Shown here in pieces: positions 1-64,000 of a stretch of 64,000 nucleotides of DNA. The stretch is from the NCBI GenBank assembly GCA_016204045.1, contig JACQLQ010000001.1, positions 193,579 through 257,578 of the forward strand, written 5' to 3'. Position 1 is the first letter of the stretch. Each line of letters begins with the position of its first letter. The notes beneath the pieces were generated by a model. That model was not told the origin of the DNA and made no database searches. It saw nothing but the letters and a program-made list of their open reading frames with translations. The translations under genes and the position numbers were made by a program. The DNA comes from Parcubacteria group bacterium (GTDB lineage Bacteria; Patescibacteriota; Minisyncoccia; Phycocordibacterales; UBA2135).

Positions 1-2
1 TT

Positions 3-1175
3 GTTATCGCATTGTCGCACATGCTCGAAGCAGTACCTCTGTCGAAGTGGAAAGCGTACCTTCGCTGGATGGCGCTTCTGTCTTGTGCCGGTGCGTTAAG
101 TGATGACTTTGTGAAGGAACGCTTCAACTTTTACGGCCGCGTACTCTCTGGAGTAAAGAAGATGAAGCCGCGTTGGGAGCGGGTCATACCCGACGTTAAC
201 AATTCGGTGGGAGAGATTCTTGGCAAACTGTATGTGAAGCGTCATTTCAGCGAGGCATCAAAGATGCGAGTTCGCGCCATCGTACAGCATTTGCGAAAAG
301 CGTACGAGGCGCGTATCGCATCACGCCCATGGATGGGGGAGGCGACGAAGGAGCGCGCCCGAGCGAAGCTCCGCGCCGTTGAAGAGAAAATCGGCTATCC
401 AGACACATGGAGAGACTACACTTCGCTCGAATTACCCGGCGGCTCATATTTGGAAAATCGTTTCGCAGTCAATCGTTTTGATTTCGACTACATGCTTTCA
501 AAAGTTGGGAAGCCGCAGAATCGAGAGGAGTGGTATTGTCCTCCGCAGACGGTCAATGCGTTCTTTGAGGGGCTCTTGGTTTCGATTACCTTTCCCGCCG
601 CAGTGCTGCAGCCACCCTTCTTTGATCCAGATGCAGACGAGGCAACAAACTTTGGCGCGATCGGGATGATTATCGGGCACGAGCTCACGCACGGTTTCGA
701 TGATCAAGGAGCAAAGTTCGATGCCAAGGGGTATCTCAAGGACTGGTGGACACCCGAGGATCGAGCGGCGTTCGAAGAGCGCGCGCGCGAATTCACGAAG
801 CAGATTGGCACATATCGAATTGTCGATGATATTCACGCAAACGGAGAGCTTACCCTCGGAGAGGCGGTTGCCGATTTGGGTGGGATTACGCTCGCGTACC
901 ACGCCATGCAAGAATATTTCAAGGAACATGGTAGACCAGAGAATGTGGACGGCTCGACTCCAGAACAGCGTTTCTTCTTTGGGCTTGCACGTGCGTGGCG
1001 CGATATCGTGCGCGACGAGCATCTCCGTGAGAGTGCGGTCACGGATCCACATCTGCCTCCGTATTGGCGTATCAATGGAATGCTTTCCAATATGACTGAA
1101 TTTTTCTCTGCATTTGATGGTGGGCCTGGCGACAAGATGTGGCGTCCAGTAAACGAGCGAGTAGAGATTTGGTAA
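3..1175 (+). CDS. M13-family zinc metallopeptidase (neprilysin/PepO-like), C-terminal part; the gene continues upstream of the window
   Basis: HELTHGFDDQG zincin motif and GEAVADLGG (GENIADxGG-like) M13 signature. The reading frame is open to the window edge. Confidence 0.85.
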   Translation, partial: VIALSHMLEAVPLSKWKAYLRWMALLSCAGALSDDFVKERFNFYGRVLSGVKKMKPRWERVIPDVNNSVGEILGKLYVKRHFSEASKMRVRAIVQHLRKAYEARIASRPWMGEATKERARAKLRAVEEKIGYPDTWRDYTSLELPGGSYLENRFAVNRFDFDYMLSKVGKPQNREEWYCPPQTVNAFFEGLLVSITFPAAVLQPPFFDPDADEATNFGAIGMIIGHELTHGFDDQGAKFDAKGYLKDWWTPEDRAAFEERAREFTKQIGTYRIVDDIHANGELTLGEAVADLGGITLAYHAMQEYFKEHGRPENVDGSTPEQRFFFGLARAWRDIVRDEHLRESAVTDPHLPPYWRINGMLSNMTEFFSAFDGGPGDKMWRPVNERVEIW

Positions 1176-1221
1176 TAGTTGAACGACCCAATTTGTGGGT
1201 CGTTTTATGTTATAGTCATGA

Positions 1222-1672
1222 CATGGCGCTCGTGAGTAACAAAAAGGCATACCATAATTACGAAATCGAGGAAAAGCTCGAGGCGGGTATCGAATTGCTT
1301 GGTCACGAAGTAAAGTCTCTCAAAGGAGGTCGTGGTTCCCTTGAAGGGGCGTATGTAATCACGCGCGGAAAGGAGACCTTTTTGGTCAACATGAACATTC
1401 CTCCGTATCAGGTGGGAAATGTGGATAAGGAGTATGACCCCTATCGGCTTAGAAAGCTCTTGTTAAATAAGCGTGAAATTGCGACCCTGCTAGGTGTGGA
1501 AAAAGAAAAAGGCTTGACAATTATGCCTCTTTCGGTGTATAATAAGTCTAATAAGATAAAGGTTGAAATCGGTATTGCTCGTGGGAAGAAGAAGTATGAC
1601 AAACGCGAAACACTGAAGCGCCGCACCGCAGAGCGCGATGTGGAAAGGGAAGCGAAGTCGCGCTTAAGCTAG
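1222..1672 (+). CDS. smpB: SsrA-binding protein SmpB
   Basis: The protein begins MALVSNKKAYHNYEIEE and contains GHEVKSLKGG, a typical SmpB signature. The ATG at 1222 is preferred over the earlier ORF start. Confidence 0.9.
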
Positions 1673-1731
1673 CACGTTAAAAACTTTTGAACATTGAAAC
1701 GTGGCCCACCCCGAACTCGGAAGGAGTTCTC

Positions 1732-1965
1732 ATGCACACTGCCACGGTTACGCGACGCCACAAACCGACACCTGCCCAACTCGACGCGCAAGCGACGGGT
1801 TTCCTCATGTCCAACGGCTGCACCCCTGATGGTCGCCGCTTGGGCGAGTCACCGGATCCAGCACAGCGGGTGTTCGAACGCTGCTTGGTCCCGGTCGCCA
1901 TCGTTCGGGTTCCCGTCGAACGGCAGTGGCCGCCGGCTCTGTCGGTAGCGTTGCAAGCGGCCTAG
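1732..1965 (+). CDS. hypothetical small Arg/Pro/Ala-rich protein of about 78 aa in a GC-rich insert
   Basis: GGAAGGAG Shine-Dalgarno 5 nt before the ATG at 1732. The ORF ends just before a GC hairpin. Local GC is far above the window average and there is no recognisable domain. Confidence 0.3.
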   Translation: MHTATVTRRHKPTPAQLDAQATGFLMSNGCTPDGRRLGESPDPAQRVFERCLVPVAIVRVPVERQWPPALSVALQAA

Positions 1966-1977
1966 CACCGCTTCGGG

Positions 1978-2021
1978 TCAGGCCTGCGCACAACTAACGC
2001 GCAGGCCTGATCCCCACTTTT
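1978..2021 (+). terminator. GC-rich hairpin (tcaggcctgcgc / gcgcaggcctga) followed by a T-run; putative terminator
   Basis: 12-bp perfect inverted repeat with a 9-nt loop, and TTTT 6 nt downstream. Confidence 0.45.
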
Positions 2022-2083
2022 CAGTGTTTAATCTCACGGCCGGCCATTCGCCTAAAACAAGGTATACGGTATACTATTGTTTA

Positions 2084-2482
2084 GGGGGATGATCGGCTTC
2101 GACAAGGGGCGTACTTTGAAACGCGCAGGTAGAGCCGGGGTAACTCTTTAAAAGGCCCCAAACCACAAGTGCAAACAAATTGCGCTCAATCGTTTCTCCT
2201 TACTTTAAGGCGAACGACTTTGCGTTCGTGTACGCTTAAGCGACGAACGTGAACGCTCTCACTTTTGATTTCTGGTAGATGGATGAGAGTGTTATACCAC
2301 CAGGATAGGCAAACGACTCGTTCCGATCGTTTCGCTGAAACCAAGGAGCTCGATGCAGTTCGATTTTGTATCTTTCATACGATCTGCATTTAAATCCGTC
2401 ACATGACGGACTGAAAAATACTAAACCTGTAGATCCGTTTTAAACAACTCTTTGCACGCGGGTTCGATTCCCGCCATCTCCA
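2084..2482 (+). ncRNA. ssrA: tmRNA (ssrA)
   Basis: The 5' end GGGGGAUGAUCGGCUUCGACAAGGG matches the tmRNA consensus GGGGcUGAUUcuGGaUUCGACgGG. The 3' end GCGGGUUCGAUUCCCGCCAUCUCCA is a tRNA-Ala-like T-arm and acceptor. The gene sits next to smpB. Putative tag reading frame GCG AAC GAC TTT GCG TTC GTG TAC GCT TAA at 2210-2239. Confidence 0.85.
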
Positions 2483-2604
2483 TTCGACTCGCCTCTTGAG
2501 GCTCGCTCATGGCAAGCCACCCAAGAAGTCATGCTATTCGCATGGCTTTTTGATTTACGCGAGACGCGAGTCGAATGCCCTGAGCGTTAGTCGAAGGGCT
2601 CGTG

Positions 2605-2610
2605 TATAAT
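2605..2610 (+). promoter_or_regulatory. TATAAT -10 box 6 nt upstream of the GIY-YIG start codon, implying a leaderless or near-leaderless mRNA
   Basis: Sequence gtgTATAATcgaattATG. Confidence 0.35.
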
Positions 2611-2616
2611 CGAATT

Positions 2617-2901
2617 ATGTATTTTGTCTATATGATGAAAAACTCAATAAATAAATTATATGTTGGGATCACTCAAAATCCTGACGCGAGAGCCAGACAT
2701 CATAATGAACAACGCGGAGCAAAATTTACAAAATACAAAACTGATTTTGGTATAGTTTTTCTGGAAAAATACACCACTCTCGCGGAAGCACGAAAACGAG
2801 AAATACAAATCAAAAAGTGGCGACGAGAAAAGAAAGAAAATCTGATTGAGCGATACAGCCAAGGATTGCCGACAAAAATGTCGCAGGTTTCCAAAGAGTG
2901 A
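2617..2901 (+). CDS. GIY-YIG nuclease-superfamily protein (YhbQ/UPF0213-like)
   Basis: The protein begins YFVYMMKN, followed by LYVGIT and a basic KKWRREKKENLI tail. About 94 aa, typical of this family. Confidence 0.75.
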   Translation: MYFVYMMKNSINKLYVGITQNPDARARHHNEQRGAKFTKYKTDFGIVFLEKYTTLAEARKREIQIKKWRREKKENLIERYSQGLPTKMSQVSKE

Positions 2902-3087
2902 GATAGCGAAGCGTCCCGTAATCTCCACTCAACAAAAATGAGCTCGCCACAAGCGGGCCATTTTTGTTGAGTGAAAAATGATGATAAAGAAAGCACCAGA
3001 AGTGTTTGCGAATTGCCGATCGCTATTGATTTTTTTGGAGGAGCTGGTAATCTTCCGATAGATTGATATGGGGTTTCTAGAGAAAAA

Positions 3088-3279
3088 ATGCCACAAAAAA
3101 TAAGCAGGCGTATAAACCTTTGTGATGAAAGAGGTGGTTTTCGGGTAATGGGTGAAGGCGGAATAGCCCTCAAGATCGGTGGTGGTGTGACAGAAGACGA
3201 GCGTAAAGAGATTCATGCGGCAGTGGAAGAGGCTATCAAAAAACTAGGATACGATACTGACTGGATTCCAATATTATAA
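3088..3279 (+). CDS. hypothetical small protein (63 aa)
   Basis: ORF followed by a clean intrinsic terminator. No recognisable domain. Confidence 0.35.
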   Translation: MPQKISRRINLCDERGGFRVMGEGGIALKIGGGVTEDERKEIHAAVEEAIKKLGYDTDWIPIL

Positions 3280-3298
3280 TCAACAAACAACAAACCCA

Positions 3299-3322
3299 AC
3301 TGCACATTCGTGCAGTTTTTTC
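3299..3322 (+). terminator. intrinsic terminator (actgcac-attc-gtgcagt + TTTTTT)
   Basis: 7-bp stem, 4-nt loop, T6 run. Confidence 0.7.
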
Positions 3323-3368
3323 TTTATAAAACACGAAGCACGAGCACATTTTTTGATATACTTGTAAC

Positions 3369-3890
3369 ATGTCAGTTGGTCTTAAACGTGGCACAGTCAA
3401 AGTCATTCCCTATCAGAAGAAATGGGCTAAGGAATTTGAGAAAGAAAAAGCTCGCATTTTGAAGGTATGCGGAGACAAAATCATTGCCATTGAACACATA
3501 GGAAGTACATCAGTGCCAGGATTGGCTGCAAAACCGATCATTGATATTGCGGTCGGGGTAGCAAAGCTTAAGGATGCCGAAAAGTTACTACAACCACTTA
3601 AAAAGATTGGCTACAATTTTTATAAAAAGTTTCAACGCCAGAGATTGTTTATTGCGAAAGGTCCAGATGAGAGACGTACCCACTATCTCCATGTGATGCG
3701 CTACAACGGTTCTAAATGGAAAACAGATCAGCTCTTTCGTAATTACTTGCGCACGCATTCCGCAGAAGTTAAACGATACGCCGATCTTAAAAAAAGTCTT
3801 GCCAAAGAATATGCAGACGATAGAAAGAGCTACTCTGACCACAAAAATAAGTTTATACAATCGATTATTACTAAAGCCCAAAAATATTGA
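3369..3890 (+). CDS. GrpB/UPF0157 family nucleotidyltransferase-like protein
   Basis: HIGSTSVPGLAAKPIIDI motif characteristic of GrpB. Confidence 0.8.
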   Translation: MSVGLKRGTVKVIPYQKKWAKEFEKEKARILKVCGDKIIAIEHIGSTSVPGLAAKPIIDIAVGVAKLKDAEKLLQPLKKIGYNFYKKFQRQRLFIAKGPDERRTHYLHVMRYNGSKWKTDQLFRNYLRTHSAEVKRYADLKKSLAKEYADDRKSYSDHKNKFIQSIITKAQKY

Positions 3891-3945
3891 AGTTTTTTAA
3901 GTCTCCGAATACGCTATACTGTGCTTAGTCGACGAGTACACTAGT

Positions 3946-4296
3946 ATGCCCCACGACATACCGCCGCCAGAAAAGCGTCCTGAACCAGGATACTATTACC
4001 ATTACAAACACGATCCGAACGGACCTGTAAACAATTACGCATATTATATTTACGGGGTTGGTCATCATACTGAAGATAATTGTCGCCCCGAAGACGCATT
4101 CATGCAGGTGTATAGGCCGCTCTACGAAGCATATGTATACAAGAATGGTCGCATGTTTGATCTTCGCCCCCTGCATATGTTCTATGAACTAGCCGAACGG
4201 CATGGGCAAAAAGTGGAGCGCTTCACCAAGATTACTGATCCAGAGGTGATCGCTCTGCTTCGTGAGATTAAAGAGCGGATGTATTCTGACGAATAG
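3946..4296 (+). CDS. DUF1653-like protein
   Basis: GYYYHYKHDPNGPVNNYAYYIYGVGHHTE followed by RPLHMF pattern, resembling DUF1653. Confidence 0.55.
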   Translation: MPHDIPPPEKRPEPGYYYHYKHDPNGPVNNYAYYIYGVGHHTEDNCRPEDAFMQVYRPLYEAYVYKNGRMFDLRPLHMFYELAERHGQKVERFTKITDPEVIALLREIKERMYSDE

Positions 4297-4445
4297 GATA
4301 AATGAATAAGCACGACCTCGAGAGTCCCACCGCACGGACTCTTTTTGTTGATTATTGACACACACGCACTATGCGTGTTACTCTCTTGCAGGCTATCGGG
4401 TAGTACGAGTAGTAAAACCCCACAACAAGGATTCGGAGGAAAACG

Positions 4446-4688
4446 GTGGAAGCGATCGGGACGTATTGGTGGGTTTGGCTCTTGGGATGGGCTCTCTGTC
4501 TCGCGTACCTTGTCTTCAATCAACTTCGGCGCATGAATGGAATGCTTGGTGGCATCTGGAGGGCAGACGCACGTGGTGCCGTCAGGAGTTTCCAGCAAGG
4601 TCTCTTCGGCATGGTCATTGCTGGCGGTGCGGGAACGCTCTGCATTGTCCTTTTCATCGTCGCTGTTCTCATTAACATCGTCAGCTAA
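4446..4688 (+). CDS. small two-TM membrane protein (80 aa; GTG start likely)
   Basis: Two hydrophobic helices (WWVWLLGWALCLAYLVF and LFGMVIAGGAGTLCIVLFIVAVLINIV). Sits immediately upstream of, and same-strand as, ORF 4707. Confidence 0.45.
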   Translation: MEAIGTYWWVWLLGWALCLAYLVFNQLRRMNGMLGGIWRADARGAVRSFQQGLFGMVIAGGAGTLCIVLFIVAVLINIVS

Positions 4689-4706
4689 TAGAGAGGAGCA
4701 ACAGCA

Positions 4707-5555
4707 ATGTGCATCTCGATGGCTAAGGCAGATTTCAGAGGTACGAAGATTTGCATCAATGCGACGAGAATGCCCAATGAGGGCATCGTGCACGTGCTCA
4801 TGTACCAGAACGAAGTTGCGAACTTGGGTGTCGGACCCAATGCCATGTTGCTTCACATTCCTGCCGAGGGTATCGGCCAGAGGAATTTCATTGACACGCG
4901 CAAATTCAGCAGCATCATGGACGACATGGTTACTGCAGTAACGCCACGGTCTCGTGATAGCGGCGCGAAGAGCATGGGCTTTTCGAGGGTGGGTGGAAGC
5001 CGTGTGCAAGTGTTTGATGTCGGTATCTACACCATCATCCTTGCTGAAAAGGCCTCCGACATTCCTGCAGCGCTCAACCGTGTGCCGCAAGGGAAGCGCC
5101 CGAAAGTGAACAGGGAGCTCTTTGCGTTCTACGAACAGGCCTTCCCGGGGTATGCCGTCGCCTTGTGTTGTTTCAACAATCAAAGGTCGGTTAAGGCAGA
5201 GCCCATCATGGTGTGGTACAAGCCCCTGAAGAACACGGACGGCATGTACCGATTCCCGGCAATCGACTGCCACACGGGTGGAGTGCCCGATCTTACCGCC
5301 GATGTCGAGGTTGACCACTGGCTCTTCCTTGCCGCGGACGGGATGCGCGGCGGTAGCCACGTCACCTACAGTGAGGCGGCGGCGATTAAGCCTGAGGTTC
5401 ACCAGCTTCTCCCGAAGCGCGTCTACGGCGCGTACTTCCGTGGACCGAGGCGGAACGGCGACTTCGGCGTTAGGCAGCCCGAAGATTTGAGCTCCTTTGG
5501 TTCGAACGACGCGGTACTGCGTCTTCCGCCTCCCGGGTTCAGGGTAGCGGCGTAA
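4707..5555 (+). CDS. hypothetical protein (282 aa) beginning MC-. Possible N-terminal-nucleophile (Cys2) hydrolase, which is speculative
   Basis: GAGAGGAG Shine-Dalgarno 8 nt before the ATG. Better protein-like composition than the overlapping minus-strand ORF. GC-rich cassette ending at a terminator. Confidence 0.5.
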   Translation: MCISMAKADFRGTKICINATRMPNEGIVHVLMYQNEVANLGVGPNAMLLHIPAEGIGQRNFIDTRKFSSIMDDMVTAVTPRSRDSGAKSMGFSRVGGSRVQVFDVGIYTIILAEKASDIPAALNRVPQGKRPKVNRELFAFYEQAFPGYAVALCCFNNQRSVKAEPIMVWYKPLKNTDGMYRFPAIDCHTGGVPDLTADVEVDHWLFLAADGMRGGSHVTYSEAAAIKPEVHQLLPKRVYGAYFRGPRRNGDFGVRQPEDLSSFGSNDAVLRLPPPGFRVAA

Positions 5556-5570
5556 GTTCTTTAATCGTTG

Positions 5571-5600
5571 ACCGCAGGGTTATTACCCCGCGGTTTTTTA
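5571..5600 (+). terminator. intrinsic terminator (accgcaggg...ccccgcggt + TTTTTT)
   Basis: Stem 8 of 9 bp, then a T6 run. Confidence 0.6.
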
Positions 5601-5714
5601 ATTACACCGATACGGCAATGTGCGGCGCCGACATTGACTCATCTCAAACCACGTGATACAACGTTGCAAGATATATAGTATCAACTCGGGACAAGGGCGG
5701 CCTGATGGGGAACA

Positions 5715-6050
5715 ATGATGACGCTTGGTGAGAGATGGATGGAGAAACTGCGCTCGAGAAGCGCAGAAGCGGTGCTCTGGCTTGACCGCGAACGAAAGCG
5801 TGCCGACCAAATCATTGTGAATATCCAACGAACCATCGAGATTGCGGGGGACAACAGCAAACATCTTGCTGTTGCGATGGTCTTACAATACGGAGAAGAT
5901 TATTACACAGAAGATGCGACCATGGAGAGTTTGCGCGGAGCCGCAAGATTGGTATGCAACTACTGTGTAGAAGAAGGTCTACACCCGCGCGTTGTTCGCG
6001 TGAATGGTCAGACCAATCTCGTCGTTTCGCCAAAGGAACTCGAAATCTAA
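5715..6050 (+). CDS. hypothetical protein (111 aa)
   Basis: ORF followed by a terminator. No recognisable domain. Confidence 0.45.
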   Translation: MMTLGERWMEKLRSRSAEAVLWLDRERKRADQIIVNIQRTIEIAGDNSKHLAVAMVLQYGEDYYTEDATMESLRGAARLVCNYCVEEGLHPRVVRVNGQTNLVVSPKELEI

Positions 6051-6068
6051 AATATTGTCTTGGTTTAA

Positions 6069-6092
6069 CGGCACCGCATCGGTGCTTTTTTG
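6069..6092 (+). terminator. intrinsic terminator (gcacc-gcatc-ggtgc + TTTTTT)
   Basis: Hairpin plus T-run. Confidence 0.65.
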
Positions 6093-6138
6093 TTTACAAA
6101 AAAACCACCCTTCGACAAGCCCCGGGTGGCGATTGTAT

Positions 6139-7365
6139 TTACTTCGGAAATTGAGAAAGTGCGACAAGAACTCCACTTGTAATATCTTTGTACGTATGTG
6201 CGGCCGTGACTTGGAAGCGAATCTCTTCTTCACCCCTCGGCACAACTGGGTATGTGATGCCCGTCGCGAGAATGTTCTTTTCGAAGAGATGCGCCACCAA
6301 TTTCTGTGTTTTCTCTGTGTCTCGTGTGAGTAGGGGAACGATCGGGTGTTCATCTCCAAGCGTTTCAAATCCACGCGCTTCGAGCCCGAAGCGCAGATGC
6401 TCCGCCAAAGTGCGTGCTATTCTGACGCGTTCGATTCCCTCGAGACCGTCCAAGATCTGAAGGGCGCGCAAAGCGGCGGCCGCTTCGCCTGGAGTTATAG
6501 GGTTTGAATAGATGTAGGTAGGAGCTGTTTCCTTCAAATAAGCAACAGTTCTGCCATCTGCCACAACATACCCCCCATTGACCCCAAACGATTTACCCAA
6601 GGTGCCAATGAGTACATCTGCTTTCGCTCCGACATATTCTTCGGTGCCACGGCCAGTAGGCCCAAATGCTCCAACGCCGTGTGAATCATCGACGACGACG
6701 AACACCCCCTCCTCGTACTTGTCATTATGGGCTCGTGCGATTGCCATTATTTCGTGAAGTGGCGCATGATCGCCGCGCATACTGAAGATTCCATCCGTCA
6801 CAATGCAGGCGCGTTTCGCCATGTGAGCATAGTGATCGAGTGACCACGCAAGCTCACTCATATCGAGGTGACGATAGACGGCACTCTTCACAGGGCGTGA
6901 GAGGCGAACAGCATTGATGATACTGTTGTGGTTGAGTTTATCGCTCACCACTAGTGTCTTGTCAGTGATGAGAGCATTCAAGGTTCCAAGAACAGCAGCA
7001 TATGCGGAGCTAAAGAGTATCGCGTCTTCCCTCTCATGGAATGATGCGAGTCCCCGCTCCAATTCAATATGAGGGGTGGATGTGCCGGAGATGAATCGCA
7101 CCGCTCCTGGGCCAACACCAAAGCGGTGAGTGGCCTCGACCTCGGCTGTGATGACTCGTTCGTCGCAGTCTAGCCCGAGATAGGAGTTTGAATTCATCTT
7201 TAAGAATGTTCTGTCGCCGTGCCCCAAAAGCATAACGCGTGGTCCCGTGCCGTCTTTGGCTGGCACGACAGCGGACACGACGTGTTCATTGCCTTTCAAT
7301 GTGCCAGTAGCACCAAGCTCTCGCAATTTTGCCGAGAAAACGTGAGCGAGCTTCTCTGTGGGCAT
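6139..7365 (-). CDS. kbl: 2-amino-3-ketobutyrate CoA ligase / glycine C-acetyltransferase (class II PLP aminotransferase, 8-amino-7-oxononanoate synthase family)
   Basis: PLP-lysine region TLGKSFG and alpha-oxoamine synthase fold motifs. Adjacent to tdh. Confidence 0.8.
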   Translation of the reverse strand: MPTEKLAHVFSAKLRELGATGTLKGNEHVVSAVVPAKDGTGPRVMLLGHGDRTFLKMNSNSYLGLDCDERVITAEVEATHRFGVGPGAVRFISGTSTPHIELERGLASFHEREDAILFSSAYAAVLGTLNALITDKTLVVSDKLNHNSIINAVRLSRPVKSAVYRHLDMSELAWSLDHYAHMAKRACIVTDGIFSMRGDHAPLHEIMAIARAHNDKYEEGVFVVVDDSHGVGAFGPTGRGTEEYVGAKADVLIGTLGKSFGVNGGYVVADGRTVAYLKETAPTYIYSNPITPGEAAAALRALQILDGLEGIERVRIARTLAEHLRFGLEARGFETLGDEHPIVPLLTRDTEKTQKLVAHLFEKNILATGITYPVVPRGEEEIRFQVTAAHTYKDITSGVLVALSQFPK

Positions 7366-7367
7366 TG

Positions 7368-8324
7368 TTACACCCTGCCTTTCGCAGACAATTTATTCAA
7401 CATGTCCGCAACCATTGGCTCTAGATCAAATACGTGATTCCAACCCCACTCATGACGTGCAGCGGAATCATCGAGGGACTGTGGCCATGAATCCGCAATG
7501 GCTTGCCGAGCCGGATCAATCTTGTAGGTCATCCTGAAGGTCGGAATGAAGTTCCTGATCTCTAGGGCAAGTTCCCGGGGAGTGAAGCTCATGGCGGTAA
7601 CGTTGAATCCGTTACGGTGCATGAGTCGTGTCTCGGGAGCCTCCATGAGTTCAATGGCGGCGCGTACAGCATCGGGCATGTAGATCATCGGGAGCGCAGT
7701 CTCTGGCTTCAGATAGCATTCGTAGTGCCCGCGAGTGAGGGCCGCCTTGAAGATTTCTACTGCGTAGTCTGTCGTGCCGCCGCCTGGCGTGTGGGACCAC
7801 GAAATGATCCCTGGGTAACGAATACCACGAGTGTCAACGCCATGGTGACGGTGATAATAGTCGCACAGAAGTTCCCCAGTCAACTTTGTAATCCCGTACA
7901 TTGTATTGGGGCGCTGAATCGTATCTTGTGGCGTATTCATCCGCGGCGAGAGTGGGCCGAAGGTGCCAATAGAGCTTGGAAAGAAGACTCGACATCTATG
8001 AGCACGAGCGGTTTCCAGGACATTCAACAGACCGTCCATGTTGACTCTCCATGCTCGTACCGGCTCCTTTTCCGCTACTGCCGAAAGCACTGCCGCGAGG
8101 TGAAAAATGGTGCCAACTCCGTAATCGACAACAACCTCATTGAGTTCGTCTTTGTCACTCGTGTCAAGGCGTCTCCACAATCCAACATGTTCAAGATCGT
8201 TCTTGTCGCTTGCTACCACGTTTCCATCGCCGTATCTCTGCCTAAGCGCTGTGGTCAGATCAGAACCAACCTGTCCCCCAGCCCCTGTTACCAAGATTTT
8301 TCCTGGCGTACTCATTTCGTTCAC
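7368..8324 (-). CDS. tdh: L-threonine 3-dehydrogenase (NAD-dependent epimerase/dehydratase-type TDH)
   Basis: N-terminal Rossmann motif ILVTGAGGQVGS and an SDR-extended fold. Operon partner of kbl (3-nt spacing). Confidence 0.75.
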   Translation of the reverse strand: MNEMSTPGKILVTGAGGQVGSDLTTALRQRYGDGNVVASDKNDLEHVGLWRRLDTSDKDELNEVVVDYGVGTIFHLAAVLSAVAEKEPVRAWRVNMDGLLNVLETARAHRCRVFFPSSIGTFGPLSPRMNTPQDTIQRPNTMYGITKLTGELLCDYYHRHHGVDTRGIRYPGIISWSHTPGGGTTDYAVEIFKAALTRGHYECYLKPETALPMIYMPDAVRAAIELMEAPETRLMHRNGFNVTAMSFTPRELALEIRNFIPTFRMTYKIDPARQAIADSWPQSLDDSAARHEWGWNHVFDLEPMVADMLNKLSAKGRV

Positions 8325-8487
8325 CTTGCCGCAAGGCTTGTGGTCTTGTTCTAGCGTAGCAGTGCCTGGCAGGGTGTCAATTCCGGTTTGGCAAAGAGAA
8401 TTGCCTAATTTCTTGTGTGGAAAAGATTCCTATTCCGCAGTGTGGTTTACTGCTATTATGTATATATCGCGCAAGGCGCCTTATTTC

Positions 8488-8874
8488 ATGCCCGAAGGAA
8501 TCCCAGAAGACAAGAAAATACTGATAGTTGAAGATGATTTGTTTTTGAGCGACCTACTCGCGAAGCGTTTGGGTAAAGAGGGCTTTCACTTTGCCATCAA
8601 GTTAGACGGGGAGACAGGGTTGGAAGAGGCACGGAAAACACATCCGAACCTCATCCTGCTTGACCTCCTTCTTCCTGGCATGGACGGGTATGAGGTTCTG
8701 CGGCAGATCAAGGCTGATCCAGCACTTAAGGACACTCCCGTGCTTATCGTCTCCAATCTTGGCCAAAAGGACGAGGTTGAGAAGGGTATGCAGCTTGGTG
8801 CGGCGGGCTTCCTTGTTAAGGCCCACGTCGACCTAGACGATATTGTGGCAAAGATCCAGCAATTTCTTAAATAG
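8488..8874 (+). CDS. single-domain response regulator (CheY-like receiver)
   Basis: ILIVEDD, followed by LILLDLLLPGMDGYEVLRQIK, followed by PVLIVSN, followed by KAHV. The ORF-track N-terminal extension overlaps tdh and is rejected. Confidence 0.85.
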   Translation: MPEGIPEDKKILIVEDDLFLSDLLAKRLGKEGFHFAIKLDGETGLEEARKTHPNLILLDLLLPGMDGYEVLRQIKADPALKDTPVLIVSNLGQKDEVEKGMQLGAAGFLVKAHVDLDDIVAKIQQFLK

Positions 8875-8944
8875 TAAAGTTATTAATAATAATGAGGTTT
8901 TTCTCCGGCGTTTAACCAGGAGACGACCTTAAGCAGATTAGACT

Positions 8945-9643
8945 ATGGGACACTTTTTAGTTTTATTACCACTCCTTATCATCGCGTCGGCGTTTCTGCA
9001 TCGAGCATACAAGAAGGATCCAGACAACCTTTATGCTCACTACTTTAGGAACTTCGCCGTGGCTTGGACAGGGTGTACGTTGGTTGGGGCTACGGCCGTC
9101 GTCGTTGGTGGAACCGTCTACGCCCAGCTTATGGGAGCAGCGTTCAGCTTGCCGCTCCACTATTTTGCAAGCGCATATCTCGTGCTCTTGGCATTTGCGT
9201 TGTACAAAAAACACGGATTTCTGCCGAAGTTTATTGTCGGAGTCATTATCGCGGCAGGTCTCTTTATCGGCTCAGTCATCTTGTTTAGTCCGAAGGTGCT
9301 GAACCTTTTTGGCGAGCTCGGCCCACTCACCGCTGTCTATAAATGGACGTCCGCACACTTTGCATATGTGCGACTCGGCGTGCTAAGTGGAATACTAATT
9401 CCGTTAGGACTCTTCTTCTTGAGTGAGTCGTTCAGGGCGGTTAGCAAGAGAGTTCGCGTACGCGCGCTCCTTATTGGTCTTGGTACGATTGTTATCGGTA
9501 TTTTCGGTGGAGTTCACGTGTTTCTTGGCCCTGTCCCACTGGAATTCAACGTTCACTGGGCAGACCTTGTCGTCCCGCTTGGCTTCCTCCTCGTTTTTAT
9601 TGGTCTCGTCTACGGCAAGACGCCGTCTGGCATCGACAAATAA
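8945..9643 (+). CDS. polytopic membrane protein (about 7 TM), hypothetical
   Basis: Hydrophobic helices throughout. Lies between the response regulator and histidine kinase genes. Confidence 0.6.
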   Translation: MGHFLVLLPLLIIASAFLHRAYKKDPDNLYAHYFRNFAVAWTGCTLVGATAVVVGGTVYAQLMGAAFSLPLHYFASAYLVLLAFALYKKHGFLPKFIVGVIIAAGLFIGSVILFSPKVLNLFGELGPLTAVYKWTSAHFAYVRLGVLSGILIPLGLFFLSESFRAVSKRVRVRALLIGLGTIVIGIFGGVHVFLGPVPLEFNVHWADLVVPLGFLLVFIGLVYGKTPSGIDK

Positions 9644-9670
9644 CAGAATCAAGTTTTGGTCTATTAGTTC

Positions 9671-10720
9671 ATGGATGCTGAAGAGAACCGCATACCGGAT
9701 GAGGGATTGATAAAGGAAAACCTACTGACGCTTTCTGCTGGGCTCCTTATTGGTGCCTACGCGGGAATAGCGTTCGTAGCGTTTTTTGTGTATGAAGTGC
9801 CCACGCGCGACATCGAGGCACTGAGCGTCTTCTTTAGTGCGGTATCGTCATCAACAAAAGCATTTTTCCAGTTCCTGATACTCTTTACGGCGTTTGCTCT
9901 CCTTGGAGCACTTGCGAGTTACGCTCTGGTTCTTACCCGAACTGTGAACAAACTTCGTCGAGAGGTGGTGGTCGTGCGCACCGTAGACAAATCAAAGGAT
10001 CAGTTCATCTCAATGGTGCTTCACCATATTCGCACCCCACTCGCGGGTATCAAATGGAGTATCAAAGAAGCGTTCAAGGAGGCAGAGAAGCAGAGCCTCG
10101 GCAATGATGGTGTCAAAAGCATCCAAGATGTGCTCCTGGAAAATGAACGTGTGCTTACTGCAGTAGAGCATTTAATCGAAGCATCACAGGCAAGCATGGG
10201 CAGGGTGACCTACAACTTCAAAGTGGTTCCTGTGCAGGATGTGGTTACGCGCGTGAAGGAAATAGTGACCTCCCTAGAGGCGCTCGTCACCGCCAAAGGT
10301 ATTTCGCTCCGATCAGACATCAAGGTGGCGTCTAACTCGTCTGTCAAAGTCGATATGGAAAAAGTAGCGATTGTAGTACAGACGCTTTTTGAAAATGCTG
10401 TGTCGTATAGCGACCCAGGTGGTTCGATCGCGGTAGAAACAGAAGAAGTTGCCTCTCACTTCATCTTTCGCATTACTGACACTGGTATCGGCATTCCGAA
10501 AGAGGATCAGGCAAAGATCTTTCAGCAGTTTTTCCGAACTGAAAGTGCACGACGGAAGGACCCTGGGGGGTTTGGTGTCGGTCTCTTCATTGTAAAAACC
10601 TTTCTTAAAGAACATGGTGGCGATATCTGGTTTACCTCCGAGAGTGGAAAGGGGACAACCTTTAGTTTCAAAATCCCGCTTATTACATCAGAGACAGAAA
10701 AGCATCTTGAAAAGCTATAG
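9671..10720 (+). CDS. sensor histidine kinase
   Basis: H-box VLHHIRTPLAGI. HATPase_c G-boxes ITDTGIGIP and GGFGVGL. Two N-terminal TM helices. Confidence 0.85.
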   Translation: MDAEENRIPDEGLIKENLLTLSAGLLIGAYAGIAFVAFFVYEVPTRDIEALSVFFSAVSSSTKAFFQFLILFTAFALLGALASYALVLTRTVNKLRREVVVVRTVDKSKDQFISMVLHHIRTPLAGIKWSIKEAFKEAEKQSLGNDGVKSIQDVLLENERVLTAVEHLIEASQASMGRVTYNFKVVPVQDVVTRVKEIVTSLEALVTAKGISLRSDIKVASNSSVKVDMEKVAIVVQTLFENAVSYSDPGGSIAVETEEVASHFIFRITDTGIGIPKEDQAKIFQQFFRTESARRKDPGGFGVGLFIVKTFLKEHGGDIWFTSESGKGTTFSFKIPLITSETEKHLEKL

Positions 10721-10821
10721 ATTCGAACAAACAAAAGACCTCCATGGGTTTGACTGTGGAGGTCTTTTGTACTACAACAAAGGGCAGAAGGGGGTGTTTG
10801 CGCACCCCTAAGGAGGCAGAA

Positions 10822-12018
10822 ATGGCGCGCAGTTCTCGTATTGGCATCCTTCGCGAGCGCATGGATGGCGAGCACAGAGTGGCTCTCACACCCGATGGTG
10901 TTCGCGCGTTACGTGCAGATGGTCATATTGTCTATGTTGAGATGGGTGCTGGAGCGGGGTCAGGTTTCTCGGATGATGAATACAGAGCAGTTGGAGCTGC
11001 ACTCGCCCCCACCACTGAACATGTTGTTCGTAACTCAGGCGTTGTCGTCAAAGTAAAGGGTCTTCTTCCCGAAGAATCGCCACTACTCCCACTCCTTCAC
11101 GGCAAAACACTTTGTTGTTTTCCGCACTTTGCTGGTACATCAAGAGAGTGGCTACAACGTTTCTTGGACGAACAAATCACCGTGTTTGGTTACGAGACGG
11201 TCCGCGATGACAACGGGAGGTTCCCCATACTTGCTCCGATGAGCGCGATTGCAGGTGTTGCTGCTGTACAATACGGCGCGCACTATCTTCAGAAATATTG
11301 CGGCGGGCTCGGTGTCCTACTCGGGAATTTTTCACCCACCGGTCACATCATGACGCCGCGGATCCTCACGGATTTTCCAAGGGCACACGTCGTCATCATT
11401 GGAGGTGGTATTGCAGGATATCATGCCGCAGAGACTGCGTGTGGGGCGGGTGCCCTTGTTACCTTGTTTGAGAAAAACCCCGAGACGCGCAAATACCTAG
11501 CGGGGCATTATAGAAACAATCTAAATGTCATTGTTGCAGGAGATCATCCTGATAACAAAGACCTGTTTCCGCAGTCGCTTCAAAATGCAGACATGGTCGT
11601 GAGCGCTGTCGCAAGTCCGGGAGCTCACGCTCCAGTCGTTCTCACAAAAGAACGTGTGCGTTTGATGAAATGCGGAGCAGTTATTGTCGATATCGCTATT
11701 GATCAGGGTGGTTCGGTGGAAGGGATGGTGGGCCCCACGACACACAAGGAGCCCATACGTGTGCTGGAGAACAAAGTCTTATACTGCGCAATCCCCAATA
11801 TCCCAGGACAATTTCCTCGACAATCGACTCCCGCATTCTCACGAGCGCTTCTGCCAATTCTTTCGACACTTGCCGCGGAAGGGTTAACGCTAGGGGTACT
11901 AAGACATCCAGTCCTTGAGTCAGGTATCCAAACGCATACCGGGTTTATCACAAATGTGGCCGTTGCTAACGATCTTGGTATGGTAGACGGTTATCGCAAT
12001 GTAAGAGATGTTATCTAA
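10822..12018 (+). CDS. alanine dehydrogenase / PNT-family NAD(P)-binding dehydrogenase
   Basis: AlaDH/PNT N-domain and the VIIGGGIAGYHAAETA dinucleotide-binding motif. AAGGAGG Shine-Dalgarno before the ATG at 10822. Confidence 0.65.
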   Translation: MARSSRIGILRERMDGEHRVALTPDGVRALRADGHIVYVEMGAGAGSGFSDDEYRAVGAALAPTTEHVVRNSGVVVKVKGLLPEESPLLPLLHGKTLCCFPHFAGTSREWLQRFLDEQITVFGYETVRDDNGRFPILAPMSAIAGVAAVQYGAHYLQKYCGGLGVLLGNFSPTGHIMTPRILTDFPRAHVVIIGGGIAGYHAAETACGAGALVTLFEKNPETRKYLAGHYRNNLNVIVAGDHPDNKDLFPQSLQNADMVVSAVASPGAHAPVVLTKERVRLMKCGAVIVDIAIDQGGSVEGMVGPTTHKEPIRVLENKVLYCAIPNIPGQFPRQSTPAFSRALLPILSTLAAEGLTLGVLRHPVLESGIQTHTGFITNVAVANDLGMVDGYRNVRDVI

Positions 12019-12078
12019 AGGTGTGGCGCCATCGGCAGACCGACGGCGCCTTTTTCATGATTTGCCACCAATATTCGT

Positions 12079-14052
12079 TTGTTGTACAATGCTTTTATGC
12101 AAAGTAAGGAGAAAAATAAAGGCCAAAAGATAGGCAAAAGGATACTAAAGGGGGTCAAGGATGGTAGCAAGAGCCTGTCGCCAAGGCAGGGCTTTTTCGG
12201 TAATCTCCTCACGACCTTTGTCATTCTCCTCATGATTATTTTGGCGACCTCTCTTTTTATAACAGGGGAAAACAAAACAGAAGAAATCGCCATCTCCCAA
12301 GTTGCCAAAGATATTCAGGCGGGGGCTGTGACAAAAGTTGTTGTTGAGGGAGAAGAGATCACGCTCACATACAAAGACGAGACTATCAGAAAATCAAAAA
12401 AGGAACGCGAAACAGCGCTTTCAGAGACACTTGCTAATTACGGAGTCACCACAAAAGAGCTCGCTACTATCGAGGTTGAAATCAAAAAAGAATCGGGCTT
12501 TCTCTTTTGGCTCCTCCAAGTAGCACCTTTCCTGTTGCCACTCATACTTATTGTCATTTTCTTCTGGTACGTCTCGCGTCAGGTGAAGGGGGCTGGCATG
12601 CAGGCATTTACCTTTGGCCAATCAAAGGCGCGGATGATTGATCCAGACGACAAAGCGCAACGCGTGCTCTTCAAAGATGTTGCCGGGGTAAAAGAGGCCA
12701 AACATGAACTCGAAGAAGTCGTAGACTTCTTGAGGAGTCCGAAAAAATTCCTCGACATTGGTGCGCGCATTCCCAAGGGCGTGCTCCTCATGGGTGCTCC
12801 AGGCACAGGCAAGACCATGCTCGCGCGTGCAGTTGCGGGTGAAGCAAAGGTGCCCTTTTTCTCCATCTCCGGTTCAGAATTTGTAGAAATGTTTGTCGGT
12901 GTCGGTGCTTCTCGAGTACGAGATCTCTTTAAGTTGGCAAAGAAAGTTGCTCCCGCAATTGTTTTTATCGATGAGATCGACGCAGTCGGGCGCATCCGCG
13001 GTACGGGAATGGGTGGTGGGCATGACGAGCGCGAGCAGACACTGAACCAGATTCTAGTTGAGATGGACGGCTTTGAACCAAACGAGAAGGTGATCGTGAT
13101 GGCCGCAACCAACCGACCAGATGTGCTTGACCCGGCACTCCTTCGTCCTGGTCGTTTCGATCGTCGCGTAATTCTCGACCTCCCCGATGTACATGATCGT
13201 GAAGCGATCTTGAAAATCCATGCAGAAAAAAAGCCACTTGCAGAAGACGTGAACCTCCACGTGATTGCCGAACGCACCCCGGGCTTCTCTGGAGCAGATC
13301 TCTATTCGCTTATGAACGAAGGAGCTATTCTCGCTGCGCGTCATGACAGAAAGACAGTGACACAGCACGACCTTATTCGATCCATCGAAAAGGTCATGTT
13401 GGGACCGGAACGCCAAAGCCACCTCCTTACAAAGAAAGAAAAAGAAATCACTGCATATCACGAAGCGGGTCATGCGCTCGTCGCTTCAGTACTTCCCTAC
13501 GCAGACCCTGTGCACAAGATTTCTATTGTTTCGCGTGGACATGCTGGTGGGTACACGTTGAAGCTTCCCCTCGAAGAAAGGCGTCTTCAGTCACGTCGCG
13601 AATTTCTTGATGATATTGCCGTCTCGCTCGGTGGATACGTTGCCGAAGAGATGATCTTTGGTGATATAACAACTGGGCCGTCTAACGACCTTCAGGTTGG
13701 GTCCGCACTTGCTCGTGACATGGTTACAAAGTATGGCATGTCAGACGGATTGGGTGCCGTGGCTTATGAAGAATCGGGTGGCCGTTCATACTTAGGTCGT
13801 GCGCGCGGAAGCGCCGATCGAGAATATTCCGAAGATATTTCTGCAAAGATCGATAGAGAAGTCGCCAAAATCGTTGACAACGCCTTACAACAGGTGAAAG
13901 ATCTTTTGGGGGAACACCGGAAAGTATTGGAGTCCATCGCTCAAGAACTTATTCGGGTTGAGACGCTTGAACGTGCTGAATTTGAATCTCTCCTCCGCAA
14001 GCACGGCATAGAACCTAAAAGAAAAGTTGAGGTGGTGGCAGAAACAAAGTAG
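12079..14052 (+). CDS. ftsH: ATP-dependent zinc metalloprotease FtsH
   Basis: Walker [12 protein letters not shown] region, HEAGHALV zinc site, N-terminal TM anchors. Confidence 0.95.
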
Positions 14053-14087
14053 TATAAAGAAGGCTAAAGGCTCTTACGGCTTAAGCC

Positions 14088-14313
14088 CGACCCGTAGCTC
14101 AATTGGTTAGAGCACAGAGCTTCCAATGTCGAGCGAGGATGACAAAAACGAATACATGTGCCCGTAGCTCAATTGGTTAGAGCACAGAGCTTATACCTCT
14201 GCGGTTCCTGGTTCGAGTCCAGGCGGGCACACATTTGTTTTTGTCCCGAGCGAAGGCATTATATCAGTTTGTGATATACTCTGCGGTTCCTGGTTCGAGT
14301 CCAGGCGGGTCGA
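14088..14313 (+). tRNA. tRNA-like gene A, interrupted in the anticodon loop by a 152-nt insert (14126-14277) that contains a complete tRNA. If spliced at the canonical 37/38 position the anticodon would be UCC (Gly)
   Basis: 5' half at 14088-14125 with acceptor cgacccg. 3' half at 14278-14313 with acceptor cgggtcg, the exact reverse complement. D-arm, anticodon stem and T-arm are identical to the nested tRNA. Confidence 0.4.
14158..14231 (+). tRNA. tRNA with anticodon UAU (Ile, AUA-reading), nested inside the locus above
   Basis: Acceptor gtgcccg/cgggcac. D-arm gctc-aattggtta-gagc. Anticodon stem cagag/ctctg with loop cTTATac. T-arm cctgg-ttcgagt-ccagg. Discriminator A. Confidence 0.8.
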
Positions 14314-14322
14314 TTCATAATC

Positions 14323-15240
14323 ATGCGTTCTGTATTTGAGAAAAACGGTATAACGTGGGTAAAGATCACTGAACCCGGGAAGGGCGACTTTAAGTTTATA
14401 AAAAATCTCTTTCCTTTTCACCCCCTTGTTATCGAATCCATTGAAACGCCAACACTTCATCCGGCGCTAGAAAAATACAAGGATCACTTATTCCTTATCC
14501 TCCACTTCCCGATCATCTACAGAGACCAATCGAAAAATAAGGCGGTTGAAGTAGACTTTCTCATCACTAAGAACGCGCTTGTAACGTTGACGTACGAGTC
14601 GCACCCCCAACTCGACGAACTGTTTAAGAAATTTCAGAAAGATGAGGAGTGGCAAAATGAGCTCCTCGGGGATAACACGGGGAAGCTTGTCCACGGCATT
14701 ATTGAGTGGCTCATGAAGTCACTCTTGAGTGACCTCGATTTCCTTGAAGAGACGGTGACGGACATCGAAGACCGTATCTTTGACGAGAAGCATGCCTCAA
14801 TCATTGAAGAAATCTCAAACGCAAGGCGCGACATACTTGATTTTCGTCGGGTGACTGCCCCACACCAAACGATTCTAAAGCAACTTTTACCGCAGGTGGC
14901 GAAAGAGTTTTATGGTGCCGAGATGGAACCATACTTCGTCGACCTTGCGAGAAATGAAAGTAAAATTAGGCACTTGATTGAAAACCATAAGGAAACTATT
15001 GAGGCTTTGCACGCCACAAACGAGTCGCTCACCTCTAACCGAGTCTCTAAGATTGTGACCCTTCTTACTATATTTTCAACCATCATTTTGCCACTTAACT
15101 TCATGGCCTCACTTTGGGGAATGAATCATGAGTTCTTGCCGCTTCGGGACGGGCCTTATGATTTTTGGGTCCTTCTAGGATTGATGCTCCTCATCGGGTC
15201 AACGCTCATTTTCTATTTCCGCTACAAGAAATGGTTGTAA
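14323..15240 (+). CDS. corA: CorA-family Mg2+/Co2+ transporter
   Basis: GMN signature (LWGMNHEF) and two C-terminal TM helices ending YFRYKKWL. Confidence 0.85.
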   Translation: MRSVFEKNGITWVKITEPGKGDFKFIKNLFPFHPLVIESIETPTLHPALEKYKDHLFLILHFPIIYRDQSKNKAVEVDFLITKNALVTLTYESHPQLDELFKKFQKDEEWQNELLGDNTGKLVHGIIEWLMKSLLSDLDFLEETVTDIEDRIFDEKHASIIEEISNARRDILDFRRVTAPHQTILKQLLPQVAKEFYGAEMEPYFVDLARNESKIRHLIENHKETIEALHATNESLTSNRVSKIVTLLTIFSTIILPLNFMASLWGMNHEFLPLRDGPYDFWVLLGLMLLIGSTLIFYFRYKKWL

Positions 15241-15259
15241 GTGACGGAGGAAACTCCTC

Positions 15260-16513
15260 ATGAATAAGAAAAACATTTTCTATTGGTCCCTCTACGATTT
15301 CGCGAACTCTGTTGTCGAGATTGTTTTCTTTCTCTATTTTGCCCAGTGGCTTGTCGTTGAAAATGGAGTTGCCGATATCTGGTACAATTTGATCTTTGCC
15401 ATCGGTTCACTCATGCTTCTGGCGACTGCGCCTATTTTGGGGAGTATTGCTGACAAAACCGGCCGGCAACAGAGATATTTGAACTCCATCACCTTTCTCA
15501 CTTTCTTCTGCTTTCTCGGTGCTTCACTCACAACGCTCTTCTTTTCAGGCGAAGTGGTTCTTGCGGCCCTTTTCTTCCTTTTAGCGAATTACTTTTACCA
15601 GTTTTCATTTGTTTTTTACAACGCCCTCCTCCACTACATTGCCCCTCGGGAGAAATGGGGCCTTATCTCTGGCATCGGCCAAGCGGGCAATTGGTTGGGA
15701 CAGATTGTCGGGCTTTTAGTTGCTCTTCCCTTTGCCGAGGGGGCGGTCTATTTGATCGGCGAAGTTGGGCGCGCGCAAGCGTTCCTTGTGCCGACCGTTC
15801 TATTCTTTGTCCTCGCTCTTCCAATGGTTTTCTTTTTTAGGTTGCCGAAACAAAAAGAAATCGTGGCAGATGTTAGTTTGAAAGACGAATATCGAAGTCA
15901 ATGGAAAAAGTTTAAGACACTCATTAAAGCACCGGGCATGGGACTGTTTCTCCTCGCGTACTTCTTTTTCAATGACGCCATCATAACTGCTTCAAATAAC
16001 TTCCCCATCTTTCTCGAGAATGTGTTTTCTATACCAGACGACACCAAGTCGTTACTTTTGGTGGGTATCCTTGGGACTTCGGTCGTTGGCGCACTCGGCT
16101 CTGGCTTCGTTGCAGATAAGATCGGGTTGAAGAGGGCAGTGCTCCTCGTTATTGGGAGCTGGGTCGTGCTCTTTCCACTCCTCGGCGTTATCACTGACTT
16201 CACCCTCTTTGTCGTCGCCGCTATTTTCATGGGATTTCTTTTTGGGGCGATTTGGACGGTGACGAGAGCGGCAATGATCGCACTTTGTCCAAAGGACCAG
16301 CTTAACTTTGGATTTAGTTTCTACACTCTCGCGGAAAGGGTCTCGACTCTTTTGGGGCCCGTGGCGTGGGGGCTTATCACAACCCTCCTTGTACCCTTGG
16401 GGCCAGTTCGTTATAGGATCGCACTCATTGCCATGGGGGTCTTTGTCGCCATTGGGTTTTATTTCATGAGAAAAGTGCATGTTCCGGAGTTGGAACGGAT
16501 CCATCAAGCATAA
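15260..16513 (+). CDS. MFS transporter (UMF1/Atg22-like family)
   Basis: N-terminal YDFANS motif and about 12 TM helices. Confidence 0.75.
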   Translation: MNKKNIFYWSLYDFANSVVEIVFFLYFAQWLVVENGVADIWYNLIFAIGSLMLLATAPILGSIADKTGRQQRYLNSITFLTFFCFLGASLTTLFFSGEVVLAALFFLLANYFYQFSFVFYNALLHYIAPREKWGLISGIGQAGNWLGQIVGLLVALPFAEGAVYLIGEVGRAQAFLVPTVLFFVLALPMVFFFRLPKQKEIVADVSLKDEYRSQWKKFKTLIKAPGMGLFLLAYFFFNDAIITASNNFPIFLENVFSIPDDTKSLLLVGILGTSVVGALGSGFVADKIGLKRAVLLVIGSWVVLFPLLGVITDFTLFVVAAIFMGFLFGAIWTVTRAAMIALCPKDQLNFGFSFYTLAERVSTLLGPVAWGLITTLLVPLGPVRYRIALIAMGVFVAIGFYFMRKVHVPELERIHQA

Positions 16514-16532
16514 ACTTGCCTTTTGATTCTTG

Positions 16533-16577
16533 GTGTGACACTTCTCCTCTATTTCCGGCACAAAAAGTGGTTGTAAG
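16533..16577 (+). pseudogene. remnant of a CorA paralogue C-terminus (reads GVTLLLYFRHKKWL*)
   Basis: 29-nt stretch ctatttccggcacaaaaagtggttgtaag matches the corA 3' end at 15213-15241 (4 mismatches), in frame with a stop. Confidence 0.5.
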
Positions 16578-16631
16578 TTGTTTTAAGGTAATCATGCTCA
16601 TCGAAAGTTTTCCACTTGATGGGCGTTTTTG

Positions 16632-16640
16632 TGATATAAT
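16632..16640 (+). promoter_or_regulatory. extended -10 promoter (TGaTATAAT) upstream of the DoxX gene
   Basis: Sequence tgTGaTATAATg, about 50 nt before the start codon. Confidence 0.35.
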
Positions 16641-16689
16641 GAAAAGGAAAATTAGTCACATTTAATAATTAGTCGCAAGAGGAATATCT

Positions 16690-17124
16690 ATGCAAAAAAT
16701 GATTCATTGTGCGTGTACAGAGCGTTGTGCTGATGTCGCACCGCTTGTTCTTCGCATTGCTACAGGTCTCGTCTTTTTTATACACGGGTACACGAAACTC
16801 ACGACGCAGGGTGTCCCAGGAGTCTCAGAGTTTCTGGGCTCTCTCGGGTTTCCAGCCCCAGATCTGTTTGCAATAGTTCTACTTACTGTTGAGATCGTCG
16901 GAGGTATTGCGTTGATTGCCGGTCTCTTCACGCACTGGGCGGCAAAGCTTACTGGTATTGTGGCCATTGTTGCCCTTGTGTTAGTTCACGTCAGCAACGG
17001 CTTTTTTGTGCAGAATGGTGGCTATGAGTTTGTTCTTCTCCTCATTGCCGCACTAGTCTCAATCATGGTAACTGGTCCAGGAAAGTACTCGCTCGATCAC
17101 CACTGGCTCAAGAAGCACATGTAA
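16690..17124 (+). CDS. DoxX-family membrane protein
   Basis: LVLRIATGLVFFIHGYTKL and four TM helices, typical of DoxX. Confidence 0.75.
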   Translation: MQKMIHCACTERCADVAPLVLRIATGLVFFIHGYTKLTTQGVPGVSEFLGSLGFPAPDLFAIVLLTVEIVGGIALIAGLFTHWAAKLTGIVAIVALVLVHVSNGFFVQNGGYEFVLLLIAALVSIMVTGPGKYSLDHHWLKKHM

Positions 17125-17186
17125 TTTGTGCGGAGATTAGTAGCTGTGTGTAATAAAGAGGCATTCCTCTCCTAAACTTACAGAAT

Positions 17187-17429
17187 ATGAACACTGAGAC
17201 AAAAATTAATCCTTCTATGATTGGGGTGGGAATTCTCGTCCTCGCTCTTATCGTTGCCGGCCTTTGGTATTTGACCAAGAATAAAGAGGGGTCGGGGGGC
17301 GTTGTGCAAAGCGTCGAAGAAGTAAGCGATGCAGTACCAGAAATCTCGACTAACCCGGCCGAAGATGTGCCGGAGGTGAACCCTGTCGATCGGGCAAACC
17401 CCTTTAAATACGATAATCCACTCCGATAA
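17187..17429 (+). CDS. small membrane-anchored acidic protein (80 aa)
   Basis: One TM helix (IGVGILVLALIVAGLWYL). Stop codon abuts the start of the next gene. Confidence 0.5.
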   Translation: MNTETKINPSMIGVGILVLALIVAGLWYLTKNKEGSGGVVQSVEEVSDAVPEISTNPAEDVPEVNPVDRANPFKYDNPLR

Positions 17430-17432
17430 CCT

Positions 17433-19955
17433 ATGTCTCTTGCTCTATCTAAAAAAGTCTTAGCCCTCCTAATTCTTTCTGTTGGGCTATTTGCAAGTTT
17501 CGGAATGATTGCCTTTGCTGCGGCGCAGGACTCCTCAATCTCCCTCAAGAAAGATGAAAGCAGCGGTTTCTACACTCTTACCTTGAGAGACCCCGACGGT
17601 ATCCAGGAATTTTCGATGAATCCCGCGAAGGGGTCATCGTACGGAGGTGGGCTTGGCGGCTGCCCAAGATCTTTTAGCAGCAACAACATCGCGGTATTTA
17701 ATGATCTCTCATTTGATCCTGCGATGCCAGCGTACATTATTGACTGTGCCAACAATACCACCAAGCTTGAAATTGGAGCCCCAAAGAACGGCATCGCATC
17801 AAGTAAAATTGTAAAAGAGGAGCCCAAAGAAGATGTCGTCTCTTCTAAAGCGGTAGAACAAAAAGAGGACAAGAAGAGCAATGAGGGTTCGTTAGGAAAC
17901 GTAACATTCCCAGTCAGAGAGTTAGGTAACTGCAAAAACGAAGGAGACTGTCGGACGTATTGCGATAATGCAGACCACGCACGTGAGTGTCTCGCCTTTG
18001 CGAAAAAGCACCAACTTATTTCCGAAGATGAGGAGAAAGACGCCAAGGAAAAGTTTTTGAATGTTCAAAACGGCCCCGGCGGTTGCAACTCGTGGTCTTC
18101 ATGTGAGGCGTATTGTAGCAGTATAGACCGCTTGGACGAATGCATCGCCTTTGCGGAAAAAATGGGGCATGCAGACGAAAAGATACAAGAGGCAAAGAAA
18201 ATTCAGGCATTAGTCAAAAGTGGTAAGCAGTTCCCTGGAGGCTGTAAAGACAGAAACTCCTGCGAGCTTTACTGCGCTGATGTCAACCACATGGACGAGT
18301 GTATCGCTTTTGCGGAAGACGCGGGCTTTATGCCGGAAGAAGAGTTGAGGCAGGCAAAAAAGATATTGCCACTTATGAAGCGTGGGGAAACACCAGGAGG
18401 GTGTACATCAAAGGAGCAATGTGAGAAGTATTGTGAAGCAGAAGGCCATCTTGATGAATGTATAGCCTTTGCAGAAAAAGCAGATCTTCTCTCTGCTGAT
18501 GAAAAAGAAATGATTCGAAAAACCGGCGGCAAAGGGCCAGGGGGCTGTAAGGGCAAAAAGCAGTGTGAGGCATATTGCGAAGCCAACGGTGAGGAATGTT
18601 TTAAGTGGGCACAGGCGAACGGCGTTATGAAAGAAGAGGATTTGGCACGGATGCGAGAGGGGACAGACCGTTTCAGAAAGGAACTTGAGCGAATGCCTCC
18701 CGAGGTTGTCTCGTGTCTGAAGGAAAACATGGGTGAAGAGAACTTCAGCAAAATGTCGAGTGGTGAACCGGTGTTTGACCGCTCACTCGAAGGCAAGATG
18801 AAGGGATGCTTCAGCCAGTTAACTAAGCAAGTGGGTCAACAGCTCAATTCACTTCCACCAGAAGCAGCCGAATGTATCAAAGAAACAGTGGGCGAAGACG
18901 GATTGCGGAAACTTCAGGGTGGTGAGTTTGACCCAACCAAAACTGACTTCAGTGAATTAGAGGGTTGCTTCCAGAAATTACAGGAATCATTTGGCGGACC
19001 CGGAGGATTCGGCGGCCCAGGCGGATGCAAGACACGTGAAGAGTGTGAGGCGTATTGTGAGGAGCATGGTGAAGAATGCCAAGGGTTCGGCCCCCCAGGC
19101 GGTGGTCCCGGAGGTGATTTCCGCGGCGGTGGCCCGGGTGGTTTTTCAGGCCCTGGTGGTTGTACCTCGATAGAGGAGTGTACAAGCTATTGCCAGTCAA
19201 ATCTAGAAGAATGTGAAAAGTTTATGCCGCCTTCGGGAGCTCCCGGAGGGGAGAGGCGCGGCGAAGAGCACCGAGAGTTTCCTGGTGGCGGGGCGACTGA
19301 AGAGCAATTCCCTGGTAGAGGGAGAACTGGCGGTGAGTTCCCCGGTGGGCCAGGAGGATGCAAGACAAAGGAAGAATGTCAACGCGTTTGTGAAGAACAC
19401 CCCGAAGAGTGTCGAGGCTTTAGTGGCGGAGTAGGTGGAGAGGGGAGATTAGACAGCATTCCGCCGCAAGGTAATTCACAAAAGCCGTTTGAACAACCCG
19501 GAAGCGATGAATATCGCAAGCAATACGAAGAGCAGTACAAGGCACAATATCAAAAACAATACGAAGGGCAGTTTGAAGGACGACCGCGAGAGCTCCCAAT
19601 GGAACCTCCGCACAGGGAAGGAGTTGAGATCCAGCAAGAGCAATATCAGAGACAATATGAGGAGCAATACAAAGCGGAGTATCAGAAACAGTTTGAGCAA
19701 CAGCAACAGTATCAATATCAACAAAACACACTGCCGTCACCAGAACCAACCCATCAGGATGTACCAGTGTATCAACAGTACCAACAACCTCCGCAGTCAT
19801 CTGAAACTCAGCAATATTACAAAACAGATGAAGTGAATTTTGTGCCGCCTCCCGCTTCAACCCAAGGGGGAGCAGTGCGGCTCTACCGGGCTCCCAGAGG
19901 GTCACTCTACGAAAATACCAATCAACTCCTCAAGGGTTTTTCTCCTAGTCAATAA
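17433..19955 (+). CDS. secreted cysteine-rich repeat protein (840 aa) of unknown family
   Basis: Signal peptide MSLALSKKVLALLILSVGLFASFGMIAFAAAQ. At least 8 modules matching GGC-x5-C-x2-YC-x5-9-EC. Gly/Pro-rich linkers. C-terminal Q/Y/E-rich low-complexity tail. Confidence 0.8.
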   Translation: MSLALSKKVLALLILSVGLFASFGMIAFAAAQDSSISLKKDESSGFYTLTLRDPDGIQEFSMNPAKGSSYGGGLGGCPRSFSSNNIAVFNDLSFDPAMPAYIIDCANNTTKLEIGAPKNGIASSKIVKEEPKEDVVSSKAVEQKEDKKSNEGSLGNVTFPVRELGNCKNEGDCRTYCDNADHARECLAFAKKHQLISEDEEKDAKEKFLNVQNGPGGCNSWSSCEAYCSSIDRLDECIAFAEKMGHADEKIQEAKKIQALVKSGKQFPGGCKDRNSCELYCADVNHMDECIAFAEDAGFMPEEELRQAKKILPLMKRGETPGGCTSKEQCEKYCEAEGHLDECIAFAEKADLLSADEKEMIRKTGGKGPGGCKGKKQCEAYCEANGEECFKWAQANGVMKEEDLARMREGTDRFRKELERMPPEVVSCLKENMGEENFSKMSSGEPVFDRSLEGKMKGCFSQLTKQVGQQLNSLPPEAAECIKETVGEDGLRKLQGGEFDPTKTDFSELEGCFQKLQESFGGPGGFGGPGGCKTREECEAYCEEHGEECQGFGPPGGGPGGDFRGGGPGGFSGPGGCTSIEECTSYCQSNLEECEKFMPPSGAPGGERRGEEHREFPGGGATEEQFPGRGRTGGEFPGGPGGCKTKEECQRVCEEHPEECRGFSGGVGGEGRLDSIPPQGNSQKPFEQPGSDEYRKQYEEQYKAQYQKQYEGQFEGRPRELPMEPPHREGVEIQQEQYQRQYEEQYKAEYQKQFEQQQQYQYQQNTLPSPEPTHQDVPVYQQYQQPPQSSETQQYYKTDEVNFVPPPASTQGGAVRLYRAPRGSLYENTNQLLKGFSPSQ
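17928..19420 (+). repeat. array of at least 8 degenerate coding repeats, each about 135-150 nt, the 4-Cys module of the gene above
   Basis: Recurring CxxYC...DEC-IAFAE / EEC peptide pattern at 17940, 18085, 18245, 18405, 18545, 19025, 19165 and 19355. Confidence 0.7.
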
Positions 19956-19975
19956 AGACTATAAAGTGAAGAAAG

Positions 19976-20010
19976 TAAAAACTACTCCGACCATAGTCGG
20001 AGTGGTTTTT
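19976..20010 (+). terminator. intrinsic terminator (aaaaactactccgac-cata-gtcggagtggttttt)
   Basis: 15-bp stem followed by a T-run. Confidence 0.8.
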
Positions 20011-20099
20011 ACTTGATAGCGGGAGCGAGATTACGTCAATTGTGTCCCAACTTTCGTTATGGTATCCCTAGATAAGATCCCTGGTGCACATAGTAAGAA

Positions 20100-20771
20100 A
20101 TGAAGACACCAAGACGTGGTGGGGGCCGAAGAATGGTAAAGAGAGGAGCATCTCCTCAAGAGGCAGGTGAACAGCTTTCGGCATTTATTCAGAGCACGGT
20201 TGCCGATGTTGCGAGCGATCTTCTAGGCAGTCTCTGGGGGCGTGTGTACTTGCCTCTAATATTAAAGCGGCGCGTCCTTCTTTTTGGCGTAATCGATGAG
20301 GATGCGGCAGAACGCTTAACGGAGCAATTGTTACTGCTTGATGCAGCGGCGTCTTTTCCCATCACACTTTTCATAAACTCTCGAGGCGGCGACTTTGAAG
20401 AGACGCTCAAGATAGTGGACACCATCCAACATCTTGAGTCGCCTGTTGATGCCGTTGTGGTCGGAAATGCACAGTCGTGCGCGTTCTTCATTCTTCAGGC
20501 ATGTCGGAGAAGGGTCGCCTATCCGCACGCCTCCTTCATGATTCATGGGGTGAGCTTGCCAGACTCACGAATAGACCAGACTGATTTCGGGAGTATTGTG
20601 AGGGGCGCCAAAGATGAGCTAGATACAGTGTTTGAGATGATGGCCAAGAAAAGCGGTCTCTCGCTCTCACGTATCCAGAAATTGAGCAAGAAAGAAAAGA
20701 TCTTGAACGCAGAGGAAGCGCTAAGCTCCAACTTCATCGATACCATATCGAAAAATCGACAGCGCCCATAA
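20100..20771 (+). CDS. clpP: ClpP-family serine protease (S14), with an Arg-rich N-terminal extension
   Basis: The protein aligns with the ClpP core: INSRGGDFEETLKIVDTIQ, followed by the active-site region GNAQSCAFF, followed by MIHG, with a C-terminal EEALSSNFIDTI. The catalytic Ser and His contexts are present. Confidence 0.7.
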   Translation: MKTPRRGGGRRMVKRGASPQEAGEQLSAFIQSTVADVASDLLGSLWGRVYLPLILKRRVLLFGVIDEDAAERLTEQLLLLDAAASFPITLFINSRGGDFEETLKIVDTIQHLESPVDAVVVGNAQSCAFFILQACRRRVAYPHASFMIHGVSLPDSRIDQTDFGSIVRGAKDELDTVFEMMAKKSGLSLSRIQKLSKKEKILNAEEALSSNFIDTISKNRQRP

Positions 20772-20833
20772 TCGGGTGCTTTTTTCTAACAAAAATACTC
20801 CAACAATCTTGAGATTGTTGGAGTATTTTTGTG

Positions 20834-22993
20834 CTATTCCCAATGTGTTTCTTCTGTCGTCATGCGTTCGCGAAGAAGGGGATATTTCACAAGGCCAGAG
20901 TCTTTTTCGAGAAGGATTGCCGCTTCAGCACGCGCTGCCTCGACCATCTTTAGGTTTTGGATCGCCTCCATCCCAATGTCCGAGATGCCCCATTGTTTTT
21001 TGCCGGAGAGTTCTCCGGCACCGCGTAGGCGGAGATCCAGTTCAGCGAGCTCAAACCCATTTTTTGCATCACGAAGTGCACGCAATCGCGCGAGTCCCGC
21101 TACTTTTGTGTCGGGAAAGACAAAGCAGTATGCCTGATGGGTCGAGCGGAGCACGCGTCCACGAAGTTGATGGAGTTGTGAGAGGCCAAATCGTTCCGCG
21201 CCCTCAATAATAATCACGGTTGCATTTGGCACGTTCACGCCAACCTCAATGACCGATGTCGCGACGAGAATATTGACCTCTTTTTTCAAAAACTTTTGCA
21301 TTACGCTCTCGCGCTCTTTTGGTTTCATCTTGCTATGAAGGATTGCTATCTCATACTCAGGAAACACCTCTTTTTTGAGCCGCGCCGCCTCCTCCTTTAC
21401 CGATTTCACCATAAGCGCACCCTCTTTCTCTGGATCGGGCTCGTCGATGCGAGGGCATATGACATACACCTGTCGTCCTGCTCGCAGCTCTTCCAGCGCC
21501 TTTTCATATGCACGTGCCCGCTCTTTGGGCTCAACAATCTCGGTCATAATGGGCTTTCTGCCTCGTGGCATTTCTGCAATAAGGGTGAGGTCCAGGTCGC
21601 CGTATATGGTGAGTGCGAGCGTACGCGGTATTGGGGTCGCAGTCATTGAGAGTAAATGCGGCACACGTTTGTCCTTTCGCACGAGCTCAAAACGCTGCAT
21701 GGTACCGAAGCGGTGTTGTTCGTCAATCACCACAAATGCAAGGTCTTTAAACTTCACGTGTTTCTGAATGAGCGCGTGCGTGCCGACGACAATAGGAATC
21801 TCACCATTCGCTACCCACTTTAAAAGTTGCGTGCGCGAGATGGGGGTTGAACCGTTGCCGTTCTGCCAGCTAGCGGATACTTTCGAAGGAAACTTGCGAC
21901 ACTCGCTTCCGGTGATGAGTCCGATCTGGATTGGTAGGTGGGAAAACAGTTGTATGAACGATTCAAAATGTTGTCTGGCGAGGATCTCTGTTGGTGCCAT
22001 TATGGCGGCTTGGAGATTTCCAAAGTCTTGCCCCCTGGGGCGTGAGGTAACCACAGCGTGCGCCGTCACGGCCGCAACCGCCGTTTTACCCGAACCGACA
22101 TCTCCTTCGAGGAGTCGTGTCATTGGTTTACCCTTACAGAAGTCATCGAGAATCGCGTGAATCGCATCCTGTTGCGAGTGTGTGAGTTCAAACGGGAAAC
22201 GCTCGGCAAATCCAGAGATTGCCTCGTCTGCAACCTCCACAGGAAATGTCTCATGTGTCTGGTATTCCTGGCGAGCCTTTTGTCGTGAGAGCTGGATGAA
22301 GAATACTTCTTCAAACGAAAAACGTTTGCGTGCCGCCTCCGCATTCCCCATCGTCTTAGGTTGGTGCATCCAGACAAGTGCAGTTGAGAGAGAGGGGAGG
22401 TGGTACTTCTTGAGGATTGCCTCTGGAAGATATTCCTCTATCTTTTTATGTACGTTTGCGGCAAATACCTTTTTCAAAGCGTAGTAGAACCAGCGACTTG
22501 AGATGCCACGACTTTCGGAATAGCTCGCTTGCAGGGTGCCACTTTCTCCCTCTCCCCCCAAGAGTCCGCCCTTCACACCGGGGAGGATGTTTGTCGTATC
22601 TGTCGTCGGGTTTGCAAGATACAATCCGTTCTTGTCCTCGCCAACCTTACCTTTAAGGGTCACGATTGCCCCCTCCTGCATCATCTTTGCAAGGTAGGGC
22701 TGGTTGAACCAAACGATGCGTAGTTTGCCACTCTGATCTTCTAAGGTTGCCCGGGTCATAGAGATTCTCTTTTTCCAACCCCTCGTTTTTTCGAGTTTGA
22801 GCAGTTTCCCCGAGACGACCACCTCATCACCTTTCTTGAGCTCGTTAATGTTTTTTTGAGGCATGGCCACTCCATAACGCGTGGGGAAGTGATAGAGCAA
22901 ATCACTAACCGTCTCTATCCTTAGTTTTTTGAGCGCAGCCTTCTGCTGTTTGATAAGACGAAAATGTTTTTCGAGAGCGTCTTTGGGATGCAT
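20834..22993 (-). CDS. recG: ATP-dependent DNA helicase RecG
   Basis: Wedge domain, Walker A GDVGSGKT, DEQHRFG box, helicase C motifs. Confidence 0.9.
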   Translation of the reverse strand: MHPKDALEKHFRLIKQQKAALKKLRIETVSDLLYHFPTRYGVAMPQKNINELKKGDEVVVSGKLLKLEKTRGWKKRISMTRATLEDQSGKLRIVWFNQPYLAKMMQEGAIVTLKGKVGEDKNGLYLANPTTDTTNILPGVKGGLLGGEGESGTLQASYSESRGISSRWFYYALKKVFAANVHKKIEEYLPEAILKKYHLPSLSTALVWMHQPKTMGNAEAARKRFSFEEVFFIQLSRQKARQEYQTHETFPVEVADEAISGFAERFPFELTHSQQDAIHAILDDFCKGKPMTRLLEGDVGSGKTAVAAVTAHAVVTSRPRGQDFGNLQAAIMAPTEILARQHFESFIQLFSHLPIQIGLITGSECRKFPSKVSASWQNGNGSTPISRTQLLKWVANGEIPIVVGTHALIQKHVKFKDLAFVVIDEQHRFGTMQRFELVRKDKRVPHLLSMTATPIPRTLALTIYGDLDLTLIAEMPRGRKPIMTEIVEPKERARAYEKALEELRAGRQVYVICPRIDEPDPEKEGALMVKSVKEEAARLKKEVFPEYEIAILHSKMKPKERESVMQKFLKKEVNILVATSVIEVGVNVPNATVIIIEGAERFGLSQLHQLRGRVLRSTHQAYCFVFPDTKVAGLARLRALRDAKNGFELAELDLRLRGAGELSGKKQWGISDIGMEAIQNLKMVEAARAEAAILLEKDSGLVKYPLLRERMTTEETHWE

Positions 22994-23055
22994 CCCTATA
23001 CTTTACCCTGTCATACATAGAAGGTAAACAAAGAAAAAACCTGGCACACAGTGTG

Positions 23056-24123
23056 TCAGGTTGTACGAGGCTCCAAGAACCCTTTTTGTATTTGCTCGGG
23101 CGTTGGTTCATGCAAATCCCAAATAATCCCGATTCGCTCGAGCCACTTGATGATTGGGTACGCCCAGTCTTCTTCTCCGTCAAAGAGCGCAAACCGGACG
23201 CTTTTTTCATGACGGTGATGATTGTTGTGGTTCTGCTCTCCGGCGGTTGCGCGTAGAGCGGGGGTGTTTTTGCTCGTGTCCTCCGGTGTGATCTTGTAGT
23301 TCACAGTACCAAAGACGTGCGCAAATGAATTGATCGCGTATGTCCAGTGCCAGACAAGAAAGGTCGAGAAGAAGAATCCGACAATGAGCGTCGAAATGCC
23401 ACCCACCCATCCGCCCCAAGCGAAACCGAGAAGGAAAACAAGTATGCCGAGAATGGACGGTGGCACAACATACCACCGATCGAGCCAGACAATTTCTGGG
23501 AACTGCCCAAAATCTCTGAGTACTCGAGTGCTTCGATAGTCCGCGTATTTGGGAGACATTATCCAGCCAACATGGCTCCACCAGAACCCCTTCTTTGGAG
23601 TGTGGGGGTCTTTTGGTGTGTCTGACCATGTGTGGTGGTCACGATGATTGCTTGCCCACTGGAGGACACCTTTTTGCAACGCCATTTCTGTAACAAACGC
23701 GAGTACGCACTGGCTCAATCGCCCCGTCCTGAACCCTGTGTGACTGAAGTAGATGTGGTGCCCCGTGTGGACGAAAAAGAGTCTCACAAAAAAGAGCACA
23801 AAGCAGATATCCATACTCAGGAGCACGAGGAAGTCTGAGGGGGACGGGAGGGAGAGGAGGATTGCAGCGTGTGTCACAAGAAGTATGCCCGCCGTCGTTT
23901 CCCACGTTTTCTTTTTGCATGCGAGCGTATAGAGGAGCAGAGCAAAGACCGCGGACACAAGGATCGCATGCCAAAAGGGGAGGAAAGAGAGAAGCAGGAA
24001 AGGTCCCGCTACAGCGATTGCGTTAAAGACAAAGTACAGAGTTGAGCCCCGCCAGTCGATTATTTCGTCGGGTGCTCGAGGGATTTCAGGCGGCTTGAAG
24101 AGTAGGCGAATCAACGCAAACAT
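23056..24123 (-). CDS. membrane acyl-lipid/acyl-CoA desaturase (delta-9-type fatty acid desaturase family)
   Basis: Histidine boxes HRDHH, HTWSDTPKDPHTP and HNNHHRHE, with 4 TM helices. Confidence 0.8.
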   Translation of the reverse strand: MFALIRLLFKPPEIPRAPDEIIDWRGSTLYFVFNAIAVAGPFLLLSFLPFWHAILVSAVFALLLYTLACKKKTWETTAGILLVTHAAILLSLPSPSDFLVLLSMDICFVLFFVRLFFVHTGHHIYFSHTGFRTGRLSQCVLAFVTEMALQKGVLQWASNHRDHHTWSDTPKDPHTPKKGFWWSHVGWIMSPKYADYRSTRVLRDFGQFPEIVWLDRWYVVPPSILGILVFLLGFAWGGWVGGISTLIVGFFFSTFLVWHWTYAINSFAHVFGTVNYKITPEDTSKNTPALRATAGEQNHNNHHRHEKSVRFALFDGEEDWAYPIIKWLERIGIIWDLHEPTPEQIQKGFLEPRTT

Positions 24124-24256
24124 TGCATTTTTTCACCCCCATTGTTCTGCGCCAAGCATAGCGGAGAACCATGGGAAATACAATGGAATGTTTGACAAGG
24201 TACTTTTAAAGTGTTATTTTCTAAGTTAGCGAGAAACCGAGCCTTGAGGTATTCAA

Positions 24257-24517
24257 ATGGCAACTCCCTCGCGCGAACTGCGGAGGTTTGTTGGAAACGC
24301 GCTTGCGTTGACCGCTATCGTGACCTATGGGTGCTTTGTGATTGGCCTCATCTGGATGACCTTCGCAGACAGCGAGACGGTAGTCACGGTTACTTTTGAA
24401 GGATGGCTTTGGGTAAGTTTAGGGATCTCGGCCGCAATTACCACGTGTGCGGCGACCATTCCCTCATGGAGGAAGGAGTGGACACAGCCGTGGTTGGATC
24501 TACTTGCCATTGATTAG
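24257..24517 (+). CDS. small membrane protein (86 aa), hypothetical
   Basis: Two TM helices. Convergent terminator downstream. Confidence 0.45.
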   Translation: MATPSRELRRFVGNALALTAIVTYGCFVIGLIWMTFADSETVVTVTFEGWLWVSLGISAAITTCAATIPSWRKEWTQPWLDLLAID

Positions 24518-24553
24518 ATATCACCTATGCTTTGAAGGTGCTTAGAATACGCA

Positions 24554-24583
24554 AAACTGGCCGCCGAGCGCGACCAGTTTTTT
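24554..24583. terminator. bidirectional hairpin terminator between convergent genes
   Basis: Sequence aaactggccgc-cga-gcgcgaccagtttttt, with an A-run upstream and a T-run downstream. Confidence 0.6.
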
Positions 24584-24624
24584 AATTTTTTCTGACGTTA
24601 TAGTGTAGGTATGCTCACTCGGCT

Positions 24625-25617
24625 TTAAGCTTTAATATACTTCTTGTTGATGGTGATGGAGGCGTACCCTAGACCGATGAAGATGAAGCCCAAAATGACA
24701 AGCGAGATAGGCCAACCGAGCGAATCTGCGAAATACTCACTCGTAATATATCCGACATAGGCAAGGAGGAATACCGTGCTCATGACAAGAACATTTCTGC
24801 TCTTCATGTATACCGAAAGGAAAAGGCCCCCAAAGACAAGTGGGGCGTAAATAAGCTCCCAGAAAATGTTGTCCCACACTTGGGTAAATGCGGCCCCAAG
24901 AAAGCCCGCGACGCCGAAGAAGTAGAGAGCATCGACAAGTTTCTTGTTCCAGCTGTCGCGGAAGGAGTGTCCCAGCAACAAATAAGAAGCTCCAACGACC
25001 ATGGTTAGGTACGCATCCAGATCTCGCCACTGGAGGCCCGTGCTGTCTACGATCGCGTGGACGATAAGGTATACAAACGCCGTACCGTTCGTTATGGCGA
25101 AGAGTGTCAAAACAAGGTGTTTGTGTACGGTGCTCAAGAGTACATACGAAAGGAAAAGTACCCCAAAGATAATGGCGAGAGGCCACACGGAGTCGACTTT
25201 AACACCTAACTCGGAGAGAGTCACCACGACTCCGCTCGGAATAAGCACTCCTCCGATAAAGTGGAAGACTGCACCAATGTATTGGTCAGGTTTTTGTTTC
25301 AACAGCACTGATCCGGTGACGGCAAAGATGAGGCCAAGTCCGAGTGTTACCAATATGCGTCCGATAGAACCGATATCTTCCCAGATTTGCGCGATAAAGA
25401 TGATGATACCGACTGCCACGATTGCTGCGCCGATGATATAGAGAATCTTGGTTATCGAAAGATGCGAGAGCTTGCTCATAATCCCGCTTGCGGCTAGAGA
25501 TTCTCCCTGCGCTGTTTGTGTTGGTACTGTGCCCAACCGGCTCATCACTTCCGCGCGAGTAACTTCCCCAGCGCCCACCTTTGCCGAAAGTTCTCTTAAG
25601 AGTTCTTCCTTATTCAT
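24625..25617 (-). CDS. polytopic membrane protein with a soluble N-terminal segment, hypothetical
   Basis: About 8 TM helices. Start overlaps the upstream gene by 8 nt (coupled). Confidence 0.55.
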   Translation of the reverse strand: MNKEELLRELSAKVGAGEVTRAEVMSRLGTVPTQTAQGESLAASGIMSKLSHLSITKILYIIGAAIVAVGIIIFIAQIWEDIGSIGRILVTLGLGLIFAVTGSVLLKQKPDQYIGAVFHFIGGVLIPSGVVVTLSELGVKVDSVWPLAIIFGVLFLSYVLLSTVHKHLVLTLFAITNGTAFVYLIVHAIVDSTGLQWRDLDAYLTMVVGASYLLLGHSFRDSWNKKLVDALYFFGVAGFLGAAFTQVWDNIFWELIYAPLVFGGLFLSVYMKSRNVLVMSTVFLLAYVGYITSEYFADSLGWPISLVILGFIFIGLGYASITINKKYIKA

Positions 25618-26218
25618 AGATCGTTGTCTCGGTTACACTTCTCCCTGGTAAGACCCACCCAATAAACTGAAAATTGTTTTGATAATAATATCTACCGTTG
25701 TCGTTAATGAGGTTAAGCCGCGTTTTGCTTTTCCCCTTGGTCAGGTAGTGACCGTACGAAGAACCCCCGCCGAAAAACGGAAACATCTCGGGTGCGCGGC
25801 TATAGTCGCTCGATATACTCACTCCGTCGGGGGAGGTGAGAAGGTTGTTTAACGTCAATTGTTTTGCCTCTTCAATCGTAATCTCGCGGCTCTCGTTTGT
25901 CTTTGTATCGTGGAGGAACAATCGGGCAGTATAGCTTTCCTTCACATCCAATACCCCGTTTTTATCTAAGTCCTGGTTTGGGTCTATGTTGTTTACGACA
26001 AGAGAGCCCTCTCCCACTGAATAGCGCTGTTGCAGATATTTATCACAGGGTTGGGGACGATATTCAGAGCCGTCGACACAAGATGCGTACACAAAGTTGT
26101 GGTCAGTGGAGAGGAAAAGTGACGGGAGATAAGCGCCCACAGCAATGATGGTAATAAGTGCCAAAGGAAGCGCAAAAGCGAGTACTAATGCGAAGTTTTG
26201 CTTTACAAAGTCTTTCAT
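25610..26218 (-). CDS. signal-anchored extracytoplasmic protein (202 aa), hypothetical
   Basis: N-terminal TM helix (FALVLAFALPLALITIIAVGAYL), with the remainder hydrophilic. Confidence 0.55.
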   Translation of the reverse strand: MKDFVKQNFALVLAFALPLALITIIAVGAYLPSLFLSTDHNFVYASCVDGSEYRPQPCDKYLQQRYSVGEGSLVVNNIDPNQDLDKNGVLDVKESYTARLFLHDTKTNESREITIEEAKQLTLNNLLTSPDGVSISSDYSRAPEMFPFFGGGSSYGHYLTKGKSKTRLNLINDNGRYYYQNNFQFIGWVLPGRSVTETTIYE

Positions 26219-26454
26219 CCCGTACGAAATAGGACGCGGACAAAAAATGTCCGTCTTCCTATTGTTAAATTACGAATAAAGTTTTTTATCTGTGCTATTA
26301 AACACATGGTAGTGGCGTCCGCGATTTCGTACGGGATTCATGCGTATAACTGTAGCACAAAATAACAGCAGATTGAAGCAGGACTTTCGTCGGTGGACAT
26401 TTGTAAACTACTCCGATATTCTGGAGGCCAGATAGGTGAAGGGGATATATAGAG

Positions 26455-26931
26455 ATGATTCAGGTCTATGCCCACGAGCATCACGAGGAGACAGGAGGCC
26501 CAAGCATTTTCCTCGCCGGTCCCAGTCCGCGCACAAAGCGCGATTACAATTGGCGACCACTCGCTTTGCGCCACCTCTCGGAGGTAAGGTTTCCAGGGTC
26601 TGTCTTTATTCCGCTTCCGCGGGATGGAAAGTGGCCCGATTATTTTGACCACGCACAGATTGAGTGGGAACTGAAGTATTTGAACGAAGCGACAGTAATC
26701 GCATTCTGGGTTCCACGCGACTTGAGGCACCTTCCCGGCTTTACGACCAATGTTGAGTTTGGCATGTTCTGCGGGTCGGGGAAAATTGTGCTCGGATACC
26801 CGCGTGGCGCGCCGAAAATGGAGTATGTAGATCACGTCGCGCGCAAATACAACGTCCCCGTATGTCATACACTCGGGGAAACAATGATCGCAGCAGCTGT
26901 GATGGTGGCGACGCGGACACCCAAAGGTTAA
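26455..26931 (+). CDS. nucleoside 2-deoxyribosyltransferase-like protein
   Basis: PSIFLAGP N-terminal motif and the size of the family. The overlapping minus-strand ORF is rejected. Confidence 0.45.
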   Translation: MIQVYAHEHHEETGGPSIFLAGPSPRTKRDYNWRPLALRHLSEVRFPGSVFIPLPRDGKWPDYFDHAQIEWELKYLNEATVIAFWVPRDLRHLPGFTTNVEFGMFCGSGKIVLGYPRGAPKMEYVDHVARKYNVPVCHTLGETMIAAAVMVATRTPKG

Positions 26932-26976
26932 AGGCTCCAGTTTCGGAGTCTTTTTTAAAAGTGTCTTTCGGGAGAA

Positions 26977-27402
26977 TTAGATATTCCGAAAATAGCAGGT
27001 GTAATCCGTGCCCTTCTCGAATCCGAGTGCGGCGTAGCGTGCCTCGAAATCTTTGTTGCCCACAGGTGCCAAGACGAGGACTTGGGAGTGCCCGCGGCTT
27101 TGCAAGATTGCGAGCGCCTTGTCGCATAGGACAGTAAGGACATCTTTTTCATTTGCGTCTTTCAGTACCGCAAAACGGAAAAGCCATGCAGTCCGCGTAT
27201 CTTCAATGAGTGAAATTGTTCCCACTGTCTTTCCTCCGGACTCGCAGATGAGAATTGCCTCCGGGTCCTCGGCAATTTTCCGTGCCAAGCGTTCTTCTGA
27301 GTCGCGATTGAGGTCAAATTGCCCACCATAAAGTTCGCCTTGTTTGTAAAGCGAAGCAACCGCCGCGTAATCAGATGTTTTGTAATTCCGTATGGAAAAC
27401 AT
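26977..27402 (-). CDS. GNAT-family N-acetyltransferase
   Basis: 141 aa, with acetyl-CoA motif region ISLIEDT...AWLFRFAV and the RGHSQVLVLA pattern. Confidence 0.65.
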   Translation of the reverse strand: MFSIRNYKTSDYAAVASLYKQGELYGGQFDLNRDSEERLARKIAEDPEAILICESGGKTVGTISLIEDTRTAWLFRFAVLKDANEKDVLTVLCDKALAILQSRGHSQVLVLAPVGNKDFEARYAALGFEKGTDYTCYFRNI

Positions 27403-27407
27403 TGTGT

Positions 27408-28010
27408 TTATGATGTCTCAGGGAGTTTTTGTAAAATCGTTGGTTGGTTTCCTATACCATTTTGAAGGATTCTGCATCTTTTCTCGGTAACCATTTTTTG
27501 TATGATTTCTTCTATGTTTGTGTCACGGGAGAATGCAAGTGCGGGTGCATACCGCAACTCTCCGCCAACTTTTAAAACGCGCAAAGCCTCCTTAAAAAAC
27601 TGACTTACCTGTTGGTGCGTGCCGTAAAGCGGCAGAGAATAGTGAGCAATGATTAAATCAAAAGTCTCGTCTTCAAAGGGAAGCATCTCCGCAATTCCAG
27701 CAACAGTTTTTTCGCGTACCCCGGGAGTGTTTGTTTCTTGTAAAAGTTTTTCTAGGGGCTCTTCAACGCGTATCCTCTCATGAAAACGTTGTTTTTCTTC
27801 CGGAGACGCAAAGACGGGGTCGAGTGATACCACTTGAGCGTCTATTCCCGCCTCTTGTAATTCTTTGGTGAATCTTCTCGTCCCGCTCCCCACATCAAGA
27901 ATTGTCTTACCACTCAAAACCTCCGGCGTTAATTGCAGGTCACGCATGTAGTCCTTCAGCCCCCAATTAGTTGTTGGTATCTCCACCCACTGTCTAGGAG
28001 GTTTTTCCAT
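27408..28010 (-). CDS. class I SAM-dependent methyltransferase
   Basis: Motif I ILDVGSGTRRF. Confidence 0.75.
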   Translation of the reverse strand: MEKPPRQWVEIPTTNWGLKDYMRDLQLTPEVLSGKTILDVGSGTRRFTKELQEAGIDAQVVSLDPVFASPEEKQRFHERIRVEEPLEKLLQETNTPGVREKTVAGIAEMLPFEDETFDLIIAHYSLPLYGTHQQVSQFFKEALRVLKVGGELRYAPALAFSRDTNIEEIIQKMVTEKRCRILQNGIGNQPTILQKLPETS

Positions 28011-28113
28011 AGATTGCTTACTAGTTTATATTGAGTCCTTACCCATGAAGCAGGGATTCAGTCTTCCTTACTCAAAAGTTTTCCAGAGAGCGTCGTCCTT
28101 GTCTATTGGCAGA

Positions 28114-28155
28114 TTCCAACATTCTAATATTCTATAGAATGTTGGAATGTTTTTT
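28114..28155 (+). terminator. perfect 13-bp palindrome (ttccaacattcta / tagaatgttggaa) followed by TGTTTTTT on the plus strand
   Basis: Inverted repeat with an 8-nt loop. The T-run is on the plus strand only, although both flanking genes are on the minus strand. Confidence 0.5.
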
Positions 28156-28915
28156 AACGTGCTTCAACGGCGAGGAAGAGGGGAATTTCTTTGCGTGCTC
28201 GATCTTCGCCCTCGGTGCGCGGGCCCTTCTGGCTTTTCTTGTGCGAGATCCACTCCTCCATACGCGTAATAGCGAAGCCCGCCGTACGGAGTGCTTTCGC
28301 AAAGTCCTGGAGCGAACGGTGGAATGTCCACGTGTATGAACTGTCTGCACCGGGATGCATTTCTATTTTTGCTTTCGCGGGAGTGAGGTATTGCTCGACG
28401 CGGCGGTATTGTGTTTTGTTTTTGTCGTCCCAGACCCAGCTTGAATGTTTGGGTATGCGAAAGGCCGGATGATTCACGACAAAGATAAATCTGCCGTCTT
28501 TGGTAAGCACCCTGCGCACCTCTTTGAGTGTCGTGAGAAGGTTCTCGATGTTCTGTAGTGCAAGGATGCACACGACCGTGTCGAAGGTATCGTCGCCGAA
28601 GGGGAGCTTCGCTGCATCTGCGACATGAAAAATTGCTTTCGGAAGTGCGTGCCTAGCTTTTTCTACAAGCGCCTCTGACGCATCAACACCGACGACACCC
28701 GCCCCTTTTTCGAGCAAGTGTTTTGCGAAGTACCCTTGTCCGCAAGCAAGGTCGAGCACCCGCTCTCCCTTCTTGAGCTCTAGGATGCGGAGCAGGTTCG
28801 GCAGGATTACTTTCTCCTGATACGTGTCAGCGCCCGTAAGGTACTCATCGTACCACTCTGCCGACTCTTCCCATGATGTTTTAGTTTGTTTCGGCATAGT
28901 GTAAGTGTACACCAT
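28154..28915 (-). CDS. class I SAM-dependent methyltransferase (Methyltransf_11/UbiE-like)
   Basis: Motif I VLDLACGQGYF. Motif post-I VVGVDASE. Confidence 0.8.
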   Translation of the reverse strand: MVYTYTMPKQTKTSWEESAEWYDEYLTGADTYQEKVILPNLLRILELKKGERVLDLACGQGYFAKHLLEKGAGVVGVDASEALVEKARHALPKAIFHVADAAKLPFGDDTFDTVVCILALQNIENLLTTLKEVRRVLTKDGRFIFVVNHPAFRIPKHSSWVWDDKNKTQYRRVEQYLTPAKAKIEMHPGADSSYTWTFHRSLQDFAKALRTAGFAITRMEEWISHKKSQKGPRTEGEDRARKEIPLFLAVEAR

Positions 28916-29856
28916 TACCCGTGGAGTATGTATTCAACGGCAACGAAAACTATGTAGAGCAAGACAAGGAGAACACCTTCTTTTTTAGTCAGCAGTTTTC
29001 CCGAGCGCATGAATTGGAACAGCACTAAGGCCGATGCGACCATGAACGCGGCGGTGATGTAGACGATCTCTTTGGGAAAGTAAAAAGGGCTAATGAGGGC
29101 CAAGATACCAACAACAATCGTTGCGTCAGAGATGACGGTGCCGAGGATATCGCCCAGGGCAAGCTCATCTCTGTTTTGCCGGACAGCGCGAATGGAGAAA
29201 AGGAGTTCAGGAAGAGTGGTGCCCAAACCGACAACAAGCATGCCGATGAGTATGGGGCTCAAGCTCACCGATTCGGCGAGGGCGATACCGTATTGTACGG
29301 TTAAATGCGAGCCCACAATGAGACCACCCGTACTCAAGAGTAGGTACAAGAGGTTCAAGAGGTAGTGATAGTGGTGGTGTTCTCCCTGCGAAGGGGCGTG
29401 GTGATGATTTTCTCTGAATGTCCAGTAGAAAAAGAAGAGACCAGCGGCGATGAGGAGTACGCCCTCGATTCTCGAGTAGTAGCCATCGAAGCCGACGAAA
29501 ATCGGCAAGGCGAGGAGGAGGGGATACCAGCGGTTCTGTTCGAGGATCTTACTCCCGACTTTTATCCCGCTCACAGTTGCGAAAACGACAATGGCAAAGA
29601 CGAGTGTGAGGTCTGCCACGTTTGAACCGAAAAGTGTCCCCAATCCGAAAGCGGGGACACCGCGTAGCGATGCGTCTATGCCGATAAGTGTCTCCGGAAG
29701 TATGGAAATGACTGCGACAACAAGAAAGCCAACGACATATTTGGGGAGCCGGAGGATGTGCGCAAAATATGTAGCGTATTTGATCGCCAGGTCAGCGCTT
29801 TTAATGACCACAAAGAGCGACGCGGCGAGAAAGAGTAGGTTGGACATGAGTTTCAA
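28915..29856 (-). CDS. Na+/Ca2+ exchanger (CaCA family, YrbG-like) membrane protein
   Basis: Alpha-repeat motifs GTLFGSNVADLTL and GLGTTLPELLFS. His-rich central loop. Confidence 0.75.
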   Translation of the reverse strand: MKLMSNLLFLAASLFVVIKSADLAIKYATYFAHILRLPKYVVGFLVVAVISILPETLIGIDASLRGVPAFGLGTLFGSNVADLTLVFAIVVFATVSGIKVGSKILEQNRWYPLLLALPIFVGFDGYYSRIEGVLLIAAGLFFFYWTFRENHHHAPSQGEHHHYHYLLNLLYLLLSTGGLIVGSHLTVQYGIALAESVSLSPILIGMLVVGLGTTLPELLFSIRAVRQNRDELALGDILGTVISDATIVVGILALISPFYFPKEIVYITAAFMVASALVLFQFMRSGKLLTKKEGVLLVLLYIVFVAVEYILHG

Positions 29857-29921
29857 TTGTACAAAATTGCAGTGTGAGTCGGTCGGGATAGGAGCGACTA
29901 CTTTAGCTAAGTATCGCTGGA

Positions 29922-30365
29922 CTAAGAACCGGGAAGGTTCTTCGATATTTCCTTGTGCTCACTTATTCCCTTGGGTATATAATTACCCACTCTAAGAACA
30001 TGTCCGACCGCAGAAATGAAATTATATTTTCTTGCATATTTTATAAATTTTTTATTTTCCTCAATCATATTTTGTGCTTCAACGACTTTCCTAAAATTAT
30101 CAGCACCTTCGCCAAGAGTTTGGGGGGTTATGGATTTTTCAACCAATTGAACCATCTTTTCAAGTAATTTTTCTAGAAGTGGCAACGAGCGTTCTACTTC
30201 ATCGGCATGTGCATTTAATAATCTTTTTTCTTTCTTTGAAAATATATATATAAGAGTGGCGATTGGTGTTGCGCCACCTACCACAGTAAAAAATGAGAAC
30301 ACGAAAGGTACTGCAATATTATCCGCAACAAACCGTATTAACAGATTTAAGAAATTGGCCAGCAT
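29922..30365 (-). CDS. hypothetical protein with an N-terminal TM helix (147 aa)
   Basis: ORF in the AT-rich island with no recognisable domain. Confidence 0.45.
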   Translation of the reverse strand: MLANFLNLLIRFVADNIAVPFVFSFFTVVGGATPIATLIYIFSKKEKRLLNAHADEVERSLPLLEKLLEKMVQLVEKSITPQTLGEGADNFRKVVEAQNMIEENKKFIKYARKYNFISAVGHVLRVGNYIPKGISEHKEISKNLPGS

Positions 30366-30387
30366 GTTTATAAAATTTGATTAAGTT

Positions 30388-30430
30388 CACAATTTGCCCG
30401 GTCTCTCGGACGAGCGTTCAATCCTGCGGA
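30388..30430. repeat. copy 1 of an approximately 42-nt repeat (cccggtctctcg...tgcggagcgag) resembling a tRNA-Ser 3' end
   Basis: Second copy at 30788-30840. Both lie just upstream of small minus-strand ORFs. Confidence 0.5.
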
Positions 30431-30469
30431 GCGAGTGGAATTCAATTGCCTTTCGGGAATCCACTGATA

Positions 30470-30751
30470 TTAAGAGAAGTCAATAACCACTAGAACCACA
30501 GTGGCAACTGCTAAAATTATAGTGGCAACAGCTAAAGCCCTTGTCCATACCACTAATCTAGAAGATAGCTCAGATGAGGTTTGATTGAATTTTTCCATGT
30601 TCTTATTTAGTTGTTTTGCTTGATTTTCAACTTGTTGTATTGAAATAGTAAGAGCTATCATCGCGTTTGTAGTACCCGTTGTATCAGGGTGTGTACGTAT
30701 ATAGTTCCCGGCGGCAGTTATATAATTATCTATTTTCTTTTCCTTATCCAT
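30470..30751 (-). CDS. hypothetical tail-anchored protein (93 aa, start at MDKEKK)
   Basis: C-terminal TM helix. The longer ORF-track version would run across the tRNA-like repeat. Confidence 0.45.
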   Translation of the reverse strand: MDKEKKIDNYITAAGNYIRTHPDTTGTTNAMIALTISIQQVENQAKQLNKNMEKFNQTSSELSSRLVVWTRALAVATIILAVATVVLVVIDFS

Positions 30752-30787
30752 ACAAATATAGTTTACTAATTGATTATGACAAAGCAA

Positions 30788-30840
30788 CCCCGGTCTCTCG
30801 AGCGCGAAGTTACGATTTGCGGAGACGGGAGGGATAGAAC
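30788..30840. repeat. copy 2 of the approximately 42-nt repeat, including gcggagacgggagg, which is identical to the 3' acceptor/T-stem of tRNA-Ser at 33291-33304 (putative att remnant)
   Basis: Direct comparison with the tRNA-Ser gene 2.45 kb away, in the same orientation. Confidence 0.5.
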
Positions 30841-30924
30841 TCTTTGAGAACCCACGGTTCTCAACGTGGGGCTCCAGTCGGAAGATGCCCTCATCAGGTG
30901 AGCCCCCCTCTTTATCTGGGCACA

Positions 30925-31455
30925 TCAGGGAGTCTGTAAAATTACATCGCTACAGCTCCTCTCACTAAACCCCACCATTTCCAAATTTGAGGCGATCGTT
31001 TTTGAGATGTCGGTGAGGTCTTTGAATACTTGATTTTTTAGTTGGTCTACTGCACGCTGTCCTCCATCAATGCCGACAAAAGGCTCTTGATATTCAAGTC
31101 TCCCAAGTATTCTATTTGCGGCCTCCATGTTGTGTATTGTTGCAATTAAACTCTGCCTCGCAGAAACATCTTTCGCGTATTCGTTATTTATCATACTACC
31201 CCAATTAGAGAAATATTCATCTGTCCGATATCGCGTGTTCCAATTCCATGTTTGTCCCTCACTTTTTGTAAATAACGTGGCGACTCTGTGATTATAGCAA
31301 AATGTGGTTCGCAATGTATCATCGATTAAGTTTTCGTGCCCCAGATATTGCCACAGAGTAAGGGCTATTCCAACGACCACCAGAGTCGGTCCCCAATGTC
31401 GGAAGACAGAGTTTAAGTTTTCTGCAATAGAGCCCTCAGAATCAATTGGTTCCAT
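30925..31455 (-). CDS. hypothetical membrane-anchored protein (176 aa)
   Basis: ORF whose stop overlaps the downstream gene's start (ATGA). One TM helix. Confidence 0.5.
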   Translation of the reverse strand: MEPIDSEGSIAENLNSVFRHWGPTLVVVGIALTLWQYLGHENLIDDTLRTTFCYNHRVATLFTKSEGQTWNWNTRYRTDEYFSNWGSMINNEYAKDVSARQSLIATIHNMEAANRILGRLEYQEPFVGIDGGQRAVDQLKNQVFKDLTDISKTIASNLEMVGFSERSCSDVILQTP

Positions 31456-31583
31456 ATAGGTTCATGACCTTATTTACAATTTTTGTAGAGACAAAAGAGA
31501 TAGAACTGAACCACATAATATTTAAGAGTTTCTTGGGCCGCTTGCCATGTCTCGTTTTGGTGCGGCTCACTCGGCTATTTTAG

Positions 31584-32216
31584 TTACAAGTTTAAATTTA
31601 GAAGCGCCTCCTCGATCGTTGGTAATAATTTTAAGAAAGATTGAGGATTATTTGGGTCGACCCCAGACAAACTAATTGCCTGATTAACAGCGCCCTGAAT
31701 GTTTCCTTGCAATATCGTGTCTGGGTACTTAGACGCAAAATAGACATCGAATAAGCGAAACAACGGGACATTGTGTTTAGTGAGAAGTAGATACATGCGC
31801 GTTGAATCCATCATGTAATATTCTGTTGCCCCGAAGTTGAATTTAATTATTCCATCCGGATCTTTATCGGCGTGTTTAAAAAAGTTTTTGGCTGCATTTA
31901 TTGCTTTGAATACTTCATCCTTTTTTTCTGGCTTTACCCAATCGAGCAACTGGCCATGAACACTCTTTATCTTCTGTTTTTCTCCGATATCGTTCAAAAT
32001 TTGAAAAGCTGCACCCGCGAGTGTGTGTATCGCAATAGGGTCTCCGCCCCTAAAAAATAAATTTATAGCTGTTTCGAGCTGACGCTTGGCGGCGTCCAAT
32101 TTTGAAATATGTAATTCCATGATTTTTTTGTAGAAATCTTTGTTTGCGGGGACGTGAGGATGCGAACCTTTAATGTGGGACAGGAAGGAATACGTGCCCC
32201 TCTTTTTCAACAACAT
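31584..32216 (-). CDS. hypothetical protein (up to 210 aa; real start may be the internal MELHI)
   Basis: ORF in the AT-rich island. Confidence 0.45.
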   Translation of the reverse strand: MLLKKRGTYSFLSHIKGSHPHVPANKDFYKKIMELHISKLDAAKRQLETAINLFFRGGDPIAIHTLAGAAFQILNDIGEKQKIKSVHGQLLDWVKPEKKDEVFKAINAAKNFFKHADKDPDGIIKFNFGATEYYMMDSTRMYLLLTKHNVPLFRLFDVYFASKYPDTILQGNIQGAVNQAISLSGVDPNNPQSFLKLLPTIEEALLNLNL

Positions 32217-32685
32217 CTTTCAATGAAAGATCGTAAAACTTGACTCGTTTCCCATTGTCGAAGGTAATAAAGTATGGCTGACAGTACGGACCTTGGTCTT
32301 GTCTCCCCGACATCGCATCTTTGTGAATCCGAGCGAATTCTTCGAGCGTATCGCCAATGACGATACCGCAGTGCTCAAGACCGGGAGGGTATGGCACGTT
32401 TGGTTTCGGCGGCATGAGTTCGATCAAATCAACCCTGAAGCCGTTGAGCAAAGAAAGAGGTTCTCTGAGTAGCAACTTTGAGATTGGTCGTCCGTTGTGC
32501 TCATTTTCTACATATGAAACGCAATGCTTTTTTATATCCTCACGTAGTCGCTCGTATGCTTCAAAGGTTGTGGTACGGACGCCGAGATGACTTATGGCAT
32601 AGCCGGCAATATCAATCCCAAGCCCTTTGAGTCGACTGACTATATCTTGGAAAAACGATTTGTAGTCTCCGATGAGTTCTTCCAT
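32170..32685 (-). CDS. hypothetical protein (171 aa)
   Basis: ORF in the AT-rich island. No recognisable domain. Confidence 0.45.
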   Translation of the reverse strand: MEELIGDYKSFFQDIVSRLKGLGIDIAGYAISHLGVRTTTFEAYERLREDIKKHCVSYVENEHNGRPISKLLLREPLSLLNGFRVDLIELMPPKPNVPYPPGLEHCGIVIGDTLEEFARIHKDAMSGRQDQGPYCQPYFITFDNGKRVKFYDLSLKDVVEKEGHVFLPVPH

Positions 32686-32799
32686 AGTAAGTTTATTCTA
32701 TCTGCGGTGAGGGTTGGTTTAGAACCTTGCTCGTACAAGTATTGTAAGGGTTTTTTGAGCTTTTTCCTAGAGTGCAGCTTGACTGGAGTCGATCGCAAC

Positions 32800-33249
32800 T
32801 TAAAATAAGCGTTTGCATCTTCGAGATCCGCAGCCGCATTTAATCACTCCGCCACCTTTATATGAAAAATCAGCAGTTAGTTCCTCTCCCCCAAGGATTT
32901 TCTTCTTTGCGATCATCACTAATTTATCTAGTATCGTACAATTTGGGGTGCATGAATGATTTACAAAATCACCGGAGTCTAACTCCGTTGTACTCTTTTC
33001 AGCTAACCAAAAACCTGGGTAAACTTCGATAGCATAATTTGAGGAAATACGTCTGGGTAAACTCTCCAGCTCTTTCGATGTCATCGCGTGGCCACCCCAA
33101 ACAGCAACTACAGTACCTTTTTGCAACTCACTCGTAGCGAATAAACCTATCCCATGGATCGAGCTCGGTCGAACTTCTGTATTTGGAGATACATAGTTAT
33201 TTCTTCTGGGCTTTTCATTTATTCGTTTGATAATTCTTTTATAGTCCAT
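32800..33249 (-). CDS. SET-domain protein (putative protein-lysine methyltransferase) with a post-SET Cys cluster
   Basis: IHGIGLFA, NHSCTPNC and C-terminal CGCGSRRC motifs. Confidence 0.75.
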   Translation of the reverse strand: MDYKRIIKRINEKPRRNNYVSPNTEVRPSSIHGIGLFATSELQKGTVVAVWGGHAMTSKELESLPRRISSNYAIEVYPGFWLAEKSTTELDSGDFVNHSCTPNCTILDKLVMIAKKKILGGEELTADFSYKGGGVIKCGCGSRRCKRLF

Positions 33250-33289
33250 GCACGAGAATCACGCTTCGTAGAAGCTTCGAATGTAAAAC

Positions 33290-33381
33290 TTGGCGGAGAC
33301 GGGAGGATTCGAACCTCCGAGGGGGTTTAATCCCCCTAACTCCTTAGCACGGAGCCGGTTTCAACCACTCACCCACGTCTC
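33290..33381 (-). tRNA. tRNA-Ser (GCU), type II with a long variable arm and CCA encoded
   Basis: Reverse complement reads GGAGACG-tg-ggtg...gctcc-gtGCTaa-ggagt-tagggggattaaaccccct-cggag-gttcgaat-cctcc-cgtctcc-G-CCA. Confidence 0.85.
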
Positions 33382-33448
33382 CAATCCACACAAAATAGCA
33401 CATTTTTCTGGCGATTTAAACCTTGCGCCCAGAGCCTGACCGTGTAGA

Positions 33449-33715
33449 GTGCAAAGTAGAAGGATCGTCACTGTGTACAGGAGATTCGTCGTGACCAAGA
33501 GAAACACACCGCTGTTTGCCATGTTTGCCGGATTTACCCCCACAGGTAGCACAGACGGCGTCTCTCATGCGTTACATTCCGGTTCCCCGAATTGTCCGAG
33601 TTGTGGCGCTCCACCGAGTGAACATGAAGTGAGGAATCACGATCTTGCGGCTCACGACGGCGATGTACACTGCAAGCGGTGTGGTGCGTACGTGAGGATG
33701 TATGACGCTGGCTAG
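33449..33715 (+). CDS. putative small zinc-ribbon protein (CPSC...CKRC)
   Basis: Two CxxC pairs. The start codon is uncertain. Confidence 0.3.
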   Translation: MQSRRIVTVYRRFVVTKRNTPLFAMFAGFTPTGSTDGVSHALHSGSPNCPSCGAPPSEHEVRNHDLAAHDGDVHCKRCGAYVRMYDAG

Positions 33716-33862
33716 GTTCGATAACGAGGTTTTCGCGCAAAGCGAAGACCTCTTTTAATTAATGCGTCTGTGTACGCCGCCGCTTACTTCGCGCCAACTG
33801 TGCAAGAGATGCGGTGAAAGTGGCTATCACAAAAAAATAAGACCTGCGTTATAATAGATTCT

Positions 33863-34945
33863 ATGACCCCGCGTAATGTTTTTGTAGGCGCAGCCCTCAT
33901 TTTTGTGATTGCAGCAGGAGTTTTGTGGAGTGAAAACTCTGGCACAACGCAAGCGCAGCTTGGAAGTTTGAGCAAAATCAAAGATCACAAGAACTGCGAT
34001 CTGGTACCGCACAAGAGACAGTTTTCACATCAGCCATATTATACGGGGCCATTGATTGACGCCCACCTGCACATGCCGGTTTCTTCTAAAATTGTAAGCG
34101 CTGTAGGGAAAAAGATTGGCTTCAGTCAAATGACAGCTTTTGGCGGCAAGGTGACACTCGATTATATAATGTGTCTCTTTCAGAGCGAGGGGATAACACA
34201 GACAATAGGGTTTTTTATGACCACTCCTTTTTCTTCTTCGGCAGAGCTTGGTACGGCAAAAAGAGCGGAAAAAACATATCCCAAGAGAATAGCCGTTTTC
34301 TATATGCCGGGGCCATATGAAACGCTTAGGGTAGCTCCCGAGAAAGTGAGAAGTGTCATTGAAAAAAACAAAGCCCTTTTCAGGGGCATCGGTGAGTTAA
34401 AGAGTTTTGATGGCTCCTCCCTCGACAATCCCTATTTTTCAGAGATGTTCAAAATTGCAAACGATAACAACTTGGTGATAATGATGCATCCGTATCACAA
34501 CCACAAGGCAGTTGTGGAAAAGATAGTGAAAGAATATCCAAAGGTTACGTTCCTGTTACATGGCGGGCATGATAGTGAGTGGATCACTGATGTGATGAGG
34601 AAGTATAACAATGTGTACTATTCAATCGATGCCGATATCGCTGCTCTTTACGGTTGGGAGCGTCAACACAAGGACAAAGAACCCACCAAAGAAGAATTTC
34701 TCGCCTATCTCCATGACAATTTTGATGCACAGCTCAATGAACAAATAAGGTACTGGGGGCCCAAGATTGCGTCTTACCCAGACAAGTTTATGTGGGGGAC
34801 GGATCGTTGGTACGGCTGGCATTTTGATTATGAGGTTGGGGGGCTTATAGAAGAGTTTGGCAGAACATTTATCGGAAGACTGGATCCTTCTATTCGCGAA
34901 AGATTTGCTTATAAAAACGCAGAGAGGTTGTTGCAATCGAGGTAA
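33863..34945 (+). CDS. secreted or membrane-anchored amidohydrolase-2 (TIM-barrel metal-dependent hydrolase) family protein
   Basis: N-terminal signal-anchor. IDAHLHM metal-binding motif, and HGGHD followed by WGTDRWYGWHF. Confidence 0.65.
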   Translation: MTPRNVFVGAALIFVIAAGVLWSENSGTTQAQLGSLSKIKDHKNCDLVPHKRQFSHQPYYTGPLIDAHLHMPVSSKIVSAVGKKIGFSQMTAFGGKVTLDYIMCLFQSEGITQTIGFFMTTPFSSSAELGTAKRAEKTYPKRIAVFYMPGPYETLRVAPEKVRSVIEKNKALFRGIGELKSFDGSSLDNPYFSEMFKIANDNNLVIMMHPYHNHKAVVEKIVKEYPKVTFLLHGGHDSEWITDVMRKYNNVYYSIDADIAALYGWERQHKDKEPTKEEFLAYLHDNFDAQLNEQIRYWGPKIASYPDKFMWGTDRWYGWHFDYEVGGLIEEFGRTFIGRLDPSIRERFAYKNAERLLQSR

Positions 34946-35015
34946 AATAAGTGTTTAAGGCAATTGCAGATATGTGTTTAGTTGTACATCATTCGTCTTT
35001 TGGTATGATTCATGT

Positions 35016-35984
35016 ATGAGTATCGAAAGGCCACGACGTGGAGAAAAAGCGCCGAGTCAGGAAAAGCTTCCCGAAGCGAAGTTTGCTGTCGGCATAGATA
35101 AGGGAAAACTTCGCGCCACAGACATTGATGCCATCGTTGCTACGATGCACTTCCCGATGGGAGAAGAAGGTGAGCGCGAAGCGAAAACCCAGGAGTTGCG
35201 CAAGCTCGTAGAAACCTTTGCCCAACTACCTGAACATCTGGAGTTTAAACCGGGAACCACAATCATTGTCGGACCAAACGGGGCTGGCAAGACAACACTC
35301 GCGAAAGCTGTTCTCTACAGTATTATCATGGAGCAAAGGATTGCACAGGAACAAGATTCTGGCAGACCTTTTACGAGAGCTGACGCAGAGAAGGAGATTT
35401 TTGAGCCAAAGGGCATGGCATCTTTGTTTTTTGGGAATAGAGTAAAAAGTGACGGACCAATAGTTGGTCATATTGCCCAAGCGCTCCACACGGAGAAATA
35501 CAATAATATTTCGGACGGAACCCCACAGTATTGGGATCTTGCGCAAGAAGCGGGAGTGACAGCAATGCTACATAACCACAGGACCTCAAGTCTTCTCGAA
35601 GAGAGCGAGGGAGGCTATACCTCGAATTTCAAGGGAGAGATGAAACGTACAAGAGGTACCGGTTCGAAGGCAATACATGTAGCGAGGAACTCAAATCGTC
35701 AGACACTCGACAGAGGCATGATGCTTAAAATTCGTTACATGAAAGAACAAGCTGAAGGCAAGCCACAAGTAGGATTCTTTGATGAACCAGAAGCGGGCAT
35801 GGACCCGCGTCGCCACATGGGGCTGCTTGCAGAAGTCGATGACTTTTCAGGGCCAGAATCTATACGGATCGTCGTCACCAACTCCCCAGTGCTTTTTGCT
35901 GACCCAAACGTGGCAAGGATTGACCTCGCCTTTCCAGAGCGCGGCATTTTCTACCCAAGAGATTATCCTGAAGACAAGAACTAG
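35016..35984 (+). CDS. P-loop ATPase of the ABC/AAA_21-like class (standalone, no transmembrane partner)
   Basis: Walker A GPNGAGKTT. Walker B-like VGFFDEPEAGMD, with D-loop. No nuclease or TM domain. Confidence 0.6.
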   Translation: MSIERPRRGEKAPSQEKLPEAKFAVGIDKGKLRATDIDAIVATMHFPMGEEGEREAKTQELRKLVETFAQLPEHLEFKPGTTIIVGPNGAGKTTLAKAVLYSIIMEQRIAQEQDSGRPFTRADAEKEIFEPKGMASLFFGNRVKSDGPIVGHIAQALHTEKYNNISDGTPQYWDLAQEAGVTAMLHNHRTSSLLEESEGGYTSNFKGEMKRTRGTGSKAIHVARNSNRQTLDRGMMLKIRYMKEQAEGKPQVGFFDEPEAGMDPRRHMGLLAEVDDFSGPESIRIVVTNSPVLFADPNVARIDLAFPERGIFYPRDYPEDKN

Positions 35985-36640
35985 TGCGCCACGGTGTAGG
36001 CAAGAACTTTCTTCGCGCCTGCGGCACGAAGGGTTTTTGCCGCTTCCTCGAGTGTTGCGCCGGTGGTGTAGACATCGTCGAGCAGAATGACAGTCTTGCC
36101 CGCAACAATCTCCGGGTTTGAAACAAGAAAACAATCTTTGATATTTCGTAGACGCGCAGCGCGTTCTCGCAGCTTTGTCTGCGGGAGGGTAGCCCGCGTC
36201 TTTTTCAATACCTTCGGGATATAGACGAACGAAACGCCACGGTCGAGGGCAGAGAGTTCGAGAGCAAGCATCTCTGTTTGGTTAAACCCACGCATGCGTT
36301 CGCGCCAGAAGGCGAGTGGTAATGGAACAAGGAGGGGCGATTCACTCCCCGTAAACAACAACTCGTCACCAATGTCTTCAAGGAGGCGGTCATACAGTGC
36401 TTGTGCAAAGATTTTTAAAATAGTGCGTCTACCCCTATATTTCCAGAGCCATATACCGCGCCGCACGGTTGGGTCGCGGTAATCAAAGATGGCTTCGATG
36501 TGGAGGCCGCTTTGCCGCCGGCTCCACGTTTGCGGGGCCGGCGGCAGTTCTTGCAAGCACCCTTCACAGAACACGGCGCCTTCTTCGTTGCACCGAATGC
36601 ATTTTTGAGGGAAAAGGAGGTCGAAGAGATAGGAAAACAT
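35981..36640 (-). CDS. comF: ComF/GntX-family phosphoribosyltransferase-domain competence protein
   Basis: N-terminal CxxC...CxxC zinc finger (CIRCNEEGAVFCEGC). PRTase motif LLDDVYTTGATL. Confidence 0.8.
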   Translation of the reverse strand: MFSYLFDLLFPQKCIRCNEEGAVFCEGCLQELPPAPQTWSRRQSGLHIEAIFDYRDPTVRRGIWLWKYRGRRTILKIFAQALYDRLLEDIGDELLFTGSESPLLVPLPLAFWRERMRGFNQTEMLALELSALDRGVSFVYIPKVLKKTRATLPQTKLRERAARLRNIKDCFLVSNPEIVAGKTVILLDDVYTTGATLEEAAKTLRAAGAKKVLAYTVAH

Positions 36641-36831
36641 AGCGTATGTTGCCTGCACCGTTAGAAGTTTCCAAAGAGGATGCTCTGTGCGGTGCCTGCA
36701 ACGTACGAAGCAGGAAAACCGTGTTTTCCGCAGCTTCGTACGTTGTGGATAAGTATCCCACGCCTTAATACATAAGGCAAAACGGGTGTGATACAATAAG
36801 AGGGAAGTAATAATGTTGGGTAACATGGCGC

Positions 36832-38004
36832 TTGACTATGGCAGAGTCTCTTCCTTTCGGCACATCAAACACGCTTGGACGTGCGAGGGGTTTCGTACTT
36901 GATTTTATTGATGACCTCTTAAAGAGGAAAGACAAAAGCGTGGTTGGTGTCGACATCGGCTCTTCGTCAATTAAAGTCGTCCAGCTAAAGAAAAGGGGCG
37001 GCAAGGCCGTTCTCGAGACCTATGGTGAACTGTCCCTCGGACCTTACGCGAATCTTGAGGTTGGGCAAGCGACAAAGCTCCCACAGGAGAAGGTGAGCGA
37101 GGCTCTTATCGACCTCATGCGCGAAGCAAATGTCGATGCCGTCGCCGGAGGCCTCGCTATACCGCTTTCGCAGAGTCTACTTTCTATCATCGAAATTCCG
37201 CTCGTTTCAGAACGGAAGATTGCTGACATGGTCCCACTTGAGGCACGCCGCTATATTCCTGTACCCATTTCTGAAGTCACGCTTGACTGGAGGATTGTAC
37301 CAGAGCTCGACAGCACGTCGAGGGTGGCGGAGGGCGAAGGGGACAAGGCGGCTCTTAAGAAAGTGAAAGTGCAGATTGCCGCCATTCACAATGAAGTCAT
37401 CAGCCGCTATTCGAACATTGCAGCGACCAGCGGACTCGCGATTGATTTTCTGGAAATCGAAGCATTCAGTCTGATACGCGCGCTTGATATTCGAGCGCGA
37501 GAGGCCGTCCTCATCATTGACATTGGCGCCGGCTCGACAAAGGTGGTCATCGCGGAAGGGGAGTTGCCGTTTCGATCGCACATCATTAATCGCGGCGCGC
37601 AAGATATTACACAAGCACTTTCAAAATCCCTTGGCGTCTCGGTCCTTAAGGCCGAGGAGATGAAACGCACGGTCGGGCTTACGGATGGTGTAGAGAATCA
37701 GAATACTCGCGACGTGATACGGCTTATCATGCAAGGTATCTTCTCTGAAGCGAATCGGATTCTCCTCGACTATGAGCGTTCATATAGTGTCGCCGTTAGC
37801 AAGGTTATCTTGTCCGGAGGAGGAGCACTTCTCCGTGGCACGCTCGAACTCGCAAAAGAGAATTTCGAAGTCGAGGTTGCTTTGGCGCATCCATTTGCAA
37901 ACATCAACATCCCAGCATTTATGGAGGGGACACTCAAAGAAGCAGGTCCAAGCTTTTCTGTTGCACTTGGCATTGCGATGAGAAAGCTTCAAGAAATCGA
38001 ATAA
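36832..38004 (+). CDS. pilM: type IV pilus assembly protein PilM
   Basis: Actin-like ATPase N-terminus VVGVDIGSSSIKVVQL. Confidence 0.85.
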   Translation: MTMAESLPFGTSNTLGRARGFVLDFIDDLLKRKDKSVVGVDIGSSSIKVVQLKKRGGKAVLETYGELSLGPYANLEVGQATKLPQEKVSEALIDLMREANVDAVAGGLAIPLSQSLLSIIEIPLVSERKIADMVPLEARRYIPVPISEVTLDWRIVPELDSTSRVAEGEGDKAALKKVKVQIAAIHNEVISRYSNIAATSGLAIDFLEIEAFSLIRALDIRAREAVLIIDIGAGSTKVVIAEGELPFRSHIINRGAQDITQALSKSLGVSVLKAEEMKRTVGLTDGVENQNTRDVIRLIMQGIFSEANRILLDYERSYSVAVSKVILSGGGALLRGTLELAKENFEVEVALAHPFANINIPAFMEGTLKEAGPSFSVALGIAMRKLQEIE

Positions 38005-38007
38005 ATT

Positions 38008-38604
38008 ATGGTAGACGTAAAAACAGCTTTTATACCAAAAAAGACGCTTCCCACAATCGGCACTCGCCGAAGCGAGCCGGTTGGCTTGTTCATGGTCGGC
38101 GGTCTTGTCATCTTCTTCTCCTCACTTCTCATTGCCGGAGGGCTGTATTTCTATCGCGCGCTCCTCACCACTCAAATTGAGGATATGAGCGAAGACGTGG
38201 TGATCGCAAAAGAAGAAATCCAGCCCAAGCTCATCGAAAGCATCACGCGTTTCGATAAGCGTGTCACCATCGCTGAAACATTGATAGGGAAGCACCTTGT
38301 CGCAACCCCCCTCTTCTTCCTTTTGGAGGACGCAACGCTTCCCACGGTTAGGTACGATCGTTTCTCTGCAAATGTTGATGACGACGGCAGCATTCTTCTC
38401 ACCCTCACGGGCGAGGCGCGCACGTACAAGGATCTTGCGGTACAAGCAGACATCTTTGGTCGCGACGAAAACATTACCGAACCCATTTTTTCGGGGCTCC
38501 GTCTCAACAATACAGGAAATGTGGCATTTCAGTTCACAGGGAGACTGAAGCCGGCATTCTTGCTTCTCGAAAGCAACCTAACTCCAACTCCCGCAACCCC
38601 CTAG
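38008..38604 (+). CDS. pilN: PilN-like pilus assembly protein
   Basis: N-terminal TM helix followed by a periplasmic coiled region. Position after pilM. Confidence 0.6.
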   Translation: MVDVKTAFIPKKTLPTIGTRRSEPVGLFMVGGLVIFFSSLLIAGGLYFYRALLTTQIEDMSEDVVIAKEEIQPKLIESITRFDKRVTIAETLIGKHLVATPLFFLLEDATLPTVRYDRFSANVDDDGSILLTLTGEARTYKDLAVQADIFGRDENITEPIFSGLRLNNTGNVAFQFTGRLKPAFLLLESNLTPTPATP

Positions 38605-38620
38605 TTGTTAAACAAACTAC

Positions 38621-39160
38621 ATGGCACGCTATTTTTTCCCCATCATTCTCGTCTTAATCGCTGTCGGCGTTTATCTCGCCGCCATTGATCCTATGTATAC
38701 TGATATCAAGGACCTTTCCGAAAAACGACGCCTCCTGAGTGGGGCACTGGCAAACTCTCGGCAGATTGCCGAGAGACGTGACGAGCTTCTCGGAGCGTTT
38801 AATAGTGTTGCGTCGGCAGCCATCGAACGCCTTCGTAGAGTTTTGCCCGACAACGTAGATAACGTTCGGCTCATTCTCGAGATAGACAGCATCGCCGCGC
38901 GATACGGCATGGCGCTCCAAGATGTTGTTATTGATACAGACACACGAGCGCTTGAGGGGGCGCTTGGGCCCGACATGCATCCCTACGGGACGCTCGGTCT
39001 CCACTTCACGGTTACGGGTTCCTATGCCGCGTACATGCAATTCCTCGCGGATTTGGAGCGAAGTTTGCGCTTGGTAGATATCACGGAGCTTTCATTTGTC
39101 GCAGGGAGTACCGACTTCCACCAATATGAGGTCGGAGTTAAGACGTATTGGCTTAAATAA
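38621..39160 (+). CDS. pilO: PilO-like pilus assembly protein
   Basis: TM helix plus coiled-coil. Position in the pilMNO operon. Confidence 0.6.
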   Translation: MARYFFPIILVLIAVGVYLAAIDPMYTDIKDLSEKRRLLSGALANSRQIAERRDELLGAFNSVASAAIERLRRVLPDNVDNVRLILEIDSIAARYGMALQDVVIDTDTRALEGALGPDMHPYGTLGLHFTVTGSYAAYMQFLADLERSLRLVDITELSFVAGSTDFHQYEVGVKTYWLK

Positions 39161-39161
39161 T

Positions 39162-39461
39162 ATGTCAAAAACAGTCATCAACATTGTCCTCATTGTACTT
39201 GTCGCGACGGGGCTTTTCTTTGGTTACAACTTTTTCTTTGGCGGCGAGAGTGAAGGCGCACTCCTGACGACGGTTGGGCAAGCCTCGACCGAACAAAACG
39301 CCGCCGGCGAGCTCCTCGCCATATTAAAGACGCTTGAGCAGCTCACACTTGATGCGAGTTTTCTCGAGACAAGTGTTTTTAAAGCACTCCGCGATTTTAG
39401 CGTTGCTTTGCCCGAAAGTGTGCCGGGCCGGAGGAATCCGTTTGCTCCGCTAGGGCAATAG
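39162..39461 (+). CDS. small TM protein, PilP-like by position
   Basis: One TM helix. Sits between pilO and pilB. Confidence 0.45.
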   Translation: MSKTVINIVLIVLVATGLFFGYNFFFGGESEGALLTTVGQASTEQNAAGELLAILKTLEQLTLDASFLETSVFKALRDFSVALPESVPGRRNPFAPLGQ

Positions 39462-39545
39462 GTATAGGCGGGCGACCAGAAGTTATTTGACCAGACACAT
39501 AACCCCAAGGATGTATGTGTTCGGTGCTTCGAATTTTAAATCACC

Positions 39546-41255
39546 ATGCCATTTTTAGACTATCTCTTACAGAAAGGCGTCATAAAGGCGAAAGAAGTTG
39601 AAACCGTACGCAATGAAGCTGGCGAAAACAACGAGGCGCCAGAGAGTGTTTTGATGCGACGCGGCATGGGGAGGGATGAACTCCTGAAACTCAAGTCAGA
39701 ATACTTTAGCGTGCCCTACAAGTCGGTTGACCCAAGCAAAGTGCCGCTCGATGTCATGAAGCTTATCCCCGAAGAGTCTGCGAAGCATTACAAGTTTGTA
39801 CCGGTCGGAGTTGAAGAAGGGGTGCTACAAGTTGGAATGGTGGAGCCGGACAACATCGACGCCAAGGATGCGTTGCAGTTTATTTCTGCAAAAGTGGAGA
39901 TGCCGTACAAGCTTTTCTTGATTGGTGAGGACGATTTTAACGCAGTCTTCGAGAACTATCAGAGCTTATCGGGCGAGGTTACCAAGGCACTCTCGCAGTT
40001 GGAGACAGACGAGCCCGTGCTGGGAAGTGTCGCAAAAGAAGAGCCTGAAAAAGCGAAACCAGGAGTCACCATCGTAGAGGAAGCGCCAATCTCGAAGATC
40101 GTTGCGGTTATTTTGAAACACGCCGTCGAAGGCGGTGCTTCTGACATTCATATCGAACCTACCGAAGAAAAAGTGCAGGTGCGCTTTCGTGTCGGCGGAC
40201 TCCTCCAGACAAGCCTCCTCCTTCCTCGAGATGTGCTTCCGGCTGTTGTTGCCCGAATAAAAGTGTTGGCAGGGCTACGCCTCGATGAAAAAAGGAAGCC
40301 TCAAGACGGTAGTTTTGGCGCACGCATCGAAAAGAGAAAAATCGACTTCCGTGTTTCGACACTACCCACATACTATGGAGAAAAGGTAGTGATGCGTATT
40401 CTCGACCCAGGCATGGGTATTAAGAAACTTGAGGAAACTGGGCTCACTAAGGAGGGGATGGACATGATAAGAGCTGCGCTCCACCTACCTTTCGGACTCA
40501 TTTTGCTTACTGGTCCCACCGGCTCTGGAAAGACGACCACACTCTACGCCATGTTGAACGAGCTCAATCGCGAGGTAGACAACGTCGTTTCACTCGAAGA
40601 CCCAGTTGAGTACTTGATTAAGGGGGTTTCGCAGTCACAGGTGCGCCCGGAAATCGGTTACACGTTTGCAACCGGACTCCGATCTATCTTCCGCCAAGAC
40701 CCAGACATTATTTTGGTTGGTGAGATCCGTGACAAGGAAACAGCAACGCTCGCTATTCAGGCCGCACTCACGGGACACCTCGTCTTGTCGACAATACACA
40801 CAAACAATGCCGCCGGCGTGGTGCCCCGTCTCGTTGACATGGGGATAGACCCGTATCTCATCGCGCCCACATTGGTGCTTGCCGTTGCACAGCGACTGGT
40901 CCCTATACTTTGTGATGAAAAAAAAGCTATTCCCATTGAGGGCGCAATGAAAGAAATGATTGATCGGCAGTTTGCAGAGATTCCCGCAGAGTTTCGCAAG
41001 AATCTTCCGCATGGGACCCAAGTGTATGAGGCGGCGCCATCTTCTACGTGTCCGACGGGTACACGAGGGCGAGTGGGTGTCTATGAAATGTTTACCATCA
41101 ACAAGGAAATGGAGCGCGTGATTCTCGAGAACCCTGTTGAAGAGGCGATTTTGAAAGTCGCGCGAAATAAGGGAATGCTTACCATGAAAGACGATGCGAT
41201 GATTAAGGCCATTCAAGGTAAGATTTCGTTCCTCGAAGTGAATCGATTTGAGTAG
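39546..41255 (+). CDS. pilB: type IV pilus assembly ATPase PilB (GspE family)
   Basis: GSPII_E N-terminal domain. Walker A LLTGPTGSGKTTTL. Asp and His boxes. Tetracysteine CxxC...CPTG zinc motif. Confidence 0.9.
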   Translation: MPFLDYLLQKGVIKAKEVETVRNEAGENNEAPESVLMRRGMGRDELLKLKSEYFSVPYKSVDPSKVPLDVMKLIPEESAKHYKFVPVGVEEGVLQVGMVEPDNIDAKDALQFISAKVEMPYKLFLIGEDDFNAVFENYQSLSGEVTKALSQLETDEPVLGSVAKEEPEKAKPGVTIVEEAPISKIVAVILKHAVEGGASDIHIEPTEEKVQVRFRVGGLLQTSLLLPRDVLPAVVARIKVLAGLRLDEKRKPQDGSFGARIEKRKIDFRVSTLPTYYGEKVVMRILDPGMGIKKLEETGLTKEGMDMIRAALHLPFGLILLTGPTGSGKTTTLYAMLNELNREVDNVVSLEDPVEYLIKGVSQSQVRPEIGYTFATGLRSIFRQDPDIILVGEIRDKETATLAIQAALTGHLVLSTIHTNNAAGVVPRLVDMGIDPYLIAPTLVLAVAQRLVPILCDEKKAIPIEGAMKEMIDRQFAEIPAEFRKNLPHGTQVYEAAPSSTCPTGTRGRVGVYEMFTINKEMERVILENPVEEAILKVARNKGMLTMKDDAMIKAIQGKISFLEVNRFE

Positions 41256-41273
41256 TGTAGTATACTTGTATGT

Positions 41274-41393
41274 ATGGACAAGACAGTTCTCATTGTTGAC
41301 GACGACCCCGGTACCACGACGCCTCTGGTGTCGGCTACGGGGCGGGATGAAGTATCTCTAACCATGCACGCAGTATATGACCTCCGAAGCTAA
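41274..41393 (+). pseudogene. 5' fragment of a response-regulator gene (MDKTVLIVDDDPG...*), a partial duplicate of the start of the next gene
   Basis: ctcattgttgacgacgac duplicates ttatagtagacgacgat of the downstream gene. Ends in a stop after 39 codons. Confidence 0.4.
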
Positions 41394-41772
41394 TTCCAAC
41401 GTCCTTATAGTAGACGACGATAAATTTCTGCTCGACATGTATTCCCTCAAGTTTAAGGAAGCAGCGTTCCGGGTTGAGACGGCTGATTCGAGCGAGGCTG
41501 CGTATGAAGCCGTCAAAAAGGGAGGGCAAGACGTGGTCCTCTTGGACATCCTCATGCCTTCTATGGATGGGTTTGAACTCCTGAAACGTATTAAGGGCGA
41601 AGGATTAGGACAAACCACGAAGTTCATTGTACTTTCGAATCTTGGCGAACCGTCTGATATAGAAAAAGCGAGGGAGCTTGGCGCCGACGGCTATATTGTT
41701 AAAGCGACAGCAACGCCAACTGAAGTTGTCGAAGTGGTTCGCAAAGTGTTGCTGTCAGAAAACAAGAAATAA
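41377..41772 (+). CDS. CheY-like response regulator (PilH-like) embedded in the pilus operon
   Basis: The sequence reads VLIVDDD, followed by VVLLDILMPSMDGFELLKRIK, followed by KFIVLSNLG, followed by YIVKA. Confidence 0.85.
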   Translation: MTSEANSNVLIVDDDKFLLDMYSLKFKEAAFRVETADSSEAAYEAVKKGGQDVVLLDILMPSMDGFELLKRIKGEGLGQTTKFIVLSNLGEPSDIEKARELGADGYIVKATATPTEVVEVVRKVLLSENKK

Positions 41773-41779
41773 AATTTTT

Positions 41780-42859
41780 ATGGATAACGCGCACGTGACA
41801 ATCGAAAGGCTTGCCGACACTGTCTCCAAAGAGGGTGGTTCCGACCTGCACCTTCATGATGGTGGGCATCCCATTATTCGTGTTGCTGGTTCGCTCATTC
41901 CGCTAGTTAAGGAGCCGGTGCTTTCTGTGACGGACATGCAGGGCATCGCAGAGTACCTTTTGGGCAAGGAACGGTACGAACGCTTTCTTCTCGAGCGCGA
42001 AATCGACTTTTCCTATACTACGACCAAGGATGGAGGTGGAGAAAAGGCTCGTTTTCGTGGTAATGCCTATTTTGAGCGGGGGAGTATCTCCATCGCTCTT
42101 CGGCTTATTCCCGCGAAGATACAGACACTCGATGAATTGAACCTACCGAAGACACTTGAGATATTCGCGCGTCGAGAGCAAGGGTTTTTCTTGGTTGTCG
42201 GTCCTGTGGGTCACGGCAAGTCAACAACACTTGCCTCACTTGTCGATACCGTGAACCGCGAACGCGCAGCGCACATCTTGACCATCGAGGATCCGATTGA
42301 GTTCACCTACACTCCAGCGCAGTCCTTGATTGATCAGCGAGAGGTTGGTATAGATACGGCCGATTTTGCTACGGCGCTTCGGGCGATGTTTCGTCAAGAC
42401 ATTGACGTCGTCATGATTGGAGAAATGCGCGGACCGGCGACTATTTCTGCCGCGGTTACAGCCGCAGAGACAGGGCATCTTGTTTACTCAACACTTCACA
42501 CCAACAACGCGGCACAGACAGTAGACCGTATTATCGACTCTTTCCCCGGAGAACAGCAAAACCAGATCAAAAGCCAGCTAGCGCAAAGCTTGGCGGGTAT
42601 TTTCTCGCAACGCCTGATCCCACGCATTTCAGGCGGACTCATCCCAGCGTATGAGCTTCTCATCAATAACAGCGCGGTCTCAAACCTTATCCGTGAAGGC
42701 CGTGTATATGAACTCAATGTCGTTATAGAGACGGGCGCCGGAGAAGGTATGATTGATATGAATCGCACACTAGCCGAACTCGTACGCCGTGGTGAAATTA
42801 CTGTAGAAAATGCGCAACTGTACTCGCCCAACCCGCAAGGGTTAGGCAGGCTAGTGTAA
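41780..42859 (+). CDS. pilT: twitching-motility (retraction) ATPase PilT
   Basis: Walker A VVGPVGHGKSTTL, Asp/His boxes, and the PilT-specific C-terminal region. Confidence 0.9.
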   Translation: MDNAHVTIERLADTVSKEGGSDLHLHDGGHPIIRVAGSLIPLVKEPVLSVTDMQGIAEYLLGKERYERFLLEREIDFSYTTTKDGGGEKARFRGNAYFERGSISIALRLIPAKIQTLDELNLPKTLEIFARREQGFFLVVGPVGHGKSTTLASLVDTVNRERAAHILTIEDPIEFTYTPAQSLIDQREVGIDTADFATALRAMFRQDIDVVMIGEMRGPATISAAVTAAETGHLVYSTLHTNNAAQTVDRIIDSFPGEQQNQIKSQLAQSLAGIFSQRLIPRISGGLIPAYELLINNSAVSNLIREGRVYELNVVIETGAGEGMIDMNRTLAELVRRGEITVENAQLYSPNPQGLGRLV

Positions 42860-42863
42860 TCCT

Positions 42864-44069
42864 ATGCTTTTCGAATACAAGGCACTAACTAAAGAAGGCG
42901 AGGAGAGGGGCGGATCGATTGAAGCCCTGAACCGAGATGTCGCCATTCGCTCGCTACAGGAGCGAGGGCTTACTATTGTTTCTATTTCAGGAGGAGACAA
43001 ACAACCCTTTTGGCAAATACGCCTTACGTGGTTTGATCGCGTACCCAACCGAGACGTAGTCATTCTCTCTCGCCAGATCGCCACACTTTTTCTTGCCGAA
43101 GTGTCTGCGCTTCGGGTGTTTCGCCTTCTTGCCGACGAATCAGAAAACGTACTCTTGCGAAGCATTCTTTCTGATGTTGCCCAAGAAATTCAAGGAGGTT
43201 CTGCCATATCCGATGCTATGGCAAAGCACCCGAGTGTCTTCTCGCATTTCTATGTGAACATGGTTCGCGCGGGTGAGGAGGCGGGGAAATTGAACGAAAC
43301 ATTTGCCTATTTGGCAGATTACCTTGACCGTTCCTACGCGCTCACCATAAAGACGAGGAATGCCCTTATCTATCCCGCCTTCGTACTCACAGTTTTTCTT
43401 GTCGTCATTGTGCTCCTCCTGACGTTGGTGTTCCCACGCCTCACCTCGATTTTGACCGAGGCAGGACAAGATATTCCTATTTACACGCAAATCGTTATCT
43501 CAATCAGCAATTTTCTCGTGAACTACGGCATCTTCCTCCTCGTTCTTTTGGCGGCAGGAGGCATCTGGGCATGGAAGTTTGGTGGGACCGAGCGGGGTAA
43601 GATGTATTTCAGTCGCCTTATTATCACGGTGCCTGTTTTGGGCGGCCTCACGCGAAAGCTTTATCTTTCGCGCATAGCTGACAACATGTACACCATGCTT
43701 ACAAGCGGCATATCGATTGTCCGCGCGCTCGAGGTAACTTCGTCCGTGGTGGGGAACGCGGTCTATCGCGAGCTTCTTATTGAGGCCGCAGAAGGAGTCA
43801 AGACAGGGCGCTCGATTTCCGAAATGTTTACGGGACACAGGGAAATCCCGAATATCATGGTTCAGATTTTGAAAGTCGGAGAAGAAACGGGAGAGCTGGG
43901 TAATATTTTGAAAACCCTGTCTGGCTTTTACCAACGAGAAGTAAACGATTCGATCGACACCTTCATCGGGCTTATAGAGCCGGCATTAATCGTGGGACTT
44001 GCCGCCTGTGCGGGGCTTCTCCTCTCATCCGTCCTTTTGCCGATTTACAATCTCTCTTCAGGAATATAA
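42864..44069 (+). CDS. pilC: type IV pilus inner-membrane platform protein PilC (GspF family)
   Basis: Two T2SSF repeats and 3 TM helices. Confidence 0.85.
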   Translation: MLFEYKALTKEGEERGGSIEALNRDVAIRSLQERGLTIVSISGGDKQPFWQIRLTWFDRVPNRDVVILSRQIATLFLAEVSALRVFRLLADESENVLLRSILSDVAQEIQGGSAISDAMAKHPSVFSHFYVNMVRAGEEAGKLNETFAYLADYLDRSYALTIKTRNALIYPAFVLTVFLVVIVLLLTLVFPRLTSILTEAGQDIPIYTQIVISISNFLVNYGIFLLVLLAAGGIWAWKFGGTERGKMYFSRLIITVPVLGGLTRKLYLSRIADNMYTMLTSGISIVRALEVTSSVVGNAVYRELLIEAAEGVKTGRSISEMFTGHREIPNIMVQILKVGEETGELGNILKTLSGFYQREVNDSIDTFIGLIEPALIVGLAACAGLLLSSVLLPIYNLSSGI

Positions 44070-44203
44070 TCAAATGTTTTTCCACATTGCCTTTGCATTG
44101 AGAGGGCTCCTTGCTATACTATTACCTAGTGAAGGGATTCTATCTCTTTACCAGAAAACATGTTTTTTGGTCGAGAATGCAATTAATGGATAATTTTTAC
44201 ATT

Positions 44204-44674
44204 ATGTTTTACTCACAACGAAAACAAGGAGAAACTCGCGGTTTTACATTGATTGAACTTTTGGTCGTCATCTCGATTATTGGGCTTCTTTCGGCAGTTG
44301 TGTTGGCATCTTTGAACACAGCCCGTCAAAAGTCACGTGACGCAAAGCGCGTTGCTGACATCAAACAGCTTCAATTGGCGCTCGAGCTTTACTTTGATGA
44401 CGAGGGGAACTACCCGGCAAACATTACAGACGTTGGGAACTTGATAACCCCTGGTTATCTCCCAGCTCTTCCAAAGGATCCGACCGATGACGCTGTGTAT
44501 CCTTACACCCAACTTTCAAGTGGTGCTGACTACCACCTCGGGGCGAGCTTAGAGGACGACCAGCATGTAGCCCTTGATGCAGATGTCGACGCTGACAGCA
44601 CCAACGTTGACGGTGCAGACGCCGACGGCTGTGCGGATGAGGCAACTAGGTTTTGCTACGACGTAGCGCCGTAA
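44204..44674 (+). CDS. type IV major pilin (prepilin)
   Basis: Leader MFYSQRKQGETRG followed by FTLIELLVVISIIGLL (class III signal). C-terminal Cys pair. Confidence 0.85.
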   Translation: MFYSQRKQGETRGFTLIELLVVISIIGLLSAVVLASLNTARQKSRDAKRVADIKQLQLALELYFDDEGNYPANITDVGNLITPGYLPALPKDPTDDAVYPYTQLSSGADYHLGASLEDDQHVALDADVDADSTNVDGADADGCADEATRFCYDVAP

Positions 44675-44741
44675 CATTAGCAGTAGTTAGTTTGTACATA
44701 ACACACGCCCGCTTCAAGCGGGCGTGTGTTATTATAAAGGG

Positions 44742-45584
44742 ATGGATAGCATCGTATTTTTCTATTTTGTACTCGGCCTCTTCGTGGGCAGCTTTCTCAA
44801 TGTTGTCGTTCTGCGCCTCAACACAGGACGTGACATGGTGCACTCTCGGTCTAGCTGTTTTTCGTGCGGAAAAACACTTTCATGGTATGAGCTCATCCCG
44901 CTCGTCAGTTTCTTTGTACAGAACGGCCGCTGTCGGAGATGTAAAAGCAAAATATCATGGCAATACCCCATCGTAGAACTTACGAGTGGGTTCTTATTTG
45001 CATCTGTCGCGTGGCACGAGTTTGGGATTTGGAATGGCGATGTTTTAATAGGCCAGATTCTAGATTCTATATTCTACATACTTATTTTCTCTGTGCTTCT
45101 TGCCATTACCGTGTATGACGCCCGCCACAAAATCATCCCCAATATACTCGTCTATGTTTTCGATGCGCTCGCGTTCCTCACTGTTTTAGGCTTTGGAAAT
45201 TGGAGCTTGCTTGGAGATTCGTCATTAAAAATTGAAAATTTCATCACAGGACTTATCTTTTTTTCTTTTTTTGCGGGTATTTGGTTTTTATCGCAAGGGC
45301 GGTGGATGGGTTTTGGCGACGCAAAGCTGGCACTAGGACTGGGCTGGCTCCTCGGACCGTCACTCGGCATTGCGGGGCTGGTCCTTTCCTTTTGGATAGG
45401 TGCCCTCTTCGGGCTTGCCGCGCTCTCAATCAGACGTTTGTTTTCGAGATGGGGGCGAGATACAATATCATTACAAAGTGAAATTCCGTTTGCGCCATTC
45501 CTCGTCGTTGGCGCCTTCCTCGCATTCTTGTTTGATATCGGCTTCTTTGATCTCCAGAATCTCTTTGTCCTGTATGTTTTTTAG
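44742..45584 (+). CDS. pilD: prepilin peptidase PilD (A24 family)
   Basis: N-terminal CxxC...CxxC zinc finger (CFSCGK...CRRCKS). Polytopic membrane core with catalytic Asp regions. Confidence 0.85.
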   Translation: MDSIVFFYFVLGLFVGSFLNVVVLRLNTGRDMVHSRSSCFSCGKTLSWYELIPLVSFFVQNGRCRRCKSKISWQYPIVELTSGFLFASVAWHEFGIWNGDVLIGQILDSIFYILIFSVLLAITVYDARHKIIPNILVYVFDALAFLTVLGFGNWSLLGDSSLKIENFITGLIFFSFFAGIWFLSQGRWMGFGDAKLALGLGWLLGPSLGIAGLVLSFWIGALFGLAALSIRRLFSRWGRDTISLQSEIPFAPFLVVGAFLAFLFDIGFFDLQNLFVLYVF

Positions 45585-46203
45585 TCCACCTACTCATTTT
45601 GCCGCAGGTGTGCCCGCACGGGGGCGCAACACACGCCGCTACGCGCAAGGCTTCACGTTGGTGGAACTCATTGTGACAATCTCCATCTTTGTCATCATCT
45701 CTGCCATTACCCTCTTCAACTATCCGAGCTTCTCTAGTCGCATTGCGTTGGACAACTTGGCTCACGAGATAGCTCTGACAGTACGTGAGGCGCAGGTGTT
45801 TGGCACCAGTGTTCGGGAATTCGGCGCGGGGAGCGGTACGTTCCCTGGACATGGGATTTACTTCGCGACGAGCGACAATACACACTTCACTCTTTTTGCC
45901 GATGTCGATTCAGATGGGTTTTACGGGGGGTGTGTAGGTGATGTCTGCGCTGAGCAGGTGGACGAGTACGCCATGCAACAAGGGCACACCCTGTCACAGT
46001 TGTGTGTTTACGCCTCTCCGGGAGGGGGGTGTATTTCGGTTCCCGCACTTCACATTACGTATGTGCGTCCCAATCCGGAAGCGCAGATCCGAGATAATGG
46101 TGGTTCTCTCTATGCGTATGCCGCGATCGCCGTGTCCTCTTCTCGCGGCGATACGCGAACGGTTGAAGTGTGGTCAAACGGGCAGATAACTGTCCGTCGA
46201 TAG
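45574..46203 (+). CDS. minor pilin / pseudopilin
   Basis: Prepilin motif GFTLVELIVTISIFV. Confidence 0.7.
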   Translation: MFFSPPTHFAAGVPARGRNTRRYAQGFTLVELIVTISIFVIISAITLFNYPSFSSRIALDNLAHEIALTVREAQVFGTSVREFGAGSGTFPGHGIYFATSDNTHFTLFADVDSDGFYGGCVGDVCAEQVDEYAMQQGHTLSQLCVYASPGGGCISVPALHITYVRPNPEAQIRDNGGSLYAYAAIAVSSSRGDTRTVEVWSNGQITVRR

Positions 46204-46217
46204 CTTTTTCTAACCAG

Positions 46218-46787
46218 ATGCTAAAGTCTAAAAGTCAAAAGTCGCAAAAGGGGTTCACGGTGCTTGAGATGATCGTTGCGCTCGGGCTTTTTACCGTTGT
46301 CGTCACGGTCGCCGTCGGTGCATTAACTGCACTCGGTACCGCCTCAGGAAAGGCGCAGTCATCCCGCATCGTTATGGATAACTTGAATTTCACCGTTGAG
46401 AACATTGCGCGAAGTATGCGCGTGGGTACGAAGTATCATTGCGGATCAGGAGGAACTCTTACGGACCCACTACCTTGCCAGGTTAATGGAGAACAGTTCA
46501 TAGCATTTTTGGATTCTCAATCAAGGACGGTCGCCTTCCGCCTCAACGCAGGTCGCATTGAGAAATCGACAAATTGTAGCCCTTTTTTGTGCAGTGACTG
46601 GCTCGGCATTACCGACCCTGCACTCACCATTACGGAATTTCGTTTCTTTGTCACTGGGGCATTCTCGGGGGACGGTGTTCAGCCGAAGGCGCTTTTAGTG
46701 GTAGTGGGCACTGCTGGCAGAAAAGACATTGAGGAGGCGACATTTAATCTGCAAACACTCATTACTCAGCGTCTCTTAGATTCATAA
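46218..46787 (+). CDS. minor pilin / pseudopilin
   Basis: Prepilin motif KGFTVLEMIVALGLF. Confidence 0.7.
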   Translation: MLKSKSQKSQKGFTVLEMIVALGLFTVVVTVAVGALTALGTASGKAQSSRIVMDNLNFTVENIARSMRVGTKYHCGSGGTLTDPLPCQVNGEQFIAFLDSQSRTVAFRLNAGRIEKSTNCSPFLCSDWLGITDPALTITEFRFFVTGAFSGDGVQPKALLVVVGTAGRKDIEEATFNLQTLITQRLLDS

Positions 46788-46795
46788 CGTAACGT

Positions 46796-47314
46796 ATGGC
46801 ATACAGACAGGATCTAAAACTGCATGAAGGGTTCTCGCTTATCGAGGCGCTCGTTGCCATATCGGTTCTTGTGCTTGCGTTGACGGGTACCATGACCGTG
46901 GCGTCGAAGGGGCTAGTTTCCTCTGATGTCGCGCGTGACCAAATTGTGGCGTTCTATCTTGCCCAAGAAGCTGTGGAGTTTGTCCGCAACACTCGGGACA
47001 ACAACTCTCTTGCGGAGAACGATTGGCTGAGCCGCCTTGAGCCAGCATGTACGGCTACAGATTGTCGCATTGACGTGAATGCCACTCCACCTAATGACAT
47101 TGTTGGTTGCCCAACGACATGCCCTGTCCTAAGACTTTCGGCAAGTGGCATCTACAACCACGGGAGTGGTAATGATACGGTGTTTCGAAGGTCGGTGCGC
47201 ATAGCCGAGACGGTTGCGGATCGTGAAGCAACTATTGATGTCACTATTGCGTGGGATCGTCGTGGGCACCCGCGCGACTTCACTATTCGCGAGCATATCT
47301 TTCATTGGAAATGA
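46796..47314 (+). CDS. minor pilin / pseudopilin
   Basis: Prepilin motif EGFSLIEALVAISVL. Confidence 0.7.
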   Translation: MAYRQDLKLHEGFSLIEALVAISVLVLALTGTMTVASKGLVSSDVARDQIVAFYLAQEAVEFVRNTRDNNSLAENDWLSRLEPACTATDCRIDVNATPPNDIVGCPTTCPVLRLSASGIYNHGSGNDTVFRRSVRIAETVADREATIDVTIAWDRRGHPRDFTIREHIFHWK

Positions 47315-47371
47315 TTCCGGTTGTTAACTTTCAGTTTTTAGCTGTTAGCAAAGCCTGTTCAATTTAAACGC

Positions 47372-49907
<2,536 letters not shown>

Positions 49908-49976
49908 TGCCACTTTGATTTGCAGGGGGCATTTTTTTGTTGTATAAGCTGGGGAGACTTGAGTGGAGAAAAACCA

Positions 49977-51482
49977 ATGGATTGGCGGACGATTGTCGAT
50001 CCCATGGCGTATCATACCCCGTCTTTTTTCCGAGAAGGTGTCTATGCTCACCCTTCGGGAGAGCGGTTCACTATTGTCCACCCTGCTACAGGTGAGCGAG
50101 TCTGCACCTTCCACGTCGGAGATGCCCACAATACGACATTTGCTGTGTCCGTTGCAGATCGTGCTTTTCGTGAAAGCGGGTGGGCAAAGGCATCGCGCTT
50201 CGAACGCGCGGGGGCACTGATTAAGCTAGCCCAGTTGCTACGAGCAAACAAGGAACGTCTCGGAACACTTGAGGCGCTCCAAACAGGCAAACTTCTTTCG
50301 GAGTGTGTTGGTCACGACGCAGATCGTGCGGCGCAGAACTTCGAGATGTTTGCTAAAGCAGTCGGAGGTGGCGACCTCAAGGAAGAAGTTCTCGAGCAAG
50401 AAACAGCATTTCTAGATCGGAAAGGTCGCGCTTCGACAACGGTCTACCGCAATGCGGTTGGAGTCGTGGGCATCATCATTCCATGGAATAGCCCGCTCAT
50501 GCTTTCCTCATGGCATGTGGCGCCAGCTCTTGCTGTAGGAAACACGGTGGTCTTGAAACTTCCGTTGTGGGCGCCTCTCGCGGTGCTTGAGCTTGGTAAG
50601 CTAGCCAACGAGGCGGGGATTCCTCCTGGGGTCTTCAACATCATTGTCGGAGACAAAGAAGCAGGCGAAGCACTAGTTGCTGATCCGCGTGTAAAGCGCA
50701 TCTCGTTTACCGGCAGCGTCCCTGTTGGGAAGGCGATCAATGTCGCAAACGCGAAAGTGCGCCTTACTCCGCCAATGCTCGAGCTGGGCGGCAAGGGAGC
50801 GAACATTGTCTTCAGCGATGCATCTCTCGACGCGGTCAAGGGTGTCGCGCGAAGCATCTGGAGAAGCCAAGGGCAGTCCTGTGTTGCGGGTTCTCGTCTC
50901 TTGCTCCAAGAAGGCATCTATGATGATTTTATGCAGCGACTTAAGGATTACACCGCAAGTCTTCGCATTGGCAATCACATGGAGCACGGCACTGAGATTG
51001 GCCCGGTCATTACAAGGAAACACCGCGATCGGGTAATGGAGATGATTGAGATGGCAAAAGGGGAGGGTGCGCGCCTCTCTCATGGCGGCACGGTCCTTGT
51101 AGGAGAAGGGTGCGCAAACGGAAACTTCGTTGTGCCAACGATCTTTGAAGAAGTAACGCCAGAGATGCGGATTTTCCAAGAAGAAGTGTTTGGTCCGGTG
51201 CTTACCGTAACGCCGTTTGCTGATGCGAATGATGCCATCACGCTCGCGAATGCGACGCCATTCGGTCTTTCCTCGAACGTGTGGTCAAGCGATGTGGGTT
51301 TCGCACATGGCGTTGCCCAGAGCATTGAGGCGGGCATGGTGTGGGTCAACTCCCATTTTGTCCGCGATCTCCGAGCGCCTTTTGGTGGGGTTAAGGACAG
51401 CGGCACTGGTCGCGCAGGTGGAAAGTGGAGCTTGGAATATTTTACCGAGCCGCAGATGATCTGCGATTTCGTGCCAAACTAA
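49977..51482 (+). CDS. NAD(P)-dependent aldehyde dehydrogenase
   Basis: ALDH motifs FTGSVPVGKAI, ELGGKGANIVF and catalytic Cys region GQSCVAGSR. GGAG Shine-Dalgarno upstream. Confidence 0.85.
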   Translation: MDWRTIVDPMAYHTPSFFREGVYAHPSGERFTIVHPATGERVCTFHVGDAHNTTFAVSVADRAFRESGWAKASRFERAGALIKLAQLLRANKERLGTLEALQTGKLLSECVGHDADRAAQNFEMFAKAVGGGDLKEEVLEQETAFLDRKGRASTTVYRNAVGVVGIIIPWNSPLMLSSWHVAPALAVGNTVVLKLPLWAPLAVLELGKLANEAGIPPGVFNIIVGDKEAGEALVADPRVKRISFTGSVPVGKAINVANAKVRLTPPMLELGGKGANIVFSDASLDAVKGVARSIWRSQGQSCVAGSRLLLQEGIYDDFMQRLKDYTASLRIGNHMEHGTEIGPVITRKHRDRVMEMIEMAKGEGARLSHGGTVLVGEGCANGNFVVPTIFEEVTPEMRIFQEEVFGPVLTVTPFADANDAITLANATPFGLSSNVWSSDVGFAHGVAQSIEAGMVWVNSHFVRDLRAPFGGVKDSGTGRAGGKWSLEYFTEPQMICDFVPN

Positions 51483-51538
51483 AGTAAAAGAAAATACCCT
51501 CCGATTAGAATCGGAGGGCTTTTATTTTATGCGATGTC

Positions 51539-52453
51539 TTATGCTGCGATAGTCTCGCGCAATATTGCTAGATTCTTCCGTAACTGCGGCTCGAAGTCGT
51601 TTTTGGGTAGCATATACGGTGCGCGTGGCTTCCCCATGTCGATACCCGTGACAATGGATGCAGCGAGCTTTGTCGACCCGACATGTCGCTGGTTGTCCTC
51701 TCCACCGCGGGGGAAGGTGATATTGGTCTGGTTCTGGATATCCTCGATTTTGCGGTGGACAACAGATCTCCCCGTCTTGTCGAAGATGCGCCACATGGCG
51801 ACCACGGCCTCAAGTGCAAAGATGTTCACGAAGCCGCCACCAGAACCAAGGACCAGTCCTGTGGAAAATGCTCGGAATGTCGTGAAAATTGGAACGACCC
51901 CACCCACCTCAATGAACAAAGGCTCGAGATGCGATTGCCGATCAGTCTTTACTTCTTTCATTCCCACAACACCGGGGATGCGCACGAGCCTACCAGCAAA
52001 TTCTGGAGAAATACTCACTTTGGAGAGCTTTGGATTATGGTACACCACAACGGGGAGGCCTAAGGCCGCCACCTCGCTGAAGTGTTGGAACACTTCGTCT
52101 TTGTCGGGCACCCAATAATATGGGGGAACGACCTGCGCCGCCATGTACCCGAGATCTCTTGCCCTTTTCGTGTGGGTGCGGATCTTCCAAAGGCATGTGT
52201 CAGCAGTGGTCGCGATAAGGCGAAGCCGTGGGTGGTATTTTGCGACATGGTTGGCGCAAACGCCGAAGCATGCCCACCGCTCGATGTCATCGAGACAAGC
52301 GAATTCACCAATACTTGGTGTTACCACAATTCCATCGGCACCGTGTGTTGCGCACCAGTCGATCTCTGCGCGAAGGGCGCCGTAATCGATGCGCCCCTCT
52401 TCATCCATGGGCGTGACAAGCATCGCGTAGATGCCATGAGGAAGGCGATTCAT
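51539..52453 (-). CDS. DapA-family (dihydrodipicolinate synthase / N-acetylneuraminate lyase-like) class I aldolase
   Basis: N-terminal LVTPMDEEG...GADGIVV pattern and a Schiff-base lysine region. Confidence 0.7.
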   Translation of the reverse strand: MNRLPHGIYAMLVTPMDEEGRIDYGALRAEIDWCATHGADGIVVTPSIGEFACLDDIERWACFGVCANHVAKYHPRLRLIATTADTCLWKIRTHTKRARDLGYMAAQVVPPYYWVPDKDEVFQHFSEVAALGLPVVVYHNPKLSKVSISPEFAGRLVRIPGVVGMKEVKTDRQSHLEPLFIEVGGVVPIFTTFRAFSTGLVLGSGGGFVNIFALEAVVAMWRIFDKTGRSVVHRKIEDIQNQTNITFPRGGEDNQRHVGSTKLAASIVTGIDMGKPRAPYMLPKNDFEPQLRKNLAILRETIAA

Positions 52454-52536
52454 ACGTTTCCTCTACCACATCTTTCTGTCTGAAATGTGTTCTTTTTTGA
52501 TCTGTTTGTCAAGAAAAAACCACCAGTGTGGTGGTA

Positions 52537-53406
52537 TCAATGCGGTACATCGAACCAAAGATTCACTTGGCCCGTGCCGACAGCGGCCTCGTATTCGCCC
52601 AACTGCTCGGCCTTAAGTGTGCAATACTGCCCGCCGAGCGTACCTACCATGCGGAGGTAGTGCGAGAAGCGACCCTCTGGTGAGGCAACGCGGCGATATG
52701 CGGGGGCAAGGTCAATGACCCTCTCATGTCGCCCGGCTTTCAGAAGTTCAATAATCTGTTCATCCATCGCTCTATTCTCGGGAGGAATGTTTGCCAAGTC
52801 AGGTGAAGCTTTTTGGAAAAGCTCATCAAATGGATGGAATTTATGGGAGAGGCCTCCAGACGCGACCAATACGACACGGCGACCACTTTTCCCGATGGCT
52901 TCGCGGATGGCAGCCCCGAGATCGAGATCGTTTTGCACCGACGTCGTGAAGTTGTTGCTAATGGGGAGAACTCGTCGTTTCTTCCTCGTGTTTAGGAAGT
53001 GCATCGGCACAAGTGTTGGATAGTGGTATGGCAGGTGTTTCTCTGTCGACCGCATGACTCGGATCAAAAACCGCATGTCGTTAGCCGTGTACCCGATTTC
53101 CTCTGCAAGCTCTGGGTCACCAGGGTAGTCGAAGCGGAGATCGTGTATCATAGTGGGCACTTCTTCCGAGGTGTAGATTCCTCGGTGGCGTGCCCGACCG
53201 TCAACCACAATGTGCGTGAGTGCATTCCAGTGCGTATCAAAGACGATGAAGGTGTCGAACTCTAGCGCCGCAAGCTTCTCTTTAATGCGCGCGTAAGCGT
53301 CGAAAAAAGTAGTACCCTTGCCTTGCGTGTATCTCGCTCGCTCCTCCGCCGACATCATAAGTCGTGGAATATGCGAAAGAAGCACGGCACCTACGATTTC
53401 GCCCAT
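52537..53406 (-). CDS. putative class III extradiol ring-cleavage dioxygenase (LigB-family catalytic subunit-like)
   Basis: N-terminal LLSHIP His motif, and DTHW followed by a GGLSHKF pattern. Assignment is by motif resemblance only. Confidence 0.4.
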   Translation of the reverse strand: MGEIVGAVLLSHIPRLMMSAEERARYTQGKGTTFFDAYARIKEKLAALEFDTFIVFDTHWNALTHIVVDGRARHRGIYTSEEVPTMIHDLRFDYPGDPELAEEIGYTANDMRFLIRVMRSTEKHLPYHYPTLVPMHFLNTRKKRRVLPISNNFTTSVQNDLDLGAAIREAIGKSGRRVVLVASGGLSHKFHPFDELFQKASPDLANIPPENRAMDEQIIELLKAGRHERVIDLAPAYRRVASPEGRFSHYLRMVGTLGGQYCTLKAEQLGEYEAAVGTGQVNLWFDVPH

Positions 53407-53478
53407 TGTGTTTTTGCCCCGCTCTCTGCCGTCAGACTAACTGTTTTCCAAGGTGGCGTCAAACAAAAAGCGCAAAGA

Positions 53479-54099
53479 TTACTTTGCGCTAGTCTTCAAA
53501 CTATCCAATATGCGACGGGGGATGAAGACTCCATGGTGTTCTTCTCGCGCCGCCTCCTCGACGTCGTGGTAGAGATCCCGGGCGAAATCGGAGGAGAAAC
53601 TGTCGCCTGAAGAAAAAGTACTACCCACTTGTGGTCGCTCTACGAATTCAAAAAATGGGGCTTCGTCTGACGGCAGTCTTTCGTCAAAGGGATATCCAAA
53701 AATCTGTTTTATTTCGCCACCCCACGGATCCTGACGTTGCAGAAGTTCACCCAGGAAACCGACACCCCTCTCCCTTGATTCATCGAGGAATGCCGCAATG
53801 TTCTTTATTGCCACAGCGATATGCTGGATGCTGTGATCCCCATGTCGTTCGACATACTTTGTGACCTGAGATTTTTCTTCACGGTCGATTCCTGCGATGA
53901 GAGCAATGGATAGATTGCCTGCCTTGATGCCGCAGAGCCGCATACTTGAACTGCCGCCAGGGTTTGCATCCGCAATGTCATAGAATACTCGCCCGCCGAA
54001 GATTTTTGTCCAAACCCCCTTCCATGAGTCGAATGTCTCTTGCATTACCGCAATAGCGACGTGGTCCACCCCAAGGATTTCCCAATTGCGAGAGGACAT
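53479..54099 (-). CDS. VOC-superfamily (glyoxalase / extradiol dioxygenase-like) protein
   Basis: VDHVAIAV and HIAVAIKNI beta-alpha-beta-beta-beta module signatures. Confidence 0.55.
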   Translation of the reverse strand: MSSRNWEILGVDHVAIAVMQETFDSWKGVWTKIFGGRVFYDIADANPGGSSSMRLCGIKAGNLSIALIAGIDREEKSQVTKYVERHGDHSIQHIAVAIKNIAAFLDESRERGVGFLGELLQRQDPWGGEIKQIFGYPFDERLPSDEAPFFEFVERPQVGSTFSSGDSFSSDFARDLYHDVEEAAREEHHGVFIPRRILDSLKTSAK

Positions 54100-54224
54100 T
54101 CGTCTCTCCGCGCGAAGGATTCTTCCTGTGTTGTATCACGGGGTCGTAGACTGTACACTTGACAGGCGTCCGTTTTGTCTTCCTCTCTGATGTTTTTTTT
54201 GTTACTATAAGAGATATATCGTGT

Positions 54225-54506
54225 ATGGAAAAGACTGAAATCCAACATCTCGCAGAACTTGCGCGAGTAAAGATTACCGACACACAACTAGAAGCGCTTC
54301 GAGGGGACCTAGGAGCGATTTTGAACTATGTCTCGAAGATAAAAGAGGTGAGCGGAGACACCTCTGGGGTAAGTGATCTGGGTCTTGTGCGCAACGTAAT
54401 GCGTGAAGACGGAGAGCCGCACGAGAGCGGAGTCTATTCTGAAGACTTGCTTGCCGAGGTGCCACAGCGTGAGGGGCAGTATATCAAAGTCAAAAAGATT
54501 CTTTAA
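54225..54506 (+). CDS. gatC: Asp/Glu-tRNA(Asn/Gln) amidotransferase subunit C
   Basis: 93 aa beginning MEKTEIQHLAELARVKITDTQLEAL, typical of GatC. Upstream of gatA. Confidence 0.8.
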   Translation: MEKTEIQHLAELARVKITDTQLEALRGDLGAILNYVSKIKEVSGDTSGVSDLGLVRNVMREDGEPHESGVYSEDLLAEVPQREGQYIKVKKIL

Positions 54507-54519
54507 GCTCTTATTTCTG

Positions 54520-55962
54520 ATGAAGATCGCATTACAAGAACTCACAATTTCAAAAGCGCGCGAGGGGCTACTAAGGGGCGAGTTTAGCGCTCGCGATTTA
54601 ACCACGGCCTATCTGAAGCGCGTCGAGGAGGGGAATGGCGAGATTAACGCATACCTCGAGGTTTTTGACGACGCTGAATCACAAGCGAAGGAGGCGGACA
54701 AAGTCATAAAGGCAAAAGGCGCCGAAAGCCCGATGCTTTGCGGCATCCCACTCGCAATCAAGGACAATATTCTCATCAAAGGGCGAAAAGTGTCAGCCGC
54801 TTCAAAGATTTTGGAAGGGTATCGTGCGACGTATGATGCGACCGCAATAATGCGACTTAAGAAACACCATTCCGTTTTTCTTGGTCGTGCGAATATGGAC
54901 GAGTTTGCGATGGGCGCCTCAACCGAAAACTCCGCTTTCGGTGTAGTAAGGAACCCGCATGACCAAACACGTGTCGCGGGCGGTTCCTCGGGTGGGTCAG
55001 CAGCGGCTGTTGCCGCAGATTTCGCCCTCGCGGCACTTGGATCTGACACTGCAGGTTCTGTACGCCAACCCTCTGCCTTTTGTGGCACAGTGGGCCTCAA
55101 GCCGACGTACGGAAGCGTTTCCCGCTCCGGCCTCATCGCCATGGGCTCATCGCTCGATGTCATCGGCCCCATCGGCAAGACAGTCGAAGATTGTAAACTC
55201 ATTTTCAAAGCAATAGCCGGTCAAGACCCGCTCGACAGCACCTCTATTGAGGCCTCGCCAGCGACTGATGAATTGCGCCGCCCCCTTGTCATAGGAGTTC
55301 CGGGGGATTTCGTGAAGAACGGAGTTGACGAAGACATTTCGGCGAACTTCTTGGAAATAGTCGCCAAACTTGAACGTGCCGGTATCGCAAAGGTAAAAGA
55401 AATCAGCCTTCCGCTCCTGCCGTATTCTTTGCCCGCGTATTACACGATCATTCCTGCAGAAGTGTCCACCAACCTTGCACGTTTTGATGGTGTAAAGTAC
55501 GGAGCGTACAAGGGCGGGAGCTCTCTCCTCGCAGACTACCTGGAGACGCGTGCTCTGTTTGGCCACGAAGCACATCGGAGGATTTTGCTCGGCACGTATG
55601 TGCTCTCTGCGGGGCATGCCGATGCGTATTACAACAAAGCAACCGCTGTGCGCGCGCTTGTGCGCAAGGAGTTGTGCGCCGTGTTTGCGGGAGAAGAAGC
55701 GGTTGACGTTATCATGACCCCCACGACTCCGACACCCGCTTTCTCCATAGGAGAGAAGTCGCAGGACCCGCTCTCTATGTATCTCGCAGATATTTTTACC
55801 GTCATTGCGAACATTGCCGGCGTTCCTGCTTTGTCAGTCCCATCGGGCACGACACTTCGAGACGGAAAGAAGCTTCCGCTAGGCATACAGTTTATGGCGG
55901 CCCACAGGAACGAAGCCGCCCTGTTCGCTGCTGGAGTCGCAATCGAGCAAATCAGATCGTAA
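54520..55962 (+). CDS. gatA: Glu-tRNA(Gln) amidotransferase subunit A (amidase signature family)
   Basis: Amidase signature GGSSGGSAAAV. The catalytic Ser-cisSer-Lys triad context is present. Confidence 0.9.
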   Translation: MKIALQELTISKAREGLLRGEFSARDLTTAYLKRVEEGNGEINAYLEVFDDAESQAKEADKVIKAKGAESPMLCGIPLAIKDNILIKGRKVSAASKILEGYRATYDATAIMRLKKHHSVFLGRANMDEFAMGASTENSAFGVVRNPHDQTRVAGGSSGGSAAAVAADFALAALGSDTAGSVRQPSAFCGTVGLKPTYGSVSRSGLIAMGSSLDVIGPIGKTVEDCKLIFKAIAGQDPLDSTSIEASPATDELRRPLVIGVPGDFVKNGVDEDISANFLEIVAKLERAGIAKVKEISLPLLPYSLPAYYTIIPAEVSTNLARFDGVKYGAYKGGSSLLADYLETRALFGHEAHRRILLGTYVLSAGHADAYYNKATAVRALVRKELCAVFAGEEAVDVIMTPTTPTPAFSIGEKSQDPLSMYLADIFTVIANIAGVPALSVPSGTTLRDGKKLPLGIQFMAAHRNEAALFAAGVAIEQIRS

Positions 55963-56559
55963 TTGTTTATGGCGCCATTTGAACCAAACTATTTAAACGT
56001 CGAATATTTCTTCAACCTGTTGCTCTACCTCTTGGGAAGGGCGTACCTCTTTCTTCTGTGGCTCCTCGATTGGCTTGCACGTACCGACTTCACCATTTGG
56101 AAAATTCTCTTTTGGATACTAACGTTTATCATCCTCGGCCTTATCGTATACGCGGTAGTAAAGCACAGGAAGTTGGACAAAGCGATGGAGGAGAAATATG
56201 GCGAAGTGCAGATTAAGTATCTCGAGCGCCAGTCGCTTGCAGACCGCAACCTCAAATGGCAGCGCGTGCTCGATTATATTGATTCACAAAATGAGTCCGA
56301 CTGGCGCTTCGCCATCATGGAGGCAGACTCAATGCTTGACGAAGTACTCGACGCTGCCGGGTATGTCGGCGATACGTTAGGGGAGAAGTTAAAGGGCGCG
56401 GTAATCGGTGACTTCAAAACTTTGAACGAAGCGTGGGAGGCGCACAAAATTCGAAACCAAATTGCGCACGAAGGAACAAACTTCTATCTTTCAAAACGCG
56501 AAACAGAGCGTATCATTAACCTCTATCGCAAAGTGTTTGAAGAGTTTCACTTTGTGTAA
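55963..56559 (+). CDS. hypothetical membrane protein (198 aa)
   Basis: Two or three N-terminal TM helices. Start codon overlaps the gatA stop. Confidence 0.5.
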   Translation: MFMAPFEPNYLNVEYFFNLLLYLLGRAYLFLLWLLDWLARTDFTIWKILFWILTFIILGLIVYAVVKHRKLDKAMEEKYGEVQIKYLERQSLADRNLKWQRVLDYIDSQNESDWRFAIMEADSMLDEVLDAAGYVGDTLGEKLKGAVIGDFKTLNEAWEAHKIRNQIAHEGTNFYLSKRETERIINLYRKVFEEFHFV

Positions 56560-56562
56560 ACA

Positions 56563-56589
56563 AAACGTCCGCGGAAGCGGACGTTTTGT
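56563..56589. terminator. bidirectional intrinsic terminator (aaaacgtccgc-ggaa-gcggacgtttt)
   Basis: Perfect 11-bp stem flanked by A- and T-runs, between convergent genes. Confidence 0.8.
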
Positions 56590-56602
56590 TTTGTCTCACG
56601 CA

Positions 56603-57367
56603 TCAGTTTTTAGTGTGTTTCTGTACAAGATTGTTAACTAATGCATCAATGTGTTCTCTGCCGAGGCGAAACACATCTGCATCCTGAATGTCCCTTTCGC
56701 TAATCGGCGAGGGGGTGGGGTCAAGATCAGCTATCACCATCCTAGGGAAGCGGCGCACGCCCAACAAATCTTTTCTTTTTTCAATGGGGCGGGGCACAGC
56801 CGCATCATCCATTTCGTCCGTGTACACGGTAAAATCACCGACATAAAAGGCGCTCGCCTCGAGGAAGCCCTTCATGTGTTCGACATCCTCGGGATTCTTG
56901 TTGATTGCTAAGAAGATTCCAATATCGAAAGGAATGCCGTATTTCCGTAATTCTCGCGTCGCATCAATGAGGCTGTCACCCTTAAACAATGTGTCGTCAA
57001 TAATAAGTACTCTTTTACCCTCACTTTTTATTTTTTCTGCGTCATCAAACAGGGCCTTGAGTTGAGGGGTTGAGGTTGCTTCATAGTGCGGAGCCACAAA
57101 CAGACGTTGAGGAGGTGGCTGGCCACCTCGCTTGTATAGTTCTGAAATATATTTACCCACAATGAGTGCTGGAATGCGCCCCGATGCCTCAAGGCCAATC
57201 ACGTACGGATACTCACCCCTCCTGATGCTTGCGTCTAGTTGCAGAAGGAGCAGGTCTGCCGGCTCCTCAAAAGAGCGGATATATCGTTCGATTCGTTCCT
57301 GCTCTGATAAATGATCCAGGGATCCCGCAGGCTCGGCTTCGTACATTTTGGGCGGTTTTTCTGCCAT
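56603..57367 (-). CDS. phosphoribosyltransferase-domain protein, hypothetical
   Basis: Type I PRTase motif RVLIIDDTLFKGDSL. The start is moved to MAEKPP because a hairpin overlaps the longer ORF. Confidence 0.55.
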   Translation of the reverse strand: MAEKPPKMYEAEPAGSLDHLSEQERIERYIRSFEEPADLLLLQLDASIRRGEYPYVIGLEASGRIPALIVGKYISELYKRGGQPPPQRLFVAPHYEATSTPQLKALFDDAEKIKSEGKRVLIIDDTLFKGDSLIDATRELRKYGIPFDIGIFLAINKNPEDVEHMKGFLEASAFYVGDFTVYTDEMDDAAVPRPIEKRKDLLGVRRFPRMVIADLDPTPSPISERDIQDADVFRLGREHIDALVNNLVQKHTKN

Positions 57368-57435
57368 TACTTTCAGTATAGCAAAAGCAAAAGTAAAAAC
57401 GCGCACCTAACGGCACGCGTTTTTACTGTACTTGT

Positions 57436-57506
57436 TGCGGGGACGGGAGTCGAACCCGCTACCTCAAGGTTATGAGCCTCGTGTGCAACCGTTACACTTC
57501 CCCGCG
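57436..57506 (-). tRNA. tRNA-Met (CAU), probably the initiator (C1-A72 mismatch, A73)
   Basis: Reverse complement reads CGCGGGG...CGAGG-cuCAUaa-CCUUG...CGGG-uucgacu-CCCG-CCCCGCA. Compact D-arm. No encoded CCA. Confidence 0.6.
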
Positions 57507-57588
57507 ATCAATGTCTTTTTATACCATAATTGTACGTCGTTTGCAATTGCTCGTGTTTATCAAGGCTCGGGCATGCTGACCAGGCATC

Positions 57589-59484
57589 TTGACTTTTCTC
57601 GTTTATTCCACTATAGTTTTTTGGGGCAACATGCTCCAGAGAGGAGTATACGGAATGTACTTTTGGATCTACGGCGTTCTCGCTGCAGTTCTCACATTCG
57701 TAGGGTTCGCACTTGCTGACCCTGAATCAAAGTCTGATAGAGTCTGGATTCCTATTGTTGCTGGTATTTTCTTTGGCTTGCTTGGCTGGCTCTTTATGCC
57801 AGTCTTCGCCTGGAACTTCTACGAGAATTGGATCTTGCTCCTACTTCTCGGCGTCTGTCTTGTTGTCGGAGTGTATGGGAGACGCGGTAGTTATGAGGAG
57901 GAAGTCTCTAAGTTTGCACTTGTGCTGATTGGCTTAGCCGCCATGGGGATTATGGTGATAATGCCACTCACGACTTGGAGCTTGCTACATGCTGATAGCT
58001 ATCGCAAACTCCTCGGTACGCCTGTCGAAAGCCAGTTCAGTGCAGATGTTTCCCCGGTCGACAGCACCCAGTATCGCATTGTCGATGCCGGGTATGCTCT
58101 CCAGATTGGCAACAAACGCGTCGAAGGAGTTCCTGGACTAGGTTCACGTGTCGACCTCGACACGCTGACCATCCAAAGAGTCAACGGCTGCTTCAGTGTA
58201 CTTGATGATGAGGGCGTTGAGGAAGAGCTCTGCTTCAACGATAAGCTCGTTTGGGTAGGTCCTCTTGCACACTCAGGGTTCTTCAAGTGGTGGGCGAACA
58301 ATGTCACCCCTGGCTATGTCATGGTGAGTGCGACTGATCCATCAAACGTCCATCTGGTTACGGCGATTAAGCCGCATACTTCTATGGTCGCCAGTGGGCG
58401 TACAGAGCCGGCAAGGATGGGCACTCCCGTCACTCGTCCGAATGGATACACCGATCTTGCCATTCGCTACTTCCACAAGGGTGGATACTTTGGTGACTAT
58501 ATCGTTCGGCACTTGCGCACGAATGGCTACGCATCGATGGGGTTGATAGACTATGTTTTCGAGATTGATGACAATGGTCGCCCATACTGGGTCGTCACCA
58601 AGTTCGAGCGGAGAGTTGGATTCAGCGGCGAGGATACGGTCGGCGTCGTCGTGATTGACGCCCAAACGGGTGAGATCAGCGATTATTCTCTCGCAAATAC
58701 GCCTGCGTGGGTTGATCGCATGCAGCCGGAAGACATCGTGACCGCGCAGCTCGACAATTGGGGAGACTTTGTCCATGGCTTTTGGAATGCCCTCTTCGCG
58801 AAACGTGACGTGGTAGAGACTACTCCTGGTATGGAGTTGGTCTACGGCGCCGATGGCAAAGCCTACTGGTATTCGGGCATACAGTCGGGGTCTGGTTCTG
58901 CCCAAGCGACGAACAGCTTTGTGATGGTGAATGCTCGTACAAAAGAAGTTCGCCGTTACATGGTTGCTGGCGCAAGCGAGCAGGCAGCGCAGGCTTCGGC
59001 ACAGAACGCAAAGGGCGTTCGCGAGGCTGGGTTTACGGCCTCATCCCCGATTCTCTACAATGTTGGCGGCGAGCCCACGTATTTCATGCCCCTAAAGGGT
59101 GGTGATGGGCTCGTGAAGATGTTTGCGTTCGTAAGTGTTGCAAACTATGAAGTGACGGGTGTCGGCCGCACTGTCCCAGAAGCGCTTCGGGATTACCAAG
59201 TTGCGCTCGTGAACCGCGGCAGAAATGTCCGCATTGATGATGTAGTGCAGCGTAAGCGCATCGAGACGTTTGTGGTAGCGGTCGCCAAAGAGGGTGACTT
59301 CTATTACCTTCGCCTTGAGGGTCAAGTTGGCCAGGAGTTCTTCGCGTCATCCAACGTGAGCCCGGAGCTCAAGTGGACGATGGTTGGTCACGCTGTGGTG
59401 ATTGAGGTTGATGTCGGAGAATCGCCCAGTGTTCCCATTGTGCGATTCGACAACAAAGATCTTGCCATCTCGACCTTTAATTAA
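57589..59484 (+). CDS. large membrane-anchored protein (4 N-terminal TM helices plus an extracytoplasmic domain of about 450 aa), hypothetical
   Basis: Long ORF, no recognisable domain. The real start may be 57633. Confidence 0.6.
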   Translation: MTFLVYSTIVFWGNMLQRGVYGMYFWIYGVLAAVLTFVGFALADPESKSDRVWIPIVAGIFFGLLGWLFMPVFAWNFYENWILLLLLGVCLVVGVYGRRGSYEEEVSKFALVLIGLAAMGIMVIMPLTTWSLLHADSYRKLLGTPVESQFSADVSPVDSTQYRIVDAGYALQIGNKRVEGVPGLGSRVDLDTLTIQRVNGCFSVLDDEGVEEELCFNDKLVWVGPLAHSGFFKWWANNVTPGYVMVSATDPSNVHLVTAIKPHTSMVASGRTEPARMGTPVTRPNGYTDLAIRYFHKGGYFGDYIVRHLRTNGYASMGLIDYVFEIDDNGRPYWVVTKFERRVGFSGEDTVGVVVIDAQTGEISDYSLANTPAWVDRMQPEDIVTAQLDNWGDFVHGFWNALFAKRDVVETTPGMELVYGADGKAYWYSGIQSGSGSAQATNSFVMVNARTKEVRRYMVAGASEQAAQASAQNAKGVREAGFTASSPILYNVGGEPTYFMPLKGGDGLVKMFAFVSVANYEVTGVGRTVPEALRDYQVALVNRGRNVRIDDVVQRKRIETFVVAVAKEGDFYYLRLEGQVGQEFFASSNVSPELKWTMVGHAVVIEVDVGESPSVPIVRFDNKDLAISTFN

Positions 59485-59542
59485 GTTTTTGACTATCGCT
59501 AGCCGTTCGGGTTATCCCGGCGGCTTTTTTATGCACACATAG

Positions 59543-59570
59543 TTGACCCTTGGGGAGACGTGTGTAGAAT
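59543..59570 (+). promoter_or_regulatory. sigma70-like promoter TTGACC-N16-TAGAAT driving the tRNA array
   Basis: -35 box at 59543-59548 and -10 box at 59565-59570, about 70 nt upstream of the first tRNA. Confidence 0.5.
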
Positions 59571-59642
59571 TGTATACTGATACGAGGGCAGGGGGTCCGA
59601 TTCAAACCGGACAGGTCGCGGGCACACCCCCCACCAAAACAG

Positions 59643-59714
59643 CCCGGAGTAGCTCAGTGGTAGAGCATCTCACTCATAAAGAGAAGGTCGTGAGTTCGAT
59701 CCTCACCTCCGGGA
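59643..59714 (+). tRNA. tRNA with anticodon CAU (elongator Met or lysidine-type Ile2; 1:72 paired)
   Basis: Acceptor cccggag/ctccggg. D-arm gctc-agtggta-gagc. Loop cuCAUaa. T-arm gtgag-ttcgatc-ctcac. Discriminator A. Confidence 0.75.
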
Positions 59715-59833
59715 CAAGAAGAAGATGTTATTTGGTGTGGGGGGTGTGAAATCCCCGTCACCGTCATAAAAAAGAACGCTGGACGAGTCTATGAAATCAG
59801 AGTAAGCTATGTAAACGTGTAAAGTGTAGTCAT

Positions 59834-59908
59834 GCGGGTGTGGTGTAGCCTGGTTAACACATCCCCCTGTCACGGGGAAGATCGTGGGTTCAAATCCCAT
59901 CGCCCGCG
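59834..59908 (+). tRNA. tRNA-Asp (GUC)
   Basis: Acceptor gcgggtg/cgcccgc. Anticodon stem tcccc/gggga with loop cuGUCac. T-loop ttcaaat. Discriminator G. Confidence 0.85.
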
Positions 59909-59915
59909 CATAGAC

Positions 59916-59950
59916 AAAAACCGCCCCGACGTTACGTCGGGGCGGTTTTT
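59916..59950 (+). terminator. intrinsic terminator (aaaaaccgccccgacg-ttac-gtcggggcggttttt)
   Basis: 11-bp GC stem followed by a T-run, after tRNA-Asp. Confidence 0.8.
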
Positions 59951-59989
59951 GCGTAATCGCTGAAAATCGCATATTATGATGAGGTCGCC

Positions 59990-60061
59990 GCCGGAGTAGT
60001 TCAGTGGTAGAACGCCATCTTGGTAAGATGGAGGTCGAGGGTTCGATTCCCTCCTCCGGCT
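59990..60061 (+). tRNA. tRNA-Thr (GGU)
   Basis: Acceptor gccggag/ctccggc. Anticodon stem ccatc/gatgg with loop uuGGUaa. T-arm gaggg-ttcgatt-ccctc. Discriminator U. Confidence 0.85.
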
Positions 60062-60143
60062 TTGATTGAAAGGGTATTCCATCCCAAAATGACGACCACT
60101 TTTAGAGTTTGATATTGGTCGCCGATTCGGGTATAATGAGGAG

Positions 60144-60566
60144 ATGCCAAACCCAAAGAAACCCAGGGAAGACTGTTTAAACTGCGGAGAAGAGACTGCT
60201 CGTGCAGGATATAAGTACTGCAGCAATAAATGTCAGCATGCGTATCAGTATGAAAAATATATCAAAAAATGGAAGGCTGGAGAGGTGGGTGGTTTAATTA
60301 ACATCGGAGTAGTTTCCACTCATGTAAAAAAGTACTTGCGGAAAAAGTTTGGAAATAAGTGTTGCTTGTGCGGATGGGCAAAAGTTAATCCAAAAAGCAG
60401 GCTAGTTCCCCTGGTTGCTGATCATATAGATGGCAATTGGCGGAACAATAAAGAGACCAACTTGCGTCTTTTGTGCCCCAATTGTGATTCTCTAACTCCA
60501 ACGTATGCTGCACTAAACATAGGGCGTGGAAGGAATGGCCGAGCGTTGAGTAAGCGCGCAAAATAA
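60144..60566 (+). CDS. HNH endonuclease with an N-terminal Cys4 zinc finger
   Basis: The protein contains CLNCGEE followed by CSNKCQ, followed by an HNH core CCLCGW...DHIDGNWRNN...LRLLCPNC. Confidence 0.75.
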   Translation: MPNPKKPREDCLNCGEETARAGYKYCSNKCQHAYQYEKYIKKWKAGEVGGLINIGVVSTHVKKYLRKKFGNKCCLCGWAKVNPKSRLVPLVADHIDGNWRNNKETNLRLLCPNCDSLTPTYAALNIGRGRNGRALSKRAK

Positions 60567-60580
60567 GCCCGTAAACTGCT

Positions 60581-60609
60581 TTCCCGTAATAGATAAAGTA
60601 GGCTATAAT
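60581..60609 (+). promoter_or_regulatory. TATAAT -10 box (60604-60609) with a weak TTCCCG -35, 10 nt upstream of tRNA-Thr(CGU)
   Basis: Sequence ggcTATAATgcaagtt followed by the tRNA. Confidence 0.35.
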
Positions 60610-60618
60610 GCAAGTTGC

Positions 60619-60691
60619 GCCAGAGTAGCTCAGTTGGTAGAGCGGACGCTTCGTAAGCGTCAGGCCGTCGGTTCAATCCCGACCTCTGGCT
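60619..60691 (+). tRNA. tRNA-Thr (CGU)
   Basis: Acceptor gccagag/ctctggc. D-arm gctc-agttggta-gagc. Loop uuCGUaa. T-arm gtcgg-ttcaatc-ccgac. Confidence 0.85.
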
Positions 60692-60725
60692 TCAGGGTTT
60701 AAAAAGTAACCAACGCCCAACAATC

Positions 60726-61175
60726 ATGAGAAACATCATAGTTATCGGGGGGATTATCGTACTGCTTGTCGCAGGAGTGTGGTGGTCGCGTTCGGCGTCT
60801 ACAGACAAGGGGGAGGTTATCTCGAAGAGCGGTATCCACTGGCACTCGACTCTCCATGTCTACAACAAGGGAGAAAAGATGGCCATCCCGGCGGACATAG
60901 GAGTTGGTCCACAGTACGCCAGCGTGAGAACTTTTGACACGCAAATGGGTATGGCCGCAGTACACACGCATGCTGCAGACGGTGTCATTCACCTTGAGTT
61001 CCCAGGCATGGTGCTAGAGGAAGACACAACACTCGGCAACTTCTTTGCTATATGGGGTAGGGACAGTATGGATTTCGGTTCCTCCGTACGCATGACGGTA
61101 AACGGAGAGGAGAGCGAAGAACTCCTTAATTATCGGATGAGAGACGGAGACGTTATAGAATTGCGATATGAGTAA
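60726..61175 (+). CDS. signal-anchored hypothetical protein (149 aa)
   Basis: N-terminal TM helix IIVIGGIIVLLVAGVWW. No recognisable domain. Confidence 0.5.
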   Translation: MRNIIVIGGIIVLLVAGVWWSRSASTDKGEVISKSGIHWHSTLHVYNKGEKMAIPADIGVGPQYASVRTFDTQMGMAAVHTHAADGVIHLEFPGMVLEEDTTLGNFFAIWGRDSMDFGSSVRMTVNGEESEELLNYRMRDGDVIELRYE

Positions 61176-61217
61176 CGGTTCGTTCTCAAAGAACAATTTT
61201 TAGAGTATAATAGTACA

Positions 61218-62099
61218 ATGAAAGGGAGGGAACAGATTGAAAAACGTCTTGCCGAGATTGAGAAAGAGATGGGGGCAAGCGATTTCTGGCAAGACAAGGA
61301 TCGTGCTCAGAAAGTCGTCAAAGAGTACAATGAACTGAAAGAAGGAGCTCTAGGTGTCGGTAAGCATGATAAAGGCAATGCAATCCTAACCATTTTCGCA
61401 GGCGCGGGAGGGGATGATGCGGAAGACTTTGCTCGCATGCTTTTCCAAATGTACCGCGTTTTTATTGAAAACAGCGGATGGGAGCTCTTTATACTTCATA
61501 AAAACGAGAATGACCACAACGGGTTTAGAAATATCACCTTCGATGTTCGTGGTAAGGGGGCATATGGTATATTAAAAAACGAAGCAGGGGTACACCGACT
61601 GGTTCGCATTTCACCTTTTTCGGCAAAAAAGCAAAGGCACACGTCATTTGCCATGGTTGACGTCATTCCAGAAATTCCCAAAGCAGAGGCGGTGGAGATT
61701 CCGGAGGGGGACATACGTGTTGAGTTCGCGCGCTCAAGCGGGCCCGGCGGACAAAACGTCAATAAACGTGAGACAGCAGTCAGGATTGTGCACCTTCCCA
61801 CCAACATTGCGGTTCATGTCGAGTCCGAGCGGTCGCAAGAGCGCAACCGAGATAGGGCGCTCGAGATCCTCCGTGGTAAACTCTACCGTAGGAAAGAAGA
61901 AGAGGCGGCGAGCGAGGAGGCGAAGTACCACGTCTCGAAGACCACCGAGGCAGAATGGGGGAGTCAGATGCGCTCCTACGTTCTTCACCCATACAAATTG
62001 GTCAAAGATCATCGCACTGACGTCGAGGTCCGGGATACAGAGGCGGTGCTTGAGCGAGGTGAGTTAGGACCATTTATTGAAGCAGAGAAAGATTTGTAA
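61218..62099 (+). CDS. prfB: peptide chain release factor 2 (short form, 293 aa, no programmed frameshift site)
   Basis: SPF tripeptide (RF2 stop-codon discriminator) and GGQ motif (SGPGGQNVNK). Confidence 0.85.
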   Translation: MKGREQIEKRLAEIEKEMGASDFWQDKDRAQKVVKEYNELKEGALGVGKHDKGNAILTIFAGAGGDDAEDFARMLFQMYRVFIENSGWELFILHKNENDHNGFRNITFDVRGKGAYGILKNEAGVHRLVRISPFSAKKQRHTSFAMVDVIPEIPKAEAVEIPEGDIRVEFARSSGPGGQNVNKRETAVRIVHLPTNIAVHVESERSQERNRDRALEILRGKLYRRKEEEAASEEAKYHVSKTTEAEWGSQMRSYVLHPYKLVKDHRTDVEVRDTEAVLERGELGPFIEAEKDL

Positions 62100-62103
62100 T
62101 GAA

Positions 62104-62784
62104 ATGATCCACTTCGATAACGTTTCAAAAGTATACTCTGATAATGCAAAAGCGCTCGACAGCGTCACTTTTTCGGTCGCCCCCGGGGAGTTTGTCTCCG
62201 TTGTGGGTCATTCCGGCGCAGGCAAATCAACACTCCTCAAAATGCTTTTGCTCGAAGAATGGCCAAGTTCTGGCACAGTCTTTTTTGAGTCGAATGATGT
62301 ACACGGACTTCATTCTCGGGACATCCCCGCGTATCGTCGAAAGATTGGCGTCGTGTTTCAGGACTTTCGTCTCCTTCCGCACAAAACAGCATATGAAAAT
62401 ATTGCATTTGCCATGGAGGTTGCTGGTCGCACTGATGAAGAAATCGCATCTGATGTTCCAGAGGTTCTTAAGCTTGTTGATTTAGGAGACAAGATGTGGA
62501 ACTTCCCGGATGAACTTTCAGGAGGCGAGAAACAGCGCGTTGCCATTGCGCGGGCAATTATCAATCAACCGGACGTCATTTTGGCCGATGAGCCAACAGG
62601 CAACCTAGATCCAAAGAATACCAAAGAGATCGTAGAGATACTTCAGCACATTAACGAGCTTGGCACGACTATCGTTTTGACTACGCACAACAAGGGCGTC
62701 ATTGATTCGCTCGGCAAACGCGTGATTACTATGGAGCGAGGCAAAATCGTTCGGGACGACAAAAAGGGGAGATACGTTTTGTAA
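62104..62784 (+). CDS. ftsE: cell-division ABC ATPase FtsE
   Basis: Walker A GHSGAGKST. ABC signature LSGGEKQRVAIARA. Walker B ILADEPTGNLD. Confidence 0.9.
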   Translation: MIHFDNVSKVYSDNAKALDSVTFSVAPGEFVSVVGHSGAGKSTLLKMLLLEEWPSSGTVFFESNDVHGLHSRDIPAYRRKIGVVFQDFRLLPHKTAYENIAFAMEVAGRTDEEIASDVPEVLKLVDLGDKMWNFPDELSGGEKQRVAIARAIINQPDVILADEPTGNLDPKNTKEIVEILQHINELGTTIVLTTHNKGVIDSLGKRVITMERGKIVRDDKKGRYVL

Positions 62785-62820
62785 TGACTAATTCCTAATT
62801 TCTAATTATTAACGAAGCCT

Positions 62821-63759
62821 ATGTTCACTGATTTTAAGCGCGTCATTAGAGCGGGTATACTCAACTTCTTTCGCAATGGATTTGTTTCCCTTGCGTCGGT
62901 TTTGGTTTTGACGATTACACTCTTCATGATCGGTTCACTCGTTTTCTTCAGTGCAATAATGGAGACGGCCCTCGCGCAAATCAAAGACAAGGTAGACGTT
63001 AACGTGTATTTCTTGACCGGCGCCGAAGAGGCAGCAATCCTCGCTTTGCAAAAAGAACTCTCCACACTCCCCGAGATCGAAAAGGTGACCTACACCTCGA
63101 AGGAGGATGCCCTCGCGCTATTTAAAGACCGACACTCAAACGACATTTTGACCCTCCAAGCCTTGGAGGAGCTTGGTGAGAACCCGCTGGGTGCGAGTCT
63201 GAATATTAAAGCCAAAGACGCAGAGCAGTACGCGTCTATCGCGCGTTTCCTGGAAAACAAAAATACCGAAGCACCCGCAGGCGAGCGCATTATCGACAAG
63301 GTCAACTACTACCAAAACAAAGTGGTCATCGACCGCCTTGCTCGCGTCATCGACAGCGCAGAGACTCTGGGCATCGCAATCGTCGCCATCCTCGCCTTCA
63401 TATCCCTCATCATCACCTTTAATACCATTCGTCTCGCTATCTACACGGCGCGCGAAGAGATTTCTGTCATGCGCCTTGTCGGTGCAGAGAAACGCTACAT
63501 TCGAGGGCCTTTTCTTGTCGAAGGGTTTCTCCATGGGGTCATTTCTGCGGTTATCGTCCTCGTCCTCTTCTTTCCGCTTACCTACTATCTTGGAGGACCG
63601 ACTGCGCGCTTTTTTGGCGGCGTCAATGTATACGAGTACTACCTTGGAAACTTTGGCGAACTCTTCCTCATCGTCGTTCTCTCCGGCATCGCACTTGGTA
63701 TTGGTTCAAGCTTCATCGCAGTTCGCAGATACATCACCAAGAAATATTTGAAACACTAA
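62821..63759 (+). CDS. ftsX: cell-division permease-like protein FtsX
   Basis: FtsX topology: TM1, a large extracytoplasmic loop, then 3 C-terminal TM helices. Follows ftsE. Confidence 0.85.
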   Translation: MFTDFKRVIRAGILNFFRNGFVSLASVLVLTITLFMIGSLVFFSAIMETALAQIKDKVDVNVYFLTGAEEAAILALQKELSTLPEIEKVTYTSKEDALALFKDRHSNDILTLQALEELGENPLGASLNIKAKDAEQYASIARFLENKNTEAPAGERIIDKVNYYQNKVVIDRLARVIDSAETLGIAIVAILAFISLIITFNTIRLAIYTAREEISVMRLVGAEKRYIRGPFLVEGFLHGVISAVIVLVLFFPLTYYLGGPTARFFGGVNVYEYYLGNFGELFLIVVLSGIALGIGSSFIAVRRYITKKYLKH

Positions 63760-63789
63760 GCATTAAAGCGCAGCACTGTACAAAGCCAC

Positions 63790-64000
63790 ATGTCTTCTAA
63801 AAAACATAAATATATCTTCGTAATCGGCGGTGTCATGTCCGGCGTCGGCAAGGGTATTGCCGCTGCTTCAATGGGGCGGATTCTTCAGGGCAAAGGGTTC
63901 AAGGTCAACGCCATCAAGATCGACCCGTATTTGAATGTGGACGCGGGGACGATGAACCCAACTGAACACGGCGAAGTGTTCGTGCTTGGTTCCGGGCTTG
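63790..64000 (+). CDS. pyrG: CTP synthase, N-terminal fragment; the gene continues past the window end
   Basis: Begins [20 protein letters not shown]...[21 protein letters not shown], the canonical CTP synthase N-terminus. Confidence 0.9.

Follow-up and report, generated by a model that had tools for sequence, protein, structure and literature searches.

Six small foreign genes form an AT-rich string of 3.4 kb directly downstream of a serine tRNA gene in a groundwater Parcubacteria (CPR) genome, within the 64,000-nt stretch of DNA analysed here (the window). With a probability of about 0.62, it is a multi-module island that lacks a recombinase and was assembled through site-specific recombination at the tRNA T-loop, probably by serine recombinases that acted in trans or have since been lost.

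The GC content of the island (29857-33290) is 0.413 versus 0.494 for the whole window, and it is 8 points under that of the genome. In 500-nt windows, GC ranges from 0.37 to 0.46 within the island and is about 0.50 on either flank, which agrees with the AT-rich block described in an initial annotation of this DNA. The ORF list also bears out the six successive minus-strand ORFs reported there, which share the strand of the tRNA-Ser(GCU) gene that the island abuts at 33291-33382. Five of them lie one each in co-oriented, repeat-bounded units of 0.56-0.67 kb, and the sixth is distal to the repeat named X6 below. After this last ORF, the island adjoins a core Na+/Ca2+ exchanger gene (28915-29856), where both the GC rise and the regained synteny with locus L008 start. 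The 5' leaders are very short, and the island showed neither promoter signals above chance nor an enrichment of terminator-like sites.

Concerning the genes themselves (Modules 1 to 6, all on the minus strand), Module 1 (32800-33249, 149 aa) encodes a SET-domain protein methyltransferase (PF00856, E = 4e-13) with the NHSC motif and the post-SET CxCx4C. Its residues 27-148 match the SET plus post-SET region of MLL/KMT2 and SETD2 in the PDB (E = 6e-11), and the Logan gene call gives the same protein. Judged from its sequence, it is a complete SET plus post-SET domain carried on a variable island. Module 2 (32170-32685, 171 aa) encodes a YecM / VOC-fold protein (PF06185, E = 9e-21), with the NCBIfam VOC family matches falling below the cut-off. 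Module 3 (31584-32120, 178 aa from the ATG at 32120, as in the Logan gene call) encodes a HEPN-fold protein and is common to the island of another genus. It belongs to an unannotated family of about 500 members, and its homologues reside in islands that contain genes for large serine recombinases and for restriction or ATPase functions. The earlier statement that only the SET protein has a recognisable domain was thus right about the SET domain but overlooked Modules 2 and 3.

The other three ORFs each seem by eye to have a transmembrane segment, N-terminal in Module 4 (30925-31455, 176 aa; with a gene call in the Logan contigs) and Module 6 (29922-30365, 147 aa; gene call in L005) and C-terminal in Module 5 (30470-30751, 93 aa from an internal ATG). 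Family searches including Pfam gave no match for Modules 4 and 6, and the Pfam scan gave only weak sub-threshold matches for Module 5. The start codon of the latter is uncertain, since it would encode 151 aa if read from 30925, and the Logan gene call is this long form. Together, the SET-domain methyltransferase, the YecM/VOC and HEPN-fold proteins and the three predicted small membrane proteins make up an accessory cargo of putative function. The role of host-interaction or chromatin-mimicry effector suggested for the SET protein in the initial annotation would likewise be a putative one.

The island is anchored at the tRNA-Ser(GCU) gene (33291-33382, minus strand; ARAGORN; Rfam RF00005, 53.3 bits), which is also its target. 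This gene does abut the block, as first described, with coordinates one base off those originally given (33290-33381), and in many Parcubacteria loci it is adjoined by the ComF-PilM cluster. The sequence repeated in the island is its T-loop-to-CCA end (33291-33315). Immediately after the tRNA there is a 12-nt junction, AGTTTTACATTC in gene sense (33279-33290, minus strand), identical to the end of large-serine-recombinase elements that other genomes carry at tRNA-Ser; in these elements it supplies the final codons of the recombinase (..ECKT). Positions 33279-33320 present 100% identity over 42 nt to loci L045, L077, L021 and L078, the tRNA bodies of which differ from that of the window (CGA vs GCU anticodon), and in L057 a looser similarity runs a few bases beyond the junction. 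Moreover, a tblastn remnant match to a large serine recombinase spans 33249-33320. No mobility in the form of excision, circles or population variants was observed, and the break of the Logan contigs at the end of the tRNA is accounted for by a 30-mer common to tRNA-Ser genes.

The tRNA-end repeats are statistically real. The window contains just two exact copies of the 14-mer GCGGAGACGGGAGG (33293-33306 and 30819-30832); with up to two mismatches allowed, there are six matches versus 0.36 expected, a number reached in none of 100 shuffles. The 14-nt match at 30819-30832 that had been pointed out before is thus beyond chance in the window search. It extends to 20/25 over 30817-30841, and apart from this copy and the one at 32144, matches of at least 20/25 to the tRNA end are found nowhere else in the 128-kb search space. 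A window scan with a PWM seeded from the three strong tRNA-end sequences ranked two island gaps first and third among the non-seed hits (32702 and 31483), both on the correct strand, when the island gaps represent about 0.4% of all window positions. One tRNA-end copy is present in each of the five gaps among the six ORFs, three of them significant and two context-supported. The earlier tally had missed the copies at 32144-32168 (21/25), 32702-32726 (17/25) and 31483-31507, and the one or two integrations proposed from it are replaced by a multi-module array, since copies occupy all five gaps.

These copies, all on the minus strand, are named X2 to X6. X2 (32701-32760, core 32702-32726) is an element of about 58 nt with a small hairpin (TACAA-TAC-TTGTA) and AGCAAG ahead of the core; besides leading the non-seed PWM hits, it was recovered at rank 1 by leave-one-out nhmmer (E 0.03). 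No other partial copy matches the tRNA 3' end as well as X3 (32144-32168, GGTTCGCATCCTCACGTCCCCGCAA), which separates the YecM stop codon from the Module 3 ATG at 32120. X4 (31483-31507, AGTTCTATCTCTTTTGTCTCTACAA) is a decayed copy with 14/25 matches to the tRNA end (hand count) and 19/25 to X5, the six differences from the latter being all transitions towards A/T. X5 (30817-30841, AGTTCTATCCCTCCCGTCTCCGCAA), also at rank 1 in leave-one-out nhmmer (E 0.009), has the 3' strands of the T-stem and acceptor intact, and is located in an intergenic gap or, in the 151-aa reading, in the N-terminal extension of the next ORF. X6 (30423-30448, CAATTGAATTCCACTCGCTCCGCAGG) is a gapped degenerate copy that reaches nhmmer E 0.06 with a model including X6 and is absent from the leave-one-out recovery, where neither X4 nor X6 is significant singly.

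The motif CGAGAGACCGGG forms an imperfect inverted repeat with the acceptor-like part of X5. It follows X5 by about 16 nt (30789-30800) and X6 by about 14 nt (30397-30408), on the same strand and in gene sense. Only three independent occurrences exist in the 823 kb compared, the third being at the left-hand junction of the island in L105 described below. X6 is supported as a tRNA-end copy by its position and by the motif after it. The second degenerate copy placed at 30388-30430 by the initial annotation is real, as X6 plus a CGAGAGACCGGG that also lies 3' of X5, but weak. A very decayed terminal copy may also exist at 29863-29895 on the minus strand (ending in CTATCCCGACCGACTCACACTGCAA), by eye like X5 and the L105 element L105_Xb, with an nhmmer E of 39.

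Some states absent from the tRNA are common to several repeats: GTTCTA is present in X2, X4, X5 and L105_Xb, and CGCAA in X3 and X5, with a decayed ACAA in X4. This points to element-borne sites rather than to the independent decay of host sequence. In addition, similarity to the tRNA shows no steady fall with distance (17, 21, 14 and 20 matches, then the gapped copy), so a simple one-at-a-time accretion is insufficient.

A parallel island was found in GCA_016176785.1 (L105), from a different Parcubacteria genus with core proteins about 60% identical to those of the window. There, tRNA-Ser(GCU) lies beside ComF and is followed by a 1.4-kb AT-rich island with two co-oriented ORFs and a GC content of 0.38 versus 0.555 over the whole 16.5-kb locus, 17 points lower. 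Direct repeats of about 115 nt, beginning in the T-loop and perfectly identical over about 95 nt, flank it on both sides. Module 3 and the L105 ORF at 2862-3407 share 81% nucleotide and 85% amino acid identity; for thirteen core proteins, the identity is 50-76%. This homology fades through the 3' flank up to the AGTTCTA repeat, and the neighbours of the shared ORF differ between the two genomes. In a pairwise alignment, X4 and L105_Xb occupy equivalent places downstream of the homologous ORF, and weak homology extends from the stop codon as far as the AGTTCTA motif. Furthermore, X2 is homologous to the elements after both L105 ORFs, and a single-sequence nhmmer search with L105_Xb gave its best window match at 32704-32757, following the SET ORF (E 8e-4, 44/63 identity). 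According to these alignments, the apparent unit of exchange is a single ORF plus its 3' flank. The two genomes come from runs with neighbouring accessions (SRR121133xx / SRR121134xx) and, going by the numbering only, probably from one project.

The comparison of the tRNA-Ser locus among relatives showed that the RecG ... tRNA-Ser ... ComF-PilM synteny is kept and that the DNA 3' of the tRNA varies: L050 has the same syntenic locus without the AT-rich block and L105 has a different 1.4-kb one. In the closest relative, both contigs end before the tRNA, and one terminates in an AT-rich ORF. The block is foreign, variable DNA.

Regarding enzymes, the comparison took in 90 metagenome loci in which the tRNA ends in the same 3' 25-mer. 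In 14 of them a large serine recombinase with Resolvase, Recombinase and Zn_ribbon_recom domains is encoded antisense, its ORF running 47 nt into the tRNA, and three further loci carry a large serine recombinase gene within about 1 kb. Among the 127 ORFs located up to 2.6 kb downstream of the tRNA, these are the commonest Pfam families, and Phage_integrase is absent from the list of frequent ones. L024 carries a 1.66-kb recombinase-only element between the tRNA end and a partial copy, and the partial copies in L013, L024, L090 and L092 start exactly at GAATCC. Across the 90 loci, AT-richness 3' of the tRNA is not the rule, and single partial copies only are seen, with no arrays; a comparable array occurs in one other genome only, L105.

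Within the window, no recombinase was detected, as had been reported, either by a Pfam scan of about 50 ORFs or by tblastn with four large serine recombinases. The scan covered all but four ORFs of 250-450 aa; these four were recognised by eye or synteny as pilus and deacylase-type genes, and the remaining ORFs were read by eye. The island contains no recognisable recombinase remnant except the 12-nt junction, so the link with serine recombinases is circumstantial.

The following mechanism could account for the array. Small AT-rich units would be inserted by site-specific recombination with the crossover between TTC and GAA in the tRNA T-loop, each typically consisting of one ORF co-oriented with the tRNA, a short 3' flank and, last, a tRNA-end-like site. 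The incoming unit would bring a fresh T-loop-to-CCA end that leaves the tRNA intact and still a target, and the older end would be displaced inward as a partial copy. Repeated rounds, probably with two-ORF composite insertions among them, would give six ORFs and five tRNA-end copies with varied decay. The enzyme most probably belongs to the large serine recombinase family whose genes occupy precisely this tRNA-Ser end in many other CPR genomes; that such an enzyme made this particular array, the order of the insertion events and the mobilisation in trans are all presumed. Site-specific integration at the tRNA-Ser 3' end, as initially suggested, is thus upheld by the repeats, the variable block, the shared module and the recombinases present there elsewhere, and the number of events had to be revised.

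The T-loop-to-3'-end sublocation is also reportedly a frequent target of tyrosine integrases, and one or more islands of phage or ICE type could have left the partial copies as displaced identity segments and later lost the integrase. The identical repeat of about 95 nt in L105 looks more like an identity segment than like the att site of a serine recombinase and could be explained by a tyrosine recombinase or homologous recombination as well, and the window pattern matches the textbook mechanism for tRNA-gene islands, where the target is regenerated and a fragment displaced (Islander, PMC4383910). However, the Pfam scan found no tyrosine recombinase in the window, none is among the frequent families of the 127 downstream ORFs, where large serine recombinase domains come first, and the 12-nt junction matches a serine-recombinase element. 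This origin is unlikely, and the enzyme is likely a large serine recombinase, not the tyrosine integrase usually implied by att terminology. It is likewise doubtful that the locus works as an integron-like platform, with the tRNA-Ser end as acceptor of single-ORF cassettes that carry tRNA-end-mimicking sites, read-through from the tRNA promoter and a recombinase encoded elsewhere. The five repeat-bounded one-ORF units, with the sixth distal to X6, would suit it, as would the very short leaders with promoter signal not above chance, the joint movement of ORF, 3' flank and site next to neighbours that differ by genome, the 58-nt hairpin-plus-site element common to unrelated cassettes in two genera, and the derived states common to the repeats and absent from the tRNA. 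Nevertheless, cassette recurrence amounts to one cassette in two places, arrays are present in two genomes only and the 90 other loci have none, the site elements are heterogeneous (the hairpin is absent from X3, X4 and X5) and read-through expression is purely conjectural. Unlike integrons, which combine IntI with the GTTRRRY/RYYYAAC attC architecture, the island has neither, and the decay of larger elements plus composite transfer fits the same facts.

A non-mobile block of lineage-specific, vertically inherited small genes, whose repeats would be RNA processing or termination signals that stem from the tRNA 3' end or else chance matches, is disfavoured as highly improbable. CPR genomes contain many small orphan ORFs, which would be in line with it together with the missing recombinase, the weakness of two repeats and the co-orientation with the tRNA, suitable for co-transcription. 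Against it stand the GC deficits of 8 points relative to the genome and, in L105, 17 relative to the locus average, the shared ORF being far more similar than the core genes, the varying content at the same site among relatives and the strong copies far beyond chance. Moreover, terminator-like sites are not enriched, and folding of the repeats into tRNA-like minihelices is precluded because they are missing the T-stem 5' strand.

For the multi-module island built at the tRNA T-loop, a parallel is proposed in the composite SCC islands of staphylococci, where pseudo-SCC units without a recombinase occur. This is a known kind of genomic island, but an unusually fine-grained one, with one gene per unit.

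Windowed composition confirmed the AT-rich block that the initial annotation had described beside tRNA-Ser(GCU). The block, at positions 29857-33290, has a GC content of 0.413 versus 0.494 for the window, and in 500-nt windows the values are 0.37-0.46 within the island versus about 0.50 on both flanks. It is filled by six minus-strand ORFs, and the intact tRNA-Ser(GCU) gene (33291-33382, minus strand) lies at its end. The order is the same at each junction: an ORF, a short flank, a repeat, 15 to 75 nt and the next ATG.

The repeated unit is the last 25 nt of the tRNA, from the T-loop to CCA (GGTTCGAATCCTCCCGTCTCCGCCA), and it is present in all gaps between the six ORFs, on the strand of the genes. 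The partial copies are X2 (32702-32726, 17/25 identical to the tRNA end), X3 (32144-32168, 21/25), X4 (31483-31507, 14/25 by hand count and 19/25 to X5), X5 (30817-30841, 20/25) and X6 (30423-30448, a gapped match), all on the minus strand. X3 sits in an intergenic gap if the internal start at 32120 is used, which is the start taken by the Logan gene calls. The spacing is 558-666 nt among the first five copies, the tRNA end itself included, and is shorter (about 390 nt) from X5 to X6. The copies reported initially are real, and the recurrence of the tRNA 14-mer held up, being exact at 33293 and 30819; with up to two mismatches there are 6 matches versus 0.36 expected, and none of 100 shuffles reached 6. 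Their number had been set too low, as X2, X3 and X4 had been overlooked and every gap has a copy.

Regarding the significance of these repeats, matches of at least 20/25 in the 128 kb of search space are X3 and X5 only. In a PWM scan seeded with the tRNA end, X3 and X5, X2 ranked first and X4 third among all other positions of the window, where the island intergenic gaps make up about 0.4% of the positions. Leave-one-out nhmmer ranked X2 first (E = 0.03), X5 first (E = 0.009) and X3 sixth, and recovered neither X4 nor X6. Because of these outcomes, three internal copies (X2, X3 and X5) are solid, being displaced tRNA 3' fragments that occur as direct repeats within the island beyond chance, and two (X4 and X6) rest on context. 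A candidate seventh, terminal repeat at 29863-29895, expected at the far end of the island, was dropped since it was not significant by nhmmer. X4 differs from X5 by six transitions, every one towards A/T, as would be expected of decay within AT-rich DNA. Since the T-stem 5' strand is missing from the repeats, they are fragments and not tRNA-like folds, and their interpretation as tRNA-like minihelices was ruled out. Promoters and terminators showed no enrichment in the island.

A related block was found in L105 (GCA_016176785.1), a locus with a GC content of about 0.555 whose PilM is 60% identical to that of the window. In this locus, tRNA-Ser(GCU) adjoins ComF, and the next 1.4 kb have a GC content of 0.38 and contain two co-oriented ORFs (172 and 181 aa). 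A direct repeat of about 115 nt, starting inside the T-loop, flanks this block on both sides. The distal repeat has a 22-nt tRNA-like part with 7 differences (AGTTCTAGACCGCCTCACACCG), the next 95 nt or so being identical, and a third tRNA-end-like sequence lies between the two ORFs. The duplicated stretch of about 95 nt (after the tRNA and at the far island end, L105 2700-2815 and 4075-4190) also includes the tRNA T-loop and acceptor in inverted orientation (CGACGGGAGGATTCGAAC), and an 83-aa ORF begins in it.

The 181-aa ORF of L105 and the window ORF 31584-32120 are 81.3% identical in nucleotides (over 550 nt) and 84.9% in amino acids; thirteen syntenic core proteins compared between the two loci are 50-76% identical. 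The shared ORF is AT-rich in both (GC 0.395 and 0.383, in hosts of 0.494 and 0.555, respectively). The homologous region begins no more than about 20 nt from the ATG, spans the ORF and becomes gradually weaker across the 3' flank up to the AGTTCTA repeat. In the window, the shared ORF has a YecM ORF upstream and a 176-aa ORF downstream; in L105 it is preceded by the 172-aa ORF and followed by chromosomal DNA. What is exchanged is therefore a single ORF together with its 3' flank. As for cassette reshuffling, one cassette is found in two genomes, and the array architecture of co-oriented single ORFs is present.

Furthermore, the tRNA-end-like element that follows the 181-aa ORF (L105_Xb) has its best window match at 32704-32757, after the SET ORF and not after its own homologue (nhmmer E = 8e-4, next hit E = 5; 44/63 identical), and this match includes the small hairpin TACAA-nnn-TTGTA. 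The sequence of this X2-type 58-nt element is TTACAMTNNTTGTAYRAGCAARGTTCTARACC. A 12-mer (CGAGAGACCGGG) has three independent occurrences only in the 823 kb compared, two of them in the window, where it follows X5 and X6 at a distance of about 14-16 nt, and one at the left junction of the L105 island. The repeats also show states absent from the tRNA, namely GTTCTA in X2, X4, X5 and L105_Xb, and CGCAA in X3 and X5, decayed to ACAA in X4. Because of the match between L105 and X2, the sharing of the 12-mer and these states, recombination sites borne by the elements are favoured over independent decay of host tRNA ends.

The claim that no recombinase survives in the window was sustained by Pfam scans of about 50 ORFs, which covered the ORFs of 250-450 aa except four (pilus and deacylase-type genes, by eye or synteny), and by tblastn with four serine recombinases, both negative. 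In particular, no gene with the Resolvase, Recombinase and Zn-ribbon combination is present. A metagenome scan with the tRNA 3' 25-mer gave 90 loci, mostly CPR-like tRNA-Ser genes with various anticodons. In 14 of them (L017, L021, L023, L038, L045, L047, L051, L057, L065, L068, L075, L077, L078 and L080) the tRNA is directly followed, on the opposite strand, by a gene for a large serine recombinase with Resolvase, Recombinase and Zn_ribbon_recom domains, whose ORF reads 47 nt into the tRNA; three more (L024, L046 and L095) have one within about 1 kb. Up to 2.6 kb downstream of these tRNAs there are 127 ORFs, and recombinase domains are the commonest Pfam families among them. The best NCBIfam matches of the CPR recombinase are CcrC, XisF and CcrB, all far below cut-off, and its search against the viral collection gave one 25%-identical hit. 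The tRNA 25-mer, the X2-type pattern, the SET protein and the 178-aa protein had no match in that collection.

L024 looks like a minimal 1.66-kb element that consists of the recombinase alone and lies between the tRNA end and one partial copy of it; L023 and L080 may resemble it. Related recombinases adjoin tRNA-Leu/Cys/Arg clusters in L043 and L086. In L094, an IS200/REP-associated (Y1-type) transposase-like gene, recognised from sequence only, is next to the tRNA-Ser(GCU) 3' end (10389-11063) and could represent mobile DNA of another type at this hot spot.

In the window, positions 33279-33320, that is, the last 30 nt of the tRNA and the next 12 nt, are 100% identical to the junction in L045, L077, L021 and L078, whose tRNAs have a different anticodon and in which these 12 nt hold the final codons of the recombinase gene. 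This sequence forms element-borne ends elsewhere, with differing tRNA bodies. The junction is shared with recombinase-bearing elements, as expected of SCC-like elements, and the intact tRNA at one end of the island appears to have been regenerated by island DNA, as in tRNA-targeted islands. Beyond the 12-nt junction, tblastn found no further recombinase gene in the window, and a putative serine recombinase remnant in the island was rejected, as the rest of its 24-codon hit is tRNA. Homologues of the shared 178-aa ORF also occur in islands with large serine recombinases.

The account best supported by these data is that DNA was inserted repeatedly, by site-specific recombination, into the tRNA-Ser T-loop, and the initial interpretation of integration at the tRNA is partly supported by them, its underlying observation being confirmed and extended. 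Partial copies in L013, L024, L090 and L092 all begin exactly at GAATCC, so the crossover would fall in the T-loop, at TTC|GAA. Each incoming unit would restore the tRNA and hence the target; with a crossover at this point the attB half-sites would lie wholly within the tRNA sequence, so that a restored tRNA would be a restored target and units could accumulate, earlier 3' ends being left behind as repeats. The repeats do not become steadily less like the tRNA with increasing distance from it. The array can be divided into three ORF pairs, each bounded by a strong copy with a weak copy inside, and the L105 block is a two-ORF unit too, which suggests that composites excised at alternative repeats may also move, as in SCC composite islands. 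A serine recombinase probably made the array. A tyrosine integrase is a possible maker of the island, and the identity of about 95 nt in the flanking repeat of L105 would suit it; no IntI-type or other tyrosine recombinase was found in the 64-kb window, and Phage_integrase is absent from the Pfam list of the 127 ORFs downstream of the metagenomic tRNAs. A non-mobile block, on the other hand, is disfavoured by the composition, the shared module and the variation between relatives.

In kind, the window array is a tRNA-anchored genomic island such as the tRNA/tmRNA-targeted ones catalogued by Islander (PMC4383910). It is like them in the insertion in the 3' part of a tRNA that is regenerated, the displaced fragments as direct repeats, the deviant composition and the content varying between relatives. 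It differs in having no integrase gene, in its one-ORF units of about 0.6 kb rather than kilobases of genes, in its run of several internal repeats and in the recombinases found at the same site elsewhere, which are large serine and not tyrosine enzymes. In its working, the array would most resemble the SCC composite islands with pseudo-SCC units (bioRxiv 10.1101/336396; PMC10581047), as an analogue and not as a member of the SCC family. SCC elements also have large serine recombinases at the 3' end of a conserved housekeeping gene and tandem arrays delimited by direct repeats of the target end, and some of their units without a recombinase depend on one in trans. However, the target here is a tRNA T-loop and not rlmH, the units are 10-100 times smaller, the host belongs to the CPR, and no recombinase is known in this genome, the window itself being without one. 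The tycheposon-seeded islands of Prochlorococcus (bioRxiv 10.1101/2020.12.28.424599) are similar in their streamlined genomes with few classical mobile elements, in lying beside tRNA genes including tRNA-Ser, and in that later integrations push older elements inward and scatter partial tRNAs through the island; a minority of tycheposons use large serine recombinases. Nevertheless, tycheposons carry their own integrase and usually replication genes, which are absent here, where the modules are single small ORFs.

A dedicated integron-like system is also possible. Like integrons, the array consists of single-ORF units that share one orientation, mostly lack promoters and have a recombination-site-like element behind each of them, and one cassette has different neighbours in the two genomes. 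An array may exist with no recombinase nearby, as in CALINs, which are reportedly attC clusters without an integrase. However, there is no IntI, the acceptor is a tRNA gene instead of attI, only two arrays are known, and the sites mimic tRNA ends instead of forming the R''-L''/L'-R' hairpins of attC with their GTTRRRY core. The repeat sequence is GTTC(G/T)A.., which departs from GTTRRRY at position 4; there is no inverse core, and small hairpins adjoin only X2 and X5 among the repeat sequences examined. The resemblance to integron arrays is one of architecture only. A bolder reading, to which we would give a little under one chance in five, is that CPR have an integron-like gene-capture platform that is not an integron, with the tRNA-Ser 3' end as acceptor, single-ORF cassettes, a trans-acting large serine recombinase and read-through expression from the tRNA promoter. 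Under such a scheme, the tRNA-end mimic borne by each cassette, with or without a small hairpin, would be its own recombination site, and the recombinase would insert, excise and reshuffle cassettes gene by gene. Within an incomplete coverage of the literature, no paper was found on such arrays, or on this association of recombinase and tRNA-Ser, in CPR.

Arrays were found in two genomes only. Mismatch counts, PWM scans and tRNA masking revealed none in the 90 loci, which have single partial copies only, and the neighbouring accession numbers of the sequencing runs of both array genomes suggest a single project. AT-richness 3' of tRNA-Ser is not general across these 90 loci (mean difference 0.008, p = 0.43). 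The AT-rich block of L086 was rejected as cassettes, being an ECF-sigma/MacAB operon. L077 (Ga0210031_1001458) was discarded as a locus with two tRNA copies, because the contig is perfectly palindromic, with two identical, oppositely oriented tRNA-Ser genes that each lie 2618 nt from an end; it is an assembly artefact and not an invertible segment.

Possible scars were also noted. GC-rich inserts of 120-150 nt lie between tRNA-Ser and the partial end copy beginning at GAATCC in L090 (1528-1675), L092 (3921-4065) and L013 (about 6660-6810, minus strand); excision scars, miniature elements and a small structured RNA are all conceivable explanations for them, and the insert of L090 resembles the sequence just beyond the L105 island (GATTCGAAC...GGGTCGGAGAACGGGAGTTCTCC). 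The window itself has a tRNA-Ile(UAU) at 14158-14232, an anticodon uncommon in bacterial tRNA-Ile, with a 21/25 copy of its own T-arm and 3' end at about 14290-14314. This copy starts 58 nt downstream, just before the CorA gene at 14323, and may be a second att-like scar at another tRNA. Moreover, the tmRNA at 2085-2485 (tag ANKLRSIVSPYFKANDFAFVYA) precedes an AT-rich stretch of GC 0.41-0.44, in which a GrpB-family gene lies at 3369-3890. The tmRNA 3' end has no nearby copy in the window that reaches 17/25, and an island in this region (2085-4000) is possible but unproven.

The tRNA-Ser(GCU) - ComF - PilM/N/O/B/T neighbourhood recurs across Parcubacteria, and RecG is near tRNA-Ser in several loci, with varying side and strand. 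The proteins that flank the island are 100% identical to those of a 387-kb MAG contig of a Parcubacteria group bacterium. The comparison of relatives proposed initially showed that the content at tRNA-Ser differs in L050 and L105: 3' of the tRNA, L050 has about 2 kb of normal-GC genes versus 10 kb including the island in the window. The island thus combines deviant composition with absence or difference at the same site in relatives. A same-genus empty site was not obtained, as the closest relative, GCA_016204005.1 (PilM 89% and RecG 82% identical), is unassembled across the tRNA; its two syntenic contigs (JACQLS010000030 and JACQLS010000012) both end short of it, and one of them ends in an AT-rich ORF (0.34-0.39) with a T-loop-like GGTTCAAAG... 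before it. An empty-site scan of genome contigs with the Na/Ca exchanger gave only a 30%-identical Lachnospiraceae match. The Logan contigs from SRR12113383/84 are short and break at 33294-33319 because a 30-mer there is common to tRNA-Ser genes; population heterogeneity was ruled out, as they are 100% identical to the window. The 5' side of the tRNA is variable too. Between the tRNA and ComF, the window (33449-35984) has an 88-aa Zn-ribbon ORF, a low-GC (0.43) amidohydrolase and an AAA ATPase with weak P-loop hits to the MADS3, PtuA and GajA models; none of these genes is in L105, and the closest relative (L103) has the ATPase alone and an unrelated 148-aa ORF.

Regarding the cargo, the first module (32800-33249, minus strand) has complete SET and post-SET domains, in agreement with the initial assignment. 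It matches PF00856 (E = 4e-13, 50.0 bits versus a cut-off of 22.4), its residues 27-148 align to the SET and post-SET domains of MLL, and MLL/SETD2 structures are matched with E down to 6e-11. The translation contains NHSCTPNC and CGCGSRRC; by fold, NHSC motif and post-SET Cys cluster, the product is predicted to be a SET-domain protein lysine methyltransferase. Module 2 (32170-32685, minus strand) has a YecM/VOC fold. Module 3, the shared ORF (31584-32120, minus strand, 178 aa), has a HEPN-like four-helix fold and belongs to a family of about 500 unannotated proteins with invariant R13, Q14, H32 and N79-x-F-K-H-A-x-x-D87. A canonical Rx4-6H is lacking, and the protein could be a variant HEPN or a non-nuclease HEPN, and Foldseek of its model found no match in the PDB. 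Modules 4-6 (30925-31455, 30470-30751 and 29922-30365, all minus strand) are small proteins with apparent transmembrane segments by eye and no family match. Five of the six cargo ORFs had no match in PADLOC, PHROGs or NCBIfam.

Homologues of the HEPN-fold protein form a tandem pair in L109/L110 (5430-6531), beside a type I restriction system, an AAA_13 ATPase and DUF3800, and another is found in L114 (6001-6552) near an AAA_15/23 ATPase. Both contexts include large serine recombinases, and these neighbours suggest a defence-island association for the family.

CPR/Patescibacteria have tiny genomes that are generally thought to be poor in mobile elements, and their gain of accessory genes is poorly understood. 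This locus suggests that large serine recombinases of a widespread family act on the tRNA-Ser T-loop as a hot spot, and that very small modules without a recombinase can pile up there and pass between genera. The cargo, with its SET methyltransferase, HEPN-fold protein and small membrane proteins, comprises candidate symbiosis or defence factors. If the architecture of one gene per unit were general, it would represent a second cassette-array system, independent of integrons, and would provide a compact attB/attP/recombinase set from which genetic tools could be built for organisms that now lack them.

What the first reader, a model, noticed from the sequence alone, without database searches (positions are those of the whole stretch)
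49977..54099. GC-rich block of catabolic-type enzymes unusual for a reduced genome
Four adjacent genes encode an aldehyde dehydrogenase, a DapA-family class I aldolase/lyase, a protein with LigB-type extradiol dioxygenase-like motifs, and a VOC (glyoxalase/dioxygenase fold) protein. The segment looks more GC-rich than the neighbouring pilus and gatCA genes. Together these resemble a fragment of a ring-cleavage or keto-acid catabolic pathway (for example semialdehyde dehydrogenase plus aldolase plus dioxygenase). Such a pathway is unexpected next to a minimal translation and pilus gene set, and is a candidate for horizontal acquisition.
Basis: inference. Interest (0 to 1): 0.5.

Follow-up and report, generated by a model that had tools for sequence, protein, structure and literature searches.

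The report
Aromatic ring-cleavage cassette in a Parcubacterium
A tiny-genome groundwater bacterium (Parcubacteria) carries an intact, anciently inserted four-gene cassette for oxygen-dependent cleavage of a tyrosine-derived catechol (homoprotocatechuate type), built partly from two uncharacterised enzyme families, which is unusual for this lineage but is a variant of a well-known pathway.

Summary
The four genes are real, intact and at the stated coordinates. They are an aldehyde dehydrogenase (ALDH; 49977-51482, +), a DHDPS/NAL-family class I aldolase (51539-52453, -), a LigB-type extradiol dioxygenase (52537-53406, -) and a 206-aa VOC protein (53479-54099, -). The VOC protein is a stand-alone copy of the catalytic domain of 4-hydroxyphenylpyruvate dioxygenase (HPPD) / hydroxymandelate synthase.

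The nearest characterised relatives are the homoprotocatechuate (HPC, 3,4-dihydroxyphenylacetate) meta-cleavage enzymes HpaD and HpaE. None of the four reaches an equivalog cut-off.

Context in other genomes points to HPC as the substrate:
- In 60 related loci, mostly Binatia, the LigB dioxygenase, usually with ALDH and the aldolase, lies near a true HpaB-1 monooxygenase.
- In one genome LigB is replaced by a non-homologous type I HpaD.

The GC excess is small (53.2% against 49.2%) and codon usage is ordinary. The block is nevertheless an insertion. In 52 related Parcubacteria loci ligA is followed by gatCA, directly in 44, and none has the block. Three genomes share the insertion, and its genes have diverged about as much as the flanking housekeeping genes.

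The acquisition is therefore old and has since been inherited vertically. HpaB and HpaF/G/H are absent, so the roles of the mini-HPPD and the aldolase are inferred. I rate it a new variant of a known kind, of moderate interest.

The parts
49977..51482 (+). NAD(P)-dependent aldehyde dehydrogenase, 501 aa. It is closest to the 5-carboxymethyl-2-hydroxymuconate semialdehyde (HpaE) and arylacetaldehyde dehydrogenases.
   Evidence: Pfam Aldedh, E 1.4e-149. Best NCBIfam hit is HpaE at 452 bits, below the cut-off of 638. Best solved structures are 4o5h (phenylacetaldehyde dehydrogenase) and 2d4e (Thermus CHMS dehydrogenase). N171, E269 and C302 are present.
51496..51519 (.). Bidirectional terminator-like hairpin with T-runs on both sides, lying between the convergent ALDH and aldolase genes.
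   Evidence: Consensus scan and inverted repeat I1. This is a pattern match only.
51539..52453 (-). DHDPS/NAL-family class I (Schiff-base) pyruvate aldolase, 304 aa, of a distinct uncharacterised subfamily. It is not DapA.
52537..53406 (-). LigB-type (class III) extradiol ring-cleavage dioxygenase, 289 aa. It is closest to Fe-dependent 3,4-dihydroxyphenylacetate 2,3-dioxygenase.
   Evidence: Pfam LigB, 131.7 bits. HpaD_Fe scores 180 bits, below the cut-off of 316. The nearest solved structure is 8iq8 (3,4-DHPA 2,3-dioxygenase), E 9e-29 over the full length. H12, H59, H188 and E244 are invariant in 20 homologues.
53479..54099 (-). Single-domain VOC protein, 206 aa ('mini-HPPD'). It is a stand-alone equivalent of the C-terminal catalytic domain of 4-hydroxyphenylpyruvate dioxygenase / hydroxymandelate synthase, with a complete 2-His-1-Glu iron site.
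   Evidence: Glyoxalase_4, 30.2 bits. It matches positions 155-264 of the 353-position 4HPPD model. The AF2 model has pLDDT 91.5. Foldseek top hits are HPPD 3isq and hydroxymandelate synthases 7yvv and 2r5v, with TM about 0.7 over the whole protein. The family profile aligns H13, H93 and E151 to DH, QH and FxExxxR of rat HPPD 1sqi, which from my knowledge are the Fe ligands H183/H266/E349.
54204..54231 (-). Sigma-70-like promoter match upstream of the VOC-LigB-aldolase gene string, in the divergent region shared with gatC.
   Evidence: Consensus scan, 9 of 12 positions matched. Fewer sites were found than expected by chance, so this is weak.
47832..49907 (+). ligA (NAD-dependent DNA ligase), the left border of the insertion.
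   Evidence: Precomputed Pfam domains of the orthologues. In 44 of 52 related loci ligA is followed within 400 bp by gatC.
54219..55962 (+). gatC-gatA, the right border of the insertion.
   Evidence: Pfam GatC and Amidase in the orthologous loci. tblastn results.

Best explanation
The block is a compact, functional catabolic cassette for oxygen-dependent meta-cleavage of a homoprotocatechuate-type catechol (3,4-dihydroxyphenylacetate).

Proposed steps:
1. The LigB-type dioxygenase opens the ring to a muconate semialdehyde.
2. The ALDH oxidises the semialdehyde to the diacid.
3. The DHDPS-like class I aldolase releases pyruvate from the resulting 2-oxo acid. Because no HpaF/G/H genes accompany the cassette, it probably acts as a hydratase-aldolase or on a spontaneously tautomerised intermediate. 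The products would be pyruvate plus a succinate-semialdehyde-type fragment.
4. The mini-HPPD most likely acts at the entry of the route on an aromatic 2-oxo acid such as 4-hydroxyphenylpyruvate from tyrosine. It takes the place that the HpaB monooxygenase occupies in the Binatia version of the operon.

Origin: the cassette was inserted into the conserved ligA-gatCA junction in an ancestor of a small Parcubacteria subclade near Kaiserbacteria. It has since been inherited vertically under purifying selection and has taken on host composition.

Shown: the gene families, intact active sites, the conserved cassette, the association with HPC-specific enzymes in other genomes, and the insertion. Inferred: the exact substrate and the roles of the aldolase and the mini-HPPD.

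Cassette conservation:
- The same VOC>LigB>aldolase> <ALDH cassette, in the same order, occurs in two other Parcubacteria at the same ligA|gatC junction.
- It also occurs in contigs titled Saccharibacteria (L011, L015) and in a 'Deltaproteobacteria' MAG (L007).
- ALDH, LigB and the aldolase are found together in most of the 82 related loci.

Link to homoprotocatechuate:
- In 60 related loci, mostly Binatia, an HpaB homologue lies near the LigB gene. The representative scanned passes the equivalog cut-off for 4-hydroxyphenylacetate 3-monooxygenase HpaB-1 (574 bits against 480).
- In L180 the mini-HPPD (35% identical, E 9e-31), the aldolase (57%) and the ALDH accompany a non-homologous type I dioxygenase instead of LigB. 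That dioxygenase passes the HpaD equivalog cut-off (389.7 bits against 321.4).

Entry-step role of the mini-HPPD:
- VOC and HpaB never co-occur next to the dioxygenase: 6 loci have VOC only, 60 have HpaB only, and none has both.
- A distant VOC homologue sits next to prephenate dehydrogenase, which makes 4-hydroxyphenylpyruvate.
- Three others are divergently transcribed from AsnC/Lrp regulators.

Insertion and long residence:
- Of 52 related loci with gatC downstream of ligA, none has the block and 44 have ligA and gatC adjacent.
- The three block-bearing genomes form an exclusive clade in the LigA tree.
- dN of the block genes is 0.14-0.21, against 0.11-0.23 for the flanking genes, and dS is saturated.
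- Block GC follows host GC in four genomes.
Against: - None of the four proteins reaches the curated equivalog score of HpaD_Fe, HpaE, DapA-type HpaI or HPPD. They are sister subfamilies whose substrates are untested.
- HpaF/G/H equivalents were not found in the cassette or among the conserved neighbours. The rest of the genome could not be searched.
- The ALDH scores almost as well against phenylacetaldehyde dehydrogenases, so it could act before ring cleavage.
- Known HPPD-type chemistry yields homogentisate or hydroxymandelate, not a 3,4-catechol.
- The VOC/HpaB exclusivity rests on few independent lineages.
- The GatA tree does not recover the three block-bearing genomes as a clade.
- No aromatic aminotransferase or transporter is linked to the cassette.
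Confidence: 0.62

Rival explanations
1. The architecture is the same but the substrate is different. The cassette would cleave another catechol or aminophenol, for example 2-aminophenol (the AmnB / 2-aminomuconate semialdehyde dehydrogenase type), DOPA, protocatechuate or 2,3-dihydroxyphenylpropionate, rather than homoprotocatechuate.
For: LigB also matches the 2-aminophenol 1,6-dioxygenase beta subunits (E 4e-16 to 1e-12). The ALDH matches the 2-aminomuconate and 2-hydroxymuconate semialdehyde dehydrogenases nearly as well as it matches HpaE. All equivalog cut-offs are missed.
Against: The HPC-specific enzymes score best for both proteins. Amn-type enzymes need an alpha subunit, and none is present. 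Two enzymes that do pass equivalog cut-offs, HpaB-1 and type I HpaD, are embedded in the homologous cassettes.
Confidence: 0.15
2. The mini-HPPD works downstream of ring cleavage, not at the entry. It would be a metal-dependent tautomerase or decarboxylase acting on the 2-oxo / 2-hydroxy acid end of the cleavage product. It would stand in for HpaF/HpaG, so that the four genes alone convert imported homoprotocatechuate to pyruvate and succinate semialdehyde.
For: No HpaF/G/H are found in or near any cassette. VOC-fold enzymes include isomerases, and methylmalonyl-CoA epimerase is the second-best model. The ring-cleavage intermediates carry the 2-oxo-acid group that HPPD-type iron sites bind (established HPPD chemistry; inference).
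Against: Stand-alone members of the same family occur without any ring-cleavage genes: next to prephenate dehydrogenase or AsnC/Lrp regulators. The best sequence and structure matches are the O2-using HPPD and hydroxymandelate synthase, with the Ser/Gln motifs around the iron site retained. The Binatia operons lack the VOC protein yet keep the same aldolase.
Confidence: 0.15
3. The block is a recently transferred island, or an assembly or binning artefact, that does not belong to the Parcubacteria genome.
For: It is the most GC-rich 4.1-kb stretch of the window. Close homologues are abundant in non-CPR phyla.
Against: The same junctions (ligA-ALDH and VOC-gatC) appear in independent assemblies and sequencing runs of three organisms. 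Codon usage is typical. Block GC tracks each host. Divergence matches that of the flanking genes. There are no flanking repeats or mobility genes. The CPR sequences form their own clade in the LigB, aldolase and ALDH trees.
Confidence: 0.03
4. The role is detoxification or oxygen scavenging rather than carbon and energy catabolism. The cassette would remove reactive catechols or quinone precursors, or O2 itself, at the interface with the host cell.
For: Parcubacteria have little central metabolism to use the products (established knowledge of the group). CPR genomes from oxic groundwater are reported to carry scattered O2-consuming enzymes, including catechol 2,3-dioxygenase and one HPPD (PMC12577380).
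Against: A full dioxygenase-dehydrogenase-aldolase series ending in pyruvate is more than detoxification needs. Long-term purifying selection acts on all four genes. The window also encodes an alanine-dehydrogenase-like protein that could use pyruvate.
Confidence: 0.08

Closest known systems
Homoprotocatechuate (hpa/hpc) meta-cleavage pathway of E. coli W/C and Thermus thermophilus (HpaB/C, HpaD/HpcB, HpaE, HpaF, HpaG, HpaH, HpaI)
   Same: It uses a LigB-type Fe dioxygenase and an NAD-dependent semialdehyde dehydrogenase of the same families, followed by a pyruvate-releasing aldolase. The homologous operons in Binatia include a true HpaB-1.
   Different: There is no HpaB/C, HpaF, HpaG or HpaH in the cassette. 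The dioxygenase and dehydrogenase fall below the equivalog cut-offs. The aldolase is class I (DHDPS fold), not the class II HpcH/HpaI enzyme. An HPPD-like protein is added. The host is a reduced-genome Parcubacterium.
4-hydroxyphenylpyruvate dioxygenase (HPPD) and hydroxymandelate synthase (HmaS, AcmP1)
   Same: The fold matches the catalytic C-terminal domain, with the 2-His-1-Glu iron site and the flanking motifs SSM, SQV, QH, KQIF and F-E-F-x-x-R.
   Different: It has a single domain of about 206 aa instead of two domains of about 350-390 aa. It scores 46.9 bits against the cut-off of 277. The family is small: 52 clusters at E<=1e-30 among 1.84 billion representatives. It is linked to an extradiol pathway rather than to homogentisate dioxygenase. 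The product is unknown.
DapA-type HpaI (NCBIfam TIGR02313, Thermus/Oceanobacillus) and the DHDPS-fold hydratase-aldolases NahE and PhdJ
   Different: It scores 76.8 bits against the TIGR02313 cut-off of 396.7. It is structurally as close to the KDG and HOGA aldolases as to PhdJ. It has its own signature motifs (PSIGEF, PPYYW, YHNPxLSK, FPRGGE). Hydratase activity is only inferred.
Tyrosine catabolism through homoprotocatechuate in Gram-positive bacteria, with the orphan enzyme 4-hydroxyphenylpyruvate oxidase
   Same: It is a route from a tyrosine-derived 2-oxo acid to homoprotocatechuate and then extradiol cleavage. The genes for the entry steps are unknown (PMC9007349; PMC2991359).
   Different: No family member was found in Arthrobacter or other classical hosts of that pathway. 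The link is a hypothesis.
2-aminophenol pathway (AmnAB dioxygenase and AmnC 2-aminomuconate semialdehyde dehydrogenase)
   Same: It pairs a LigB-type dioxygenase with an ALDH of the muconate-semialdehyde group.
   Different: Only one LigB gene is present, with no alpha subunit. Scores are weaker than for the HPC enzymes. There is no deaminase.

Membership tests
LigB superfamily (class III extradiol dioxygenases, PF02900) | Profile match above the gathering score over the full domain | tested here: met
   131.7 bits against a cut-off of 26.3, covering residues 7-285.
LigB superfamily (class III extradiol dioxygenases, PF02900) | 2-His-1-Glu metal site plus a catalytic His | tested here: met
   H12, H59, E244 and H188 are invariant in 20 homologues and align with the corresponding residues of 8iq8. 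Which residue plays which role is from my knowledge of LigAB.
HpaD_Fe (TIGR02298, 3,4-dihydroxyphenylacetate 2,3-dioxygenase equivalog) | Score at or above the curated equivalog cut-off | tested here: not met
   180 bits against 315.95. It is the best hit by far, aligned end to end. The Binatia orthologue scores 178 bits.
HpaE (TIGR02299, CHMS dehydrogenase equivalog) | Score at or above the curated equivalog cut-off | tested here: not met
   452.3 bits against 638.35. It is the best of 40 ALDH models. The general ALDH family and the catalytic N171/E269/C302 are met.
DapA (4-hydroxy-tetrahydrodipicolinate synthase, TIGR00674) | Equivalog score, and the Arg that binds aspartate semialdehyde (E. 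coli R138) | tested here: not met
   88.9 bits against 206.15. The R138 position is an invariant Leu. The Schiff-base Lys and the Tyr residues are kept, so this is a class I aldolase but not DapA.
DapA-type HpaI (TIGR02313) | Score at or above the curated cut-off | tested here: not met
   76.8 bits against 396.7.
HPPD / hydroxymandelate synthase (TIGR01263) | Two VOC domains (about 350 aa) and the equivalog score | tested here: not met
   The protein has a single domain of 206 aa. It scores 46.9 bits against 277 and matches only model positions 155-264.
HPPD / hydroxymandelate synthase (TIGR01263) | Catalytic-domain fold with the His-His-Glu iron triad | tested here: met
   Foldseek top hits are 3isq, 7yvv and 2r5v, with probability 1.00 and TM about 0.7. 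H13, H93 and E151 align to the rat HPPD ligand motifs.
HPPD / hydroxymandelate synthase (TIGR01263) | O2- and 2-oxo-acid-dependent turnover of 4-hydroxyphenylpyruvate | not testable with these tools
   This needs an enzyme assay.
Complete hpa/hpc homoprotocatechuate pathway | Presence of the isomerase, decarboxylase and hydratase (HpaF, HpaG, HpaH) and of the hydroxylase HpaB/C | tested here: not met
   None is in the cassette or among the conserved neighbours of the related loci. There is no HpaB in the window by tblastn. The rest of the 387-kb contig and of the genome was not available.
Horizontally acquired genomic island | Presence at a site that is uninterrupted in relatives | tested here: met
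   None of 52 related loci with gatC downstream of ligA has the block. In 44 the gap is 400 bp or less.
Horizontally acquired genomic island | Deviant composition or codon usage, mobility genes, flanking repeats | tested here: not met
   Per-gene z(GC) is 1.2 or less and codon usage is typical. GC tracks each host. There are no flanking repeats or integrase/IS genes.

The most novel reading that the evidence does not exclude
The 206-aa mini-HPPD is a new kind of HPPD-type oxygenase. It would convert 4-hydroxyphenylpyruvate plus O2 directly into homoprotocatechuate plus CO2. Alternatively it is the long-sought 4-hydroxyphenylpyruvate oxidase.

Together with the LigB dioxygenase, the ALDH and a DHDPS-fold hydratase-aldolase, it would form a four-enzyme tyrosine-to-pyruvate/succinate route. 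That route would bypass both HpaBC and HpaFGH. This would explain why the entry genes of the tyrosine-homoprotocatechuate pathway have never been found.
Probability: 0.13. Interest if true: 0.8.

Novelty: new variant of a known kind. Interest (0 to 1): 0.5.

Why it matters
Parcubacteria are thought to be fermentative episymbionts with almost no catabolic breadth. This cassette is intact, selected and O2-dependent, and it ends in pyruvate. It would show that some groundwater members can draw carbon from tyrosine- or plant-derived phenolics, and that such traits enter these genomes by insertion into housekeeping gene strings and then persist.

For enzymology, the cassette singles out two uncharacterised families: a single-domain HPPD-like oxygenase and a DHDPS-like aldolase. 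Their gene neighbours are HPC-pathway enzymes (HpaD- and HpaE-like, with a true type I HpaD in L180). That makes the orphan entry steps of the tyrosine-homoprotocatechuate pathway, and a possibly shortened lower pathway, directly testable with four small soluble proteins.

Tried and rejected
- Memo-like identity of the LigB ORF: rejected. The AmmeMemoRadiSam B model scores 15.7 bits against 180 bits for HpaD_Fe.
- DapA + ALDH as a sugar-acid or hydroxyproline (KdgD/KGSADH) pair unrelated to the dioxygenase: rejected. ALDH, LigB and the aldolase are found together at related loci across phyla, and the KdgD scores are weak.
- Compositional evidence for HGT: GC, GC3 and codon log-likelihood show no real anomaly.
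- dN/dS: dS is saturated even against the closest relative, so only dN could be compared.
- Exact look-up of the window's LigB protein: nothing on record. The VOC look-up returned only short Logan contigs, so the rest of the genome could not be searched for HpaF/G/H, HpaB/C or a tyrosine aminotransferase.
- Discriminating aldolase from hydratase-aldolase by profile or structure: DHDPS, NAL, KDG aldolase, HOGA and PhdJ all score similarly.
- Flanking repeats or insertion scars: none.
- Literature: no paper on this cassette in CPR was found. There is one KEGG-level mention of catechol 2,3-dioxygenase and HPPD genes in Paceibacteria MAGs.
- Mini-HPPD members in Arthrobacter or other classical hosts of the tyrosine-HPC pathway: none seen. 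The family members are almost all unnamed MAG proteins.
- GatA tree as a second test of monophyly of the block-bearing genomes: unresolved.

Full report
**1. What is in the sequence**

The region 49977-54099 holds four intact ORFs:
- an aldehyde dehydrogenase (ALDH) on the + strand, 49977-51482, 501 aa. Its ATG is preceded by GGAGA.
- three genes on the - strand, transcribed towards it: a 206-aa VOC protein (54099-53479), a 289-aa LigB-family protein (53406-52537) and a 304-aa DHDPS-family protein (52453-51539).

A hairpin with T-runs on both sides (51496-51519) separates the convergent gene ends.

All four match their Pfam families above the gathering scores.

The window comes from a Parcubacteria MAG. 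The identical LigB and VOC proteins are on record from a 387-kb contig of a 'Parcubacteria group bacterium'. The surrounding genes are type IV pilus genes, ligA, gatCA, tRNAs and a tmRNA.

**2. Composition**

- The block is 53.2% GC against 49.2% for the rest of the window. It is the most GC-rich 4.1-kb stretch.
- The excess is small. Per-gene z-scores are 0.3-1.2 for GC and 0-1.15 for GC3.
- Synonymous codon usage is fully typical of the window.
- gatA next door is 54% GC.
- In the other genomes that carry the cassette, its GC moves with the host: about 0.49-0.55 in L001, 0.56-0.61 in the Kaiserbacteria contig, and 0.46-0.52 in L011. gatA is as GC-rich as the block enzymes in the two of these loci that include it (L001, L003).

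The GC signal therefore reflects what enzyme-coding genes look like in these genomes, not foreign origin.

**3. What the proteins are**

*LigB protein*
- It aligns end to end with the Fe-type 3,4-dihydroxyphenylacetate 2,3-dioxygenase model (180 bits). No other model comes close, and the Memo-related model scores 15.7 bits.
- It also aligns with the solved 3,4-dihydroxyphenylacetate 2,3-dioxygenase 8iq8 (E 9e-29).
- H12, H59, H188 and E244 are invariant in 20 homologues.

*ALDH*
- It has the catalytic N171, E269 and C302.
- It scores best against HpaE (452 bits). Among solved structures it scores best against a phenylacetaldehyde dehydrogenase and the Thermus CHMS dehydrogenase.

*DHDPS-like protein*
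- It keeps the Schiff-base lysine (K166) and the tyrosines.
- It has an invariant leucine where DapA has the arginine that binds aspartate semialdehyde.
- Its confident model (pLDDT 94) is about equally close to KDG aldolase YagE, 4-hydroxy-2-oxoglutarate aldolase, sialate lyases and the hydratase-aldolase PhdJ.
- It is a pyruvate-dependent class I aldolase of its own subfamily.

*VOC protein*
- It is the most unusual of the four. Its whole length corresponds to the C-terminal catalytic domain of HPPD / hydroxymandelate synthase. The model has pLDDT 91.5, and the Foldseek top hits are 3isq, 7yvv and 2r5v with TM about 0.7.
- The family profile aligns its invariant H13, H93 and E151 with the DH, QH and F-x-E-x-x-x-R motifs of rat HPPD.
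- The family is small: 52 clusters at E<=1e-30 among 1.84 billion representatives. It consists almost entirely of unnamed MAG proteins.

None of the four reaches an NCBIfam equivalog cut-off. Their substrates therefore rest on context.

**4. Context in other genomes**

A scan of species-representative genomes with a LigB alignment gave 80 loci.

- tblastn found ALDH, LigB and the aldolase together at most of the related loci.
- In 60 of the loci, mostly Binatia, an HpaB homologue lies near the LigB gene. In most of them the order is ALDH-LigB-aldolase followed by the HpaB-family gene. The representative scanned passes the equivalog cut-off for 4-hydroxyphenylacetate 3-monooxygenase HpaB-1 (574 bits against 480).
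- The four-gene form with the VOC protein, in the same order and orientation as in the window, occurs in two other Parcubacteria, in contigs titled Saccharibacteria, and in a 'Deltaproteobacteria' MAG.
- In neighbour-joining trees of LigB, the aldolase and ALDH, these VOC-type cassettes form one clade, separate from the Binatia/Eremiobacterota/Acidobacteriota clade.
- In L180 the mini-HPPD (35% identical), the aldolase (57%) and the ALDH accompany a type I (VOC-fold) dioxygenase instead of LigB. That dioxygenase passes the HpaD equivalog cut-off (389.7 bits against 321.4).

There are thus two independent associations with enzymes that do qualify as specific for homoprotocatechuate. One is a non-orthologous replacement of the ring-cleaving enzyme itself. 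Together they make homoprotocatechuate the best-supported substrate, and they show that the mini-HPPD and the aldolase are functional partners of the pathway.

**5. How it probably works**

The following steps follow from established hpa/hpc chemistry:
1. Extradiol cleavage of 3,4-dihydroxyphenylacetate to CHMS by LigB.
2. Oxidation of CHMS to the diacid by the ALDH.
3. Release of pyruvate by the aldolase.

No isomerase, decarboxylase or hydratase (HpaF/G/H) is present in any cassette or among the conserved neighbours.

I infer that the class I aldolase hydrates and cleaves the unsaturated 2-oxo acid directly, as NahE and PhdJ do for other substrates. The beta-formyl acid released would then lose CO2 to give succinate semialdehyde. 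This is chemically reasonable but untested.

For the mini-HPPD I favour an entry role on an aromatic 2-oxo acid, for four reasons:
- It is never found together with HpaB next to the dioxygenase: 6 loci have VOC only, 60 have HpaB only, and none has both. The lineages are few, so this is weak evidence.
- A distant member lies next to prephenate dehydrogenase, which makes 4-hydroxyphenylpyruvate.
- Three others are divergently transcribed from AsnC/Lrp regulators, typical of amino-acid catabolic genes.
- Its closest relatives are O2- and 2-oxo-acid-dependent oxygenases.

The difficulty is that known HPPD-type enzymes make homogentisate or hydroxymandelate, not a 3,4-catechol.

The tyrosine-homoprotocatechuate route of Gram-positive bacteria has entry enzymes whose genes are unknown. 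GapMind omitted that pathway 'due to a lack of knowledge' (PMC9007349). In Arthrobacter arilaitensis the genes for 4-hydroxyphenylpyruvate oxidase and for the 3-monooxygenase 'were not located' (PMC2991359). The mini-HPPD family is a candidate for that gap, but I found no member in those organisms.

**6. Origin**

- A metagenome scan with the window's LigA returned 80 related loci at 46-63% identity.
- In 52 of them gatC lies downstream of ligA on the same strand. The gap is 400 bp or less in 44. Eight have other, unrelated small insertions. None has the dioxygenase block.
- The block is therefore an insertion into a conserved ligA-gatCA string, a junction that has also accepted other cargo.
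- The window, L001 and the Kaiserbacteria contig share the insertion with identical gene order.
- Protein identities of the block genes to the window are 72-81% (L001) and 47-56% (Kaiserbacteria). The flanking genes are at 67-82% and 48-62%.
- dN values are comparable and dS is saturated.
- The three genomes form an exclusive clade in the LigA tree, although not in the less resolved GatA tree.
- There are no flanking repeats or mobility genes.
- The same junctions are seen in independent sequencing runs, which excludes an assembly artefact.

The simplest history is one old acquisition followed by vertical descent. The source was probably another CPR-type or groundwater bacterium carrying the VOC-type cassette.

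**7. Comparison with what is known, and novelty**

The system works like the homoprotocatechuate meta-cleavage pathway. It is not a member of the curated HpaD_Fe, HpaE, DapA-type HpaI or HPPD families.

A 2025 study lists catechol 2,3-dioxygenase genes in seven Paceibacteria MAGs and an HPPD gene in one (PMC12577380). O2-using aromatic enzymes in the group have therefore been noticed at the annotation level. I found no description of this cassette, of the single-domain HPPD-like family, or of the aldolase subfamily.

I rate it a new variant of a known kind. It has moderate interest for CPR biology: a selected, O2-dependent catabolic trait inserted among housekeeping genes. It also offers a testable lead for two uncharacterised enzyme families.

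**8. Limits**

- Only 64 kb of the genome could be read.
- Taxon names of the loci are those in the record titles. One contig length (17,692 bp) appears both under a Saccharibacteria title and under a 'Parcubacteria group' protein name.
- The trees are single-gene neighbour-joining trees without support values.
- All functional assignments beyond family level are inferences.

Noticed in passing
window 29900-33400: This is a low-GC stretch (genes at 0.36-0.46 GC) that ends at tRNA-Ser(GCT) at 33291-33382. The 25-nt 3' end of that tRNA recurs in degenerate form (72-84% identity) at 30816, 31482, 32143 and 32701. The copies are spaced 558-666 bp apart, with roughly one small ORF per interval; two copies lie inside ORF ends. 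The ORFs are hypotheticals, a YecM-like protein and a SET-domain protein. It looks like serial integrations at the tRNA, or a cassette array. It is a better candidate for recent HGT than the dioxygenase block.
   Followed up: partly
L102, L114, L115, L126, L136, L144, L147, L159 (between ligA and gatC): In 8 of 52 related Parcubacteria loci the ligA-gatC junction holds other, unrelated insertions of 0.6-3.5 kb. By eye, from their N-terminal sequences, these include an asparaginase-like gene, membrane proteins and a large glycosyltransferase-like protein. The junction appears to be a recurrent insertion site.
   Followed up: partly
L180 7359-12025: In another genome (GCA_028277945, 514-kb contig) the cassette has a type I extradiol dioxygenase that qualifies as HpaD (TIGR02295) in place of LigB. 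This is a non-orthologous displacement within an otherwise homologous gene set.
   Followed up: yes
window 6139-8324 and 10744-12018: Further amino-acid-related enzymes are present in this reduced genome. They are a Kbl/BioF-family acyltransferase (best hit glycine C-acetyltransferase) next to an SDR of the epimerase family, which may be a threonine dehydrogenase/Kbl pair, and an alanine-dehydrogenase-like protein. All are below the NCBIfam equivalog cut-offs.
   Followed up: partly
window 14158-14232: ARAGORN calls a tRNA-Ile with anticodon TAT. This is uncommon in bacteria, which usually read AUA with a lysidine-modified CAT tRNA (the rarity is from my own knowledge).
   Followed up: no
L011 13784-15151 and L015 14269-15612: In the two contigs titled Saccharibacteria a class III aminotransferase of the ornithine/GABA/putrescine type lies just beyond the ALDH gene. 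It could connect to a semialdehyde product, or it could be mere synteny. No homologue is present in the window.
   Followed up: partly
proteins P0001, P0002, P0010, P0011 and others: NCBI names for this LigB subfamily read 'catechol 1,2-dioxygenase'. That name denotes an intradiol enzyme of an unrelated fold, so the annotation is misleading.
   Followed up: no
L015 (CAYRXD010000024.1, 17,692 bp): The record title says Candidatus Saccharibacteria. The VOC protein on a contig of the same length is named 'Parcubacteria group bacterium' in nr (P0132). The taxonomic label of the 'Saccharibacteria' cassettes is therefore uncertain.
   Followed up: no
L092 7001-8602: In Leptolyngbya sp. a mini-HPPD homologue is immediately followed by prephenate dehydrogenase. 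An NRPS-like gene lies 1.3 kb upstream on the opposite strand. This may be a small tyrosine-derived biosynthetic unit.
   Followed up: no
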